A stretch of DNA of 64,000 nt, taken from assembly GCA_010093995.1 (NCBI GenBank), contig ML992501.1, forward strand, positions 1,855,583 through 1,919,582. The letters run 5' to 3'. Under the pieces are notes generated by a model. That model saw only the letters and a list, made by a program, of their open reading frames with translations. It did not search any database and had not been told where the DNA came from. The DNA is from Elsinoe ampelina (Eukaryota). Positions 1 through 64,000 of this stretch are shown in pieces; the stretch's first letter is position 1; each line of letters begins with the position of its first letter. Position numbers and translations under genes: made by a program.

Positions 1-482
1 GAGCGAGGCACAGATGTGACCATGTTGCATATATTTAGGAGCATGTTGGTGTAGCCTAATCATGAAATGTTCTCCATCAGATCCCAATATAATACAGTCA
101 TTCATTTCATGGTGTCGTCCTTGCAATCATGTCCACGCGCTTTCAATCTCACCTTGAGTTTATAGCACGTGAACGCCAAGGCATCCGCTGCGGAGCCGGA
201 GGTGAGTGTACAGTAACTTCAAGTACTCGACCAACTTGACCTTTTCTTCACTGCGAACCCAACGTCATTTCTTTTGCGAACTCGACTCGACCGCTTCGTC
301 GCTGCTCTCGCTGAATCGCTGCTCATCGATCATTTGAGAAACAGCAAGCTAATGGCCGTGTAGACTGAAATCCAACGAGCTTCCTCATCGAGTCCACCCA
401 CCTACCTCCCACCGAATCACCTTTTCGTACACGTCACCCAGCGACCGGTCTTTCCGAGCTCCCAGCCGTACCTTCCGCGACT

Positions 483-2431
483 ATGAGTCAACCAAATGGA
501 GGCCAAGGGGCCGGTGGTAATGGACCTACCATAGACATGATTCAACCACATCACATTGCCGGCATTCCCATTCTTAATGACGCGGACAAGCAGAAATACA
601 CAAAGGGGCTGGAAAACCTTTGGAACATAGTCAAAACAACTCCGGCGGATTCTGAACAGCATCAAAAGGCAGTCAATAAGATTAGAGAGGTATCTCGAGA
701 TCTGTTGCGCCGTATCGCGAATTCCAAGAATCGCGGAAACGCCCAAGCTCAAGGTCAGGCACAGCAAACGCAAGGTCAACAGTCAGCACAACAGTCTCAG
801 AATCAGAACCAGAATCAAGGTCAACCACAGGGTGGTATACCGAACAACCCGCAAATTCAGCAACAGCAGCCGCCGCAAGCTCAACCACAAGCCTCACAAC
901 CACAGCGCCAGTCATCGCAGCAAGGCAATAATCCGCAACAGATGATACTTTCGGAGACTGCCAAAAAGTTTTTGGCCCAGTTTGAGATATATCCCGGTCC
1001 CAACGTCCTGCCAAATACTCCTCAATTCGAGCAGTACAAGGCAAAGTTCACCGACCATCTCTCTAGGTGTTTGTATGCACAGGAGCGCTATTCTGCTAGC
1101 ATGAAAGAGTGGATGCTTCGCGACGAGAAACTGAAAGCTGCTGGCCAGTCCATGAGTCAAGAGCAGATCAAGAATCGAGAGAACCTGAAGGCGATGATGA
1201 CAAAAGCCAAGGCGGAGTTCGATAGGATCAAGAGCGACAATGAACGTAACAAGGCACTGTGGCAGCAAAGACAGCAGAACGCACAGCAGGGAGGGGATCA
1301 AGGCAACGGGAACAATCAGAACATGCAGGCTCAGGCTCAGGCGCAAGCACAGGCACAGGCTGCACAAGCACAAGCTGCGCAGATGAGACAGCAACAGGCC
1401 CAGCAGGCCCAGCAGGCTCAACAGGCTCAGCAAGCTCAGCAGCAAGCTCAACAGGCTCAGCGTCAGACTCCAGACAACCATCAACAGCAGCAAGCTCAGA
1501 CACCGCAAGCCATGAATGTTCCCACCCCGACGTCCAGCCAACCACTGCAACAACAATATCAGCAACAGCAGCAGGCCCGTCCCCAGCCAGTGCCGCAGCA
1601 GCAGCAAATGGGGCAACAAGGTCAGCAGGGTCAGCAGGCTGGCGCACCGCAGCCACTTTCACATCAAGCCGCTATTTCGGCTATCAACCGTACTTACAGC
1701 ACTGATCAACCTCCTCCTCAATCAAATGCGCCAACCTCACGCAGCACCCCAACTGCACAGACTCAGCCCACACCATTCCCTCAACCACCTGGAAGCAACA
1801 ACTTCAATTCATCCAAGATCCCCATTCCACAGAAACTCAACACTCCTCCCATCCAGCCAGTGCAAATGGCTCCAACCAGGCCAACTTTTGGCTCAGGACC
1901 ACAAGGCATGATGGGTCAGCCGGCTTTGCAGAAGCCTCCTGGATTCACTCTCGAAGGCGAAGAGGGCAGGGTGCTCAGCAAGAAGAAGCTTGACGAATTG
2001 GTCAGACAGGTCACTGGTGGCGGCGAGGGACTCACTCCTGAAGCAGAAGAGGTATGTTCACACCACGTTGAGTTACACACTCACTTCTGCACGAGCACGG
2101 CTGCTTGTGTTTCTCGTTTCCATCAGACTCTGTTCACATCGACACGTTGCTCAAACCAGTACTAACCATCTCACAGGCTGTACTCAACCTCGCTGACGAG
2201 TTCGTCGAGAGCGTCCTGACCAACGCCTGCCGCCTCGCCAAGATCCGCCCCAACGCCACTCTTGAGGTCCGCGACATCCAGATTGTCCTCGAGCGCAACC
2301 ACAACATCCGCATCCCGGGCTACGCTCTAGATGAGGTCCGCACTGTGCGCAAGTTCCAGCCTGCCCCCGGCTGGACCCAGAAGATGAATGCAGTCCAGGC
2401 AGCAAAGGTGATGGGTAGGCAGGATAACTAG
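483..2431 (+). CDS. TAF12: TFIID/SAGA subunit 12 (Q-rich N-terminus, C-terminal histone fold); intron 2052-2176
   Basis: [64 protein letters not shown] is the TAF12 histone fold; GTATGT...ACTAAC..CAG intron joins ORFs 483-2165 and 2105-2431 in frame. Confidence 0.93.
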
Positions 2432-2862
2432 TAGAATCTCAGGCCAGAGGCACAGGCTGAGTTGTGGCATCAAAAGGCGACGGAGGTCACATCAAGGAAG
2501 AGAGCAGCGCAGGAGTGAGGTTCCTGTGATGTGGCGATCACACACGGAGACACGAGAGTTCAACGACTTTTTGTTTTTCACGGCCGGAGGACAGACTGAT
2601 TCTGCAAGGCGTCTCGGGCACAGGGGTTCACGATATCAAATCGGGCATAGGAAAATACCACGCGGCGAGCACACCGCGAGATTGTAGCATCAGCAGCTAG
2701 TAGCTAAGCATTCACATGAAATGCAAAAAGATTCATGACTTTGTGTCCTATTCCTCGCTATGCCTTGTAACCCAACCATTCATTCCCCTTGCTACCCTCC
2801 CACCCGGTCTCCGCCGCCACAGTCTGTCCTCTCTCCCCCCTCGTCCGTGGCTGCGTGGAGCT

Positions 2863-3760
2863 TCACCACCCGTCCCCCCTCCCTTGATTCCTCCCCGCGT
2901 CAAAGGCCCCCTCCTGCTCGTCCCCGAACCTCCTCGCGTCGTCCCGGGCGTCGTCGTACCTCTCCTCGACTCTATCGCCGAAGCGGTCGATGCTTTGCTC
3001 TACGTCTTGCGGGATGTTTCCCACGTCTTGGCCGAATTGTTGCGCTTTGCCGTATGCTTCTCCTGCACTGTAGGAGAGGTCTTGGGGGATGTTTTCGATC
3101 TGTTAGGAGTAGAGGGTTAGAGATGGGGTTCCGGGGGAAAGGGAAAGGCAAACGGGAGTCAGATGGGCGGAGGGAGGGGTCAGGTGGAAGGTCAACTCAT
3201 GTCCGACTCTTGTCCGCTAGGGGATGGAGAGGGTCGTGGTGTGTAACAATTTGGATCATCACTTGGGTACCCAGGTAGAGGGGTTGGAGGGGCAACTTAC
3301 GCGGTCGGCGAAGCGGTCGAAGCCGCCTTCCACGCGGGTTTCGAACTTGTCGTAGTCTTGACGGATGTCTTGGGGGATGTCCTCGACCTGGGAGGAGGTG
3401 AGTGACTGGGTTGAGGAGGGGGGAGGAGCAGGGGGAGGTGTAGCGACGCACTCGGTTGATGCCGTTGTCGATCCGCTCTTCGGTGCCATATTTGACATTG
3501 TCGTAGTCTTGCCTCGCGTCGTCGCCGAATCGTTCAGCTTCGCCTACTTTGCGGCCTGCCCAGTTGGCTGCACCTTCGCTGAAGCCGTACTCGGAAGGGA
3601 AGTCGTAGGTGCGGTCGCCGGTGTCGTTGTTGATGAAGAGCCAGCGACCTTCGCGGGAGTCCCATTCTGCGAACCAGGGTTGGGGGACTTGTGGTGGGGG
3701 ACCGGACGGCTGGGAGTCGGAGTCGGTGAAGTTGGAGACGAGGTCTTTGAGGAATGACAT
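2863..3760 (-). CDS. WW-domain protein with hydrophilic D/E/R/G repeats; introns 3451-3388 and 3300-3100
   Basis: VPQPWFAEWDSREGRWLFINNDTGDRTYDFP is WW-like; GTGCGT..CAG and GTAAGT..CTAAC..CAG phase-0 introns give a continuous frame ending GRNQGRGDGW*. Confidence 0.75.
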
Positions 3761-4721
3761 GATGAGGGATGTGCGGCAAAGGTGGTGGGTCTTGCAGTTG
3801 AGTCTTGAGTAGTGTGGATGTGAGGACGAGAGAATGAGGCTTCATAGAATGTAAAAGACAGCTGAGGTTGGAGGTATACGAGAAGCTACCTGGAGCTTTG
3901 ACATTAATAAGCTTGGGCAGATATGTCGCGGATGCACAATCCGCTAATGATGCGATTGGGTTTGATGCGGTGCGTGGTCTGGAATGCCCTATCTGCAGGT
4001 CGTGCATGATGCCATTGTGGACCAACCATTTCGGACACGAGATCCGTCTCCGGGAGTCATTGGTCCACCTGCTGTTAGACACTTTGTCCGGAAGTCTGCA
4101 AGGCAGAATTATACATAGTGAGTTATAGAAAATAGTGGAAATGGAGACGATAGGTGTGTTCCTGAAAGATCGGCAGGGTATGGTTGTTTTTATTTCTTGG
4201 GGTAAATCAACGGCGTTCAGCTTGGCTACGATGCTTGATATTCATGTCTTTAGCCACATCCTACACCGCCAATTTTTCGATATGTGTAAGTGGCTTTCTT
4301 AAGCGTGTGTCTCTGGTCTAGCTTGCATGAGCTGACGCGTCCTCTCATCATGTCACCTGTCATCTGTTCTACCGCAACGTGCTGTATCTTTGCATGGAGC
4401 CTGTGATGTAAGGAAGGCCCAAACACATCTGTCACCCCCTCCGCGACCAGCTAATCCTGTCCGAGCTTGGACTGAGATACATGCTAATCCAGACAGTGTC
4501 GTCTGTCCCACAGGCAGACCGTGAGTCACGTCACTGCCCCACTTAAATACAGCCGGGTGCAATCGATGCTGTATCTACGCATTGAGTGTGAGTGTGTCGC
4601 AGCCGGACGCCTGTACAGGGTCGGTGGCATCCGCCTCGTGTGGCTGTGGTTGATTTCAAATCATACACCTCTGATGAGGGCAAGCCGAGCCAAGTTCGAG
4701 ATCATCATGAGCAGATGCTTT

Positions 4722-5489
4722 TCATCTCATTAGCCCTCCGAGATCTTTCTCCATCTCAGTGACTCGACTCTCCAGGCCTTTCTTCTTCCTTTCGAGCTCC
4801 TTGATCTCTCTCTCCTCCCTCTCAATGTCTTCCTTGGTCATGGTTGGTCCGCTGGCCTCGAATTCCATAGCTGTGCCATCGCCCTGAAGGTCCAGATCCT
4901 CCTCAGTCCATCCCTGTCGGGCGTACATGCTGTCCAGCTGCTTGGCATTCCTCGCCACTCTGTCCTCGTAGTGGGCGATGTTAGCTTGCAGCTGCTCATG
5001 TCTGGCTTTCAGCTTTGCGATTCTCTCATTGGCGCCGGCGACTGGATATACCTCCGACAAGCGTGATGCGCCTTGTAGCAAGACTTCGACGTCGATCTCC
5101 CCTTTTGCTCTGCTACGAGCCCCATATGCGGAAGCTCCAGTTGAGCCATCAGCCTCTCTGACCTTGCGGAACAGGTCCCGTCCTAGTACAGCCGCAACGG
5201 CGGTGTTTCTTTTTGGTGCACGTGACGCGTTCGGCGCCACAGCTATTCGGGAATTGTTGAACGCAGATCCGGAGAAGTTAGATTGATCTGGCTTGCTGGG
5301 CAAAGTCGGCGGAGCAATGGAGAACAAAGCACGCTCATGTATTTCAGTGTCGCGAATCAAGGCCGTGATGTCGTGTGGCGCCAGTAATGAGTTCTCAAAC
5401 TGCTTGGGCTTGGGAAAGTCAAGTTCCGCGATTGAAGCAGAGCATGCTGCGATCTGCTCCAGATGACTGCCCAGTAGAGATGTAGCCAT
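4722..5489 (-). CDS. SPC34: DASH/Dam1 complex subunit Spc34
   Basis: MATSLLGSHLEQI..FENSLLAPHDITALIRDTEIHERALF N-terminal motif, EVLLQGASRL..YPV and C-terminal coiled coil; first ATG at 5489. Confidence 0.85.
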   Translation of the reverse strand: MATSLLGSHLEQIAACSASIAELDFPKPKQFENSLLAPHDITALIRDTEIHERALFSIAPPTLPSKPDQSNFSGSAFNNSRIAVAPNASRAPKRNTAVAAVLGRDLFRKVREADGSTGASAYGARSRAKGEIDVEVLLQGASRLSEVYPVAGANERIAKLKARHEQLQANIAHYEDRVARNAKQLDSMYARQGWTEEDLDLQGDGTAMEFEASGPTMTKEDIEREEREIKELERKKKGLESRVTEMEKDLGGLMR

Positions 5490-5614
5490 TCTAATCAAGA
5501 GCTCGAACCTGAAAATCCTAGTCGGCACCAGGGTCGATACGCAGTACACGTATGTGAATGCACAGCGGATCATAAACATGACGCGAGACACGTGCGGAAC
5601 CTGGATGGATGCGC

Positions 5615-5621
5615 TGACTCA
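5615..5621. promoter_or_regulatory. AP-1/Gcn4(CpcA)-type TGACTCA site in the ~280-bp SPC34/RPN3 divergent promoter
   Basis: Exact TGACTCA; ACGCG (5581) and CACGTG (5589) nearby; function not demonstrable from sequence. Confidence 0.3.
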
Positions 5622-5771
5622 GCTCTTGAAGCTTCGGGGTTTGAGCTGTCATTGCTGTTTCCCATTCCATTGAGCTTTACGCTGATCATCTTCCTCCGAT
5701 TCAATACTTTCATAGTGCATTCATCTTGACTATAAGCAGAATTTCACGCCCAACAGCACATTACACTCACA

Positions 5772-7373
5772 ATGGCGGAGAAGATGGAGGGTGTGGAGAC
5801 GCAGGCTCCGGAGCAGCCTGAAGGCCCGACTGTTCAGCAGGTCACTGATGGTATGCCGTCATGAAGTTCTGGCAGTAGTCTATTACTGACTATTTGTAGC
5901 CATCACTTCCAACTTCGCGCTGCTTGATCAAGCAGTATCGCAATTCGATGGCCGCTTCACACTACGGGTTCTTCGGTCCATATCGAGCACGAGAAAGAGC
6001 CCTCACTTTGTCGAAGCTCTCTCCGCAGCTATCAACCATTTCGGCTCATTTTCCGATGACGCTGCTGTAAAGTTCTTGCAGACTGCGTTGGGTTCGTCCA
6101 AGAAGAGCGCGACGAATGGTGAAGTTGCACAGAAAGCTCCGAACACACCTCCTTCCTCAGAGACATTTGCCTACCTGGCTATTCTGGTCCAGGTAAGGCT
6201 CGGATGGTAATTTTCGGGGACCGCAGCATCTAACGTGATCAGGTTCATCTCTACGACGCCCAAAGGTACGCCGAAGGCGCCGAATTCTCATCGATCTTGG
6301 TAGACCGGATAAGAGAAGACAACAGGAGGACACTCGACCCACTAGCGGCAAAGGCATACTTCTACTACCACCTCTTCCACGAGCAGCTCGATCCGAAACC
6401 TCCTTCGCGACAGTCTCCGATTATCCAGACACGATCAAAGCTATTAGCCGCCCTTCGAAGCTCTGTCCTTCGAAAGGACGCCGACACCCAGGCTTCAGTC
6501 ACAGTTCTCCTCCTCCGCAACTACCTCTCGACCGCAGACATCACTCAGGCCGATCTACTCGTCGGTCAGACTCAATTTCCAACGACCGCTTCCAACAATC
6601 AAGTGTGCCGCTTCCTTTACTATCTTGGCCGCATCCGTGCGATTCAACTATCGTACACTGAGGCTCATGAACATCTCATAAGCGCGACCCGCAAGTCGCC
6701 GACACACAAGACCGCAGCTGGCTTCTATCAGACCGCGACGAAGTTGTTGATTGTGGTGGAGCTGTTGATGGGTGACATCCCTGACCGAGCACTATTCCGC
6801 CAACCTTCGCTGGAGACTGCGATTCACCCATACCTCAAACTCGTTCAGACCGTCCGTGTTGGAGATCTACAGGGCTTCACAAAGGTGGTGGAAGGAAACG
6901 CGGCTCAATTCCGCAAGGATGGGACATACACTCTCATCCTGCGACTGCGTCAGAACGTCATCAAGACTGGTGTCCGCATGCTTTCCCTTTCTTACGCCCG
7001 AATCTCATTACGCGATATCTGTCTGAGGTTGGGTGTGGAGAGTGAAGAGTCTGCAGAGTACATGGTCGCCAAGGCGATCCGCGACGGGGTGATCGAGGCT
7101 ACACTGGACCATGAGCACGGCTTTATGGAGTCAAAACAAGCAGGCGACATCTACGCGACCAGGGAGCCGGCAGAGGCTTTCCACGATCGTATTAAGGCGT
7201 GCTTGGATATCCATGACGAGTGCGTCATGTCCATGAGATATCCTATGAACAAGCACCGCCAGGAGCTCAAGAATGCTCAGGAGGCACGTGAGCGTGAGCG
7301 AGAGCTTGCCAAGGAGATCCAGGAGGGCGACATGGACGAAGATGATGCTGGGGAAGGGTTCGAGGGATTGTAA
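5772..7373 (+). CDS. RPN3: 26S proteasome lid subunit Rpn3 (PCI domain); introns 5851-5899 and 6193-6242
   Basis: NRRTLDPLAAK, SNNQVCRFLYYLGRIRAIQLSY, LRLRQNVIKTG, MRYP..RERERELAKEI; canonical GT-AG introns extend the ORF to ATG 5772. Confidence 0.95.
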
Positions 7374-7701
7374 TTGTAAGGTAGCACTGCATCGCGATAG
7401 ATGAATATGCAAAAGACTTACCCCAGGCCATTCTACCACACATCGAAACAGAGGGTCCTGATCCCGTCACAGAGGCATCTGCGTTCAAGCAGGTTGAGGC
7501 TGAGCCGCACTATTTATCTGGCGGCGCCAAATGAAAGAGGCGTAAACTAGTCGATCTGACATGCATGAATGCCCACGGCTGAGCCACGACCTGAACATTG
7601 CCTGATTGACAGGAAAGAAGTACGACTACTTTTCTACAGTTCGGCGTACCCACAGATCTATACCATCGAACTTTTACAGCAAGTTATCCTGTCTCACAAT
7701 C

Positions 7702-9258
7702 ATGACCGACAAGCCTAGATTGACGCTCCACGACTACACAGTAGGATGGATCTCCGCGCTTACCATCGAACAAGCCGCTGCGACAGCCATCCTGGATGAA
7801 GAACACTCCATTCCGTCGGATTTTCCTCGCAGTCCTAACGATAGCAACTTGTATACATTCGGCCGAGTGGGCTCTGTCAACGTCGTCTTCTCTTGCCTCC
7901 CAGCCGGCCAATATGGCACGAATTCAGCAGCTATCGTAGCAGCACGATTGGTGTACGCATTCCCGAACGTGAGGATCGGTCTCATGGTAGGGATAGGCGG
8001 CGGCGTACCAAGTCCAAGTAACGACATCCGACTTGGTGATGTGGTCGTTGGCGTTCCCACGGGGACAAATGGCGGTGTAGTCCAATACGACCTTGGTAGG
8101 TCCTTGCCGGATGGCCACTTCCAGAAAACTGGATCGCTCAATTCTCCACCTAAGCTTCTGTTGAGCGCCATTGCATCGATACGAGCTCGTGAAGTAGTGA
8201 GCGGCCACACCTTCGCCGGGCATCTTTCCGCACTTGACCTCCTACCAGATAACCCCTTCAGTCGTGACAGGGCAGGACCCGACGTGCTCTACTCTGCTGG
8301 AGACTTCCCGACGACGCGCGCGGCTCGAGGATCATCTGATCCTGTTGCCCACTATGGTACGATTGCATCCGGGAACAGAGTGATCAAGGATAGCGTGTCG
8401 CGAGATCGAATCAGTCAAGATCTGGGGGGAATTCTCTGCTATGAAATGGAGGCGGCCGGTCTCATGAACCACTTCCCATGTGCAGTCATTCGAGGGGTTT
8501 GTGACTACGCAGACTCGCACAAAAACAAGGATTGGCAGCCCTACGCGGCGGCGACTGCAGCCGCTTATGCAAAGCAGCTACTGTACACCATATCGCCAGA
8601 GGATGCTAAGGAGGATGGAGTGATCGACCCTCCTGAAGACCCATCCAGAGATCCTCCAGTGGAAGCATCTGAGCTGCGCTCACAGTCTCGGATCAGTGAT
8701 GAGGAGCTCTTCGATCCCATCGTTGAAGAATCAGGGACCCCGACAGAAGGAGCCCGAGTACAGGGCGGTCCCGGAAGGGGCAGACGTCGAAAAGTACGAG
8801 GCGAAATACGAGATACAGGTGAGCTGATTCAGGCATGAGGTGGATATCATGGACTCACTCGATATGCAGAAGATGAGGTCGATGCCAAAGACGAATTGCC
8901 GTCCAATGAGCACGTCAGTCGTACTCTAGAAGCCCTTGCAGCGGTACGCAGCCAGCCTTTGCCGACAAGGGCTCTGTTCACGCTTGTTGACCGCGCTACA
9001 CACGTTCACTTCTACCGTGAGGTGTATTCGGGTAACGGAACGCTGTATCGCAACACCGTCAATAACAGGGGTGGGACAATTAGCACGTCTGGTGGCGCTA
9101 TAAATATGGGTAGTGTAGGCGGATCGATGAATTCGACCATTACACAGCGTGCGCGAGGATTTAGTACTAGAGCTGGTGATGCGATTCGGGCGCCGATACG
9201 GGCTCTGCCTCCTTGGGGTGTGCTCAGATATTTGCCATCCTGGATCAAGAGGCGGTGA
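7702..9258 (+). CDS. PNP_UDP_1 (nucleoside phosphorylase-like, fungal NLR effector type) protein with N/G/S/T-rich C-terminal tail; intron 8819-8869
   Basis: DYTVGWISAL..E, GLMVGIGGGVP..DIRLGDVVV, YEMEAAG, IRGVCDYADSHKNKDWQ; GTGAGC..CAG phase-1 intron joins in frame to ORF 8896-9258. Confidence 0.85.
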
Positions 9259-9735
9259 TGACCTCGTACTATATGTTCCCTTGGGGATAGCTGAGGATCC
9301 TGTTCTCGTCCTAGATGAGAGAAAAAAAACTAGGAAGATGCAGAGCCGCATTCCTGGAAATGTTCCTGTGGCGCGGGGATCTGCAAGCGCCACGGCAACC
9401 GCGCGAACCAGCCCGTGCACTGACCATCAAGACCAGCCATGCCGCGCTTCTCCAGCCTCCATTTTTCTGTTACAGTTCACTCATTTCTGCTTGGATACTG
9501 CGCAGTCGCCCGAATTACGTAGACGCAAGCAGGAGAATTTTCATCACATGTGGCTGGATTCCCTGCCAAAGGTAAACGACGGCGTTTTTAATACTGTAGG
9601 TCCAGGCCGTCGTCCCTTCCCTTCTCACACACATTCCATCTCCAACATCTTCATATCGTCAATCCGTTGCTGGAAGACGGTTGACCGTTGTCTGTCAAAG
9701 AGATAAGCGCATCGTTATCTCCTAAGACATTCACT

Positions 9736-11283
9736 ATGCTATCATTAGCACCATCATTACGGCTGGCAACAGTCGCCCTACTATTCATCAACACAGCTTC
9801 ATCACAGACCTTCAGCGAGTGTAATCCGACACAAGGACAAACATGTCAGCCAAATCCAGCTCTCGGTCGATCGGCGACGGCAGACTTCACTGGCGGAGCA
9901 TCGAGTGACTTCACCGCTGTAGGCAATGTTGGGTATAGCTCAGAGGGAGCTACCTTCACCGTCGCCAAATCTGGAGACTCACCCCAACTACAATCCAACT
10001 GGTACTTCATGTTCGGACGCTTCGAGATCACCATGAAGGCGGCACATGGTACTGGCATTGTCAGCTCCGCCGTGCTACAATCCTCCGACCTCGATGAGAT
10101 CGATTGGGAGTGGCTAGGTGGACGACCAAGCGAGGTGCAGTCCAACTACTTCGGCAAAGGTGTCGCCACCAGCTCCAACCGCGGCGCCTTCCACGCAGTC
10201 TCCGCCACACAAACACAATTTCGCACCTACACAATCGACTGGACCGCCGACCAGATTGTTTGGCAAGTCGATGGTCAAACCGTCCGCGTCCTCAAGTCCA
10301 CAGACGCCAACGGCCAATACCCGCAAACACCCATGCAAGTACGCTTCGGCGCATGGGCAGGTGGCGACTCCTCCAACGCCCCCGGCACAATCGAATGGGC
10401 TGGCGGTGCGACAAACTACGGCGACGGACCCTTCACCATGGTCGTCAAATCCATCTCCGTCACCGACTACAGCACCGGCTCCGCCTACCGCTACGGCGAC
10501 ACCTCCGGATCATGGCAATCCATTGAAGCCGTCGGCGGCCAAGTCAACTCCCGCGGCGGCTCCAACACCAACGTCGCCAGCCCAGCCATCACGAGCACGA
10601 GCAGCGGCGGACCCCAATGGCGCGGCACCCACCGCAGCCAAACCACCCTCGACCCCAGCATCAACACGAACTACCCTGGCCTCCCTACCGGCTGGACAGT
10701 CACGAGTTCCGGCAAAGTCGTCCCGCCTCCCAGCGCGGCACCCGTAAGTGCGTCCATGATTCTCCCAGTTTCTTGCCCCCTTGACCACACCGACACATCA
10801 TTCCTCCTCTCCTCTTCTCACAATCCCTCAAGCCCTCAAGTGTTTGAAACACAGACTAACATCAACCAGACTCCATCCCCATCCCCATCGTCCTCACCAT
10901 CGCCTGCTCCCTCACCGCAGGTCTCGTGCGCGGCTTCTCCTGGCGTTGAAACGGTCCGCGGCTTCGACGACAGGGGAACGCCCACCACGTTCCTCGTCGC
11001 CTCTGGTGGCGCCAGACGCTACGATGATCGTGGGTTTTTGATCACCGCTGCGCCGGACGTCCCCGGGTGTGCGTCTACTGGTGCGGCTGCGGCTGCGGCG
11101 GGGGGGAGGGGGCTCGTTAGGGCCGAGGCGAGTGTTGCTTCTTTTTCTTCTTCTTCTTCTTCTTCGTCTTCTTCTCCTGGGGCGACGCCGACTGTTGTTA
11201 ATGGTGCTGGGGCGATGAGGGTCGGGAGTGGGGGGTTTGTGATGGGTTTCGCGGCGGTGGTTTTGGGGGTCGTGTGGTTGTAG
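9736..11283 (+). CDS. GH16 CRH-family chitin transglycosylase, signal peptide, probable GPI anchor; intron 10744(or 10748)-10869
   Basis: Signal peptide, CNPTQGQTC, catalytic DEIDWEW, YPQTPMQVRFGAWAGG, S/T/P-rich linker, hydrophobic C-terminus. Confidence 0.9.
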   Translation: MLSLAPSLRLATVALLFINTASSQTFSECNPTQGQTCQPNPALGRSATADFTGGASSDFTAVGNVGYSSEGATFTVAKSGDSPQLQSNWYFMFGRFEITMKAAHGTGIVSSAVLQSSDLDEIDWEWLGGRPSEVQSNYFGKGVATSSNRGAFHAVSATQTQFRTYTIDWTADQIVWQVDGQTVRVLKSTDANGQYPQTPMQVRFGAWAGGDSSNAPGTIEWAGGATNYGDGPFTMVVKSISVTDYSTGSAYRYGDTSGSWQSIEAVGGQVNSRGGSNTNVASPAITSTSSGGPQWRGTHRSQTTLDPSINTNYPGLPTGWTVTSSGKVVPPPSAAPVSASMILPVSCPLDHTDTSFLLSSSHNPSSPQVFETQTNINQTPSPSPSSSPSPAPSPQVSCAASPGVETVRGFDDRGTPTTFLVASGGARRYDDRGFLITAAPDVPGCASTGAAAAAAGGRGLVRAEASVASFSSSSSSSSSSPGATPTVVNGAGAMRVGSGGFVMGFAAVVLGVVWL

Positions 11284-11937
11284 ATATAGGAAGGAGGGGT
11301 CAGCGGTGGAGAGGGAAGAGAGAGGGAAAGGGGAGGAGAGGTAGAGAGGGGAGGATGGATGAGAGATGATTATGATAATGACTAGATTGGGACATCACCC
11401 TGTACAGGGAGCTCGCAAGGATGGGGGATCACAAAGACCATGGAAGGTTATGGATACGGATATGCATGGAGACAGGCAAGGCAGGGCTTGTCAAATTGGT
11501 ACATAGACTCTGCCATCAATGGTATACATCACGTCACTCAATCCACTCGAATCTCCTTGTGGCCGACGCTGGTGTTGGTAATTGCTCATGTCTCATTTCA
11601 AAGCGAGGTGTCTACGTATCGATCCTTCCTCGCCATCGATCTTCAAGCTAGCGTCTCCAATGCCAACTACCAATCCACCCGGGAAGAAAGAAAATAAAAG
11701 CGAGGGGTATATCATGCAACCATCCTTCCTCTCTCCAAATCCCCATCCCAGTCTCGAGCCAACCATCGAGAATCATCCAATCTTCCATCCCTCCCTTGAT
11801 CATCTATCCCTCAACCCCCTCCCAACCCACCTCTTCACCCCCGTCCCCCTCAACAGACTCGGGCTCGCCTGCTCTACCTCCTTACATTCTACAACCAATC
11901 CCATGCCCCTTTCGACACTACGCTCGTCGTCCTCTTC

Positions 11938-14586
11938 CTAATAAGGACTATCAACCACGTCACCCCTCCCCAAATAACCCCCGTGCCTCCCCGCACTCTT
12001 CCTCACGGGAGTAGCCATGATACTCTCCCTCGTCGGCCTCTGCAACGCCCTCTTGGCCACCATCCCCACTTCATTCGGCAGAGCGACGACGATATTCTTG
12101 TCGCTCCCGAAGCGGAAATTATCGGCCTTGACTTCTTCCGAGTAGCGCTTGATGCTGTACGGGTCGCGGCGGCCGGCGAGGACTTTCTTAAGGGACCACG
12201 TGATGACAAAGGGGCCGGTGGCGGTGATGATGGTGGTCTCCGTGGCGTCGGGGCCGGTGTTGAAGCGGGCTGGGGTAAAGGCGAGGGGGACGCCGGTCTC
12301 GTGTTGGAACTGGGCGACGTGAGCGGGGGTGAGCCCGAGGCGGCGCGGTTGGGGTTTGGAGTCTTTGGCGAAGGCTTTTTCGAAGCCGAGCTTGCCTTCG
12401 TTTTTGCCCTCTTTTTGGAGGTTGTCGATGAGGAGGAGGTAGGTTTTTGTGGTGGCGAGGACCCAGCGGCCGTCGGCGGATGCGTCGAGACCAATGATGG
12501 GGTCGCCCAGGGCGGGGATGTGGGTTTTGGCGTTGATGCCGAGGCGGTCGAACATGCGGATGTCGCCCTTGGATGAGGCAACGGCGATGTAGCCTTTGTC
12601 GGTAGTGGCGGCGGCAGTGAAGCCATTCTTGGTTGCATACTGCTTGAGTTCTGAGTCGACAAGCTTGTTGCCGGAAAGGCGAGGATCGACACGATAAAGA
12701 GCGTTGTTGGAGAGACCAATGAAGGTCTGCTCGTCAGTCATCTGAGCGAATTTCTGTTTATGGTCAGCAGGAGCGCGAATAGATAGTAGCAGCCAAACTC
12801 ACGTTGTCCGGTGCAAAGCTGGTGATGGGTATATCATCGTGCACCTTCCACTCGTCTACGACCTTGCCGTACTCCAGATCCATTCGGTACAGAGCATTTG
12901 GGTCGTCCTCGTTCTGAAGGATCATGTTCTTGTCGCCTGCGTGCAACATGACCTTCTTCGGGCTGAAGAGCTTTCCCTTTGGCGTTTGCACCTTGGATAT
13001 GTTCGTCGAAAACTCCAAATGGTTGTCTGGTGTGTGCTTGAAGACTCCAATCTTCGATCCGCGGACCACGAATGACCTGTCGTGCTTTGCGCCGACAGCC
13101 AATTGACTGTTGATATTACCGTCTCTGTCTTGTGGGTCCACATCATCATCTGACTCGTCGCTGTCGTAGTGTTCACTGCGCGGTGCGGTGTCTTCCTCGT
13201 CATCGTCATATTCGTCTTCTTCGGCCTCATCTTCTTCCTTTGCTTCTGCTTCCCGCGCATCGTCCAGAACCAGGTCGTTGAAGGCGTCCAGTACGTAATC
13301 ACGCTCGGTATCCTTGGCCTTTAGCCACTTTGTCTCATTCAAGTGCTCCCAGAGAGCCTGCATGAGCCCTTCCTGGAAGCGCTCCTCGGTCTCGCGATCC
13401 TTGAATCGGAGCAACCATGAATAAGCGGATCCTTTGTCCGTGTAGTGGTTGAAGATGAACGAGAGATACTCGAAGTTGAAGACTGGGTTGAGCTCAGGAC
13501 CGATTTCCTGACCAAGCCATTGTTTGTCCTTGTTCGCGACATGCAGCCAGTATTTCCACCCACCGAGCTCTGTGACCGTGACATTGACTTTTGTGTCTTG
13601 CTGGATGAAGGTGCCGGACTGAAAGTCGAACAGATGTAGCTCCGCCTCCTCGTTTGCAAGTGTCTCGCCAGAAGCAATCTGCTTAGTCGACATGGGTGGA
13701 GCGGCAGTCGGCTTCTCCTCATAGGGTCTGAGAGGCGCCTTCCCGGCCGGCTCAATGGCCTTTCGTGCCATACTGCCGTCTACTTGGAGGATGTTGTTGG
13801 CGTTGCTGAAAGACCTTGCTCTAGGCGGTGAAGGTGACGCTCCAGGTGAACGATTCGGACTCGTGAGTGGGCTAGCTTGTGGTATTGGCTCGTCGTCTTC
13901 AAAGTCGAATTGCTTAAGGTCTTGTTCTGGTGCCGTGTCCCTGCTCTTCCGGTACTTGCGCTCGTACTGACACTGTGCTGCGACCAGGCTGAAGGCGCTG
14001 GCAGTTTCCGGCTTCACGGTATGATCGCAGACAAATTCGTAGACGTCGCCGTCGTCTCCACTAAGATCCAGCCAGGCGAAGACAATCTCTCCGTCTTCAC
14101 GCAAATCGGCGCGTAACCGCAAGCTCTCGTCGAGGAGGAATGTGCGTTCGTCTTTGTCCGGGTTGATTGTCCCGCCTTCACCGTCACTTCCGCCTTCCTC
14201 TTCTAAAAGCTCAGCTTCACCTTCCTCGTACGCTCGCTGGACGACAAGCTGGTATTGAAAGTCCTGACCGGTGCGCCTGATCGATGCTGCTGCGTCTTTG
14301 AAGATGAGCTCCGAGTATCCCTTGGGTGAGCGTGGGCGGACAATGTACAGCTGGCCTTGGGTGAGCTCGATGAGAGATTCCTTTGAGCCTTCGGAGCTAA
14401 AAAAGATTTTGGAGACTGGATAATTTCACGTCAGCATGTGAATTGTGGAAAAGGTTCTTTGACGCCTGTGACGAAATGCAGCGCGTGACGCGACCCTGTT
14501 GTCTTGCTCGATCGCGATGGATGATGAGGGGCAGTCGTTGGTTGTTGGTGGGGTGGAGAGGACTCACGAGATTTGAGAGCGAACAT
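11938..14586 (-). CDS. VID27: Vacuolar import and degradation protein 27; introns 14567-14416 and 12802-12754
   Basis: GQLYIVRPRSPKGYSELIFKDAAASIRRTGQ, NSQLAVG..DRSFVVRG, YRMDLEYGKVVDEW, RVDPRLSG, AKTHIPALGDPIIGLD; canonical introns keep frame. Confidence 0.92.
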
Positions 14587-15476
14587 TTTGGCGGTCGTTG
14601 TTGCCCTTGGTGAAGACTATGAAGACATTGTTGATGATGAAGAGAAGGTGAAAGGTAGCAGTGAATTGCTGCAGACAGTAGTGACCTTCTGTTGTGTCTT
14701 GCAGCTCTCCCCTGTCCCGTCGCGAAAGTGATTTCCTGTTGTGTCTTGGAAAATTGTGGGTGTGGCTGATCCAACCCCCTCGCCCGAAATCAGAGGGGCA
14801 CGGCCTAGGGGAAAGGCGGACCGGAGCGTCACACAATTGGCAGGCAACAGTGTAGGCAGAAGTTGATTTCTTCATCATCAAAATTGCAGCTCATCCATTA
14901 TATGTGAATTCTGACAGCCAGAGGCACATGCAGAGCTTGATGCTCCACAAGCTTTGACACTCTCCTCCCAAATTGCACCGACGTCAAACCGCATCTGTGG
15001 CTTCTTCCCCAGCTCGAAGCAGCACACAAAACAGGGCAGCAGCCCGCGTGTGATGAAGCAGTGAGGTCGACAGCGGCCAATCAAGGGTCCAACCAAGTGG
15101 CTGGATCAGAGGATCGTGACATTTTCGACGGGCAGCAAGATTGAAGCACTTTACGAACGACGATCACGCATGCTCATGCCGGTTGATGCAATTCCTCTTC
15201 TTGGAGCGAACCCCGACGTCTTTCGACCTCTATGAAATGCTATCTCGCGTCGAGAACATGCCAAATCCATGTATAGACTCAACCAGATCTCCATTTCAGT
15301 CGCGATCAAGCTCCCAAATCACGTCTTCCGAAGGCGTTTGCGGGGACGACAACCACACTGCCTGCCACCAACTGATATACGTGAACCTCAGTATAAGTAT
15401 ACCTCGAGAATCCATCAAGGTAGTAGTTCTTTTAGCTCTCGTCCAATCAAAAATCTCTGTGACGAAACAATCCACC

Positions 15477-16062
15477 ATGTCCCACCAAACAACGCCCAAC
15501 ATCGACTCCATCGTCGCTGCCAACGAATCCTGGGTCCAAGATTTCAAGCATGGTAATCTCCCCCTGCCGCCAGGAAGGAAATATGCCATCGGTATTCCAC
15601 AGATCCTTATCCTGATATCTGCCTTCCTCGATGTGGCTGACCTTTGAATAAGTGACATGCATGGACGCCCGCCTGCCCCCAACCAACCCTGCCTCCCTCG
15701 GCATCCAGCCAGGTGACGCCCATATCATCCGCAACGCTGGCGGCTCCGCAGTGGACGCTCTCCGCTCCCTGCTGATCTCGCAACACCTCCTCGGCACCGA
15801 AGAGGTGCTCGTGATCAAGCATACTGGGTGCGGGATGCTGACGTTTCAGGACTCGGATATCAAGGGATTGATCAAAGAGCGCCAGGGTGATGAAGCAGGT
15901 AAGGAGGTGGAGGGGACCAAGTTTCTGCCGTTCCCGGAGTTGGAGGAAGCGGTGAAAGGTGATGTGCAGTTCCTGAGAGATAATAAGGCGCTCAAGGAGA
16001 AGGCGAAAATCAGTGGGTGGATCTGGGAGGTGGAGACAGGGGCGTTGAAGAGAGTGGTGTAG
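15477..16062 (+). CDS. beta-class carbonic anhydrase (clade D-like); intron 15592-15652
   Basis: VTCMDARL, IRNAGG, HTGCGML zinc ligands; intron GTATTC..GCTGAC..AAG restores AIVTCMD. Confidence 0.9.
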
Positions 16063-16074
16063 AATTTTGAGGGA

Positions 16075-18568
16075 TCAACGGTAGATGCCGTGGGAACCGT
16101 AAATGTTTCCGTAGTAGTCCTTTTCTTCACCTTCACCATCGTCGTCCTGTCCCGTGAGCCGCACTACACGGATGACGCCGGGCCAGTAGCCTTCGACCTC
16201 CACGTCACTCTCTGTCTGTCCGAGCAGTCTAGCATTCTCCACAGCACGTTCCCATTCCTCTTTCTTGGCACTTCGCCATTTGCCTAGGTGAGTGATGTTG
16301 TCCACCCACGTCTCTGCCCTGTTCACGACAGGTGCCTTGCCGTTCTGACCAGTAAATTGCATGCCTGGCCCAACGACCTCCTTACCCTCCACCCACATGT
16401 CTCTCCGATCTTCGATACTTGGAAACATCATCTCTCCCTCATCACCAAAGAAACTAAAGTCGCTTTCCGCAGTGCGCCATAAGCTAGCACTATCCCTGTC
16501 CTCGGTCGTACTCTTGCCTTTCCACCCTTTACTCTGCTTTCGATCTGATGCAGATGAGACTACTTCAAGTATGATAGTCTCGAGTGCGAAAAGGCGTCGA
16601 GCGGCTTCTCGTCGATGTGCAGGACCACTTCGAGACGGTGGGAGGGAGTAATCTTTCTCCGACAGCTGGGTGGCCAGAAGTGCCTCGGAGGCGCAAGCGG
16701 TGATGAAGGTCTGGAGACGAGAGACAACCATATTGTCAGGACTATGGGATGGAAATGTCGAAAGTACAAGTGTGCGGAGATGCGGAGTCATTGATGGATG
16801 ATAGGTGGCAGGGTCGAGAGCGAGACGTCGTGCATGGCGGGTAGAGACGAGGGACGAGTAAGAGCGCGGCTTCGTTTGTCCGGCTCGTGGGACCTGGAGG
16901 GTTGTAGTTTGGGACGAGTTGTCAGGTGGTTGTGCTGACAAGTACGGATTATTTGAGCCGAATGTCGAGATTGTAGGACTCGAATGTGTCGGGTGGGCAG
17001 AAGACGTCTGCGATATCGAGGAGACGGTGGCTGACGCAGGCTCAGGGGCATAAATACTGCCTCTCTTCACTTGGTCATTAGCCTGTTGTCCCGCTGGAGA
17101 GGCGTCCTTGCTATCAATCTTCTTGTTCCTGAGAGGCAGTGGCACATGAGGATCCGATCCAGCGAGCTCATGGATGTTATTATCGTGAGGTAGTTCGGGA
17201 ACGTTAGAAGAGGCCTCCAGTTCAGCGTGTCTTGGTGGTAGATCAGGTGGGTCGTCCTCGACTGCTGTGTCTGCCAGTTCTGACCGGTCCTCTGCATCAG
17301 AATGAGGTTGAAATTCTGGTGGCTTTTTTGTGATGATCTCATGATCGATTTTCATGTACGTCAAAGTGTGACCATATTTTTTGGCCAAGGTAAGAGGCAA
17401 CTTCTCTGAGCCGGGATGTACAATTTCGTAGTCACCATTTGTGTTCAAGAGCTTGTTGGGTAAACGGGTGTCGGCACGAGCATCGAGCACATGCAGGCGC
17501 TTCGTCCGCAAGACAGCGGACATGCCTTCGACACTAAGATTGTTCTCCGAAATGTAGAGATGAGTAATACCACTTTCTGGTGCATCCTCGAACGCCAGCC
17601 TTGCGACGAATCGAGCACTCAAAGAACGACGAAGATATCCTTCAAAGCCATCACCTTGGTAGATTCGAAGCATGTCCGGACCAAGATAGTGCAGAAGGGA
17701 CGATCTTTCTCCGTCAGATCTATGTTGAGAATCATCTGTATGGTTGGCGTCGTGAGAAGTGAAGCAATTGCTTGTCAGGTATGTGACACTCTGATCTGTG
17801 AGCTTGTTGTTACGCAGGTCCAAGCTACGCACGCGAGTCGCGATCGCCTTTGCCAAAATTTGGACATCGTCGTCCTTGAGGGATATACCTCTCAGCTTCA
17901 GGACTTGGAGGCCAGCAAAGTTGGACAGTTGAGCCAAGACCTGCCGGTCTTTGGCTGGGTAGGTATATGACAAGTCAAGATACAGTAATTGGTCAAGTCG
18001 CTTCAGTGCGGCCAATAGGCCACTTGTCGTGGCATTCTCACACTTTGAAGCATCCAGCAGGCGTAAGGCGAAGCTTTGTGGACTTGATGATGATGGGTCC
18101 TGACTCGGCTTTGGCCGAAGCGCTGTCAGAGCTCCATGATCGAAAAACGGCAGACCACGAACGACGAGGGTCTGAAGGTTCTCGAGTCGTTGCAGGACAT
18201 CCCGTAGCCATCCGTCGTGTGGACCATAGTAGATCTCTGCCGATGCGGGGGGAAGTTGTAGCGTGTGTGTGAAGGCGCGAACATACTTTCTGACCCAGGG
18301 CAACGTCCGTTGGAACTTGGTCAGAGCGACTGGAGGCATGTCAGTGTTTGATGAATGAAATGCCCAGTAAGATCTCACTGTATACTCGATCATTCTCGGT
18401 CCCAAAATGAGCAGCAGGATTACCCCATAGGTGAGGTGTGAAGATGGAATGCCACTTGCTGCAAACCAGAGCGGCGGAGCATAGATCGTTTGATGGGAGC
18501 CATGCAGCGACCAGATCCCAGGGATTGACTAAGGTGGCTGTTTCGTATGACGGTGGAGCTGCTTCCAT
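16075..18568 (-). CDS. F-box-like / leucine-rich repeat protein; intron 18378-18330
   Basis: LVAAWLPSNDLCSAALVCSKWHSIFTPHLW (F-box-like), LRR units LLYLDLS, LQVLKLRG, VRSLDLRNNKL, ITHLYISENNL. Confidence 0.8.
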
Positions 18569-19008
18569 GTTGACAGCATGGCGCAAAAGACGTTGGCAGA
18601 GTTTCGGTCGAGGTTGATGATGTGTTTGGGCATGTCTTTGCCTTCTCACAGCTCCGAAGAACCGCTGCAGGTGATGTCAACGCCAAGGAGACAAGGCGCG
18701 ATGGCTTGACGAAGCATTTGTGGCCCCTCTTGTCCCGATGACAAGATTTTGTGAAGGCTGATCAAGCTCTCTTGACCAGACTGCAAGTGACTACCAATGT
18801 ATGATTTGTGTATGAAATGAGCAATTATCTTCATGCCCACCTGTGACGTTCCTGATTGTGAACGAGGCGAGTTCAGCAGCCGATTCTTGGGCGAGGAACG
18901 ACGATCATGTCTGCTTCTGTTCTCAAAAGCCGACAACCAATCGCACGGTTTTCCACTTTGGGTAGTGCGGTCCTGGAACACTCCCACAAGTCCGCTTTGC
19001 TCACCATA

Positions 19009-19156
19009 ACGTTCTCCACGGGGAAACGAGCACCCCCCTAGAAACGAGTATGCTTGTGGACTTGTCCAATCGGATCGAGAAGATTCTAGGGTATAGCCCT
19101 ACACTTGGTGAGGGTGCTCGTTTCTAGGGGGGTGCTTGTTTCCCCGTGGAGAACGT
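19009..19156. mobile_element. 148-bp MITE-like element with 40-bp terminal inverted repeats (pogo/Fot1-like ACGT ends)
   Basis: 19009-19048 is the reverse complement of 19117-19156 with one mismatch; TA precedes the left end; each TIR carries two GAAACGAG-type direct repeats. Confidence 0.7.
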
Positions 19157-19641
19157 AAGTACTCCGTGGGAACCAGTGTCTTGGAAGTGCTTGTGTTTCG
19201 ATCAAACCACATGGCATGCATGTGCGGCACAAGCTGGACCGAAAAAGACATGCGTAATTGCCGATCATCAAAAGGAATATATCCGAGCAAACAGACGGCC
19301 CGACGTGTCAGAGTGTGTGCCACCGTCTGCCTCTTCGTTCCCCCGGAATTTCTCCACCATGTGACATGGGGCTGCCCCCCTCTTTGCCCTCTTTCGCGGA
19401 TACGTGTGCCATTGGCGTTGACTTAGCTTCGGATTTGGCTCTGTCCCCGCGATGCACGGCCATCTTGTTTCTGCCGCTCCATGGTCATCGGTCTTTCCTT
19501 TAGGCGACGCTAAACACGAGCAATGACACGATGCAGATCCTCCCCATGTATGATGAGACTTGAAAAGCTCTCGGCGCCCGCGTCTTTGTCTTTGCAAGAA
19601 TTTGCTACACCCCTCGAGCAAATCTCAACATTGCCACCACC

Positions 19642-21451
19642 ATGACGGACCACAAGGATCTATCGCATGCTGAGCATGTTCACGACCATGATCTTATTGC
19701 AGATGAGAAGCTCGACCCGGAGACGGCGGCTCACTTGCGCAAGCTCACCCCCGGGGAGCTAGCAATTGAGAAGAAGCTCAGGAAGAAGATTGATATTCTG
19801 ATCATGCCTCTTTGTGTTTTGGTCTACCTCATGAACTACATCGACAGGTGAGAAGCTCTGAAACGCGGAAAGCCTCGTGCTGACCCGCTGCAGGAACAAC
19901 TATGCTGCGGCACGTCTCCAAGGTCTCGAGGAGGACCTCAACATGACAGCTCAACAATATCAAATCGGTCTCTCCACGCTCTTTGTGGGTTATGTACTCA
20001 TGCAAGTACCCTCGAATGCCCTTCTAAACTACGCTGGTCGTCCGTCCTGGTACATTGGCTTCTTCACCATCATCTGGGGTCTGGTCTCGGCCTGCACATC
20101 CCAGGTCAAGACCGCAGGTCAAATTATAGCTTGCAGATTCATATTAGGCTTTGTAGAAGCGCCATTTTTCCCGGGAATACTGTTCTATTTGTCAAAATGG
20201 TATACTAAAGAGGAACTATCACTCCGCATGGCCATATTCTACTCTGGCTCGCTCATCTCAGGCGCATTTGGCAACTTGATCGCCGCAGGTATCTTAACCG
20301 GTCTTGCGGGTAAGAGAGGGTACAACGCATGGCAGTGGCTTTATATTGTAGAGGGGGCCATCACTGTCTTCGTAAGTGCATCATGTTTCAATATGGCAGA
20401 TTTGCTCTCCCACATTTGCTCACACTTTGCTCTCACATTTGCTCTATCAGGGTTGCTCCATCACATTTGCTCGATCATGGTTGCACCATCACATTTACTT
20501 CATCGCTCTCCCTTACCAATGCTAACGTACATCCAGTTCGGCATCCTGGTCATTATCATCCTGCCTGATTTCCCAGACACCTGGAAGAAGCTGTCTGACG
20601 AAGAACGCCATGTTGCCAACCGCCGCCTCGCCATCGAAGCGGCAGAAGCCGATATCGACGAGAAGGGTGGCATGTCACAAGTCAAGGGAATCAAGCTGGC
20701 GTTGACCGATCCAAAAACCTATCTTCTTGCCCTCGCCTATCACGGACAGACTGGAGCGGCAGGTATTCAGAACTACTTCCCGACATTGACACAGACGATC
20801 AACCCGAACCGCACCATTGCTCTTTTACTCTGCGCTCCTCCTTACATTTTCATGGTCATCTGGTCATTCATCCACTGCCGCTTCTCCGATAGAATATCGA
20901 AGAGGTTCTTGTTCTTCGTCTACCCAATTCCCATCACGATTGTCGGGTACTTCGGTAAGCACTTCCCCCTGATTTTCCCACCATGTATGTATCTAACGCT
21001 TTTAGTCTTCATGTTCGTCGAAGGATTTGGCGGACGCTACTTTTCGCTTTTCCTCCAGATCTTCGTCTTTGCCATGAACGGTACTATCTACGCCTGGATC
21101 TCTTCCTCCATCCCGCGTCCACCCGCCAAGCGAGCCGCTGCTCTCGCCTTCATTAACTCGGTCGGTAATGCCGCATCGATTTGGACGCCCTTCACCTACC
21201 GGCCGAAAGACGCCCCCTTCTACCGTCCAGCACTCGGTGTCTGTATCGGTTTGCAATGTGTCGCAGCTACTTGTGCAGTCACATTGCGATTCCTGCTCGT
21301 CTCGCAGAACAAGAGATTGGCCCGGATGGAAAGTGCAGATAGTGAGCTGACGCAGAAGGATATCAAGAAGCTTGAGAAGACAGCGCAAGTGGAGGGTGTC
21401 AGCATGGCCGAAGCTAGGGCTATGCAGAAGGGGTACAGATTTATCATCTAG
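19642..21451 (+). CDS. MFS transporter, anion:cation symporter (allantoate/nicotinate permease-like); introns 19848-19893, 20372-20536, 20955-21005
   Basis: KIDILIMP..MNYIDRNNYAAARLQGLEEDL, RFILGFVEAPFFPG..LSKWYTKEELSLR, WQWLYIVEG, LPDFP, PPAKRAAALAFINSVGN. Confidence 0.92.
20400..20500 (+). repeat. degenerate (CACA)TTTGCTC tandem repeat in MFS intron 2
   Basis: About seven TTGCTC/TTTGCTC-type units, several preceded by CACA. Confidence 0.65.
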
Positions 21452-21816
21452 ATGTCATGTACCAACAAGCTGTGCACACACAGTACATGTAGGAATGTCA
21501 AAATGATTTTGAGGACAACATTGCATTAAACATTACATCTAAATCTACTACAAAGTGGCAGCAGCAGCGAGTACCAAGTCTACTGAGGCGCTTGACCGAG
21601 CCTAACATGAAAGTATACCCAACAAAGGAAAAGAAAAGTCCAAAAAAATCCACAAACCAGTTGTCCTCAACGCAAACTTTTCTCCTCGACTCCGCGCTCC
21701 TCGAGCAAGCTTCCAAATCAACGGCGGCATCTGTGGCAATGCAGATCCACCACGGCTACCAGAAGCGAGTGTCGCCGCCCTCCAACCAGCCCTGGCAGCC
21801 TCATCCACACCGAGTT

Positions 21817-24217
21817 CTACCCCTCTAGAACGCCCGCAGCCTCAACATCAACCCCGCCAGTCTCCACCGGTCGCCTCGTGCCAGTCAAGAACGTGACCTT
21901 GCCAGTACGACACCCAAATAGATAACAAGGTCGAGGGCGAAGATGGATCCCAGAATCAGTGGTAGTAGGACCCACCACTTCCTCCTTGGTTTTCGTAGGC
22001 CTCCCCGCCATAACCGCGGGTACCTCGACACCAACCCGGCCAGTCTCCACCGGTCGCCTTGTACCAGTCAGAAACGTGACCTTGTCAGTGAAGCACCCAT
22101 GCGGACCGCAAGGGCCCAAAACCCGGATCGCAGAGCCAGTAGTAGTAGGTCCAGCCACTTCCTCCTCCCCGGTCCTCGTCGGTTCCCCCTCCATAGCCTT
22201 ATTTGCCTCAACAGAGACGGAAGGGTCAGTCATGGCCGGGACCTCCTCGGCAGTCCTCGTCTTCCTCCACATATCACCATCGTTACACCCAGGCATGATG
22301 CACTCTTTGCGCGGCAGCATCCCATTAGTTCCGGTAATCTCTGGCGCCTCCTCAGACCTAGTCCTCGTAGTCCTCCCCGCCATACCCCTCGCTGCCTCAA
22401 CGGAGAAGCCGGGGTCAGAAATAGCCGGGACATCGGTAGTCCTCGGGGGAAAGGGCCCATCGTTGCATCCAGGGAAAATGCACTCTTCGCGCGGCAACAT
22501 CCCATTAGTTCCGGTAGTCTCTGGCGCCTCCTCAGACCTAGTCCTCGTAGGTGCTACCCCCTCCGTGATCCCCCTTGCCTCGACAGAGACGCCGGGGTCG
22601 GATATGGCTGGGACATCGGTAGTCTTCGGGAACGGCGGGCCGTCGTTACACCCGTGGAAGATGCACTTTAAGCGCGCCACCATTCCGTCAGTCGGAGTAG
22701 TCTCCGCCATCCCTTCCTTGGTCTTCGTCGGACTCCCCTCATCTCGCTTCGTGAGGATCGTGATCGGCGCGCCGATGGACTTCTCGGTGACGGTGAGATG
22801 GTGCGTCGTGGCATGGCCGGGGATGGACTCGATGGTGGTGATGCGGCGGGTTTCGGGCAACATGGGGGCGGCGCGGTTGGTGATGACAGGACGTGGGGGG
22901 GAGGGGGGGGAAAGGGTGGGGGAAGCGGCGGGTGTTGTGGGTTGGGATGGGGAACAACATGGGGTCCCTGGTCCTGGTGCCGGTGATGAGGGTGATCTCA
23001 GGGTGGTCGGTGGTGGTGGAGGTCTCGGCTGGGTCGGTGTGGCGGGTGTTGTGAGAGGTGATGTGGTGCCAGTCGGTGAAGGTAGGGTGGGACCTGGTCA
23101 AGGTAGGATGGGACCGGGTAGGGTGGGACCTGGTGGTGTGAGGGAGGAAGATTTCGGTGGACTCGGGCTCGACCACGGTCACGGTGGTGGTCTCGAACAA
23201 TTCGCTGGAGGTGGTGTCAACGCCGAGGGTGGTTTCAATGATGGAGACGGTCTTGGTCGTCTCGGAGTCATCAGGTCGAGTGGTCGTCCCCTGAGGGTAT
23301 CTGACCGTGACGGTCCTAGTGTGGTCGTAATGGGTGGGAGTGGTCTCACGGGGAATGTCAAGTGTCAAGGTCAACTGGCTGGGGTCGACGGTGGTGCTGA
23401 GTCTCCCATCTGTGATACCGCCCAAGACCGTGATTGGTTCGTGATCGGTGGAGTGAACTATGACGCGGGGCTCACTGCTACTCGTGGTGTGATCGTTGGA
23501 CATTGTGTGATGAGTGTAGTGTGTGCGACGAGTGGTGGGTGGCTTGTCGGATCTCCTTGTGATGATTGGGAAAGCTGGTTCTGTGGTGTAGGAAAAGACT
23601 GAGGTTGACCAGGTAGGAGTAGACTCAGCATCGTCGGAATGATGATGGTGAGAGTGGTGGGTGTGGTGGTGGTGGTGATGATGGTGAGATGTGCTAGGCG
23701 TGGGAGTGGGGGTGGCGGTGTCAGTATCCTCGTCGGCGGTGGTGGAAGAAGTGGTGTGCTTGGGCTTGCGGTGTGCGCTGGGTTGAAGCCAGTCGGAAGC
23801 GACCTGGTCAGGGGGGTACGGGCTTGGGGCAGGGTCCTGGGAGAAGTGTGTGGGCTTGGCCTGGGCGTTCATCGTTGGCACCATGGGCGCAAACCTCTTA
23901 AGCTTTGTGCTTGGAGGTGGCTTGTCCGAGTTGGAGGGGGCAGCAGAGGAGTCGAAGCCAGGGATGGTGAAGACCTTCTTCTCTTCGTCGGTGTAGACGT
24001 TGAAGATGGTACTGCCGTCGGAGGAGCTGGACTGGGAGATGTTGCGGAAGGTACCTTGGTCCACAGCCCGCCCAACGTAAGCCTCCATAGCATCAACGGC
24101 TGCTTCGACAGGGTTGGTTGCATTCTCGACACTGCCGATTGGAGCAGCCACGACGAGAGGGCTGTAGAGCAGGGAGAATGCCATGACGAGCAATGCTCGT
24201 TTGGAGAGAGGCGCCAT
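21817..24217 (-). CDS. secreted Thr/Pro-rich protein with poly-His tract and CxxxxC repeats; one-base frameshift near 22895-22910
   Basis: Signal peptide MAPLSKRALLVMAFSLLYSPLVVAAP; ORFs 24217-22739 and 22863-21817 overlap, same composition, offset by one base at G7/G8 runs. Confidence 0.6.
21840..22700 (-). repeat. intragenic repeats: 3x CxxxGCNDG..VPAxxDPxxSVEA and 2x CxxxGC..KVTFLTGTRRPVETG
   Basis: Near-identical DNA copies, e.g. 22310-22370 vs 22490-22550 and 21857-21900 vs 22040-22084. Confidence 0.85.
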
Positions 24218-26044
24218 GGCTTCAGATGCGTGAAAATCTGGTCAAATTGAGGTGAGGTGAGGAAGGTGAGGAAGGTAAGGAAGAGGTGGAAGAGAGGCCT
24301 AGATAAAGGGTATTTAACGTGTGGAATGGGTAATAGTGACTTGTCCTCTACGCTGAAGACTGAATGGAAAATGGATGCCACGGTGTGAGTTCGGATAGCA
24401 GATGGCTATAGACTTGTGATACCCACTTCCTAATCGCAATTGGGGCAAGACCATGAAAAAATGACAGCATCACAGCGAAGAATGGTACAGTGCGGGCGTC
24501 GAGGTTTGCTAGCTGGTATTCAAAGTAGAAGTAAGCCATACGGCGGACTTCTGGCGGCCCACACATGTCTACCCATATGGGACATGATATCCTGTAGTGG
24601 TCGACGAAAGTGGTTCTCACGTGGTAAAGACCAGTAGGGTTCATGTGTGGTGGATCTTGTCAGCGTTGTCCCATGAATGTCTTGAGCTTGATTGCCTGGT
24701 CCATTAGAGGGAAGATTGGTCTGTAAGATGAAGACTTTGCTGGGAGAGATTGTTGCTCAATGACGTGGACGAAAGTATGTGGAAGTCGCTGCAAGAGAGC
24801 TTGACGTGTGACTGACAATTGAACAGATATCCATCCAGCTAAGTTAGCCGTCAATTGCCTGAAGCCGAGCATGTTGGGAGCTCTGGCACATGTCGAGATT
24901 TCCAATTGACGTGGTTAGTAATAAGCTTCAATAAAGAAATTATAATGATCATGTCGCCTGATCTCATGTCCGTAACTCGGCCGTGGAAAAGACGTCGTTG
25001 CTTCTTGTCCCGTTGAACCTGTTGTGATAACGGAGAAAGGAGACGGGATTAGCAATGACTGTCTCATTCGGACATGAACGGACGTTGAAGATGGAGGGGA
25101 ATATGAACCTGTATAATGATAATAAATGAAGGTCATGTCTTGCTTGGCCGTTGGTGACGCTCCCCACCTGCCTATTTGGACTCGGACGGAAAACCGAGCC
25201 GGGTGAGCTGACGAACCTCCGAGGTCTCGATGCCCCGGCGATGCAGGCCGGATTTCGGCCCTTCAACGGTGCTGCATGGTCTCAACGATGGCTCGATACC
25301 GAAGCTGTCACATATCAACTCATCATCCACACTTTCTTTTGTCGTTCCTGATTGGTCATGTCAGGTCGTTGGTCGCAAGCACAAGCCCGTTCTGGACCCA
25401 CCGCCTCGTCTTCTCCTTCGCTTCCTTGCATGCGATTTTCACACTCCGGCGTCGCACGATTTGGCGCTATCGTCAACGAAAAAGACTCGAGTCGACTTCC
25501 GCATACCACGTCGAATCCGACTATTTTTATCTGATATTCCAAGTTTCCCATACAGCTTGGCGAGGGTAGGCAGGGGCGAGTCTTGCAGAAGACAGCCTGG
25601 CTCGTCGTCGACGGCCAGCAACGATCGAATAATAAACCCATTGAAGAACCCCTCGACGTTGCGTCGGTCCTAGAACCGTCGCTTACTGCTATCCGGAACC
25701 CTTCATTCAGCGCCGCAACGAGTCCGCTACGAGATCAGCTGCAGCGCCGGCACTTTTCTCCCATCTGATCCACGTTTTTTCCTGCTTCCCTGCAGACTCT
25801 CGTACCTTGACCTGTCACGCCTGTCCTCAGCGCCGCGCCTGCGGCCGGTTCCTCTTTTCTTGGCGAACCCCAACTCCACTCGACGTCCTAGGTCCTCCTC
25901 CGCCGCATGCGAACTCCAGTGCCCTCGCAAGCCCTGCTCGATTGAGCAACATGCTGCAATAATTCTCGCTACGGCGCCCCATATACGTCGACTGGCTTGC
26001 GGATTTATCAGAGCCGCACCCCTGGTCATTCCCCAGGATCCACA

Positions 26045-27914
26045 ATGGTCTACACGGGGCCCAGTGACGGATGTCATCTTTGTCGGAAGCGTAGAATAAA
26101 GGTACGTTCCCGTCCGATCGCCACACTAGGGTGTCACGGACATGATGGCGGTGCCACGACGGCAACCTTTCGTAGCAGAGCCGCGACTGATATACGTCTA
26201 GTGCGACGGTGGCCGGCCAAGTTGTCAGCGCTGTATCATCTACAAGGCGAAATGTCCTGGTTACCGAAGCGAGAGTGATTACAAATTCGTCAACGAAAAT
26301 AATTCTACAGAAACAAAAACACTTGCTGTCCGCAAACGAACAACATCCTCACGTCCTAATCGTAATGCCACAAAGCCATCTCCGGCAACATCTGTATCAT
26401 CGTCGACATCGCAAGACTCGAAGCAATCGCAAAGTCCGCAATGGATCGCCCGAAGACCTCAGAGCGATCCCAACATTGTATCGCCTACTCCAGCCTGGGA
26501 AGATTGGAGTGTAAACTCTTTCATCCATGATTGGACGATTCCAGAGGCCAGCAATGGCATGGCCGTGGGCTTCCTCGAGTTCCTTCCCGACCTCTTCACC
26601 AAGTCCAAGGCGGACCTCGACTTCTCTCTGGCTCTCCGAGCAGCTTCTTATGCGTCCTTTGCGAACCAGCACAACTCACCCGAGATGATGGCCAAGGCGC
26701 GGGCCTCGTACGGTCGGGCACTAACGGCCTTGAATGCATCATTACGAAACTCCGAAGCATCACTCCGAGACAGTACAATCGCATCGATAGTGCTACTTCA
26801 GATCTTTGAGGTAAGCCGTTTTCATAGTCCATCTGGCATCATCGATCAGGTCGTGCATGTCAATCCGGTAAAGACTAACTCGTTATAGCACATTACTTGT
26901 GACGATTCATTATCAATAGGCAATCATGATGCCGGCTTGCGAATGCTCTTCGCCATGCGAGGCTTCAAGCAGTTAGAGTCAACCCAAGGTCGGTCCATAG
27001 CAAGGATCGTCATGGGATACCTAGTGTGTCCTCCTTCCCGATTATTAGGTGGACCCGACTCACCACCGAAACAGCATGGCAGAGATGTCTCACAAACAAA
27101 AGAATCTACAGAACTCATGCGGAGAGGTTGTCACTATCTAGGGTACCCGCCAGAGCATCCCGCACGACAACGCAATGCTGAAGTCCGCAACATGACCGAT
27201 ATTCTCGCCGTACTCACGCCATTCTTTCGACAAAGTCCAAACGACCCGGCAGTCGTCGCAGATGTCGTGACTGAGCTGCAGTCGGCCATCGATTTTGACG
27301 CCACATACGCCAAGTGGGAATCTTCATTACCATCCAGCTGGCACTACAAAGAAGTCACTGTCGTGTCAAACCCTCTTCGAACGACGTCAACTGCGATACC
27401 GAGCGACGGTCTTGTGCATATTTATAGCTCACCTTTGATCGCCTGCTACATCAACCTCTACCGCGTCCAGTATATTGTTCTCCACAAAGTCATGTTACGA
27501 GTCGCAGCACACTTCGGACTTGTGGACTGGTCGATACCTCCGACAGACACGATGCCCGGACAGACTTTGAATGTCGCAAGGTCGCTCTCTATCATTCACA
27601 GACTCAATGACCAGATCCTGGCTAGTGCAGCCTGTGCCATGGGTGAAGTCGACAAAGACGGCTCTATAGCACACATGAGTCCAGGCCGAGCAGTCGGCGC
27701 ATACTATCTCCTCTGGCCACTTACGCACATATATCAAGACATGAACTCGACATCACAACAAAAGTCTGACGCCAATCGATCATTCAACTTTATCGGAAAC
27801 GTCCTCGGGGTGAAGAGGGGGATCAGGCAGATTGCCAACCGGCCGGCAAGTCCACGAGATGGGCCTGGTGGGTTGCGACTTTCCCCACCGCGACCCGTGG
27901 TCGAATCTCGATGA
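26045..27914 (+). CDS. Zn(II)2Cys6 transcription factor; introns 26102-26201, 26811-26888 (possibly 27024-27074)
   Basis: MVYTGPSDGCHLCRKRRIK|CDGGRPSCQRCIIYKAKCPGY; middle region ARASYGRALTALNASL..LLQIFE. Confidence 0.9.
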
Positions 27915-28657
27915 GAGAATCTCCTGTAGATTCTAGAAGGGGGCTATCCAGGAAACATCCCCGATACATACAAGGTGCTGAGTGCGACACTCGAGGTCCA
28001 GGGAAAGTGAACTACACTTGGCGTCACGCACATTCACGACGATTGCATTCAATCATGAGACATCATCGCATTTACATAGCGCTTTTCTTCTCCACTGTAA
28101 ATATACCACATCTTGTCATATATACGAAGGACAATTTTGACACCAGCCTTGCCAATAATACCAAGCTGTACCTGCATAAGCAGCCAAGTCTACCCTCTGC
28201 GACATCAGCCATGTCATGGCCACGATGCTTGCCTGATACCTCCAGCTGTTCGCATGATTTTATTTTCCGTCTTCCGCGTGCCAGCTGATCAATGACCATT
28301 CGCTGAAAACAGTTCAGCAGCGCTGCGCTATGGCCGCAAGCCACAATGCAAGATACAGGCCCGCCAGAGCTGAAGCTGCGGAAATCTCACCTCATTTTTT
28401 TGCCCACCTGATGATAAGCACATAGGAGGTCGCGCAACAGGTCTGGCGCTTTTTCTTTTCGTTAACATTATTATCTGAAGCGTGCATCATCATCTATACC
28501 AAGCATACCATCACTAGCGTAGCACAACACTCGCTTGGACGACCTCACCTACATACCAATCCGCCACCACACGCGGCCAGATAACGACACCCCCGTCCTC
28601 ACCAAACTACACATCACCCATCAACCCACCAGGTCCACCACACCACGACAACCAACC

Positions 28658-29758
28658 ATGCCCTTCCCCCCCTCCGACCCCCGCACCCCTCTCCTCCAAT
28701 TCCCTCCTTCTCCCCCCACCCCCACCTCCTCCCTCAGCACCAACCACCACCTCCAATTCTGCACCCTCATCGGCATGCCCCCCCTCCCACACCCGTCCCT
28801 GCCCCTCATCCCCCTCCCCAAACCCACAAAAGACACCCTCTACCAACGGGCCCTCTCGCGCCGCCGCTCGCAAAACCGCATCTACCTCTTCACCGCCAGC
28901 CTCTCCAACACACTGCTCCTCTCGCAAGTCGTGCTGGGCGCGGCGCTCACGGCCCTCGGCGCCGCGGCCGCGAACCACATCCTCATCACGGTCTTCGGGG
29001 CCGTGAACACCATCATCGCGGGGCTGGTGGCGTACCTGAAGTCGCGCGGGCAGCCGATGAGGGCGCGCATGTACCGCGAGGATCTGGAGCGGTTGGTCGA
29101 TGAGATCGAGTCGAGTGCTACTATGTGGTTGGGTGTCGCTACGGGGACGCATGGGTATGATGCTATTGATATTGATGAGAGGGTTACGGTGAGGGGCGAG
29201 GTGGCGAGGTTGACGAGGTTGTGGGATCAGGCTGTGAGGCGGAATGTGAGTAATGATCCGGATATGTACGCTGCTGGGTCCGTGGGGGATGGTGGGGAGG
29301 GGGGGTTGAGGAGGAAGCAGGGTGGGGTGGCGCCGGGGCCGGTGCAGGTCCCGGGGATTGTGCCGGTGGCGGTGGGGTCGAGTGTGAGGGAGGGCCCGGT
29401 GCCGCCTGCTGAAGCTGTTGGGGTGGTGAAGGAGGGGCAGGATGCGCCGGCGAAGGAGGTGGAGGGGGTGAAGAAGGAGGAGGGGGCGGCAAAGGGAAAG
29501 GGGGAGAATGGGAGTTTGACGCCGGCGGAGGGGAAGAAAGTGGAGCAGGCTCCGGTAGCTCCGCCGACTCCGGCTCCTACTCTGGCACCTGTGGCACAGG
29601 CGCTGGATCCGGATGAGAGTCCTGCTGCGGCGACGGGGGAGCAGATTGCGGCGAGGAAGAAGGCCGAGGCGGAGGCGAGTGGGATTGGGGCGAGTGGGCA
29701 GAAGGCGAACGAGAGTATGAAGAGGACGCCGAGTAATCTTTCCCCGGGTGGAGCTTGA
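28658..29758 (+). CDS. SLATT (fungal SMODS/SLOG-associated 2TM effector domain) protein
   Basis: SNTLLLSQVVLGAALTALG..ITVFGAVNTIIAGLVAYLKSRGQPMRAR..LERLVDEIE matches the fungal SLATT pattern; first ATG 28658. Confidence 0.78.
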   Translation: MPFPPSDPRTPLLQFPPSPPTPTSSLSTNHHLQFCTLIGMPPLPHPSLPLIPLPKPTKDTLYQRALSRRRSQNRIYLFTASLSNTLLLSQVVLGAALTALGAAAANHILITVFGAVNTIIAGLVAYLKSRGQPMRARMYREDLERLVDEIESSATMWLGVATGTHGYDAIDIDERVTVRGEVARLTRLWDQAVRRNVSNDPDMYAAGSVGDGGEGGLRRKQGGVAPGPVQVPGIVPVAVGSSVREGPVPPAEAVGVVKEGQDAPAKEVEGVKKEEGAAKGKGENGSLTPAEGKKVEQAPVAPPTPAPTLAPVAQALDPDESPAAATGEQIAARKKAEAEASGIGASGQKANESMKRTPSNLSPGGA

Positions 29759-29928
29759 ATAGGCATACAGATAGAGGGAGGGAAGAGGAGCATCTAAGTG
29801 CACATAATACGACAGCTAGACTAGATCCATACAGCCACTTTCAGCAATTTCATTCTTCCCTCAATCCCTGCTCGCGAAACGCTTCTCAGATGACCTCCGG
29901 CAATATCGTTAACGTGGTACTGAGGTGA

Positions 29929-31402
29929 CTATGACTGGATCTCCAGCTCCAAAGCCTTGTTGTCAAGGATAGCTCCTGGTTTGGCAGGGAGCCATGCACC
30001 CTTTGGTGGCGTTGGGTTGTTCTTCTTGAATGTGTCGCAGATCTGCTCCATGGTGACCCACTCGACTTCAATATCCTTCTGCTTGTTGATGTATTCGATC
30101 ATTCTGCAGCCGTTAGCACTCCCGGGCATTCGGGAGTTGAGTGAAATTACCTCTCGACCATGAGCACGCCATGAGGGTGCCCGCTCACGTCTGGATGTGT
30201 AGTGACGGCGAAGACGGCGCCGACGTCACCATTGCCATCTCCGTAGATGACAGGATCATAATCCGCTTCTTGTTCCTTGATCTCCCTCACGTAGAAATCA
30301 AAGTGTTCCCGCCAGATCTTCTCCACAGTTTCTGTGTCGACCCAGCCTGCCAGCAGTCAGTATGTCGCCACCTGAAGCTCTTCTTGGTCTCAAAACATGC
30401 CACTGCAAATGATTAGCAAATGAGAAGAGAAAGAGGCTCGGGGATGACCAGCTGTGAATTTTTTGATTCCTTTACGAACATGAGAGGCGGTAGATCATCC
30501 AGGTACCACGAAGCCCCGATTTCCACCAGCCCAGTGAGCTGTCCTTTCCGGAGAGGGTTCATCCAAGTATCGGGATGATTGTCGAAATTGATCTTGTCCC
30601 ACTCATCACCAGTCCTGAGCCAGTAGGGCTGAGAGTCATGGTGGGAGAAAGAGTGATCGTACTCCAAGCCATACTTGAGCATGAGTTCTGCTCCCTCCTT
30701 GCTTGCCTCTATCGCATGTGTCAGCATCATCATGGGCTGGGAACGGAGCATTTCATGGGAGGCGAGACTCACCCCACCAGGGCGCTACGATTCCCCTAGG
30801 AGGTCTGCCTTGAAAGTCCTGGATGAGACGGTAGCACTTGTCCATGACAACAGTCTGCTGCTCGAGCGTCATCGACTTTGGGTTCTCATGAGAGTAACCT
30901 GCACCACATCGTCAATGTTTGCTCACGCTTGCTGAGTGCCGGTGACTTTACCATGAAGACCAATCTCATGCCCCTGATCAGCAATCATGCGACACTCTTC
31001 AGGGAAAGTCTCAAGAGAGTGCCCAGGGATGAACCACGTGGTCTTGATGTTGTGCTTCTTGAAGAGGCGAAGCATACGGCGGACACCGACTGTGCCGGCG
31101 AACATGCCTGTACAATATCAACCACCCCGTTGGCATGGGTTAAAGGAAAGGTCAAACCTCGCGAGATGTCGCTAGTCGAGTCCTCGCCGCCATAGGAGCC
31201 GAGCCTGTCGATTGATTAGCTGCTTTTCCTTAACTAGCATTTCGATGCTTCTTGAAACAACAAAAGATTGGTAAGTGTCTACATACCATCCTGCCACAGC
31301 ATCGATATCGACAGAAATACAGCACTGAACTACAACGAATCAGCCATGCCGTCCACGCTACACCCTCTCCATCGACCAGAAGCACTCACTCTTCTTCGGC
31401 AT
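29929..31402 (-). CDS. polysaccharide deacetylase (CE4/NodB, PgdA/PuuE-like), multi-intron
   Basis: [69 protein letters not shown]. Confidence 0.88.
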
Positions 31403-32253
31403 ATTGACGACTGTATATATCCAACTGCTCAATCGATACAACCAAAAGCACGCCTACTTGTCAAGAAATGACTCTTCTCGCAATCCCGAAAATGACTTTA
31501 TCACGCTCCCCACCGCGCCGCGCTTCTCTCAGACGGGACAAGAGGGGCAGCTTGGGAAGGTTCTTTGCCCCGCGGACCCCCGAAAAAGCGACACCATGAC
31601 GTCGTTGTGGAGAGGTTCGTTATCGGTGACTACTGAAGGTTACTATATCCACGTGGCGCGGCTGGGGACTGGATAATCAAGCTGATAGGCGCGGATTGGT
31701 TCGCTTCCCGAAAGGTTGTCTTCCGCTCGCGTGAGGCAGAGGTTTTGTGCATGGGATCGTGGTTGGCGAGGGCAGTGGAGAGTTGGAGAGGGGGTTGGAG
31801 GCTGTGGAGGTTGGGTCTCCATCTCAGAGATATGCAAGGAATACGACCAGAGGAGTTGAACATTCGCTGTATGTAGCAGATGATGAGAGACATCATTGAG
31901 TCCACGGTTGATCGTGTAAAATCGTCCGATGAAGCCAAAGCAGCTGCATAACATACTACTACCAGACATGCTCATATTGAAAACTTGGTAGTTCATTAGA
32001 TGATGCTATCAGCGCATTTACTTGATTATTTACACAACGCAAGATTGTCTAGGGAGTCTATCATTCTCACAAACGAACCGGGTAGCGTACATCAATCGCC
32101 AACGGGCATCACCACAACCGCACCTCACGAGACAAGACACCACATCTTCATAAAACAATTCATAATCATTACCTCCCCACAACCTATCGTACATAGTTTT
32201 CCCCGTATCGAATCCCCCCCTTCTTTCCCCCTTTCCCATCCCATATATACAAC

Positions 32254-34656
32254 CTAATCACTATTCGTCACCCTCAAACTCCTCTTCGGACTCAACGCCG
32301 TCCCCCAAAAACTCGGCTCCCCCCCGCTCAACAAATCATCCACGCTCTTCTCGGCCCGAGTATACTGCTTCCTCTGATCACCGTAACCCCTCGCGCTCCT
32401 ATCCCCCCCGCTACCATGCGCACTCCCCGTCTGCCCGCTCCCGTGTCTCGTCTCCCCTCCGCTGACGAACGGACTGCTTTCGCTGCCGTTTTTGTTGGCT
32501 TGTTCGCCGTCGCCGTAGAAGCCTGCCGCCGCGAAGGGGGTCTCGTCGAAGCTGAGGCGGTTGGCCGTTTCGAGGTGGCGTTTGTACTGCGCGAGGCGTC
32601 GGCGGTAGAGCCAGAGGCAGAAGGCGAGGTAGAGGGCGATGACGCCGAGGAGGCCGGCGATGATGCCGGCGGCGATGGCGCCGATGTTGGGGCCCGAGGG
32701 GGCGGAGGAGGATGTGCCGCCTGCTGTGGCGGTTTGGGTCACCGCGCCGCCGGTTTGGGTGGCGGTGACGGTGTAGGTGACTGCGCGGCCGGTCTTCATC
32801 GGGCCGTCGGTGGGGAGTTGTGCGGGTTGGGTTACTGTTGCGCCACCTTGACCATTGCCGCCGATGACGGCTTGGACGGGGGCGGGGACTGTGTAGCCAT
32901 AGCTGCCCTCGAGACCGCCGGAGCCTGACCCGTCAGCGTTTTGGCGCTGGACGACTTGTTGGTTGAGCGGGTTGCGGTCAATGGAGGAGTCGGGGCCGTC
33001 GGTACGGGCGTTGTAGGACGTGGTCCATTTGAGCTCGGAGAGGTCAAAGACGTAGACCCCAGGACTGTCGCAGGATATCTCTGGACCGACATAGCCCCCG
33101 ACGAGCACCATCTGAGCATTCCAGATATTGCAGGTGTGGCCGGCGCGGGCGTAAGGAACTGGTTGATTGGATTGGTCAACCTGAATCCAAGTGAAAGAAG
33201 GTAGGGTGAGGATCCACATGTCGTCGTACTGGACCTGCTCGCCTTGTGGGATCAGGTTCTGTCCTCCATACATGTAGATATTCTGGCTGGAGCCATCGGC
33301 GGCTGAGGCGACAACAGCGCAAGGATTGACTCGGATCTTTGGCGTGGGTCCGGTTGTAGCTTGCTTGTACCAAGTCGACGAGGCAATGTCATACACGTCG
33401 AGCTGCGACATCTGCTGGAAAGTCGTGTTTGTACCTCCAGCAAGCCCTAACAGGATACCTTCGTCGCCATAGCCTGGTACATACAGGAGAAGACCATCAG
33501 CGCGCTCTGGAAAGCCGGCAGTATCCTGCACACCCCCAGTCGTGATGTTGCGCCATGCACCCTCGGCTGGTGCTGGTCGATTGTCTGATAGTGATGACAC
33601 TTGCGTGTTGGACCGGCCAGGAAAGGTGAACTCGAGCAGTGAGGTGAGATATATTCTCCAGATGGACTGAGACCAGCCCTGTGTCGTGTAGCCGTCTTGA
33701 TGACCGCCAAAGTAGAAGCCACGACCGAGAGATGGCACGGAAATGCCAGAGCCCTCGGCAGCACGCTGGACTGGCTCATTCGCGGCGGAGGAGAATTGGC
33801 CGTCTGAGGTGCGAGGGTCGGAGTGCTCAATCCACCGGCTGGACGGTACATTGTACTCCCAGAGAGAAAATGGGTCAGGTGTGGCAGAAGGATCAGATGA
33901 GTACTCGCCGCCGTACAAGAAGAGCGAATCGTAGGAGTGCCAGAGTGTTCCAAGCGAAACGGCAGGAGGGCCATTGGGTTGTGATAGGCCATTGAGAGGT
34001 GGATCTGAGATCTGGAACGAACGCGTGAGGTCGAGCGAGAGGAAGTTGTTGTTCCATGTGTTGGACGTCTGTCCGGGTTCTGTCGTAGCTTCACCACCGT
34101 AGATGTACAGTGTTCCGTTGACCATGGCGGCTGGGTGATATTAGCATCATTCGTCGCCGTCCACCTCGGTAAACATACTCATGTGAGCCCATCGTGAACA
34201 AACATCAGTCGGGCTGTTCTGCCTCTTCACCAGGCCAGGCTCTGCATCGAGCACCACGCCACTGTCCCTTTTGATCGGTCCACCCTTGACACCCAGCAAT
34301 GGTGCCGAGTTCGTCGACCATGGCGCACCCTGCAGCAATGGCACCAGCACAGCCAGAAACAGAGCTCCCATACTCAACCGATACAGGGCCGAGCTGCCCT
34401 CGAGCTGTGACCGCCTCATCTCCAACCTCTGCTTCTCAACCGCCAAATCGCAATCCAGATCCTCGTTGGCGGGCTCCGGCTCGTCGCTTTCAAACTCGAA
34501 GATGTCGGGTGTACTGTTGAACCGTAACGATTTCGGTCTCACTTCCTCAGTCAAAGATATAGGCTCCACGTCGGCATCAATAAGTCCAGTCTCGACAAAG
34601 ACAGACCTGCGTCTGGGGACGGGCGAAGAATCCTGCGCCCCGGGGATAGACTCCAT
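32254..34656 (-). CDS. Kelch-repeat single-pass membrane protein; intron 34178-34131
   Basis: CSRWAHM|TAMVNGTLYIYGG, repeated YGG/FGG Kelch motifs, TM IGAIAAGIIAGLLGVIALYLAFCLWLY followed by RRR. Confidence 0.85.
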
Positions 34657-35568
34657 GTGTGACAGTAGGCGGGGTGTGATTAGTTTAAGTCGAAGCACCA
34701 CGGCGCATGTCCAGAGATACTGTAGTCTCTCGCTTGCCAATCCCACGTGGCGAACATTCTCACTCGACAACCATGCGTTCAAGACAGGAAGGACAAAAGG
34801 TGTGACGGCGGTGGTGAATACGAGGTACAACCTGGGATGTCAACGTGATAATATCAGATCAGCGAGTGGGGTCTTGCTTGATAGAGCGCGTAAGGGAAAA
34901 TGACGATAATCAGGGAAGGGGGGAAAACCTGGCTTTGCTAGGTCCCTCTTCCTTACAGACCCTGTGGCAGGACATGACCAGTGGGCCAGCGCAGAGCGCA
35001 GAAGCACTGGCTTGGGCCATCAAGGCGTGGTAGTTTTCGGTGTAGTGGTGATCCGAAAGCACGAGAAAAGAATGCATGCATTGTTGTTGTGTCGCGACGA
35101 CGTCAGAAGCCTGTCGATCACCGCCCGCCCTGTCCAAGCGAGACCCTGTTTTTCGGGGCTTTCAGCCTGTCAAAGTCCTCGAAACGCTGCATTCTTTGGG
35201 GGAGATCCGCCACCCCGTAATTAGAGAGGGCTTAGCGCAAAAGTTAGTGGCCTGTACAGATCGTGATTCAAGCACTTGCAGTGACCGCACTCGATGACCT
35301 CTCTCTCGTTCCAGCGGGTTTTGCCATGTCCGAACTGGTAGGAATCAGACGAATCTGCTCATATTCTGTCACACAACACGGCTCGTCTATGCACTGCGGG
35401 CTGCAGCTACCACAGTGCGGCACAAGATCCAGGAACAGCAAACCATGTGCAATCCGAGGGCAGACCAATCATCGTCTTGAGCAAACATGTCATTGCTGAA
35501 CCACTAACCATGCAACCTAACCCATGCCATGCACCAGAACCACATGCTTCCAGAACGCCAAAGTCAAC

Positions 35569-38500
35569 CTACCACCCCCTTCTGCGTCCCTTGTACTCCT
35601 CGCCCTTCTCCTTCTTCCTCCTGATCTTACCCTCTACCTTTCTCGCTTTCCGCTTCTCTGCCCTCTCGGGCTGCGCGACTGCTTCGATTCTCCTCTTCAC
35701 CCGTCTGTCTTCTCGCTTCTCTCGCAGCTTGCTCTGAGCGCCACTGACTTCCTTGACGTACTTGCTGCTACCTAGCTTGGTTTGCAGGAGGCTCATCGTC
35801 TCTTGTGCGAGGTTGCAGAGGGTCGCGAATGATTCGGTGAATGTCGGGTTGGTAGAGACCGGCTTGGGAATGGATGAGTCTGTGAGGAGTAGAAGAGGGT
35901 GGACAATGGTTTGTGCAATCGCACTGTAGAGATCGGGGTCGAGGTGTGATAGCAGAGCATGGAGCGTCTGCAGGGCTGCGACCTTTGGCGGGACAGAAGT
36001 CGGCGTGGTCGCAGACTGGTTGCGACGGATGATAGAGCTCAACGAGCTGAGCAGGAACGTGAGAGCCGTCTTGACCTCAACATCGTTGTGTTGTTCATGC
36101 TCTTCGTCATCGATGCCGTTCTCCACATCGTCTTCGTCCGAGGCTGAAGACTCATCGCCGTGTCCGTTCAAGCCATTGAGTGGTTGATTGTCGTACTCCC
36201 ATACCATCCCATTAGCCCCAAAGCATCGTCCCAAGAAGACCAAGTTGCGGCATGTCTGCGCCAAAAGTTGTTCGCTAGAACCATCGTACCGTAGCACTCG
36301 TAGGCTTGTCAAGCACAATTGACGAAGCTCTTGTGCCGATACCATTACAACGCCAGTGGACGGCAGCGGTAGCTTGCCCAGCCCAACCTCTTTGTTGGCC
36401 TTTCCGACGTCCCCGAAAAGAACACCAACCAGTCTTGCTGCCGATAATTTGACCCAGGCGTGTGGAAAGACCAGGCAGCGGAAGACAGATGTCCAGATCT
36501 GTTTGGTCTTTGCAGCAAACGCCACGGTCGGGCTTGTCTTTGCAATCTCAGCGAACAGCTGCAGGGCGTAGTAAAGCATCTCCCACTCGTCCTGAGCGAC
36601 GGTCCTGTCCAGCGTCGGCAGCAGATCCTTGATCGCGCGCAACAAAAACTCAAGATCCTTGTCGCTCGTCTTCCCAACCTCGACGACCGTCTTCCACACC
36701 TGCAACCCCACTCTCCTCAACAAAACCTGATCCCCCTCAACCCACATCTTCAACACCCCCCTGAACGCCTGCTCCACCTCTCCCTCCGCCTTCTGCAACA
36801 CCTCCTTGATCAACACCCCCGCCATCTCCCTACACTCCCGATCATCATCATTCACCAACCTCAACACCAACGGCACAAAAACCTGATTACACAACTCCTG
36901 CCCCACCTCCCCACCCGTCCTCCTCACCAACCCATGCATACCCTCAAGCACACTCCTCCTGCCCTCAGGGTACTCATACTCCAGATTCCTCACCAAAAAC
37001 CCGACCTGCTTCTCCCACCTCCCCTTCGACTGAGGGTAATCCCCCACAAACCCCACCCACAGCCCACGACTCAACTCCCTCGCCCCCTTGGTCTGGTTCG
37101 TGACCATCATCTGCCCCACAGCATCCATGACCTCGTACACCTCGGCAATGACAATCTTGCGCCCGAGCACCGCTTTCAAGAAATTGAAAATCACCCCCTG
37201 ACGGTCCGGTTCTTCGAGGTCCGGCTTCGTGCGCTTGAGGACGTACGCGAGGTCTTGCTCGCGGATCTTGGCTTCTTTGTCGCGGAGCGCCGCCGAGAGG
37301 AGTTTGAGTGCGGCTTGCGCGGCTTCGGTGGTCATGGCCGGCGCGGCTTTGATGATCTTGACGGCTTCGGAGACGTAGGTTGCTGCGTTGCGGGCGAGTT
37401 CCGGGTGTGGGACGCGCATGATGGAGGTGAGGAGGCGGAGGGACGCGAGTTGGACTTCTTCGGTGCCGGTGACGAGGGATTCGCTTACGAGGGGGATGAG
37501 GCCGGCGATGTTGGCTGGGGTGCGGAGGGGTTCGTGTTTGGTGAGGATGGTGCGTAAGAGGTCGATTGCGAAGCGGGTGAGCTTGAACGTGTAGGATGAG
37601 GTGGTGGCTTTTGTGTTGGACTTTTGTGCAGAGTGCATCTGGATCAGATATCGGCGTGTCTTGTAGTCGTTGAAAGGTCTGCCACTCTTTGCTGGAGCCG
37701 GAGAGGCGGTCGTCTGCTGGATGATCTCGTAGCAGAAGACAAGGACCGAGCGATCTGTCACAGCTGGATTGGCGGTGACACCGAGGGCGATACGGCGGAG
37801 CAACTCGTCAAGCTTCTTAACAGTCCTGAGATCAAGCTTCTCCGAAAGCAGATTCTGTATGGGCCGGATGAGTTGACTGAGATGGGGAAGAGTTGTGATC
37901 TTAGCAATCAGATCCATCGAGTCGTAGCTCTTGCTGCTCTTGACCTCCTTCATGCGACTGATATACTCTTCCGCGTCCTTCTCTTGACCTACCACGCCGA
38001 AGATATCATCCATGATGATCATGACAATATCTGACAGACAGTGGTCTAGATCTCCTGGGCTGAGCTTTCCGAGATTCTCTACTAGAATGGAGTGCATGGT
38101 GAAGGATAACACGTGGAGTTGGTACCCACGTTGCAGAGAGCTCCGCAGTTCCTTGAGGATAAAGTGGAAATAGGATGGTCCAAGCAGAGCTGTGATTTCA
38201 GACAACGTCTTCCTCGTCATGTCCCGAGATCCTTGATCCCTACTGCGCAAGATGTGGCAAAGGTCAAGCAGCACGGCTGGCAGCTTCGTGAGCATGATAT
38301 CTTCAGGAAGACACTTGAGAAGCTTGACAACCACGACGCCAACTGGCACTCGAAGGCTGACTGTCGATTCATCCTTGAGATGCAGGAAGCTGGTCAAGGG
38401 CGGCAACAATTGCTCAGTAATACTTGTCGCGAGGGCTTGCGGTGGTGGCAGTGTACGCTGCAAGGCACCACTAGCAGGCCTGTCAGATGGTTCGGTATCC

Positions 38501-41500
38501 ATCGCTTCGCCGTGGTGGCTTGCTGAGGTCGAGCATGCTTTATAAAGGCCTTCGATGACAGCTCCAACCAGACGAAGCACTGTCTTCTCTTTGCCTTCCA
38601 TATCCTTCATCATGCCAATGTACTTGCGCAAGGTCGACTTGTATTGTGACCAGTTGAGACATGCGGTCAGGGCGCTGATGGATGTAATTGCTTCTGCAGT
38701 GAGATTGTGTGAGCTCTCATCTTGCGCGGCATTCATGACAAAGTGCTCAAGGAGTGGTAGAAATATATTCGCCACATTTGAGCTCGACAGCTGCGCCTTT
38801 TGAGCTTCAGACGCCAGTCGTCGCAGAGCTCGAAGTCTTCGGTGTTGCTGTACGTGGAGAACATTGGCGAAGAAGGAAGCCTCTTCATCACTGCCAGCTA
38901 GCAGGGGCGTGAGATTGGCGAGGTCGGCAAAGGATTCCAGACGCTTCACCATGTGGCTCAAGACTGTGAGGTACTCGATGCGGACCAGCTCAGACGATTG
39001 ATACATTCCGCTGTGCATTCCAGGAACAAGCACCTTCGATACCAGCTGACGGAAACCCTCGGTCTCATTGTCGTTCGCGAGATGCTTCTCAACAGCTTCG
39101 ACGAACCTCTGCAGACTGAAAGACGCACTTGTCCTGATGCTCAACTCGTCATTGTCTCTAATGTAGTAGAACATGTTGTGCAGTAGTGGTCGCCACTGGT
39201 CTGGGCTAAGCTGGATGTACATTTCGTCGTTGATCTTGGAGAAGGCCATCTCGCGTCGATCGAAATCAGGCTCATCGATCTTGCCTGTGGCAAAAGAGTT
39301 GAGGTCTTGACAAAGTTGAGCAGCCTGTTCGAGATCCGTTCTGCCAGCACAGAGACTGCTCAACACATTGCATAGGTCTTGCCGGCTTTCCCGATCGCGG
39401 AAGAGTGTGAAGAGTGACGAGGTCGACCGAAAGGCTGCGGTGAATATCTTCTCGTCAATGGCAGTGGTGTTGTCTCGGCCACTCAACAAGCGATGTATCG
39501 TCAACAACAGTTGTCGTTTAGTAGGTACGGGGACTTTCTTGTTTGTCTCCTGAAGTAGACCCGAGCCGATAATGATGAAGTCATCCACGTCCTTCTTGTC
39601 CTTGACTAGGCCGGCGATGCTCAACGTGCATGCCAAGGAGGAATCAAGTATCTGCTTTGACGGTGTCTTTTGCATCAGGTCACTGACTGCGTGCAGGAAG
39701 CGTGATGCGTGCTGCTGGAGCTCGGCACGGAGATTTGAATAGTTCTCAACATCCCCATTCATGACCACATCCTCGCCATCCGAGATATGCCTGAGCAGGT
39801 GGCCCAAGATCTCGTCCAAGACAAATACCTTGACTTGGTCGGGACAGAATGATGACTCGAGACATTCGATTAAGGCTGTGGTCAAGCCTGGGGTCTGCTT
39901 GATCAGCTTCTCCGAAGCGGAGCCTGATCTTGACCACACTGAAAGCAGCTTGAGCAGTCCAGAGATTGATTGCGCTACCTCGGGGACGAATTTATCGAGG
40001 CGTGGCAGAAGCAGTTGAAGGATTGTGATTGTGCTGATGGACTGCCAGTCCGCGGTGGGGGCGTATGTATAGGCGTGAACCAGACATGCATAACCTGATC
40101 GGCGGATAGCCTTGTAAAGAGAGGCGTGAGACTCATCCTCTGCCCCTTCGTCATCAGCATCTGAGCCCTGCTTAGCGCTCAGAAGACATGACAGAGCTAC
40201 GCCGGCCAGTCGTGTTGAGTAAGGTTCCAGCTCAGAGCCTAGGGTGTCGTACATGTCGCTGATCATGTTCAATACACCGACCTGTTTACGGGGATGGGCT
40301 TTCGTTGCCGTGAGGAATTCGGTCGAAGTATTCCCCACAGGCTCCAAAGCAATGGCGATGAATTGTTCCAGAATGCTGCCCGGAAAACGATTAAGAGCAC
40401 CAAAAACTGCCTTTCTCTTCGTCTGCTTGCCTCGGACACCAGACGCATTGCCAGTGCGATTGACAAGAAGACCGTACAGGAGCCGCAGTAGAATCGGAGA
40501 CAGCACTTCAATGTCCTCTGGTCTGATGCCTTCCTCTTCATCGATGCGAAGAAAGACCGATATCTCTTCCCTGAATCGCGCATCGTCCAGAAAATTCAAC
40601 AGATGCTCTTGGTAGCGTACGACCTGCTCCTGCTTCCACGCCAAGAGAGCTTTCAGTGCCGACTTCTGAATCTCTGCATCACCATTCGTGAGCAGTTTCA
40701 GCAGTGCTTGATAAGACTCGTTCGACTTGAACAGGACTCTCGGGTTCTGGAATTGGGCAAACACGTCCAGCATTGCTTTCTGGTCTTTCCTGTTCCAGCG
40801 TTGCATAGCAGAATCTGCTTCACCATCATCTTCAACATCTTGGTGCACCCAGCGCAGTAAGACTGGTGTCAAGAGTCGTGATCGTTTCTCCGCTAGCTGA
40901 GTATTTGCCCGCAGTACTCTCAGCGCTTGGCTACGGTTGAAGCTGTGATCGAGGGAATGTGCCTGCGTACTCGACTTGAACATTTGTTCAAGCTTACCAG
41001 CAGTGTCTTGACAAGCCGCCTGCGCGTTCGATACAGCAGCCTCGATCTGATTTACATTCGAGCACTCGAAATCTGAGCGATTGGGGGCAGCTTCGTGCGA
41101 ATTCCAGTCCACCGACACGAGTGATTCATCGTCCCTACCTCCTTCCAGCCATTGGGACACAATTTCTGTGGTCACCGTCTCTGCCTGCTCAAATCTCGCA
41201 ATTTCTTTGAGAATCACGGCAGCGTCTTCCCAGGCTTGAGAAAGGCGTAGGTGCATGACTCCGAAAAGATACGTCGGTACTATCTTGCTGATCTCGGGAT
41301 CGGACAAACATGCTTCATAGCCTAATCCGAGTCTTCGAATTTGCGAAGAGATGAATCGGGCAGTCGGTACTGAGGGGTTGGTCTCCTCGATACTGACTAC
41401 GATTTCCAAGAGCTCTGGGATCGCCTTTTCCCGGAGCTTATACAGCATCTGGATGACCTTGAGACTGACGGATCGTAGCTCATGGCTTGGAGCTCGCAGA

Positions 41501-43368
41501 CAAGTGAGGGCTGCTTGGAAGAGGTCTTCGAGAGCTGCATCGGGGATGCTCTTTCCTGCCTGTTGCAGCTGCTGTAGACCTGAAAGAATCGCCTCCCAGT
41601 ACGCCAAACCAGACATGTAAGCATTCGCCCGCCCAGCCAAGTCTTGTACCTGGGTTGCTGAGGGGCAGATGACAGAAGCTGCGAAGAGTAGACCTTCTCC
41701 GTGTAAGAACAAGTCATGTTCCGTTTTGGATCCCTGGGTGGCTTGATCAATCTGTTTCCATAGTGACTGGGCAATCTTCTGCTGGTGATCGCTGCTATGA
41801 GATTTTGTGACTCGAAGCAGCCGCAAATATGCAGCATTAATGCTCGCTGCTGTATTGGTCCTCTGCGAAGTCGTGGCGAGTCCGTCGACCATCTTTTGTT
41901 GCCAGTCTGCAGGACAAACGAGCTGGGCGGGGCCCATTGCGTTCAGTTCTTGTAATCTAGGGATGACTGCCAGTAGATCCGTCTCCATCTGCTTCCAATT
42001 GCCAGCCACAAACTTCTGGAAGGATCCGAGAAGCAAGTCCTTGAATCGATCAGGAGCAAGCTCAGCAACCATGTAGCAGAACGGCAGAAATTTCGGTGTC
42101 CAGTATCCTTGCGGGACGCTTGTGAAGACTGACGTTCTTGCCATGATTGTCGTGATTGGTGCAGAAGTGCTGACAACTGCAAGCAGACGCAGAACAGCAT
42201 CCTGTGTGGCAGAACTTGTACCCAGCATCGAAGACTCTGCAGACTGGACAAAGCCAATCGCGGTGTCTGCGACATCTCGCCAGTCCGATATTCTTGTTCC
42301 CTTCCTTGTGGCTACTGCGACGTATAAGAATTCTGCAGAGAGTCGGAGGTGTGTCTCGTCGGCCTCTGCATCTCTTGAAAACTCCAGCAAGCTCTTCTGA
42401 ACCGGCTCAAAACCGTTCGAGTCTGTGTAGTGTATGACACTGATCAGCGTCCCCTTGATCACCGTCAACAAAGCATGCTCTTTCTGGTCTCCAGCCTTCT
42501 CCGTATAAGCGTATAGCTTCTCCAGCACCACCACCCCATCCGGATGCGTCCCACCCTTGATCCCCTTGACCGTCTCTGAAAACGCAACCTTCAGCCCCTC
42601 CTCCCACAACGCATGCTCTTCCTCACCAAACCCCTCCAACAACCACCCCAACACCCTTCCCAACCTCTCCTCCTCCTTCGCCGCCCTCCTCAACAAAAAC
42701 CCCACCACCTCCCCCATAAACCTCACCACAAACGGCCTCTGCCTCTCCCTCCCCAACCAATCCCCAATCCCCCTCCACCACCTCCCCGCCACCTCCCCCT
42801 CCCCCAACAACACCCGACTCATATACTTCACCAACCACCCAAGACAATTAAACCCCCACTCCAACCCCTCCACCTCCTCGGTCCTGCTCACCTTCCTCCC
42901 CACCACCTCAAAAGCCCGCTCAAACCACCCCTCAAACCTATAATCCAAATCATGCGCCAGGTGACCCACCAACGCAAACAACGGCTCCAGCGCCACCGTC
43001 TCCGCCTGACCCACGGCCCCCAAAAGCCTCTCGACGAGCCACCCCTCGTTATGCACCACCTGCACCAAACTCTCGCTCCGCCCCAGCGCTTCCTCGGCAA
43101 ACGCCCCGAAGCCCGCGCTGAGGTTCACGTCCAGCCATTCGCGCAGCGCAGTGGCGAAGTACGACGAGGAAGTGGATGAAAGGTCGGCGCTCACGGGGTC
43201 GAGGTCGGGCCGGGTGCGCGAGCGTAAGGGGGCGATCTTGAGCGAGGCGATGCGTTGCGAGAAGGGGAGGAAGTGGTGGTTTCGCGAGGAGGGGGTGGGG
43301 CGGCGGCGTTTGGTGGGGGCGACGATTTTGGTGGCTTTGGGGCGGGAGGGGCCTCGGGAGGGTGCCAT
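35569..43368 (-). CDS. UTP20: U3 snoRNP / SSU processome HEAT-repeat protein Utp20
   Basis: 2599-aa ORF; FSQRIASLKI..EWLDVNLS, DEPDFDRR, FFANVLHVQQHRRLRAL, RGYQLHVLSFT, MKEVKSSKSYDS, NLEYEYPEGRRSVLE, basic C-terminus. Confidence 0.95.
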   Translation of the reverse strand: MAPSRGPSRPKATKIVAPTKRRRPTPSSRNHHFLPFSQRIASLKIAPLRSRTRPDLDPVSADLSSTSSSYFATALREWLDVNLSAGFGAFAEEALGRSESLVQVVHNEGWLVERLLGAVGQAETVALEPLFALVGHLAHDLDYRFEGWFERAFEVVGRKVSRTEEVEGLEWGFNCLGWLVKYMSRVLLGEGEVAGRWWRGIGDWLGRERQRPFVVRFMGEVVGFLLRRAAKEEERLGRVLGWLLEGFGEEEHALWEEGLKVAFSETVKGIKGGTHPDGVVVLEKLYAYTEKAGDQKEHALLTVIKGTLISVIHYTDSNGFEPVQKSLLEFSRDAEADETHLRLSAEFLYVAVATRKGTRISDWRDVADTAIGFVQSAESSMLGTSSATQDAVLRLLAVVSTSAPITTIMARTSVFTSVPQGYWTPKFLPFCYMVAELAPDRFKDLLLGSFQKFVAGNWKQMETDLLAVIPRLQELNAMGPAQLVCPADWQQKMVDGLATTSQRTNTAASINAAYLRLLRVTKSHSSDHQQKIAQSLWKQIDQATQGSKTEHDLFLHGEGLLFAASVICPSATQVQDLAGRANAYMSGLAYWEAILSGLQQLQQAGKSIPDAALEDLFQAALTCLRAPSHELRSVSLKVIQMLYKLREKAIPELLEIVVSIEETNPSVPTARFISSQIRRLGLGYEACLSDPEISKIVPTYLFGVMHLRLSQAWEDAAVILKEIARFEQAETVTTEIVSQWLEGGRDDESLVSVDWNSHEAAPNRSDFECSNVNQIEAAVSNAQAACQDTAGKLEQMFKSSTQAHSLDHSFNRSQALRVLRANTQLAEKRSRLLTPVLLRWVHQDVEDDGEADSAMQRWNRKDQKAMLDVFAQFQNPRVLFKSNESYQALLKLLTNGDAEIQKSALKALLAWKQEQVVRYQEHLLNFLDDARFREEISVFLRIDEEEGIRPEDIEVLSPILLRLLYGLLVNRTGNASGVRGKQTKRKAVFGALNRFPGSILEQFIAIALEPVGNTSTEFLTATKAHPRKQVGVLNMISDMYDTLGSELEPYSTRLAGVALSCLLSAKQGSDADDEGAEDESHASLYKAIRRSGYACLVHAYTYAPTADWQSISTITILQLLLPRLDKFVPEVAQSISGLLKLLSVWSRSGSASEKLIKQTPGLTTALIECLESSFCPDQVKVFVLDEILGHLLRHISDGEDVVMNGDVENYSNLRAELQQHASRFLHAVSDLMQKTPSKQILDSSLACTLSIAGLVKDKKDVDDFIIIGSGLLQETNKKVPVPTKRQLLLTIHRLLSGRDNTTAIDEKIFTAAFRSTSSLFTLFRDRESRQDLCNVLSSLCAGRTDLEQAAQLCQDLNSFATGKIDEPDFDRREMAFSKINDEMYIQLSPDQWRPLLHNMFYYIRDNDELSIRTSASFSLQRFVEAVEKHLANDNETEGFRQLVSKVLVPGMHSGMYQSSELVRIEYLTVLSHMVKRLESFADLANLTPLLAGSDEEASFFANVLHVQQHRRLRALRRLASEAQKAQLSSSNVANIFLPLLEHFVMNAAQDESSHNLTAEAITSISALTACLNWSQYKSTLRKYIGMMKDMEGKEKTVLRLVGAVIEGLYKACSTSASHHGEAMDTEPSDRPASGALQRTLPPPQALATSITEQLLPPLTSFLHLKDESTVSLRVPVGVVVVKLLKCLPEDIMLTKLPAVLLDLCHILRSRDQGSRDMTRKTLSEITALLGPSYFHFILKELRSSLQRGYQLHVLSFTMHSILVENLGKLSPGDLDHCLSDIVMIIMDDIFGVVGQEKDAEEYISRMKEVKSSKSYDSMDLIAKITTLPHLSQLIRPIQNLLSEKLDLRTVKKLDELLRRIALGVTANPAVTDRSVLVFCYEIIQQTTASPAPAKSGRPFNDYKTRRYLIQMHSAQKSNTKATTSSYTFKLTRFAIDLLRTILTKHEPLRTPANIAGLIPLVSESLVTGTEEVQLASLRLLTSIMRVPHPELARNAATYVSEAVKIIKAAPAMTTEAAQAALKLLSAALRDKEAKIREQDLAYVLKRTKPDLEEPDRQGVIFNFLKAVLGRKIVIAEVYEVMDAVGQMMVTNQTKGARELSRGLWVGFVGDYPQSKGRWEKQVGFLVRNLEYEYPEGRRSVLEGMHGLVRRTGGEVGQELCNQVFVPLVLRLVNDDDRECREMAGVLIKEVLQKAEGEVEQAFRGVLKMWVEGDQVLLRRVGLQVWKTVVEVGKTSDKDLEFLLRAIKDLLPTLDRTVAQDEWEMLYYALQLFAEIAKTSPTVAFAAKTKQIWTSVFRCLVFPHAWVKLSAARLVGVLFGDVGKANKEVGLGKLPLPSTGVVMVSAQELRQLCLTSLRVLRYDGSSEQLLAQTCRNLVFLGRCFGANGMVWEYDNQPLNGLNGHGDESSASDEDDVENGIDDEEHEQHNDVEVKTALTFLLSSLSSIIRRNQSATTPTSVPPKVAALQTLHALLSHLDPDLYSAIAQTIVHPLLLLTDSSIPKPVSTNPTFTESFATLCNLAQETMSLLQTKLGSSKYVKEVSGAQSKLREKREDRRVKRRIEAVAQPERAEKRKARKVEGKIRRKKEKGEEYKGRRRGW

Positions 43369-43649
43369 TCTGTGTGGCTATGGAATGGAAGAAAGCTCGT
43401 GGGATTGTGGGTGTGAGATGCGCATGGGTGGTGTTGGTGGGACGGTTGGAGCGGAGGAAATTTTGGAGAGGGAACTTTTTTTGCGGAGAAGTTCCGCGGA
43501 AGTGCTGGGAGCTTGGACCATGTGTTTGGATAGGACGACGATGGCAGTGCGGGTACAAGCATGTGAGACGGAAGATGTGGAATGTGAAATTGATCATTAT
43601 ATGCGACCATGGTATCGTGAAATAAACAACGCCCTATACGCTATATGCA

Positions 43650-46600
43650 TCAGATGAACCCTTCCCCTCCACTGATCAGGCTCATTCTGCTCCTCGCACC
43701 TGTCCCTCGACTCCCACCTTCGTCTACATCCATGACACCGCTCCTCCGTCTGACGACTCGCTTGCTATGCTTGCTCGTCGCTACCAACACCTGAGCAGGG
43801 CAAATCACTGCTTCGTCGCCACCTTCACCACTATCGTCTCCCTTCTTCATGACGAGGGGAAAGAGTACAATCTTCACTACTGATCCGGTGCTCTGCAGCT
43901 CTTCGTTGCTGACATATTCACCACTGCGCTCGTTCATCGTCTCAGCGTCGAATTTTGTCTTTCGGACCAAGTCTCCGTTGCTATCGTACTCCGGCGTTGG
44001 CGGTGGAAGCATGAAATAGTCCGCTCTTTGCGTCCGCATCTCGATGCTGAGATCAATGGCGAGTCGGAGAACCTTCTTCAGGCTTGCTTGAAGCTGTCCT
44101 TCCGCAGATTTTGGCGGTGGTAAGAGTGCTGCGAGTGTAGCGTATATCTCCTGCGTGACCGCCTCGTGATCGAGGTTCTTCTGGGTGGAGAATGCTGGTC
44201 GGCGTGCCAGTAGCGTAAGTGTTGTTGCGCGCCACTGCGCCACTGCTCGGGGTGGTCCAACTTCCAGTAAGATCTTCTCTAGTGCTTTGAGCTTCTGCCG
44301 CTGCTCTCTGTCCATACCAAAGAGATAGCGGGTGAAGACATACTCCCAGACCATCATCATGACAAGCGCCATGAAGACGTCGCGCCGCCGCACCCGATCC
44401 ACGAGAAGTGTATCGACATCGCTTCCATCGAGCATTGTATTGTCTAGTCTTGTCTCCAGCTTGTCATCCTTCAGATCGCTTGATAGGCGACAGGCTCTGT
44501 TGTCAGACGATTTGGAGAAGCGCAAGACCCATGCCTGGACATGCTGGCAGAGTTTCTGACAGGCTCCATCAAAGTAATCTTCATCGCGTACAGTGAGGTA
44601 GTCGTCAGTAGCAGTAGCTTGAATCCGTGCTTGCAATGCCCGAATCTCAGAAGTGGCGTAGTCCAGTTCTGCTCTTAGCCGAGCGATCTCAGTATCCTTG
44701 TCTTCCAGTGCAGTATCGATATGTTGTCGGACGATTGACTCCATGCCATTCGATAGTTGGGAGTGCTCATGGCGGAGCTTTTCGAGCTCGCGGATTGATT
44801 GTTGCCACTGCGCATTGGCATAAGAGTGCTCTTCTTGAAGTGTGCCATATCGATCATTTGTGTCGGCAATCAAATTCTTGTTCGCTTCAGTCAATGTCGC
44901 ATTGAGATCCTTTAGCTGCTCCAATTCTTGCTTGAGCGGTTCAAGCATGGCCTTGATTTGGTTGATCTCGGCGTCCTTTTCTCGCAACCTCATCTCACTG
45001 TTGGCGACTGACTGTCGCGTCGCATTCTCGTCGCCATCAATATCCATATCATTTCTTGCATCCTGCAGTCGTCGATTCTCCGAGACCAATGCTTCGACCC
45101 GTGCTTCCATGTCAGCAATGTACATGCTTTGCTTGCGCCGGACACTTTGAGGTCGAGTCGGCGATGTGGCCATTGGCTCGCCATCGCCGTACCCTTCATA
45201 AATGTCCGACATGGCGCGAGTCCTAGTATTCAAGCCCCGCTCGTCATCATTCAACGGCGGGGTTGGCGGTGCGCGGAAAGGTGGGATGGAATTGTTTGTT
45301 TGGGCAGCAGTGGATCCAAGGTTCAAAGCGTCACCCCGCCGAGCTGCCGTCCGAAGATCACCCGACGCCGACCGGTCCGTGCGTCGCAGAGATGGTGTCG
45401 CGCTCTCATTGCTGATAATGCTTGCTGTGATGCTGGGAGCACGAACCGGGTCGGGACTTTTCAATCGCTGTAGGCTGCTTGCTGAAGTGTTGCTGATGCC
45501 AGTGGGCGATCGAAGTGCCTCCAGTCTCGTCTGACTCGTCGAAGGTTGCGACCCCTTTACATCTCGAAGTGACAGTTCAGGTGGGATCTGGGAGCTGGAG
45601 TCTATACGATCGCGGAATGATTGTTTGGGCGTGTCAGTCCGTCGCGTTGTTTTTATTGCGTGGTCAGGAAGTCCAACATCGGAAGCTGATTTGCCGCGCT
45701 TGCGCTCTGCCGATTCCGTGGGTATGTAGTCCAGGGGTATAACGGGAGAAGCCGACCGATTTTGTACGTCCTTTTTGGCTCGGCTGTTCGTTGACTCGGT
45801 CGATTGCTGCCCATTCGATGGAGGCGTCGCGAAGAGGTAAGAAGTCCGGTTCTTGGTCGTTGACTCCACTGGGGATGGTCCTCTGCTTCCTGTCGCCAAC
45901 TTCTCCTCAACAACATCCTGAGAACGTGTCTTCTTCACCGGCATCTCCCATTGCTCCCAACTTGCCACAGACTCCTTGTCAGCATTGAGATCACTCGCGC
46001 CGGTCTCCATGATTGTCTCTGGGACACCGTACTTCTCACCAGAGTTGCGATTTGATCGATCAGTGATGGTATCGTAGCCACTGTCTCTGATCGTCTCTCG
46101 TGGCTTATCATCTTCCGGCAGGAAAAGCGACTCTGGTACGCCGCTGTCTCGGCTCTTGTCCAGAACATCGAAAGACCATCCGGGTGTATTGACGATTCCG
46201 GCAGGGCTTGGATCACGAGGTTTATCCAATTCACGTGATTGTTCTGTTGTTGCCAACGAGCCTTCCCGACCTCTTGGGAGCTTACTGACAGTCGTAGGTA
46301 GACTCTGCGAGATCTCGGAAGTGTGCATCATGCCGACACTTGAAGTTGACGCTGGCGCTGCGTCGATGGCAGCAATGGTGGTCTCTGATGGCTCTTCTTC
46401 CGTTGGCGTCTCGGCATTCCAGTCAAATGCAGATCCTCGCTTCTTCTTTTTGGATTTCTTGCTCGGGAGATCTGGCAGTGGGGTCTCGACGACTGGTTGC
46501 TTGACAGGCTCGGGAATAGCTTCGATCTCTAAAGCGCTTCCTCGTTTCCCTTTGCCCTTTCCCTTCTTACCCTTTTTGATAGGCAGTGCCCATTCATCGT

Positions 46601-49600
46601 TCTCGGGAGCCTGCTCAGCGCTTGGTACGTCCAGAATCTCCCTGGGAGCAAGACCTGTCGTGTCAAGGGGCAGCTCCTCATGCTCCACAGCGGCAGGTTG
46701 AAGCTCACCCGCTGGCATCTCCCCCGTGAGCTCGATAGCACGCCGAGCGTTCTGATCATTCGAGTCATCCTCTTCAGTGTCGACGATCTTCTTGCCTTTG
46801 CGTTTCTTCTTGTTCGATTTCGTGAATATGGACTCTTCCGGCCCCTCAGCCTTCGATAGCTCTTCCTGGGATCTGCTGAGCATCGCTGCAGTGAAGCCAG
46901 CCGCTCCGAGACCTGCAGTCAATGCAGCAGTGAAATCATCATCCCCTTGCCCGTAAGTCGATGGCTTGTCGTGAGAATCTGGCAACTCCTTTGAAAGCGT
47001 ACCCTCATCTAGAAGAGACTGCTCAGTCTTTTCCTCAGATGGCGTATCCGTGGTCGATCTGCGATTCTTCTTCCCTTTCCGGCCTTTCTTGTTGACGATA
47101 GCAAAGGCTTCTTCAGGATCCACCTCTGCTACAGTACCTGGCGGCGATGATCGGCGGTGGAAGACTGGGTCCTCCACAACCATGTTAGAGTCGAAGCCGG
47201 ATTGTGCAAGACCAGCTGCGAGAGTGGCTGCAAAGTCTATATCGTTGGATGGCGGGCTAACAGCTCTTGCGAATGACGATTGTGTTCCTCTCGCGCGATC
47301 ATCGGACTCCCGCAGAACCGTGGTCTGTGACAAGTTGGCCCGCAGTCCTTCTTCCGCAGTCTTCTCAGCTACCGGTGTAGGCGGATCATCCTCGACATCG
47401 AAACCCTTTGCCTTCTTGGATTTGCGTTTTTCCTTTTTCGAGATCTTGCGAGTGATTGGAAATTCGGACTGGTCGATGTGAGTAGTGTCTTGCGCTCGAG
47501 ATGCGTCCTCAGTGTCGACCGTTGTTAACTTTTCCGCCACAGGCATGGCTGTCGGGACTCCCTCGTCATCCTGCTCAGCTGCTTCAACCTCGTCCGCCCA
47601 GTCAAATTTACTGAGTGGCCGAGAAAGGCGGAATTGATCTGGGACGCTTGATCGTGGTCCTGATCGGGCTTCGGCCAGTTCGGACGTTCCCTTTTCGCCG
47701 CCAATGGTCTGTGCTATAGACTCTTCTGAGGCTGGGTTGGACGCGACGACTGTGTCAGGCACCACGTCCGATTGCTCATCTTCGGCGAGGTCAAGAGTCT
47801 TTCGCTTCTGCTTGGCTTTCTTCCGATCTTTCTTGGAAAGTTTGAGACTAAAGGGAGAGAATTCCTCGTTGTCTGGTTCCCGATCCACGAGTTCTACTGG
47901 CTTTGCTTGTGCAGTGCTGCTGTCCTGTTCCGTGGAAACGAGGTTCTTCTCGTGGTTGTCGATTGGTGTCTCAGCAGGTACAGCGACAGAAGAGATCCCA
48001 CGTTCTGGTGATTCTCTTCGTGACAAAAGTGGCTGACGCTCATCCTCGAGCAGCTCGGAAGGCGCTCTTGTCAAGGGCATTCGGTCTACCCCCATGAAGC
48101 ACTCGTTGCCTTCGGAGGAGACGTGGGATGATTGCTGCCTGTGCGGTTCCGACTCTGTGTCGCGAGGCGGACTGTCCTTGAAACGCGAAATACCAACTTC
48201 CTCGACTGGTGATTCGGTCGTAATGACAGCATCTGATTGCTTTGCTGGTGTCGCTGGGATGTCAATTGGGTCCGTGATTGCTGCTGATCGATCGACAGTA
48301 TTTAGCCCGATGAGAGGTTCAGAGGACAACACTGCTTCAGAGATAGCATCCTTCGTTTCCCTGACTACGACAACATCTTCTGACTTGGACGGATCAACTT
48401 GAGTAGACAAGTCTGGCTGCCGATCCGCTAACGCCAATTTCTGACCAGCTTCCTCAAGATCAGCGGGCAGAGGAACTTCCCTTGAAAGAGGCGTTCCAAT
48501 AGCTGATGCGCGTTTCGACTTCTTCCCTTTCTTCTTCTTAGACATACGAGCCCACATCTCATCCGGCGTCTCCATGTTCGAATCGAGGAGTGGGTCAATA
48601 TCCCAATCCCCGAGCGGAGTTGGTATGGCGGATGTCTGTGCGCTGGTAATGGCAAGATTGTCGGTCTGGATGGGTGACAGGTCGCGAAGGTCTTCGGGCA
48701 TCTTCATTGTCTCGAGAGGGACGTCTGGTGAAGGCTGTGCAGGCTCGGAGATCGTGGATTCACGACGGTCGGATGTAGCTGGGAGGTCTCGCAAGTCAGA
48801 TGGCATGACCATGCGTTCCAGAGGACGATCATCCGGTGCTGGACTCGGCACTTGCGACTGCACTTCGGATTTGGGCAGCCCGTCTCCGTCGCGGTTCACT
48901 TGTTCTTTGATCTCGTCGGGTGCAGCGCCGTTGTGTTCCGTCTTGATTTCCTCGGCCTTGTCATCACTCCGCAGAGCAAGAGCACCCGCAGCTGTGGCGA
49001 GAACAGCAGCCGCAGCGGCAGCCTTCCGACCCTTCTTCTTGCTCTTCGAGGTGGTCGGCGCCCAATCGTCCTCTTCAGGTTGATCGCTGGTAGGATGCTG
49101 GACAGGAGCTGTAACCTCAAAGTCGTCTGCCCGCTCAGTGACAGGGGGAGTCATCTGAGCGAAGTCGACGCCCGAAGCTCGTTTGCCTTTTTTGCCCTTC
49201 TTGCCTTTCTTAACGACGTATGAGCTCCATTCGTCTTCTGGTGTGGCTTGAACTGACTGTATTGGTGCCGAGTCGTTGATGGCTGGCGTGTCTGCGGGCT
49301 CGACTGCTTTTGATGGGCCCATACTGTCAGCAGTAGTGTCGATAGTCGGAACGCCTCGTTCAATATCCTTGCTAGTGGATGTGGCCAGTTGTTGCTCGGT
49401 CGCCGATCCGGTGGAGGCTGCATACTGGTCGGCAGTACCCCTGAGAGATTGCTCAGCAGGAGGATCAAAGCCAGATTGATGAGGGACCGGATCGAGCTCG
49501 TCGCTGATGGCCCGCTTGGAATTCTTCCCTTTACGTGCTTTCTTTGTTGTGAATTCGTCATTCCAAGAAGTTTCGATATGCGCAGTGGAAATTGGTTCTG

Positions 49601-52600
49601 TGGCAGGTTCATCGACGCGAGACTCCGTGTTGGCGAACTCGTCCACAGCCGGCTGGCTGCCCTCAGCGACTCCCATGGTTTCGCCATGGCTTGTTGCTGT
49701 AGCCATATCCACCTTAGCAGGTTGCGAGATGACCTCGTTTGTAGTCGGAGCCTGCTCGTCTGCCTCAGCACGTTTCCCCTTCTTGCCCTTACGCTTCTTG
49801 AGAGGAGTGAAGCCCCAACCATCATCTGCGATGGTCTCATTGATTGTCGTGTTAGGCTCCTCTTGTTGGAGAATCGGTTCCGACGTCGACTCAATGGCTT
49901 GGATCTGCCCTACTGGATCAGCTGGAACAGGTGCGAGATTTCCAGACTCGTTATCAAGCGGCATCGCGGCATCAGCGATGGGCGCCGGTGCTGCCTCAAA
50001 CTCAATTGCTTCTGCCCGCTTCCCTTTCTTGCCTTTCCGCTTCTTGACTGGAAAGTCCCAAGCATCATCTGCTGCGGTCTCGGCTGGTGGCTGTGACCGT
50101 TGCAATTCGATGTCGGCCTGTTTGTCTATGGCGATGACTTCCGTTGTTGGCAGGACCTCCACGTCTCTTGAAGATTGCTCTAGGCTCGGGAGTGGTGCAT
50201 TGTCGTTGGGGACCGGGACCTCCTGTCCTTCCAGTGTCGTTTCTTCCGCCGGAGTCTCAGACAATGCCTTTCCCTTGCCACGCTTCTTGTCCTTTCTAGA
50301 CTTCTTGGTGACGAAGACTTCCGAAGGGGGTTCAACCGGATTCTCAACATTCTTGACTTCTGTGTTACTGACATCGGGATCATCAGCATGGGCTGAGGTA
50401 GTTTCAGTGACGGCGGGCATCTGACTAACGGTCTCCAGCTCCTCCACATCGCCACGCATCCGGCTGCTCTCATCCCTGATCAGATCAACTTCACCCCACA
50501 GATTGGAGAAATCCCTTGGCTTCGCAGGCAGAGACGAAACAGGTTGGTCAGGGGTGGCTTCGATCGATGGCACTGGGTCCGGATGCGGGTTTTGCGCCTG
50601 AACGTCTTCAGTGGAAGTATGCTCAGGCAGAGGAGCATCGGGATCCGGTCGAGTGAATCGATCCGACTCATCCCTCACCAGATCTTCGGGGCCCCATAGC
50701 GGCTCGCTGGAAGCAGTCTTCGTTTCGCTCGACTGTTGGACGGTTGTGTCGGAATCTTGGTTCTTATCGTGCTGCTCAGTAGACTTTTCTGCGTCGCCAT
50801 CTAAGATTGTTCTGTCCCTGGATTTGCTCGACGAGGAACGCTTGTCTGATTTGTCGCTGCTGCGTTTCGATTTGCCAGCAATACCAGGTAGGACCCACGA
50901 GAGCACTGTCGAGGTAGCTGACTTTCGTTTCTCATCCTTGCTTTTGGATCGCTTGTCTTTGTTCCCACGCTCAGTTGACTTGCTCCGCGTATCGATGGGT
51001 GACGACGAATCATCGATCTTCTCGGCCTCGATGCCGTCCTTAGTCGTAGGTTGCTGTTCGGAGACGGTATCGTCTTGCTGTACAACCATACGGCTGTCCG
51101 GCAATATCTGGTCTTGCGTACCGACTGATGAGGATTCTTCGGGATGCACAGAACCGTCGGATTTGCCGTTTTTGTGATTTCCAGTACCGAGAGCTGCGAC
51201 CGTAGCACCTACGCCCGCAACAGCACCAGCCATTAGGCCCCAATAGTCTGTAGATCTGATCGCGTCCTGTTGTGATGTCTGCACCATTTCCGAGGTAGCT
51301 ACTTTGTCGTCCAAAGGGTCGGTGAGGGACTCAGCGGATTCTCTGAATTGCGGTGGTGTGGCGTCTTCAGTCCCTGCGGGTGTTACTTCGCCATTGCCGT
51401 CTTCATCCTCGAACGCCCAGGGATCAGATCTTCGAGCCTTCTTCAACTTCTTCCGCTCGGCTTTGGAGAGTTGCTTTGTATCTATTTCAATGGACTCGGT
51501 CTGTGCTGGCATTGTACCTTGCACGACATCTGTAGCGTCGTCGAAGCTCCTGACAGGTTCCACTGGCTCGCCAGTTGCTACCGATTCTGTTGGCTCTTGC
51601 AAAGGCTCATCGTTCCAAAGATCCACCTTCTTGCCTTTCTTGAGCTTTTTCAGCTCCTTCTTGGACAGTGGTTTAGCCCATTCGTCGGTCTCACTTGCTT
51701 GGTTCTGCGTAGCAGGAGAGTCAGAAGGCGGCTCGTGCGAAACGATCGTGGTTGGAGGCTCCTTTTGGAAAGGAGTGGCCTGCGTATCGAGTTCAGCTTC
51801 TTCCACTGCGATCGCAGCTGGGTTATCCTCAACAGCCACTTGCTTGCCCTTTTTCAGCTTCTTCAGCTCTTTCTTGGATAGCGGTTTCGACCATGGCTCA
51901 ATTTCCTGTTCCAGGTCGGGATCTGCAGGTGCCTCTTTTCCTACAGTGGGGTCTGCATCTGCCAGGACAATTTCGCGAGGCGCGTCGGTATCCACCTCTC
52001 GAGTACCAGCGACGTCGACGATTTGCTTGCCCTCGGCGTCGACGGACGGTGATGGCTCCTCGCTCCACAAGTCGACTTTCTTGCCTTTCTTCAGCTTCTT
52101 TAGTTCCTTCTTCGAGAGTGGTTTTGACCGCTCGTCAGCTTCAGGTTCCTGCTCAACGATAGTGCGAGAAGGGTCCGCAGTAGTTTGATTAGTGACGTCC
52201 ACAGTGTCGGCAAGCGCCTCGTTCTCGACAGTAGTAGCAGTATTTGCGTCATCGTCAGGCTGCTTGCTGTCGCTGACAATGTTCGTGGTCGGCTCTTCAA
52301 TGGCAGTGTTCACCGGCTCATCACTCCATGGGTCTACTTGCTTCCCCTTCTTCAGCTTCTTGAGTTCTTTCTTCGAAAGTGGCTTACTCCAAGGCTCCGG
52401 TTCGGTCCCATTCGGTGGCTCGTCTGCGAGCTCCAAGGGTTGCGCTCTATCCTGAGTGGTCCCGGCATAAACACCAAGGTTATCGTCTGCTTCTGAGTAT
52501 TCGGTCGGTTGAGTGGCATTGGCATTGATTGCCAATGGTTCTTCTCTACCCGGAGATAGAGCCGTCGGCGATTTAGCAGATAGATCCACCTGCTTTCCTT

Positions 52601-55600
52601 TCTTGAGCTTCTTCAGCTCCTTTTTGGAAAGAGACTTGCTCCCGGCTTCTGGTACTGCGGTGTCGACTGGGGCGTCGGGCTGCATATGGCTGGAGATATC
52701 CTCAGACTGGAGTTGTGGAGTTTCGAGGTTGGTTCTCGTCTCGGCCGAGTCATCCGGGAGGTCTGTTTGCTGTAAAGAAGCCGAATTGTCAAGCGTGCTT
52801 CTACCAGTCAGTTGTCTGTCCTCCGCGGCAGGAGATGGCTCCTCTGCCCAGATGTCAACTTTCTTGCCCTTCTTCAGCTTTTTCAGCTCTTTCTTTGATA
52901 ACGGCTTCGACCATTCTTCGATCTCAGTAGGGTCTTGTGGACGCACGGGCGGATCAGCCTGCGGTTGCTGGACATCTGGGATGGCAGCGGCGTCAGATTC
53001 GCCGATGGTCTGGAGGGCAGAGGCGTCAACAGCATCAATCTTTTCGATATCGAGCTTGGCGAGAGGATGATGTGACCCAGCAAGTGGGTCGCTCTGTCTC
53101 TCTTCATTAGGTGTTGAGGCTTGAGTCGACGGCTCTTCGGTCCACAAGTCGATCTTCTTGCCCTTCTTCAACTTCTTGAGCTCTTTCTTGGAAAGTGCTC
53201 GCGCTTCTGGCTGGACAGAGGACTCTGCAGGGGGCGGCTCAACTTCGGTCTGTTGTTCGACGTGCTCGGACACGAAACGGGACGGGGCAGATGTCTCGAT
53301 AGGTTCAGCGTCGGTCGACGTAGCATGTGACATGAATGCTTCACTTTGGTCCTGTGGGACTGGCTCGGTTGTTGCTGGCACAACGTCGTTCCAGATGTCA
53401 AATTGAACGCCCTTCCCCTTCTTTCCTTTCTTCTTCTTGTCAGACTTCAAGGGAGTAGATGCCCGTTCAACCTCAGTAGGTTTGGTCGTTCCCGCGGATC
53501 TCTCCACGGCGGTCACGGGCGTCGTGATGATCGATGGTTGCTCCTCAAAAGACGTTTGCTGCAGCTGCTGCATCTGCTCATCAATTCTAAACGTCTCCGA
53601 CTGTTTCGATTCGTGAGTCTCAAGAGCGGGCAGACTTGTCGTGGGGTCATCTTCCTTCGAAATTCCAAGTTCAGTAAGACCTGACGGTGGTTGATCTCGA
53701 GTCGTAGATGGAACATCAGCAGGTACCACGATCGCTTCCTCCGACTTTAATTCGACAATGTCACGCTTGCTCTTACTGCCTTTTCGTTCTCGCTTTGCTC
53801 GCCACTCCTTGCCTGGACTCTCACTCTCGCCGAAAAGACCATCGACAGCATCCCGAGTATCTTGCTCGTTCCTCTCCTTAATCTCTTCCGCAGTCTCGCG
53901 ATCGACTTCACCGCTTGTCACGACAGCAGTGCCGAGCTTGAGAGGCTTGCCTTTCTTCTTGCTGCCCTTACGGGCAGGTTTGAGGACGAATGCAGGCTCC
54001 GGCTGTTCGCTGGGTGTGGCAAAGGAGGGGCTGGGCTCCTCCAGTGGCGTGGCGAACACGGAATGTGATCCTGGGGAGATCGGTGTGGGCTCAGCAAGGC
54101 TAGAGGTGGTTGGAGGCATGTCAGACCCGTCGCTGATAGGCTCGCGCGAATGAGAGCTAACGTCGGTCTCGGTCAGAGCGTCGGCAGCGAGTGCAGCTCC
54201 GGGCCCAAGTGCTACAGTGCTAGCAATGGTGCCAAAGTCCAAGCCTGTAGAGACGGTAGGTGCACTGTCAGGTTGCGGGACTTGGTCGACCGCATCTCTG
54301 GCTGCGCGTTCTTCCCTCTCCTTCTCCTCCCTAAGCATATCTTCCCAGCTGTAAAACTCGGGTTCACGCTTGGGCTTTTTGCTGAACACATCGGAAGGAA
54401 AGGCGCTCGCTCGAGGAGTACTCTGATTGGAGCTTAGCACGTCCTCGAAACGCATCTGCGACTCGATTGAACGCTCTATAGGCAAGTCGAAGTTCTTGAA
54501 TTCATCCTCGGCAGACATGGCTGGCAGTGGTGTTTCTACGGCGTCTTCGAAGAGCTGCTCCTCAACAGCACTCTCATATCCGTCGCTACCTCTAAGGCTC
54601 GATGCGCGGCTCGTCTCCCGACTGATCGGAAGAGGTGGTAGCGGCTCGTCCTCAAGGACTATTTCACTGGGCTTACGATTGTGCTCGACGAGATACAAAG
54701 GTTGAAACTCTCGTCTGATCTCAATAGATCGGGGCCTCGAAGCTCTGGTCCGAGGTGTAATGAGAGAAGCAGGGGAATCTGGTGAAGCAGGTACTTGACT
54801 CGAGAAGCTCTCTGCTCGTTGCCGTGAAGCGTTTGGCGTGGACGTCGTGCTCACCGATGGTGAAGGTGGCGGCCGGCGAAAGCGGAATGGTACAGCTGTA
54901 GCGGACGCTGGGCGAAGTGGCAAAGCTGCGGGACGCCGAGGAGTCTCTGTAACCGGTGACTGAAGGGATAGAGACTCTGGCGACATGACACTGCCTCCGA
55001 GGCTTTCTTCATGATACATGGTCGCGGTACCAAGATCAGCTGACCTGTCGGAATTTATGGCCGTCTCTGGAGCTCGAGACAGCTGGGTTGATGGTTCGGC
55101 GGGTAGAGATTGAAGCTCCTCAACCTCTACCCGCTTGGCTAAAAAAGACTGATCCTGGTATTTATCCTCTCCGGTCAATGTGCTGCTCCGGTCACGGTTT
55201 CGCAGATCCTCTTTGGACGAAGTTGATCGACGAGATAATTGATCAGGTGGGCTCTCTGCTTCGCGGTCTCGTCGACGTTCGCGCTTCGACTCGGATGGTA
55301 TATCACCATAGTCTGCAGTGCTCCGCCGCGAGATGCCAGAGGCAACACTGCGTGTGTCATCGTCGTCTCCTGTCCCGCGACGGCGATGATGTTTCTTGTC
55401 TTTCTTGTCGTCGCGATCATCTGGCTCATCTTGATTGGCGTCTTCCGACTTGCGACGGAACATTCCGAACAGGCCGCCCTTCTTGTCCTTCTTCGACGAG
55501 CTCTCATCTTTATCACGCTTTGACTTGCTCGAACGCTCAGAGTAGCCTGAAACCATGGACATGTTGTCATCAAAGTCGCCACTACGTCTTGACTTTTTCT

Positions 55601-58600
55601 TACGGGCTCTCCGCTCCTCTTCTGTCTCGGTTCGTTGAGGCTCGTCAAAGGATCCCGGAATGCCATAATTGAACTGCTCTCGCTCGGTGTTGCCATTCCT
55701 GTCCGCAGAGGCGGCCTCATACGGTGGTGAGCGTGATAGAGTGTCTCGTCGCTGGCGGGACTTCTCGTCAATAGGACTCCTATCGTCGAATCGATCCTCA
55801 TCTCGTTTGTCTGAGCGAGATTTCAGTGCATCGTTGGCGACGAAACCGGCAGCCCCGCCGGCTAGCAGCGCTGTAGCGATGTCACCGAAGCTCTGCTTGT
55901 CCTTTCTGCGGTCGCCAGCTTCGGACTGAGTGTCGCGATCAATTTGGTCCTCTCGACGTTTGCTGCCAGGCTCTGACGCGGCATATGTATCTCGAGTTGT
56001 AGAAGTGTCCCGAGAAGATTTGTCGTCGGCCAGACTCTTGCGGCGTTCCTTCTCGAGCTTCTTCTTGTCCTTTTTCGAGAGTGGGGCTGCCCAGGCTGTG
56101 TCTAGCTCTTCCTCCTTGGACGCAATGCCATTCGTTGAAAGGACAGGCTCGGATATATCATCGGTATTTTGTCGAGCAAGCTTGTCTCGCTTTTTCAGCT
56201 CCTTCTTGCTCAACGGTACTTGCCACTCGTCAGCTGTGGGAGCTTCTTCCACAGGAGTCTCGACCGGCGTAGGGAAGTCTTCTGTGTTTTGTCTAGCAAG
56301 CTTGTCTCGTTTCTTCTGTTCCTTCTTGCTCAACGGAATCTGCCACTCGTCGGCTGCAGAGGTTTCCTCGACCGGGGTCTCGACTGGAGTAGAGAAGTCG
56401 TCCGTGTTCTGTCGAGCAAGCTTGTCACGTTTCTTTTGCTCCTTCTTGCTCAAGGGAACTTGCCACTCATCCTGGACGGAAACCTCCTTGACTGGCGTTT
56501 CGACCGGCGTCGAAAACTCGTCGGTGTTCTGTCGTGCCAATTTGTCCCTTTTCTTCTGCTCCTTTTTACTTAGAGGGACAGACCACTCATCATTTGCAGC
56601 GTCGTGGAATGCGGTTGACTCTGACTGCTCCTTGACAGGGATCTCAATTGGATTGGCAAAGTCATCCGTAGCTTGCCGTGCCAATTTCTCTCGCTTCTTC
56701 TGTTCCTTGCGTGACAGGGTCGGAGTCCATGTGTCTTCTTGCTCAGCAATGGCTTCAATGACAGGCTGAATCATAGGGTCAGAAGCTGGCTCAGGAATCG
56801 TCTGCAAAGGCGTCACAGAAGCGCTCGCGAAATCGTCCGTATCCTCCCTGACGAGCTTGTCTCGACGTTTCCTGTCCTTTTTCGAAAGAGGTGCTTCGAA
56901 AAATTGCTCCTCGTTGTCTTTCGTAGGAGGTGTTTGGACTGCCATGAATGGCTCCAGAGCTTCAGCGACTATGTCATCAGTATCGCGACGAGGTAGCTTG
57001 TCTCGCTTGCGTTGCTCCTTCTTAGTGAGCGGCTTCTCCCAACTTTCCTTGTCGCCAGCGGCCTGGGCGACAGGCTCCTCGATGACGGATGAAGCACGCT
57101 CGGACATGTCTGGCTCAGAGGCAAAATCTACAATCTCACGCGTGCCAGTCTTGCCCTTCCGCTTCTTGTCCTTTTTGCTAAGGCCAGTGTCCCATGTTTC
57201 AGATCTTGTGTCGAGATCTCGATCCTCTTTCTCAAGATTGCGAGGTGGCAGCGAAGACCATGACTGAGCAAGAGGCCCGTCTTCGATGACCTTATCCTTG
57301 ACCTCGCGAACACGAGATGTATCCCGGCTAGGAGGCTTCGTTTCTCGTGATATTGTTGGTGGTGGCCCATCTTCGAAAGCACCTGGAATATAGGACCTCC
57401 TCTCAGCCACGGGCGTTGGCTCGTCCACCTCGCCTTCAATAAAGCCTCGAACAGGCGGTGCTCCCTCAGTACCAGGAGAGTCTAATGACATTCCAAGATC
57501 GGACACGGTCTCGAAGAAGGGTGACTGGTAGATACCAGGTCGTTCGAAAGATGATCTCGGCTCTTCGCGAACGACTTCGATTGTCTCAGGCTCTCCAGTA
57601 AATCTGTCAGCGGCGAATGGAGCCGCGGCGGATGGGAGATCGCTGAATTTGTAGCTCGTGCTGGGCTCGCCACGTTCATCGCTCTTGACTTCGATGACCG
57701 GATCTGAGGGATACGCCCCAGCAGGTGGTAAACGCGGACTGTGCGCAGGGGACTCGATCTCATAGAAGCGAGTATCATCTGGACCCCAGCTGACTCGATT
57801 GGCCACTTTCTCGTCCCTTGTCTTCTCGGCGGACTGATTGGGGATTTCACGTTCCGTCACGACGTGTGGAGAGACCGGCGATTTGTCGCCCTTGGCAGAG
57901 CCTGCCATGCTCACAGGGGGTGTAGGCACAATCAATCCCAGATGAGGCACACCGTCCTTGCGGATTAGCACCTGAGTCTTAGGATCGAAACGCTTAAAGT
58001 CGCCTGCATGCATAGTGTAGTGGATGTCAGCATCGGCATTGGGTACCCATTCCTTCAGCTTCTTCTGCCGTTCCTCCTCTTCGGAGAGGACAGGTTTCTT
58101 TTCGAGTTCTTTAGGCGCAAAGAACTCAGCTTGCGTGGGCTGTGGCGAGGTGTACTTCTCTTTCAGATCTGCAACGACGCGCGCCGCAGTATCTCTGGCA
58201 GCATCAGAATATTCTACACGAGATCGTCCGCGCTTTTGATCTTCGGGAGTGTCCGGAGAATAGGCATCGTCTTCGGTATCGCGACGACTCGGCTTGAATG
58301 TCTGAGTGTAGTATCCTGTAGCAGGGTCGTAACTCGAGTGCGTTTGTTCTGCCAAATCGTTATGACCAGGGTATGGAGGCGGAGGCGTCGAGCGTGCTCC
58401 TCCTTCTCGTGCTTGTCGCTCGGCCAGCTCCTTCTTCTTGGCTGCTATGAGCGCCTCCAGCTCTCGCTCGCGGTCCGACAAAGCATTTACAGGCTGCTGA
58501 GGAGGCTGTGAAACTTGCGGGTTGGTAATTGGAGGAGGAGACGGTAGAGCACCGCTCATGCTGTATTGTGCTTCGTGCTCGGCTCTATCAGCGATAGCTT

Positions 58601-61600
58601 GTCGTTCATTCTCACGTGCTCGGTCGTAAGCTTTGCGCTCGGCATCTTCTCGTTTCGTGCGTGTGCGCTCGCTCTCTTGGACACGTTCTCTCTCTCGTTC
58701 TGCCTCGTGGTTCTCATCGCGATTGTCATTACGTCTTTCTCTTCGTGAATCTTTTCGAGACTGTCGGTCATCTTCGAAACGGACGCTCGAGTCGTCTTTC
58801 CTGCCACGTGTCGCAGCATAGATTCCAGCGGCTGCAGCGGCAGCGCCACCCAGCACCGCAGCGTCACCCATGGAAATGCCAGGAGATGGATCTGTCTGGG
58901 ATCTACGGGGCGCAGGCAGTTCGGGCCGGTTCCCATCCTTCCTGCGTTCTGACGTAGAAGAAGAATAGTCGCTTCTGCCATCTCTAGACTGGCCAGACCA
59001 GCCGCGTTCTGGTCGCGTCTCGTATCTAGGCTGAGCAGAGACTGCCGATGATGAGTCTGTGAACGGCATAGGTTCAACATGCTGCATGGGGCGCATGGCT
59101 GTTGACGAGACCACCGAGGCGACATCTGCGAGCCTTACAGGCGTGGGCTGCGCTGGTGAGGGGTAAGACTGTATTCTTGACGATTGTGGAGATTCTCTCA
59201 TGGGTAGCGATGGCGTAGGTTCAATGGTGTATGTTGGTCGCTGCTTAGGCTTCTCTCGCTTTTGAGATGAGCTGCCCCATCGCCATCCCCATTTCCCTGT
59301 ACCCGAAGAGTCCGAACTCAGAGATTCTCGACTCGATCTTCGGGCAGGTCTCTTGCCTTTGTCGTAGTGCAAATCTCCGAATGCGAGACCTGAGGTCGCG
59401 CTTGAAGCGTCAGATTCAGAAACTGACTCCCAGCCATCCTCGTCAGCCGAGCTTGGACGCCCAAGAACACTTCCACGATCGCGGTGCCCGTGAGCACTGG
59501 GCTTCTCCTTCACAGCAATCACTTCTGGTCGCCGTCTACTTTGTGCCGCCGCGAGAGCTGCCGCAGTAGCCCCGATCCCTAGCAGCGTAGAGTCGAGATG
59601 ATCTCTCGAGTTGCGTCGGGAACGTCTCCTAGGGCTCGATTTGCGGCGGCTGATCGAACCTCCGAACGCCAATCCTGAATCCGAGGAAGAAGATGAGCCA
59701 TTGCCAAAGTTGAAGAAGCCCTTTTGCTTCCTCTTCTTTTTGCCAGAAATCGATTTCCGTTTGGACTTTGGGGCTGTGACTCCAAGCATCTCTCCAATGC
59801 CAGGGCTGTGGCTTCGTGATCGGGAGCGCGATCGTCTGCGGATGGACACCCCATTTGGATGGGCTTCATGAGCACGTGAGGGGCCGGCATATGTAACATA
59901 TCTTTCCTTCGATCGCGACCGCGACGACCTGATGGGTTCAGGGTGTCTTACGGTCAAAGCATCTGGATTTTGCGGATACACATAGTCATTACGACCATGC
60001 GGTCGCACCACACCTCGCGAGATATCTGATCCTCTTGACTGGTAGCTCGGTGGTCGGTCCGATCGTCCAGACTTAGCACTGTAATCGTCGTTGAGCTCAT
60101 GCTTCTGGTTCCAGAGTGCCCCGCCGACTTTAGCAATGCCGTACCCGGCCAGACCAGCACCAAGCCAGCCAGCCTTACTTTTCCGCTTGCCGCCATTTTC
60201 AGACGAAGACGAAGAGTGGTATCTTGCATCCTTGTCGACACCACTATGCTTCCCTTTGCGTCTAGCAGACTGTCGTAAAGATTCGTTCGATCGGCGTCTC
60301 TTGAACGAGTCGCTGGAACGCCGACGATGGAAGTGATGTGGTCTGGGTGCATCTCGCGCCGAAGACTTGGGATCGAAGCAATATTTGCAAACCCCAATAT
60401 ACTCAGTATATTCTTCCATTCTGCGGACATCCTCCTTGTTCTGGACTAGGTCGAACAATCGGTCAAGAGGACCTCGATGCGTATGTCTATGCTTGTGCTC
60501 TATCGCCTGTCCTACCATTGAGGGCGGGCGATAGGTGAATTGATCTTCCTGCGGATGGTTGACAGGGAGGGTTGATGATCCTGAAGTATGATGCGCAGCA
60601 TAGGCACCGGCCGCCAGTCCTGCCGCTCCGGCAGCCGCTACAGTGGGCAATGAGCTTCCATTTGCTTGAACGGGCTGTGGAGGTTGCGCAGGAACGTAGT
60701 AAGCTCCCCCAAAACCGCCATTATTCTGGGGAATATTGCTCCCGTGCTGTGCCCATGTCCCATTTGCTGTGCCCGATGCAGTATAGAAAGATGCTGCATC
60801 ACTCGCCCCAACTCCTGAACCTGGCTGACCAGGTGCGTATGCAGAAGTTGAAGGTCCATGTTCTGGTCTGGAAGGTCTCGAAGAGCTGGATTGTTTTGGG
60901 GGTTTAGATAGGCTTCCACTTGCTCCATAGAAGTCTGCAGCTGATCCATTGCCAGTGTCCTGTGCAGGAGTTGGGATCGAAGATGCTGGTTGTAAATGCG
61001 GTGGATGGTGCATCTTGATATCGGGAGAAGGTGGCCTGACACCTGGTTGCATGCTCACCGACTGGCCCTGGTCACCGTAGAAGTCTGCAGCGAGCCCATA
61101 GCCTCCCTCAGAAGTAGTCTTTCCTGCCCGCTCAAAAGCGTTATGCGAATAGTCCGCCGGAAATTGACCTGGAAATTGATTCTGTACATTGGACGATAGT
61201 TGAGGTATAGCAGATTGAGACATGCCATACGGCTGATCGTGTTGTCCAGGGAATTGACTGAAGCCTGTCGCGCGCATACCACTGGCAAAGTCCTCTGCGC
61301 CTCTGGTCCTCTCAGTTCGTGCAGCGCGAGAGGGGCCCTCGGTCGACTCGACTCGTTTCTCTTTTCGCTTGTCGCTGTCGCGTCTGTCTCCCTCCCTCCT
61401 CTTGCGGTCTTTTGACCTGCTTCGAGACCGACTCTTTTTGCCTCCCTTCTTTTCCGAGCGCGAGGAGACTCTGCTCCTGATTTCACTCTTGCCATCCAGA
61501 TCCTCCCATTCTTCCTCGTTTGCGACACTCCGGATGGCGCTCTCTGTAAGCGAAGGTGTTCGACTGGACTTGTCCGACTTCTTGTTGCTCTTGGAGGAAG

Positions 61601-61628
61601 AGCTATTGCTCCGACGAAGTCCAAACAT
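43650..61628 (-). CDS. LAH: Woronin body tether leashin (LAH; often annotated involucrin-repeat protein), single 5992-aa ORF
   Basis: Size, acidic disordered middle with W..KKxKK lysine clusters, N-terminal MEEYTEYIGVCKYCFDP motif, C-terminal coiled coil plus DEDYFDGACQKLCQHVQAWVLRFSK and hydrophobic DVFMALVMMMVWEYVF. Confidence 0.82.
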   Translation of the reverse strand: MFGLRRSNSSSSKSNKKSDKSSRTPSLTESAIRSVANEEEWEDLDGKSEIRSRVSSRSEKKGGKKSRSRSRSKDRKRREGDRRDSDKRKEKRVESTEGPSRAARTERTRGAEDFASGMRATGFSQFPGQHDQPYGMSQSAIPQLSSNVQNQFPGQFPADYSHNAFERAGKTTSEGGYGLAADFYGDQGQSVSMQPGVRPPSPDIKMHHPPHLQPASSIPTPAQDTGNGSAADFYGASGSLSKPPKQSSSSRPSRPEHGPSTSAYAPGQPGSGVGASDAASFYTASGTANGTWAQHGSNIPQNNGGFGGAYYVPAQPPQPVQANGSSLPTVAAAGAAGLAAGAYAAHHTSGSSTLPVNHPQEDQFTYRPPSMVGQAIEHKHRHTHRGPLDRLFDLVQNKEDVRRMEEYTEYIGVCKYCFDPKSSARDAPRPHHFHRRRSSDSFKRRRSNESLRQSARRKGKHSGVDKDARYHSSSSSENGGKRKSKAGWLGAGLAGYGIAKVGGALWNQKHELNDDYSAKSGRSDRPPSYQSRGSDISRGVVRPHGRNDYVYPQNPDALTVRHPEPIRSSRSRSKERYVTYAGPSRAHEAHPNGVSIRRRSRSRSRSHSPGIGEMLGVTAPKSKRKSISGKKKRKQKGFFNFGNGSSSSSDSGLAFGGSISRRKSSPRRRSRRNSRDHLDSTLLGIGATAAALAAAQSRRRPEVIAVKEKPSAHGHRDRGSVLGRPSSADEDGWESVSESDASSATSGLAFGDLHYDKGKRPARRSSRESLSSDSSGTGKWGWRWGSSSQKREKPKQRPTYTIEPTPSLPMRESPQSSRIQSYPSPAQPTPVRLADVASVVSSTAMRPMQHVEPMPFTDSSSAVSAQPRYETRPERGWSGQSRDGRSDYSSSTSERRKDGNRPELPAPRRSQTDPSPGISMGDAAVLGGAAAAAAGIYAATRGRKDDSSVRFEDDRQSRKDSRRERRNDNRDENHEAERERERVQESERTRTKREDAERKAYDRARENERQAIADRAEHEAQYSMSGALPSPPPITNPQVSQPPQQPVNALSDRERELEALIAAKKKELAERQAREGGARSTPPPPYPGHNDLAEQTHSSYDPATGYYTQTFKPSRRDTEDDAYSPDTPEDQKRGRSRVEYSDAARDTAARVVADLKEKYTSPQPTQAEFFAPKELEKKPVLSEEEERQKKLKEWVPNADADIHYTMHAGDFKRFDPKTQVLIRKDGVPHLGLIVPTPPVSMAGSAKGDKSPVSPHVVTEREIPNQSAEKTRDEKVANRVSWGPDDTRFYEIESPAHSPRLPPAGAYPSDPVIEVKSDERGEPSTSYKFSDLPSAAAPFAADRFTGEPETIEVVREEPRSSFERPGIYQSPFFETVSDLGMSLDSPGTEGAPPVRGFIEGEVDEPTPVAERRSYIPGAFEDGPPPTISRETKPPSRDTSRVREVKDKVIEDGPLAQSWSSLPPRNLEKEDRDLDTRSETWDTGLSKKDKKRKGKTGTREIVDFASEPDMSERASSVIEEPVAQAAGDKESWEKPLTKKEQRKRDKLPRRDTDDIVAEALEPFMAVQTPPTKDNEEQFFEAPLSKKDRKRRDKLVREDTDDFASASVTPLQTIPEPASDPMIQPVIEAIAEQEDTWTPTLSRKEQKKREKLARQATDDFANPIEIPVKEQSESTAFHDAANDEWSVPLSKKEQKKRDKLARQNTDEFSTPVETPVKEVSVQDEWQVPLSKKEQKKRDKLARQNTDDFSTPVETPVEETSAADEWQIPLSKKEQKKRDKLARQNTEDFPTPVETPVEEAPTADEWQVPLSKKELKKRDKLARQNTDDISEPVLSTNGIASKEEELDTAWAAPLSKKDKKKLEKERRKSLADDKSSRDTSTTRDTYAASEPGSKRREDQIDRDTQSEAGDRRKDKQSFGDIATALLAGGAAGFVANDALKSRSDKRDEDRFDDRSPIDEKSRQRRDTLSRSPPYEAASADRNGNTEREQFNYGIPGSFDEPQRTETEEERRARKKKSRRSGDFDDNMSMVSGYSERSSKSKRDKDESSSKKDKKGGLFGMFRRKSEDANQDEPDDRDDKKDKKHHRRRGTGDDDDTRSVASGISRRSTADYGDIPSESKRERRRDREAESPPDQLSRRSTSSKEDLRNRDRSSTLTGEDKYQDQSFLAKRVEVEELQSLPAEPSTQLSRAPETAINSDRSADLGTATMYHEESLGGSVMSPESLSLQSPVTETPRRPAALPLRPASATAVPFRFRRPPPSPSVSTTSTPNASRQRAESFSSQVPASPDSPASLITPRTRASRPRSIEIRREFQPLYLVEHNRKPSEIVLEDEPLPPLPISRETSRASSLRGSDGYESAVEEQLFEDAVETPLPAMSAEDEFKNFDLPIERSIESQMRFEDVLSSNQSTPRASAFPSDVFSKKPKREPEFYSWEDMLREEKEREERAARDAVDQVPQPDSAPTVSTGLDFGTIASTVALGPGAALAADALTETDVSSHSREPISDGSDMPPTTSSLAEPTPISPGSHSVFATPLEEPSPSFATPSEQPEPAFVLKPARKGSKKKGKPLKLGTAVVTSGEVDRETAEEIKERNEQDTRDAVDGLFGESESPGKEWRAKRERKGSKSKRDIVELKSEEAIVVPADVPSTTRDQPPSGLTELGISKEDDPTTSLPALETHESKQSETFRIDEQMQQLQQTSFEEQPSIITTPVTAVERSAGTTKPTEVERASTPLKSDKKKKGKKGKGVQFDIWNDVVPATTEPVPQDQSEAFMSHATSTDAEPIETSAPSRFVSEHVEQQTEVEPPPAESSVQPEARALSKKELKKLKKGKKIDLWTEEPSTQASTPNEERQSDPLAGSHHPLAKLDIEKIDAVDASALQTIGESDAAAIPDVQQPQADPPVRPQDPTEIEEWSKPLSKKELKKLKKGKKVDIWAEEPSPAAEDRQLTGRSTLDNSASLQQTDLPDDSAETRTNLETPQLQSEDISSHMQPDAPVDTAVPEAGSKSLSKKELKKLKKGKQVDLSAKSPTALSPGREEPLAINANATQPTEYSEADDNLGVYAGTTQDRAQPLELADEPPNGTEPEPWSKPLSKKELKKLKKGKQVDPWSDEPVNTAIEEPTTNIVSDSKQPDDDANTATTVENEALADTVDVTNQTTADPSRTIVEQEPEADERSKPLSKKELKKLKKGKKVDLWSEEPSPSVDAEGKQIVDVAGTREVDTDAPREIVLADADPTVGKEAPADPDLEQEIEPWSKPLSKKELKKLKKGKQVAVEDNPAAIAVEEAELDTQATPFQKEPPTTIVSHEPPSDSPATQNQASETDEWAKPLSKKELKKLKKGKKVDLWNDEPLQEPTESVATGEPVEPVRSFDDATDVVQGTMPAQTESIEIDTKQLSKAERKKLKKARRSDPWAFEDEDGNGEVTPAGTEDATPPQFRESAESLTDPLDDKVATSEMVQTSQQDAIRSTDYWGLMAGAVAGVGATVAALGTGNHKNGKSDGSVHPEESSSVGTQDQILPDSRMVVQQDDTVSEQQPTTKDGIEAEKIDDSSSPIDTRSKSTERGNKDKRSKSKDEKRKSATSTVLSWVLPGIAGKSKRSSDKSDKRSSSSKSRDRTILDGDAEKSTEQHDKNQDSDTTVQQSSETKTASSEPLWGPEDLVRDESDRFTRPDPDAPLPEHTSTEDVQAQNPHPDPVPSIEATPDQPVSSLPAKPRDFSNLWGEVDLIRDESSRMRGDVEELETVSQMPAVTETTSAHADDPDVSNTEVKNVENPVEPPSEVFVTKKSRKDKKRGKGKALSETPAEETTLEGQEVPVPNDNAPLPSLEQSSRDVEVLPTTEVIAIDKQADIELQRSQPPAETAADDAWDFPVKKRKGKKGKRAEAIEFEAAPAPIADAAMPLDNESGNLAPVPADPVGQIQAIESTSEPILQQEEPNTTINETIADDGWGFTPLKKRKGKKGKRAEADEQAPTTNEVISQPAKVDMATATSHGETMGVAEGSQPAVDEFANTESRVDEPATEPISTAHIETSWNDEFTTKKARKGKNSKRAISDELDPVPHQSGFDPPAEQSLRGTADQYAASTGSATEQQLATSTSKDIERGVPTIDTTADSMGPSKAVEPADTPAINDSAPIQSVQATPEDEWSSYVVKKGKKGKKGKRASGVDFAQMTPPVTERADDFEVTAPVQHPTSDQPEEDDWAPTTSKSKKKGRKAAAAAAVLATAAGALALRSDDKAEEIKTEHNGAAPDEIKEQVNRDGDGLPKSEVQSQVPSPAPDDRPLERMVMPSDLRDLPATSDRRESTISEPAQPSPDVPLETMKMPEDLRDLSPIQTDNLAITSAQTSAIPTPLGDWDIDPLLDSNMETPDEMWARMSKKKKGKKSKRASAIGTPLSREVPLPADLEEAGQKLALADRQPDLSTQVDPSKSEDVVVVRETKDAISEAVLSSEPLIGLNTVDRSAAITDPIDIPATPAKQSDAVITTESPVEEVGISRFKDSPPRDTESEPHRQQSSHVSSEGNECFMGVDRMPLTRAPSELLEDERQPLLSRRESPERGISSVAVPAETPIDNHEKNLVSTEQDSSTAQAKPVELVDREPDNEEFSPFSLKLSKKDRKKAKQKRKTLDLAEDEQSDVVPDTVVASNPASEESIAQTIGGEKGTSELAEARSGPRSSVPDQFRLSRPLSKFDWADEVEAAEQDDEGVPTAMPVAEKLTTVDTEDASRAQDTTHIDQSEFPITRKISKKEKRKSKKAKGFDVEDDPPTPVAEKTAEEGLRANLSQTTVLRESDDRARGTQSSFARAVSPPSNDIDFAATLAAGLAQSGFDSNMVVEDPVFHRRSSPPGTVAEVDPEEAFAIVNKKGRKGKKNRRSTTDTPSEEKTEQSLLDEGTLSKELPDSHDKPSTYGQGDDDFTAALTAGLGAAGFTAAMLSRSQEELSKAEGPEESIFTKSNKKKRKGKKIVDTEEDDSNDQNARRAIELTGEMPAGELQPAAVEHEELPLDTTGLAPREILDVPSAEQAPENDEWALPIKKGKKGKGKGKRGSALEIEAIPEPVKQPVVETPLPDLPSKKSKKKKRGSAFDWNAETPTEEEPSETTIAAIDAAPASTSSVGMMHTSEISQSLPTTVSKLPRGREGSLATTEQSRELDKPRDPSPAGIVNTPGWSFDVLDKSRDSGVPESLFLPEDDKPRETIRDSGYDTITDRSNRNSGEKYGVPETIMETGASDLNADKESVASWEQWEMPVKKTRSQDVVEEKLATGSRGPSPVESTTKNRTSYLFATPPSNGQQSTESTNSRAKKDVQNRSASPVIPLDYIPTESAERKRGKSASDVGLPDHAIKTTRRTDTPKQSFRDRIDSSSQIPPELSLRDVKGSQPSTSQTRLEALRSPTGISNTSASSLQRLKSPDPVRAPSITASIISNESATPSLRRTDRSASGDLRTAARRGDALNLGSTAAQTNNSIPPFRAPPTPPLNDDERGLNTRTRAMSDIYEGYGDGEPMATSPTRPQSVRRKQSMYIADMEARVEALVSENRRLQDARNDMDIDGDENATRQSVANSEMRLREKDAEINQIKAMLEPLKQELEQLKDLNATLTEANKNLIADTNDRYGTLQEEHSYANAQWQQSIRELEKLRHEHSQLSNGMESIVRQHIDTALEDKDTEIARLRAELDYATSEIRALQARIQATATDDYLTVRDEDYFDGACQKLCQHVQAWVLRFSKSSDNRACRLSSDLKDDKLETRLDNTMLDGSDVDTLLVDRVRRRDVFMALVMMMVWEYVFTRYLFGMDREQRQKLKALEKILLEVGPPRAVAQWRATTLTLLARRPAFSTQKNLDHEAVTQEIYATLAALLPPPKSAEGQLQASLKKVLRLAIDLSIEMRTQRADYFMLPPPTPEYDSNGDLVRKTKFDAETMNERSGEYVSNEELQSTGSVVKIVLFPLVMKKGDDSGEGGDEAVICPAQVLVATSKHSKRVVRRRSGVMDVDEGGSRGTGARSRMSLISGGEGFI
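51620..53200 (-). repeat. seven dispersed LSKKELKKLKKGK-type repeats in LAH
   Basis: Copies near 51650, 51870, 52100, 52370, 52610, 52890, 53180. Confidence 0.85.
55099..55146 (-). other. candidate -1 programmed ribosomal frameshift signal (U_UUU_UUA + 5-nt spacer + 15-bp stem-loop)
   Basis: Heptamer 55146-55140 in phase (UCU UUU UUA = S2161 F2162 L2163); spacer GCCAA; arms 55134-55120 and 55113-55099 pair at 15/15 positions (one G-U). Confidence 0.65.
56161..56710 (-). repeat. 120-bp (40-aa) tandem repeat in LAH: DEWQVPLSKKEQKKRDKLARQNTDDFSTPVETPVEE
   Basis: Four copies at exact 120-nt period (56181, 56301, 56421, 56541) plus degenerate flanking copies. Confidence 0.9.
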
Positions 61629-62364
61629 ATTGTGTAGTAAATTCGTGAAGTTGGGTTATCAATCAATGTCTGTGTGTCATCGCGTATGTCTTGTCGATTG
61701 CGCTCGAAGTATTGTGCAGGTCGCAAATAGTTTGGACGTAATTTGCAGAGTCACAAAGCGACACTGATGAGCCTCGCGCGGTGTGGGCTCAAATTTCACC
61801 CTGCTGGGCGAATGATGGTGGAGCAATGTTCAGTTTGAGATGGTGAGTTGATGTGTTGGCGTGCAGCGCAGATCTCTGCCGCCCAAAGCTTCCAGCCACT
61901 CAATTTGAACGCTGCATGATGAGCATCCCTGTCCTTCACTTTTGGCATATGCAGAATATCGGGTCATTATGCTAAATTATGGTATTTCACATTTCATTCT
62001 CCGGCTACATGCCACTCTACTGCCGACCGCTGGCCAAAAAATATCGAGGTCAGGCGGACTGTTTACCGTTTTGCGGTCAATCGTGGTTCGCCGCCTCATC
62101 TCCGCTTCCGCCTGGCAACGGCCCGCAAGTCAGTTCAGTTACCGCTATTATTATAAGATCGGACTTTTCTCAGGCGTAGAATTCCTTGCATGGATCTACC
62201 AGCATGAGCGCATCGTGACTACCATCTTCACGACCATGACATCCTCCGTGCTCGCTCGCCTCGTGCTTCTCTGATGCGTAGCTGAGTGGCGGTGGTTGTG
62301 GCGGACGCAGCCTGGTCCACAGTGATGCCAAGCCATCGTCGATCCTCTTGCAATCATTGGTAAA

Positions 62365-63323
62365 TCATGTGACTGGATGACCGAGTTGTGCGCGGATTTG
62401 TATGATCTGATCTCTTTGAGCGGCCGGTAAAGTGAAAATCATCTCCCTTGTCATGCCGAGAATCTGCTGTATGGCAGCCTGTTGATCTGGAGGCGCGGCT
62501 GCTGGTGCTGGTGGTGGAGCATACACTGGCTGTTGTGGAGGTGTAGGCGCTACAGGTGGCTGATACTGCTGGTACCCACCATAAGGATTCGGTGGCTGTG
62601 CCTGAGGAGGAGGGACTGGTGGTTGCTGGTATTGGGGAGCCTGAGGCTGAGCTGCTGCTGCTTGAACAATACTGCTGAGAACGTTCGTGTCTGTAAGACC
62701 CAGTAATAAGAGAGCTTGGAAGATTGCGTATGCTAATTGTGGTGCCACGGCGAAAAGCTGCTGCACCTGCGCGGGATTCTCTGCGACCATCCCTTTCATC
62801 TGGGAGATCAGATCGAGAAGTTGAGGAGCTGGCATCGCGGAGAGTGTCTGAGAGATAGCATCTGGCGCGCTGATGTTCGGGTTTTCGATCCCTGGAGGTA
62901 GAGGGGGCAGCGCTCCTGGTGCCTGTCCGTCGAACCCGTTTGCGTGAGGGATTGGCTCAGGCGCGAGCTGGGTTGTGGGTGCACTTCCTCCTCCGCCTCC
63001 TCCGCCACCGCCACTGCTGTCGTTCGACCAGTCCACTCTTAGCTTACGACCCATTATATCGTGATCATTGAGGTTGCGCACGGCTGCTGCTGCTGTGTCC
63101 GGGTCCGCATATTCCAAGAAACCGAATCCCTTCGGCCGCCCGGTCTCTTTGTCGTGCACTAACCGAAAGTTGTTGACTGCACCCACTCTCGAGAAAATAT
63201 CGATGATCTGTTCTTCGCTCACGCCTGAGATTGGTGAGTATGATGATTCACGTTGGGTGCGCAAGTTCACTTACCATATGGGATGTTACCAACAAAGACT
63301 GATCTGCCAGGTGCAGGGGCCAT
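62365..63323 (-). CDS. RNA15: mRNA 3'-end processing factor Rna15/CstF-64 (RRM, hinge, C-terminal domain); intron 63274-63225
   Basis: MAPAPGRSVFVGNIPYG|VSEEQ, DKETGRPKGFGFLEY, DAISQTL..PQLAYAIFQALLLLGL, IFTLPAAQRDQIIQIR. Confidence 0.9.
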
Positions 63324-63599
63324 TCTGGTCAAGCGCGTCGGCGCCTAGGGCTCTCAGGAGCTTCCAATGGCACGGGATCTTGCTGGTTGGCGTGGTGCGA
63401 GGTCGTTGAAGGCGAAGAAGTGGGATGTGGAGTGATGAAGCTGGAAGAGCTGCGAACACAGGCGGCCATCCAAGAGAACTTCCTGTGAACGCCTGGCCCG
63501 TGCGGATCTGCAGCTGTTGTAACTGGCAAATCGGATCGAGAGACGTGTGTTTCATTCAGAGAGTTACAATAACCGATTTATCTACTGTGCGTGCGCTGA

Positions 63600-64000
63600 C
63601 TTATCAGTACCAGTTCTTTAGTACTAGAGAAGCTATACTAGCCTTCTATTATAACACTCCCCCTCTAGTATAGATTACTAAAGCTAGAGAACTATCCTAT
63701 TACATGTAAGTAAAGTAATTAGCTTATTACTTTATCTCTTTATAATTACTTATAATTGTTAGTGTTAGCTAATTATTAGTAAGAATTCACTATTAGTTTA
63801 GCTTATAATTGCTAGTAATAATAGTAACTATTAACAATAGCTAGGTAGCTATTATTTATATAAATAGACTAGCTTATAAGTCTTAATTAAAGAGATATAA
63901 GTATCTAACTAGCCTCTTTATAATTTCTCTTTCCTTTATTATACTTATAGTAGTAGCCTTTTCTTTTATATAACACTTTTACCTTCTTACTATACTATAT
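63600..64000. repeat. AT-rich, TpA-enriched RIP-type degenerate repeat (likely transposon relic), runs off the window
   Basis: Abrupt drop in GC; abundant TA/TAG/CTA, near absence of CG, CA and TG dinucleotides after about 63710; no ORFs. Confidence 0.8.

Follow-up and report, generated by a model that had tools for sequence, protein, structure and literature searches.

A probable programmed -1 ribosomal frameshift cassette in a leashin-like giant gene of Elsinoe ampelina

According to excerpts of PMC2690989 and PMC5345055, leashin binds Woronin bodies (WSC) by its N-terminus and the septal pore by its C-terminus. A slippery run followed by a hairpin inside such a gene raises the question whether one mRNA could yield both the complete tether and a form that ends before the septal part, or whether the element has another role, or none. 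We considered it in a stretch of 64,000 nucleotides of Elsinoe ampelina DNA (contig ML992501.1, positions 1,855,583 to 1,919,582), hereafter the window, for which an earlier note had proposed a -1 frameshift. The host gene is the following.

43650..61628, minus strand: single open reading frame of a leashin/Lah-like giant protein (Elsinoe-type), 5,992 codons

The count of 5,992 codons agrees with the protein size given before. The best protein matches come from Elsinoe fawcettii, E. australis and Sphaceloma murrayae and are annotated as 'Involucrin repeat protein'; homolog lengths are 5,672-6,240 aa vs 5,992 aa in the window, and the Elsinoe/Sphaceloma homologs, compared as proteins only, are 65-80% identical across residues 2000-2400. 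Leashin is described in parts of PMC2690989 as a Pezizomycotina protein of >5,000 aa with complex N- and C-terminal regions and an acidic, repetitive, poorly conserved middle; the window protein has this giant size, carries KK-rich repeat arrays and contains 16-19% D+E. Sections of PMC5345055 place a membrane-spanning segment within the last ~288 residues of Lah, with a coiled coil before it. In the window protein, a hydropathy scan gives a hydrophobic segment at 5751-5769, 242 residues before the C-terminus, and its position, as far as hydropathy alone can tell, fits the membrane segment in those sections. Size, architecture and the names of the homologs, none of which is a named Lah sequence, suggest that the gene is leashin/Lah-like.

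On the minus strand the site reads, in frame, CAG TCT TTT TTA GCC AAG CGG GTA GAG GTT GAG GAG CTT CAA TCT CTA CCC GCC, and it comprises the following elements.

55140..55146, minus strand: slippery heptamer U_UUU_UUA, in X_XXY_YYZ phase by distance from the start codon
55135..55139, minus strand: 5-nt spacer GCCAA
55099..55134, minus strand: stem-loop, putative stimulator (5' arm 55134-55119, loop GAGC 55118-55115, 3' arm 55114-55099)
55120..55122, minus strand: UGA in the -1 frame, 6 codons past the predicted shift, closing the trans-frame peptide SQAGRG

The first T of the heptamer (55146) is a third codon position (offset 6482, phase 2), and this offset from the start codon agrees with the X_XXY_YYZ phase that the earlier note had assigned to U_UUU_UUA at 55146-55140. 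The 5-nt spacer GCCAA was likewise found at 55139-55135, and re-reading of the -1 frame gave the same SQAGRG with UGA at 55122-55120. In the case of the hairpin, RNAfold gives 16 bp, including 2 G.U pairs, and the tetraloop GAGC; the 15 bp with a 6-nt loop of the earlier note are the same two arms. The Leu of the heptamer is residue 2163, from which follows a predicted shifted product of 2,169 residues, the approximate length that had been claimed.

The open reading frame contains 18 in-frame XXXYYYZ heptamers, and the 60 nt downstream fold below -22 kcal/mol at one of them only (1/18), the U_UUU_UUA site. There the fold energy is -27.3 kcal/mol (z = -5.4; equalled by 0/200 dinucleotide shuffles), the hairpin by itself having -26.3 kcal/mol, and the stem of the cassette exceeds every other contiguous stem on the two strands of the 64 kb in length and stability. 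None of 3000 synonymous re-encodings of AKRVEVEELQSLPAEPS folds as well (mean -11.7, best -25.9), and the probability of NNT TTT TTA given SFL is 0.0038. The sole match in an Rfam scan of the site was mir-197, a chance one (20.8 bits vs the gathering score of 74). The hexA RNA motif (PMC5640933) was considered as a related element and rejected, as it concerns hexA and not leashin.

Relatives were collected by a metagenome scan seeded only with the peptide pattern PLY[LI]VE[RH]NR, located ~150 codons downstream of the site and built from a 4-sequence protein alignment; the cassette itself was not used to find loci. The scan gave 22 pattern matches, which yielded 12 confirmed leashin loci, and no relative was found in the scanned genome contigs or viral contigs. 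Given the duplicates (L002=L003, L004=L005, L006=L007) and the 96% identity of L010 and L011, the ten loci with TTTTTTA represent six distinct lineages, or seven with the window, sharing 33-47% protein identity over the next 350 residues (except L009/L012, 62-64%). In 10 of the 12 loci there is exactly one TTTTTTA within 3.8-7.4 kb, and it is always at the xSFL site. The invariant heptamer, compensatory hairpin and near -1 stop that the earlier note expected of orthologs are present in 10 of the 11 loci with enough upstream DNA. In L008 the upstream DNA is present, but there is no T6 run, no SFL and no cassette, and the likely homologous place has DQ-DVV-GQRG with a weak stem; thus, at least one lineage can do without the cassette. 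At the protein level, three homologs (P0011, P0013, P0016) have the motif in the form SFL[AV]ERP[ED], with which the same stem is not encodable, while the V-to-A, Q-to-R and P-to-S replacements seen in the Elsinoe/Sphaceloma proteins are compatible with retention of the stem.

In the aligned sequences the nucleotides of the following block are fixed.

55139..55149, minus strand: invariant 11-nt block G UCU UUU UUA G (E-site codon, heptamer and next base)

This G-UCU-UUU-UUA-G is identical in 8/8 sequences, that is, in 7/7 lineages. The codon before the block varies (CAG, CGG, CCG, UCG, GUG), its last base always being G, and so does the codon after the heptamer (GCC, GGG, GGA, GGC, GGU, GAA), its first base always being G. 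TTA makes up 0-10% of Leu codons in the sampled genes, and still TCT TTT TTA is used in 7/7 lineages; given SFL and the codon usage of the gene itself, its probability is 0.000-0.011 per lineage. Across the seven lineages 38 amino-acid columns are invariant. Those with a single codon are only the S, F and L of the heptamer (TCT, TTT, TTA) and a P of the stem (CCC); the R column of the stem has CGG or AGG, and each of the other 33 invariant columns has 2-5 codons. The flanking amino acids, [QE]SFL.xR, are conserved too. Part of the constraint at the site is, or looks, protein-level.

In 8/8 sequences a hairpin begins 5-7 nt past the heptamer, with energies of -19.5 to -26.3 kcal/mol, and these hairpins have the following part in common.

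55133-55124 paired with 55109-55100, minus strand: conserved 10-bp core helix

In alignment A3, 98.8% of the 80 cells of this core pair, vs 39-58% after displacement of the partner by 1-3 columns; changes on both sides occur in 3/10 core pairs (10 cells), and RNAalifold independently predicts the same helix. No shuffle out of 500 matches the observed covariation score, paired cells or both-side-changed cells, and 94/500 reach the observed number of pairs with a change on both sides; all these shuffles ignore relatedness. The non-synonymous change GUA GAG to GCA GUG in the 5' arm (V-E to A-V) is matched by the synonymous change CCU CUA to CCA CUG in the 3' arm. Five sequences have a G.U pair where the other strand would give a C-A mismatch; therefore, the structure belongs to the mRNA strand.

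In 7/7 lineages the -1 frame is closed soon, after 6, 12, 12, 16, 2, 1 and 14 codons, and trans-frame peptides of different lineages do not resemble one another. This proximity is only modestly unusual (P estimated at ~0.01 that no stop lies farther than 16 codons away, with a stop frequency of 3/64 per codon and n = 7 lineages). The +1 frame closes 2 codons past the site in 8/8 sequences; the window has the following stop there, which arises from the invariant G after UUA and is not required by a pure -1 model.

55139..55141, minus strand: UAG in the +1 frame, made by the invariant UUA-G junction

The site combines sequence features expected of a -1 PRF signal: a phased heptamer, a stable structure 5-7 nt downstream (about 5-9 nt being expected), conservation beyond the need of the protein, and a defined -1 outcome. 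The cassette is probably a programmed -1 frameshift signal of the HIV-1 gag-pol type, leading to early termination and conserved across deeply divergent Pezizomycotina. The frameshift reading of the earlier note is borne out, at the level of sequence, by the anatomy of the site, synonymous-site conservation, compensatory changes, specificity to the mRNA strand and the nearby -1 stops. If this reading is correct, a ribosome whose P site holds tRNA-Phe on UUU and whose A site holds tRNA-Leu on the rare UUA would meet a 10-16-bp G+C-rich hairpin, the base of which is 5-7 nt downstream; some ribosomes would slip back by one base and translate another 1-16 codons, which are not conserved (SQAGRG in the window), before terminating. 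The same mRNA would then encode both the full-length tether of 5,992 aa and an N-terminal form truncated to 2,169 aa, which would keep the N-terminal region but end before the linker, the coiled coil and the membrane/septum anchor at the C-terminus. The shifting, its rate and its purpose are what we infer from this arrangement, and an efficiency of a few per cent would be a guess by analogy with other signals made of UUUUUUA and a stem-loop.

Conservation and covariation prove, as comparative evidence, a selected RNA structure and U-tract, and not the shift itself. The same observations would be expected if the U-tract and the hairpin formed a conserved non-recoding mRNA element, that is, a site for an RNA-binding protein, a signal of mRNA localisation or a ribosome pause for co-translational targeting, frameshifting being an insignificant by-product. 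The phase of the heptamer, being fixed by the conserved surrounding protein, adds only a factor of ~3 against such an element. However, it would have no need for the most slip-prone eukaryotic heptamer, with the rare UUA, at the canonical 5-7 nt from the structure. A slippery run ahead of a roadblock would be costly, and synonymous changes should have removed it, yet it is invariant in 7/7 lineages, and close -1 stops are seen in all of them. Hence we regard a non-recoding element as unlikely.

Alternatively, the tRNA-Phe could slip forward during the wait at the rare UUA, re-pairing from UUU to the +1 UUU, so that UAG would enter the A site and cause immediate termination; a +1 slip at a waiting codon is a Ty1-like hungry-codon mechanism. 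The rarity of UUA agrees with it, as does the junction with G, which gives the +1 UAG in 8/8 sequences though the next amino acid varies (A, G, E). On the other hand, the classical stimulator of -1 shifting is a stem-loop placed as here, 5-7 nt downstream, the X_XXY_YYZ arrangement permits tandem -1 re-pairing, and the invariant G may just as well influence -1 shifting as part of its context, so that a +1 slip seems quite improbable. Slips in both directions share the outcome, early termination.

The pyrimidine run ends in AG, and hence UCUUUUUUAG might serve as an alternative 3' splice acceptor under control of the hairpin. In four lineages there is an intron 46-109 nt upstream of the site, the donor of which could pair with this acceptor, such use removing 3n+1 nt in each. 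However, the canonical intron of these four lineages ends at its own YAG, whereas in the window, L002 and L004 the reading frames are open through the region for >1,100 codons; within 400 nt, nothing resembling a 5'ss is present in the window, and the candidates in L002 and L004 are weak and agree in neither distance nor phase. Nucleotides are conserved from G-UCU onwards in the downstream direction, a conserved branch point is absent, and the peptide just upstream is in frame and homologous between lineages. Of eight sequencing runs, with no RNA run among them by their listing, four were compared with 54300-56100: X3 has one identical 17,082-nt contig, which may be RNA or DNA and spans the site unspliced, X5 has two short identical pieces that lie off the site, and X6 and X8 have no match; on expression, splicing and the codons of relatives these matches are silent. 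The earlier note had itself named splicing at UUUUUUAG as an outcome that would speak against frameshifting; examined in this way, it is not supported, and we give it hardly any credence.

Slippage of RNA polymerase II on the T6 run agrees with the conserved homopolymer and the stops in both alternative frames, but six residues are short for it, the downstream hairpin, still unmade when the run is transcribed, would be left unexplained, and one contig spanning the site has no indels (a weak point); this, too, is extremely improbable. Finally, although the [QE]SFL motif is conserved in proteins and a scan of very many windows will meet chance cassettes, chance or protein-level-only conservation of the SFL..R..PLP motif has a negligible probability in view of the single codons at S, F, L and P vs 2-5 at 33/33 other invariant columns, the compensatory changes, and replacements tolerated only where pairing is kept.

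As regards the purpose of a programmed -1 shift, a functional anchor-less isoform comes close to an even chance in our judgement, while control of mRNA or protein output via premature termination and NMD is a doubtful possibility. A broader proposal, which we put forward tentatively and consider somewhat improbable as a whole, is that of an ancient translational switch: a -1 shift at a fixed rate, in place since before several major Pezizomycotina lineages split, would supply a septum-anchored tether and an anchor-less Woronin-body binder, the ribosome would set the ratio of tethered to free or apical organelles, and Neurospora lah-1/lah-2 would be a transcriptional re-invention of it. A literature search gave no report of a frameshift signal in leashin. 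From the candidate one would expect either a hitherto unrecognised isoform of leashin, ~2,170 residues long, or a built-in limit on how much leashin is made. The candidate bears on the division of Woronin bodies between septal tethering and other pools, as well as on the reading of experiments with N-terminal Lah tags or truncations near the site, and synonymous recoding or codon optimisation of Lah would be predicted to destroy a functional element.

Among known systems, the stimulator of HIV-1 gag-pol is a simple stem-loop. U_UUU_UUA is given as the HIV shift site in passages of the review PMC5009743. The leashin site shares this heptamer and the G after it, and its likely stimulator is also a simple stem-loop, G+C-rich and not a pseudoknot. 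In contrast to gag-pol, it is in a cellular fungal gene, the stop comes within 1-16 codons instead of a long pol ORF, and the stem is longer (10-16 bp), starting 5-7 nt past the heptamer. In E. coli dnaX, according to the same passages of PMC5009743, a -1 shift with a stop one codon later gives a shorter subunit; as with tau/gamma there, the shift predicted here would occur within a long ORF, meet a stop almost immediately and give, beside the full-length protein, a C-terminally truncated product without the later domains. Unlike leashin, dnaX is bacterial, with the heptamer A_AAA_AAG and 50% efficiency. It also has an upstream Shine-Dalgarno-like stimulator, which has no counterpart at the leashin site.

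A -1 frameshift conserved in Pezizomycotina is mentioned in PMC5009743 for the Rab-GDI displacement factor gene, PaYIP3 (the subject of PMC3777964). As described in that review, PaYIP3 is similar to our candidate in being a cellular gene with a Pezizomycotina-wide -1 signal, a U-rich heptamer (U_UUU_UCC there) and a downstream structure. It differs in that its shift extends the protein into a longer ORF, that a pseudoknot, only 2 nt from the heptamer, acts as stimulator, and that +1 shifting takes its place in some species, whereas the leashin shift would truncate the protein. Parts of PMC2690989 describe how, ~17 kb into the Neurospora locus, lah-1 and lah-2 are divided by separate transcription units, alternative splicing and a new end that binds the cortex, which is likewise a route to an N-terminal, Woronin-body-binding leashin without the septal-pore-binding C-terminus. 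Unlike that split, the route suggested here would be translational, at codon 2163.

Signals for -1 PRF leading to NMD have been proposed in yeast cellular mRNAs; they are mostly not conserved synonymously and are debated. Like them, the leashin candidate would send ribosomes on a cellular mRNA into the -1 frame and to an early stop; unlike them, it is deeply conserved and covarying. To our knowledge, eukaryotic cellular genes other than transposon-derived ones offer very few well-supported cases of a phylogenetically conserved -1 frameshift, and several claims are disputed; the leashin candidate rests on unbiased comparative evidence and is directly testable with a reporter.

Within the uninterrupted leashin-like ORF, the candidate -1 frameshift cassette comprises the following elements, and every coordinate that an earlier note had assigned to it from the sequence alone proved correct when the minus strand was re-read.

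43650..61628, minus strand: uninterrupted ORF hosting the cassette, 5,992 codons
55146-55140, minus strand: slippery heptamer U_UUU_UUA, in the X_XXY_YYZ phase
55134-55119 paired with 55114-55099, minus strand: hairpin after the spacer GCCAA, 16 bp, tetraloop GAGC
55122-55120, minus strand: UGA in the -1 frame after SQAGRG (translation of the shifted frame)

The minus strand at the site reads CAG UCU UUU UUA GCC AAG CGG GUA GAG GUU GAG GAG CUU CAA UCU CUA CCC GCC. The hairpin energy is -27.3 kcal/mol (z = -5.4), a value equalled by none of 200 shuffles.

The encoded protein combines KK-rich repeat arrays with an acidic middle and, 242 residues before the C-terminus, a hydrophobic segment. The closest proteins are those of Elsinoe fawcettii, E. 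australis and Sphaceloma murrayae ('Involucrin repeat protein', 5,672-6,240 residues), with 65-80% identity over residues 2000-2400. Set against published descriptions of Lah (passages of PMC2690989 and PMC5345055), which it matches in size, repeats, acidic middle and hydrophobic segment, the gene fits leashin/Lah by architecture. Two lysine-rich repeat arrays are located in the ORF (43650-61628, minus strand) at residues ~1560-1800 and ~2900-3400 (PLSKKEQKKRDKLARQNTDDF-like and PLSKKELKKLKKGKKVD-like), and eight Ala/Gly-rich hydrophobic segments are scattered along the protein. Immediately downstream, also on the minus strand, comes a second very large ORF (35569-43368; 2,599 codons). A contig from sequencing run X3 (17,082 nt, identical) spans 43614-60695, beginning inside the leashin-like ORF and ending 36 nt beyond its stop codon.

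Among the in-frame XXXYYYZ heptamers of the ORF (n = 18), only U_UUU_UUA at 55146-55140 is followed within 60 nt by a fold below -22 kcal/mol, and no contiguous stem on either strand of the whole 64 kb is longer or more stable than the cassette hairpin. The second-strongest stem (60499-60535, plus strand; 15 bp with three G.U, -24.9 kcal/mol) lies close to the 5' end of the leashin ORF, on the antisense strand, and its G.U pairs would be mismatches in the mRNA. Across the window's two large ORFs, 3.7% of Leu codons are UUA, and the probability of NNT TTT TTA given SFL is 0.0038 in the window. When the 17 residues 3' of the heptamer were re-encoded synonymously, 0 of 3000 variants folded as stably as the native sequence. 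A very large scan would meet some chance cassettes, and one window is not decisive; hence, relatives were sought.

At the protein level, DQSFLAKR[VA]EVEEL[QR]SL[PS]AE forms an identity island amid variable flanks in all four Elsinoaceae homologs. An exhaustive representative protein search with residues 2000-2400 yielded nine proteins, and [QE]SFL[AGV]x[RG].. recurs in those of them extending this far upstream (P0007, P0009, P0011, P0013), as well as in P0016, P0017 and P0018. Thus, SFL is an old motif, as judged from proteins, in which codon usage is invisible.

For DNA, a metagenome scan was seeded solely with the peptide PLY[LI]VE[RH]NR, which lies about 150 codons 3' of the site; 22 stretches matched, and 12 were confirmed as relatives (L001-L012). 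The earlier note had proposed a codon check in orthologs, and its expectation was borne out: in 10 of the 12 loci (3.8-7.4 kb of DNA each) TTTTTTA occurs exactly once, every time at the xSFL site, with a hairpin 5-7 nt on and near -1 stops. In L001 the upstream DNA is too short to cover the site. L008 does reach far enough upstream, but has neither a T6 run nor SFL; its likely homologous spot (1700-1800) encodes DQ-DVV-GQRG, the stem there is a weak one of 5 bp only, and this lineage may have lost the cassette. After merging duplicates (L002=L003, L004=L005, L006=L007; L010/L011, 96% identical), there are seven lineages counting the window, with only 33-47% identity among them across the following 350 residues (62-64% for L009/L012).

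In the eight aligned sequences, the 11 nt G UCU UUU UUA G do not vary, while the codon 5' of UCU (CAG, CGG, CCG, UCG, GUG) and the one 3' of UUA (GCC, GGG, GGA, GGC, GGU, GAA) do. Over the 350 residues starting at the site, 38 amino-acid columns are invariant among the seven lineages. Single-codon columns are the heptamer S, F and L (TCT, TTT, TTA) and the stem Pro (CCC); the stem Arg is CGG or AGG. The other 33 of 33 columns, including the PLYLVE.NRK block of the seed region, use 2-5 codons each; thus, synonymous sites are saturated between lineages, and the constraint is confined to the cassette. Given each gene's own usage, the probability of TCT TTT TTA for SFL is 0.000-0.011 per lineage; in L009, TTA is used for 0 of 86 other Leu codons. 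In all cassette-bearing loci the invariance exceeds the heptamer, covering the upstream G with the whole UCU codon and the downstream G (window 55139-55149, minus strand), which suggests an extended signal including the E-site codon and 3' context.

The hairpin is present in each of the eight sequences (-19.5 to -26.3 kcal/mol), starting 5-7 nt 3' of the heptamer. RNAalifold yields a common helix of 10 bp, with 98.8% of 80 cells paired, compared to 39-58% when the 3' partner is shifted by 1-3 columns. Two-sided changes are seen in 3 of the 10 pairs (U-A/C-G, A-U/G-C, A-U/U-A; 10 cells). In a shuffling control that ignores relatedness, none of 500 shuffles matched the covariation score, the percentage paired or the number of cells changed on both sides; a cruder measure, the number of pairs changed on both sides, was reached by 94 of the 500. 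Where the 5' arm undergoes the replacements V-E to A-V, the 3' arm compensates synonymously (CCU CUA to CCA CUG). A G.U pair, found in five sequences, fits the mRNA strand only.

The -1 frame stops after 6, 12, 12, 16, 2, 1 and 14 codons in the seven lineages, and the trans-frame peptides are unrelated. Taken at the sequence level, these comparisons demonstrate purifying selection beyond protein needs on a slip-prone heptamer, canonical spacer and mRNA hairpin, and show that the shifted frame soon reaches a stop. Some ribosomes would shift -1 at the heptamer and then terminate, and the product of ~2,169 residues would retain the N-terminal region, which in Lah is the Woronin-body-binding end, and lack the linker and septal anchor. 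Alternatively, stopping early could serve to adjust mRNA stability or output. The shift might also be directed to +1, where the invariant UUA-G junction creates an immediate UAG.

A further alternative, UUUUUUAG as a general splice acceptor, is rejected. In four of the lineages, a canonical intron (45-86 nt) sits in a comparable position with identical phase:

L006, 2250-2294: upstream intron
L009, 2570-2655: upstream intron
L010/L011, 3368-3438: upstream intron
L012, 2601-2670: upstream intron

The acceptor of this intron is a separate YAG, 46-109 nt 5' of the AG that closes UUUUUUAG; the intron is missing from L002, L004 and the window. In the 400 nt upstream, nothing resembling a 5'ss occurs in the window, and the candidates in L002 and L004 are weak and at inconsistent distances. 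The zero frame is open across the region in the window, L002, L004 and L011. An in-frame TGA within the putative intron of L010 corresponds to CGA in L011.

Frameshifting in leashin/Lah was not reported in the literature searched, with subscription journals mostly outside its coverage; PMC5640933, the only paper found there to combine 'Woronin' and 'frameshifting', has a hexA RNA motif as its subject, not leashin. The review PMC5009743 offers three precedents: HIV shifts at U_UUU_UUA, dnaX terminates after its shift, and a Rab-GDI displacement factor gene has a -1 frameshift conserved in Pezizomycotina.
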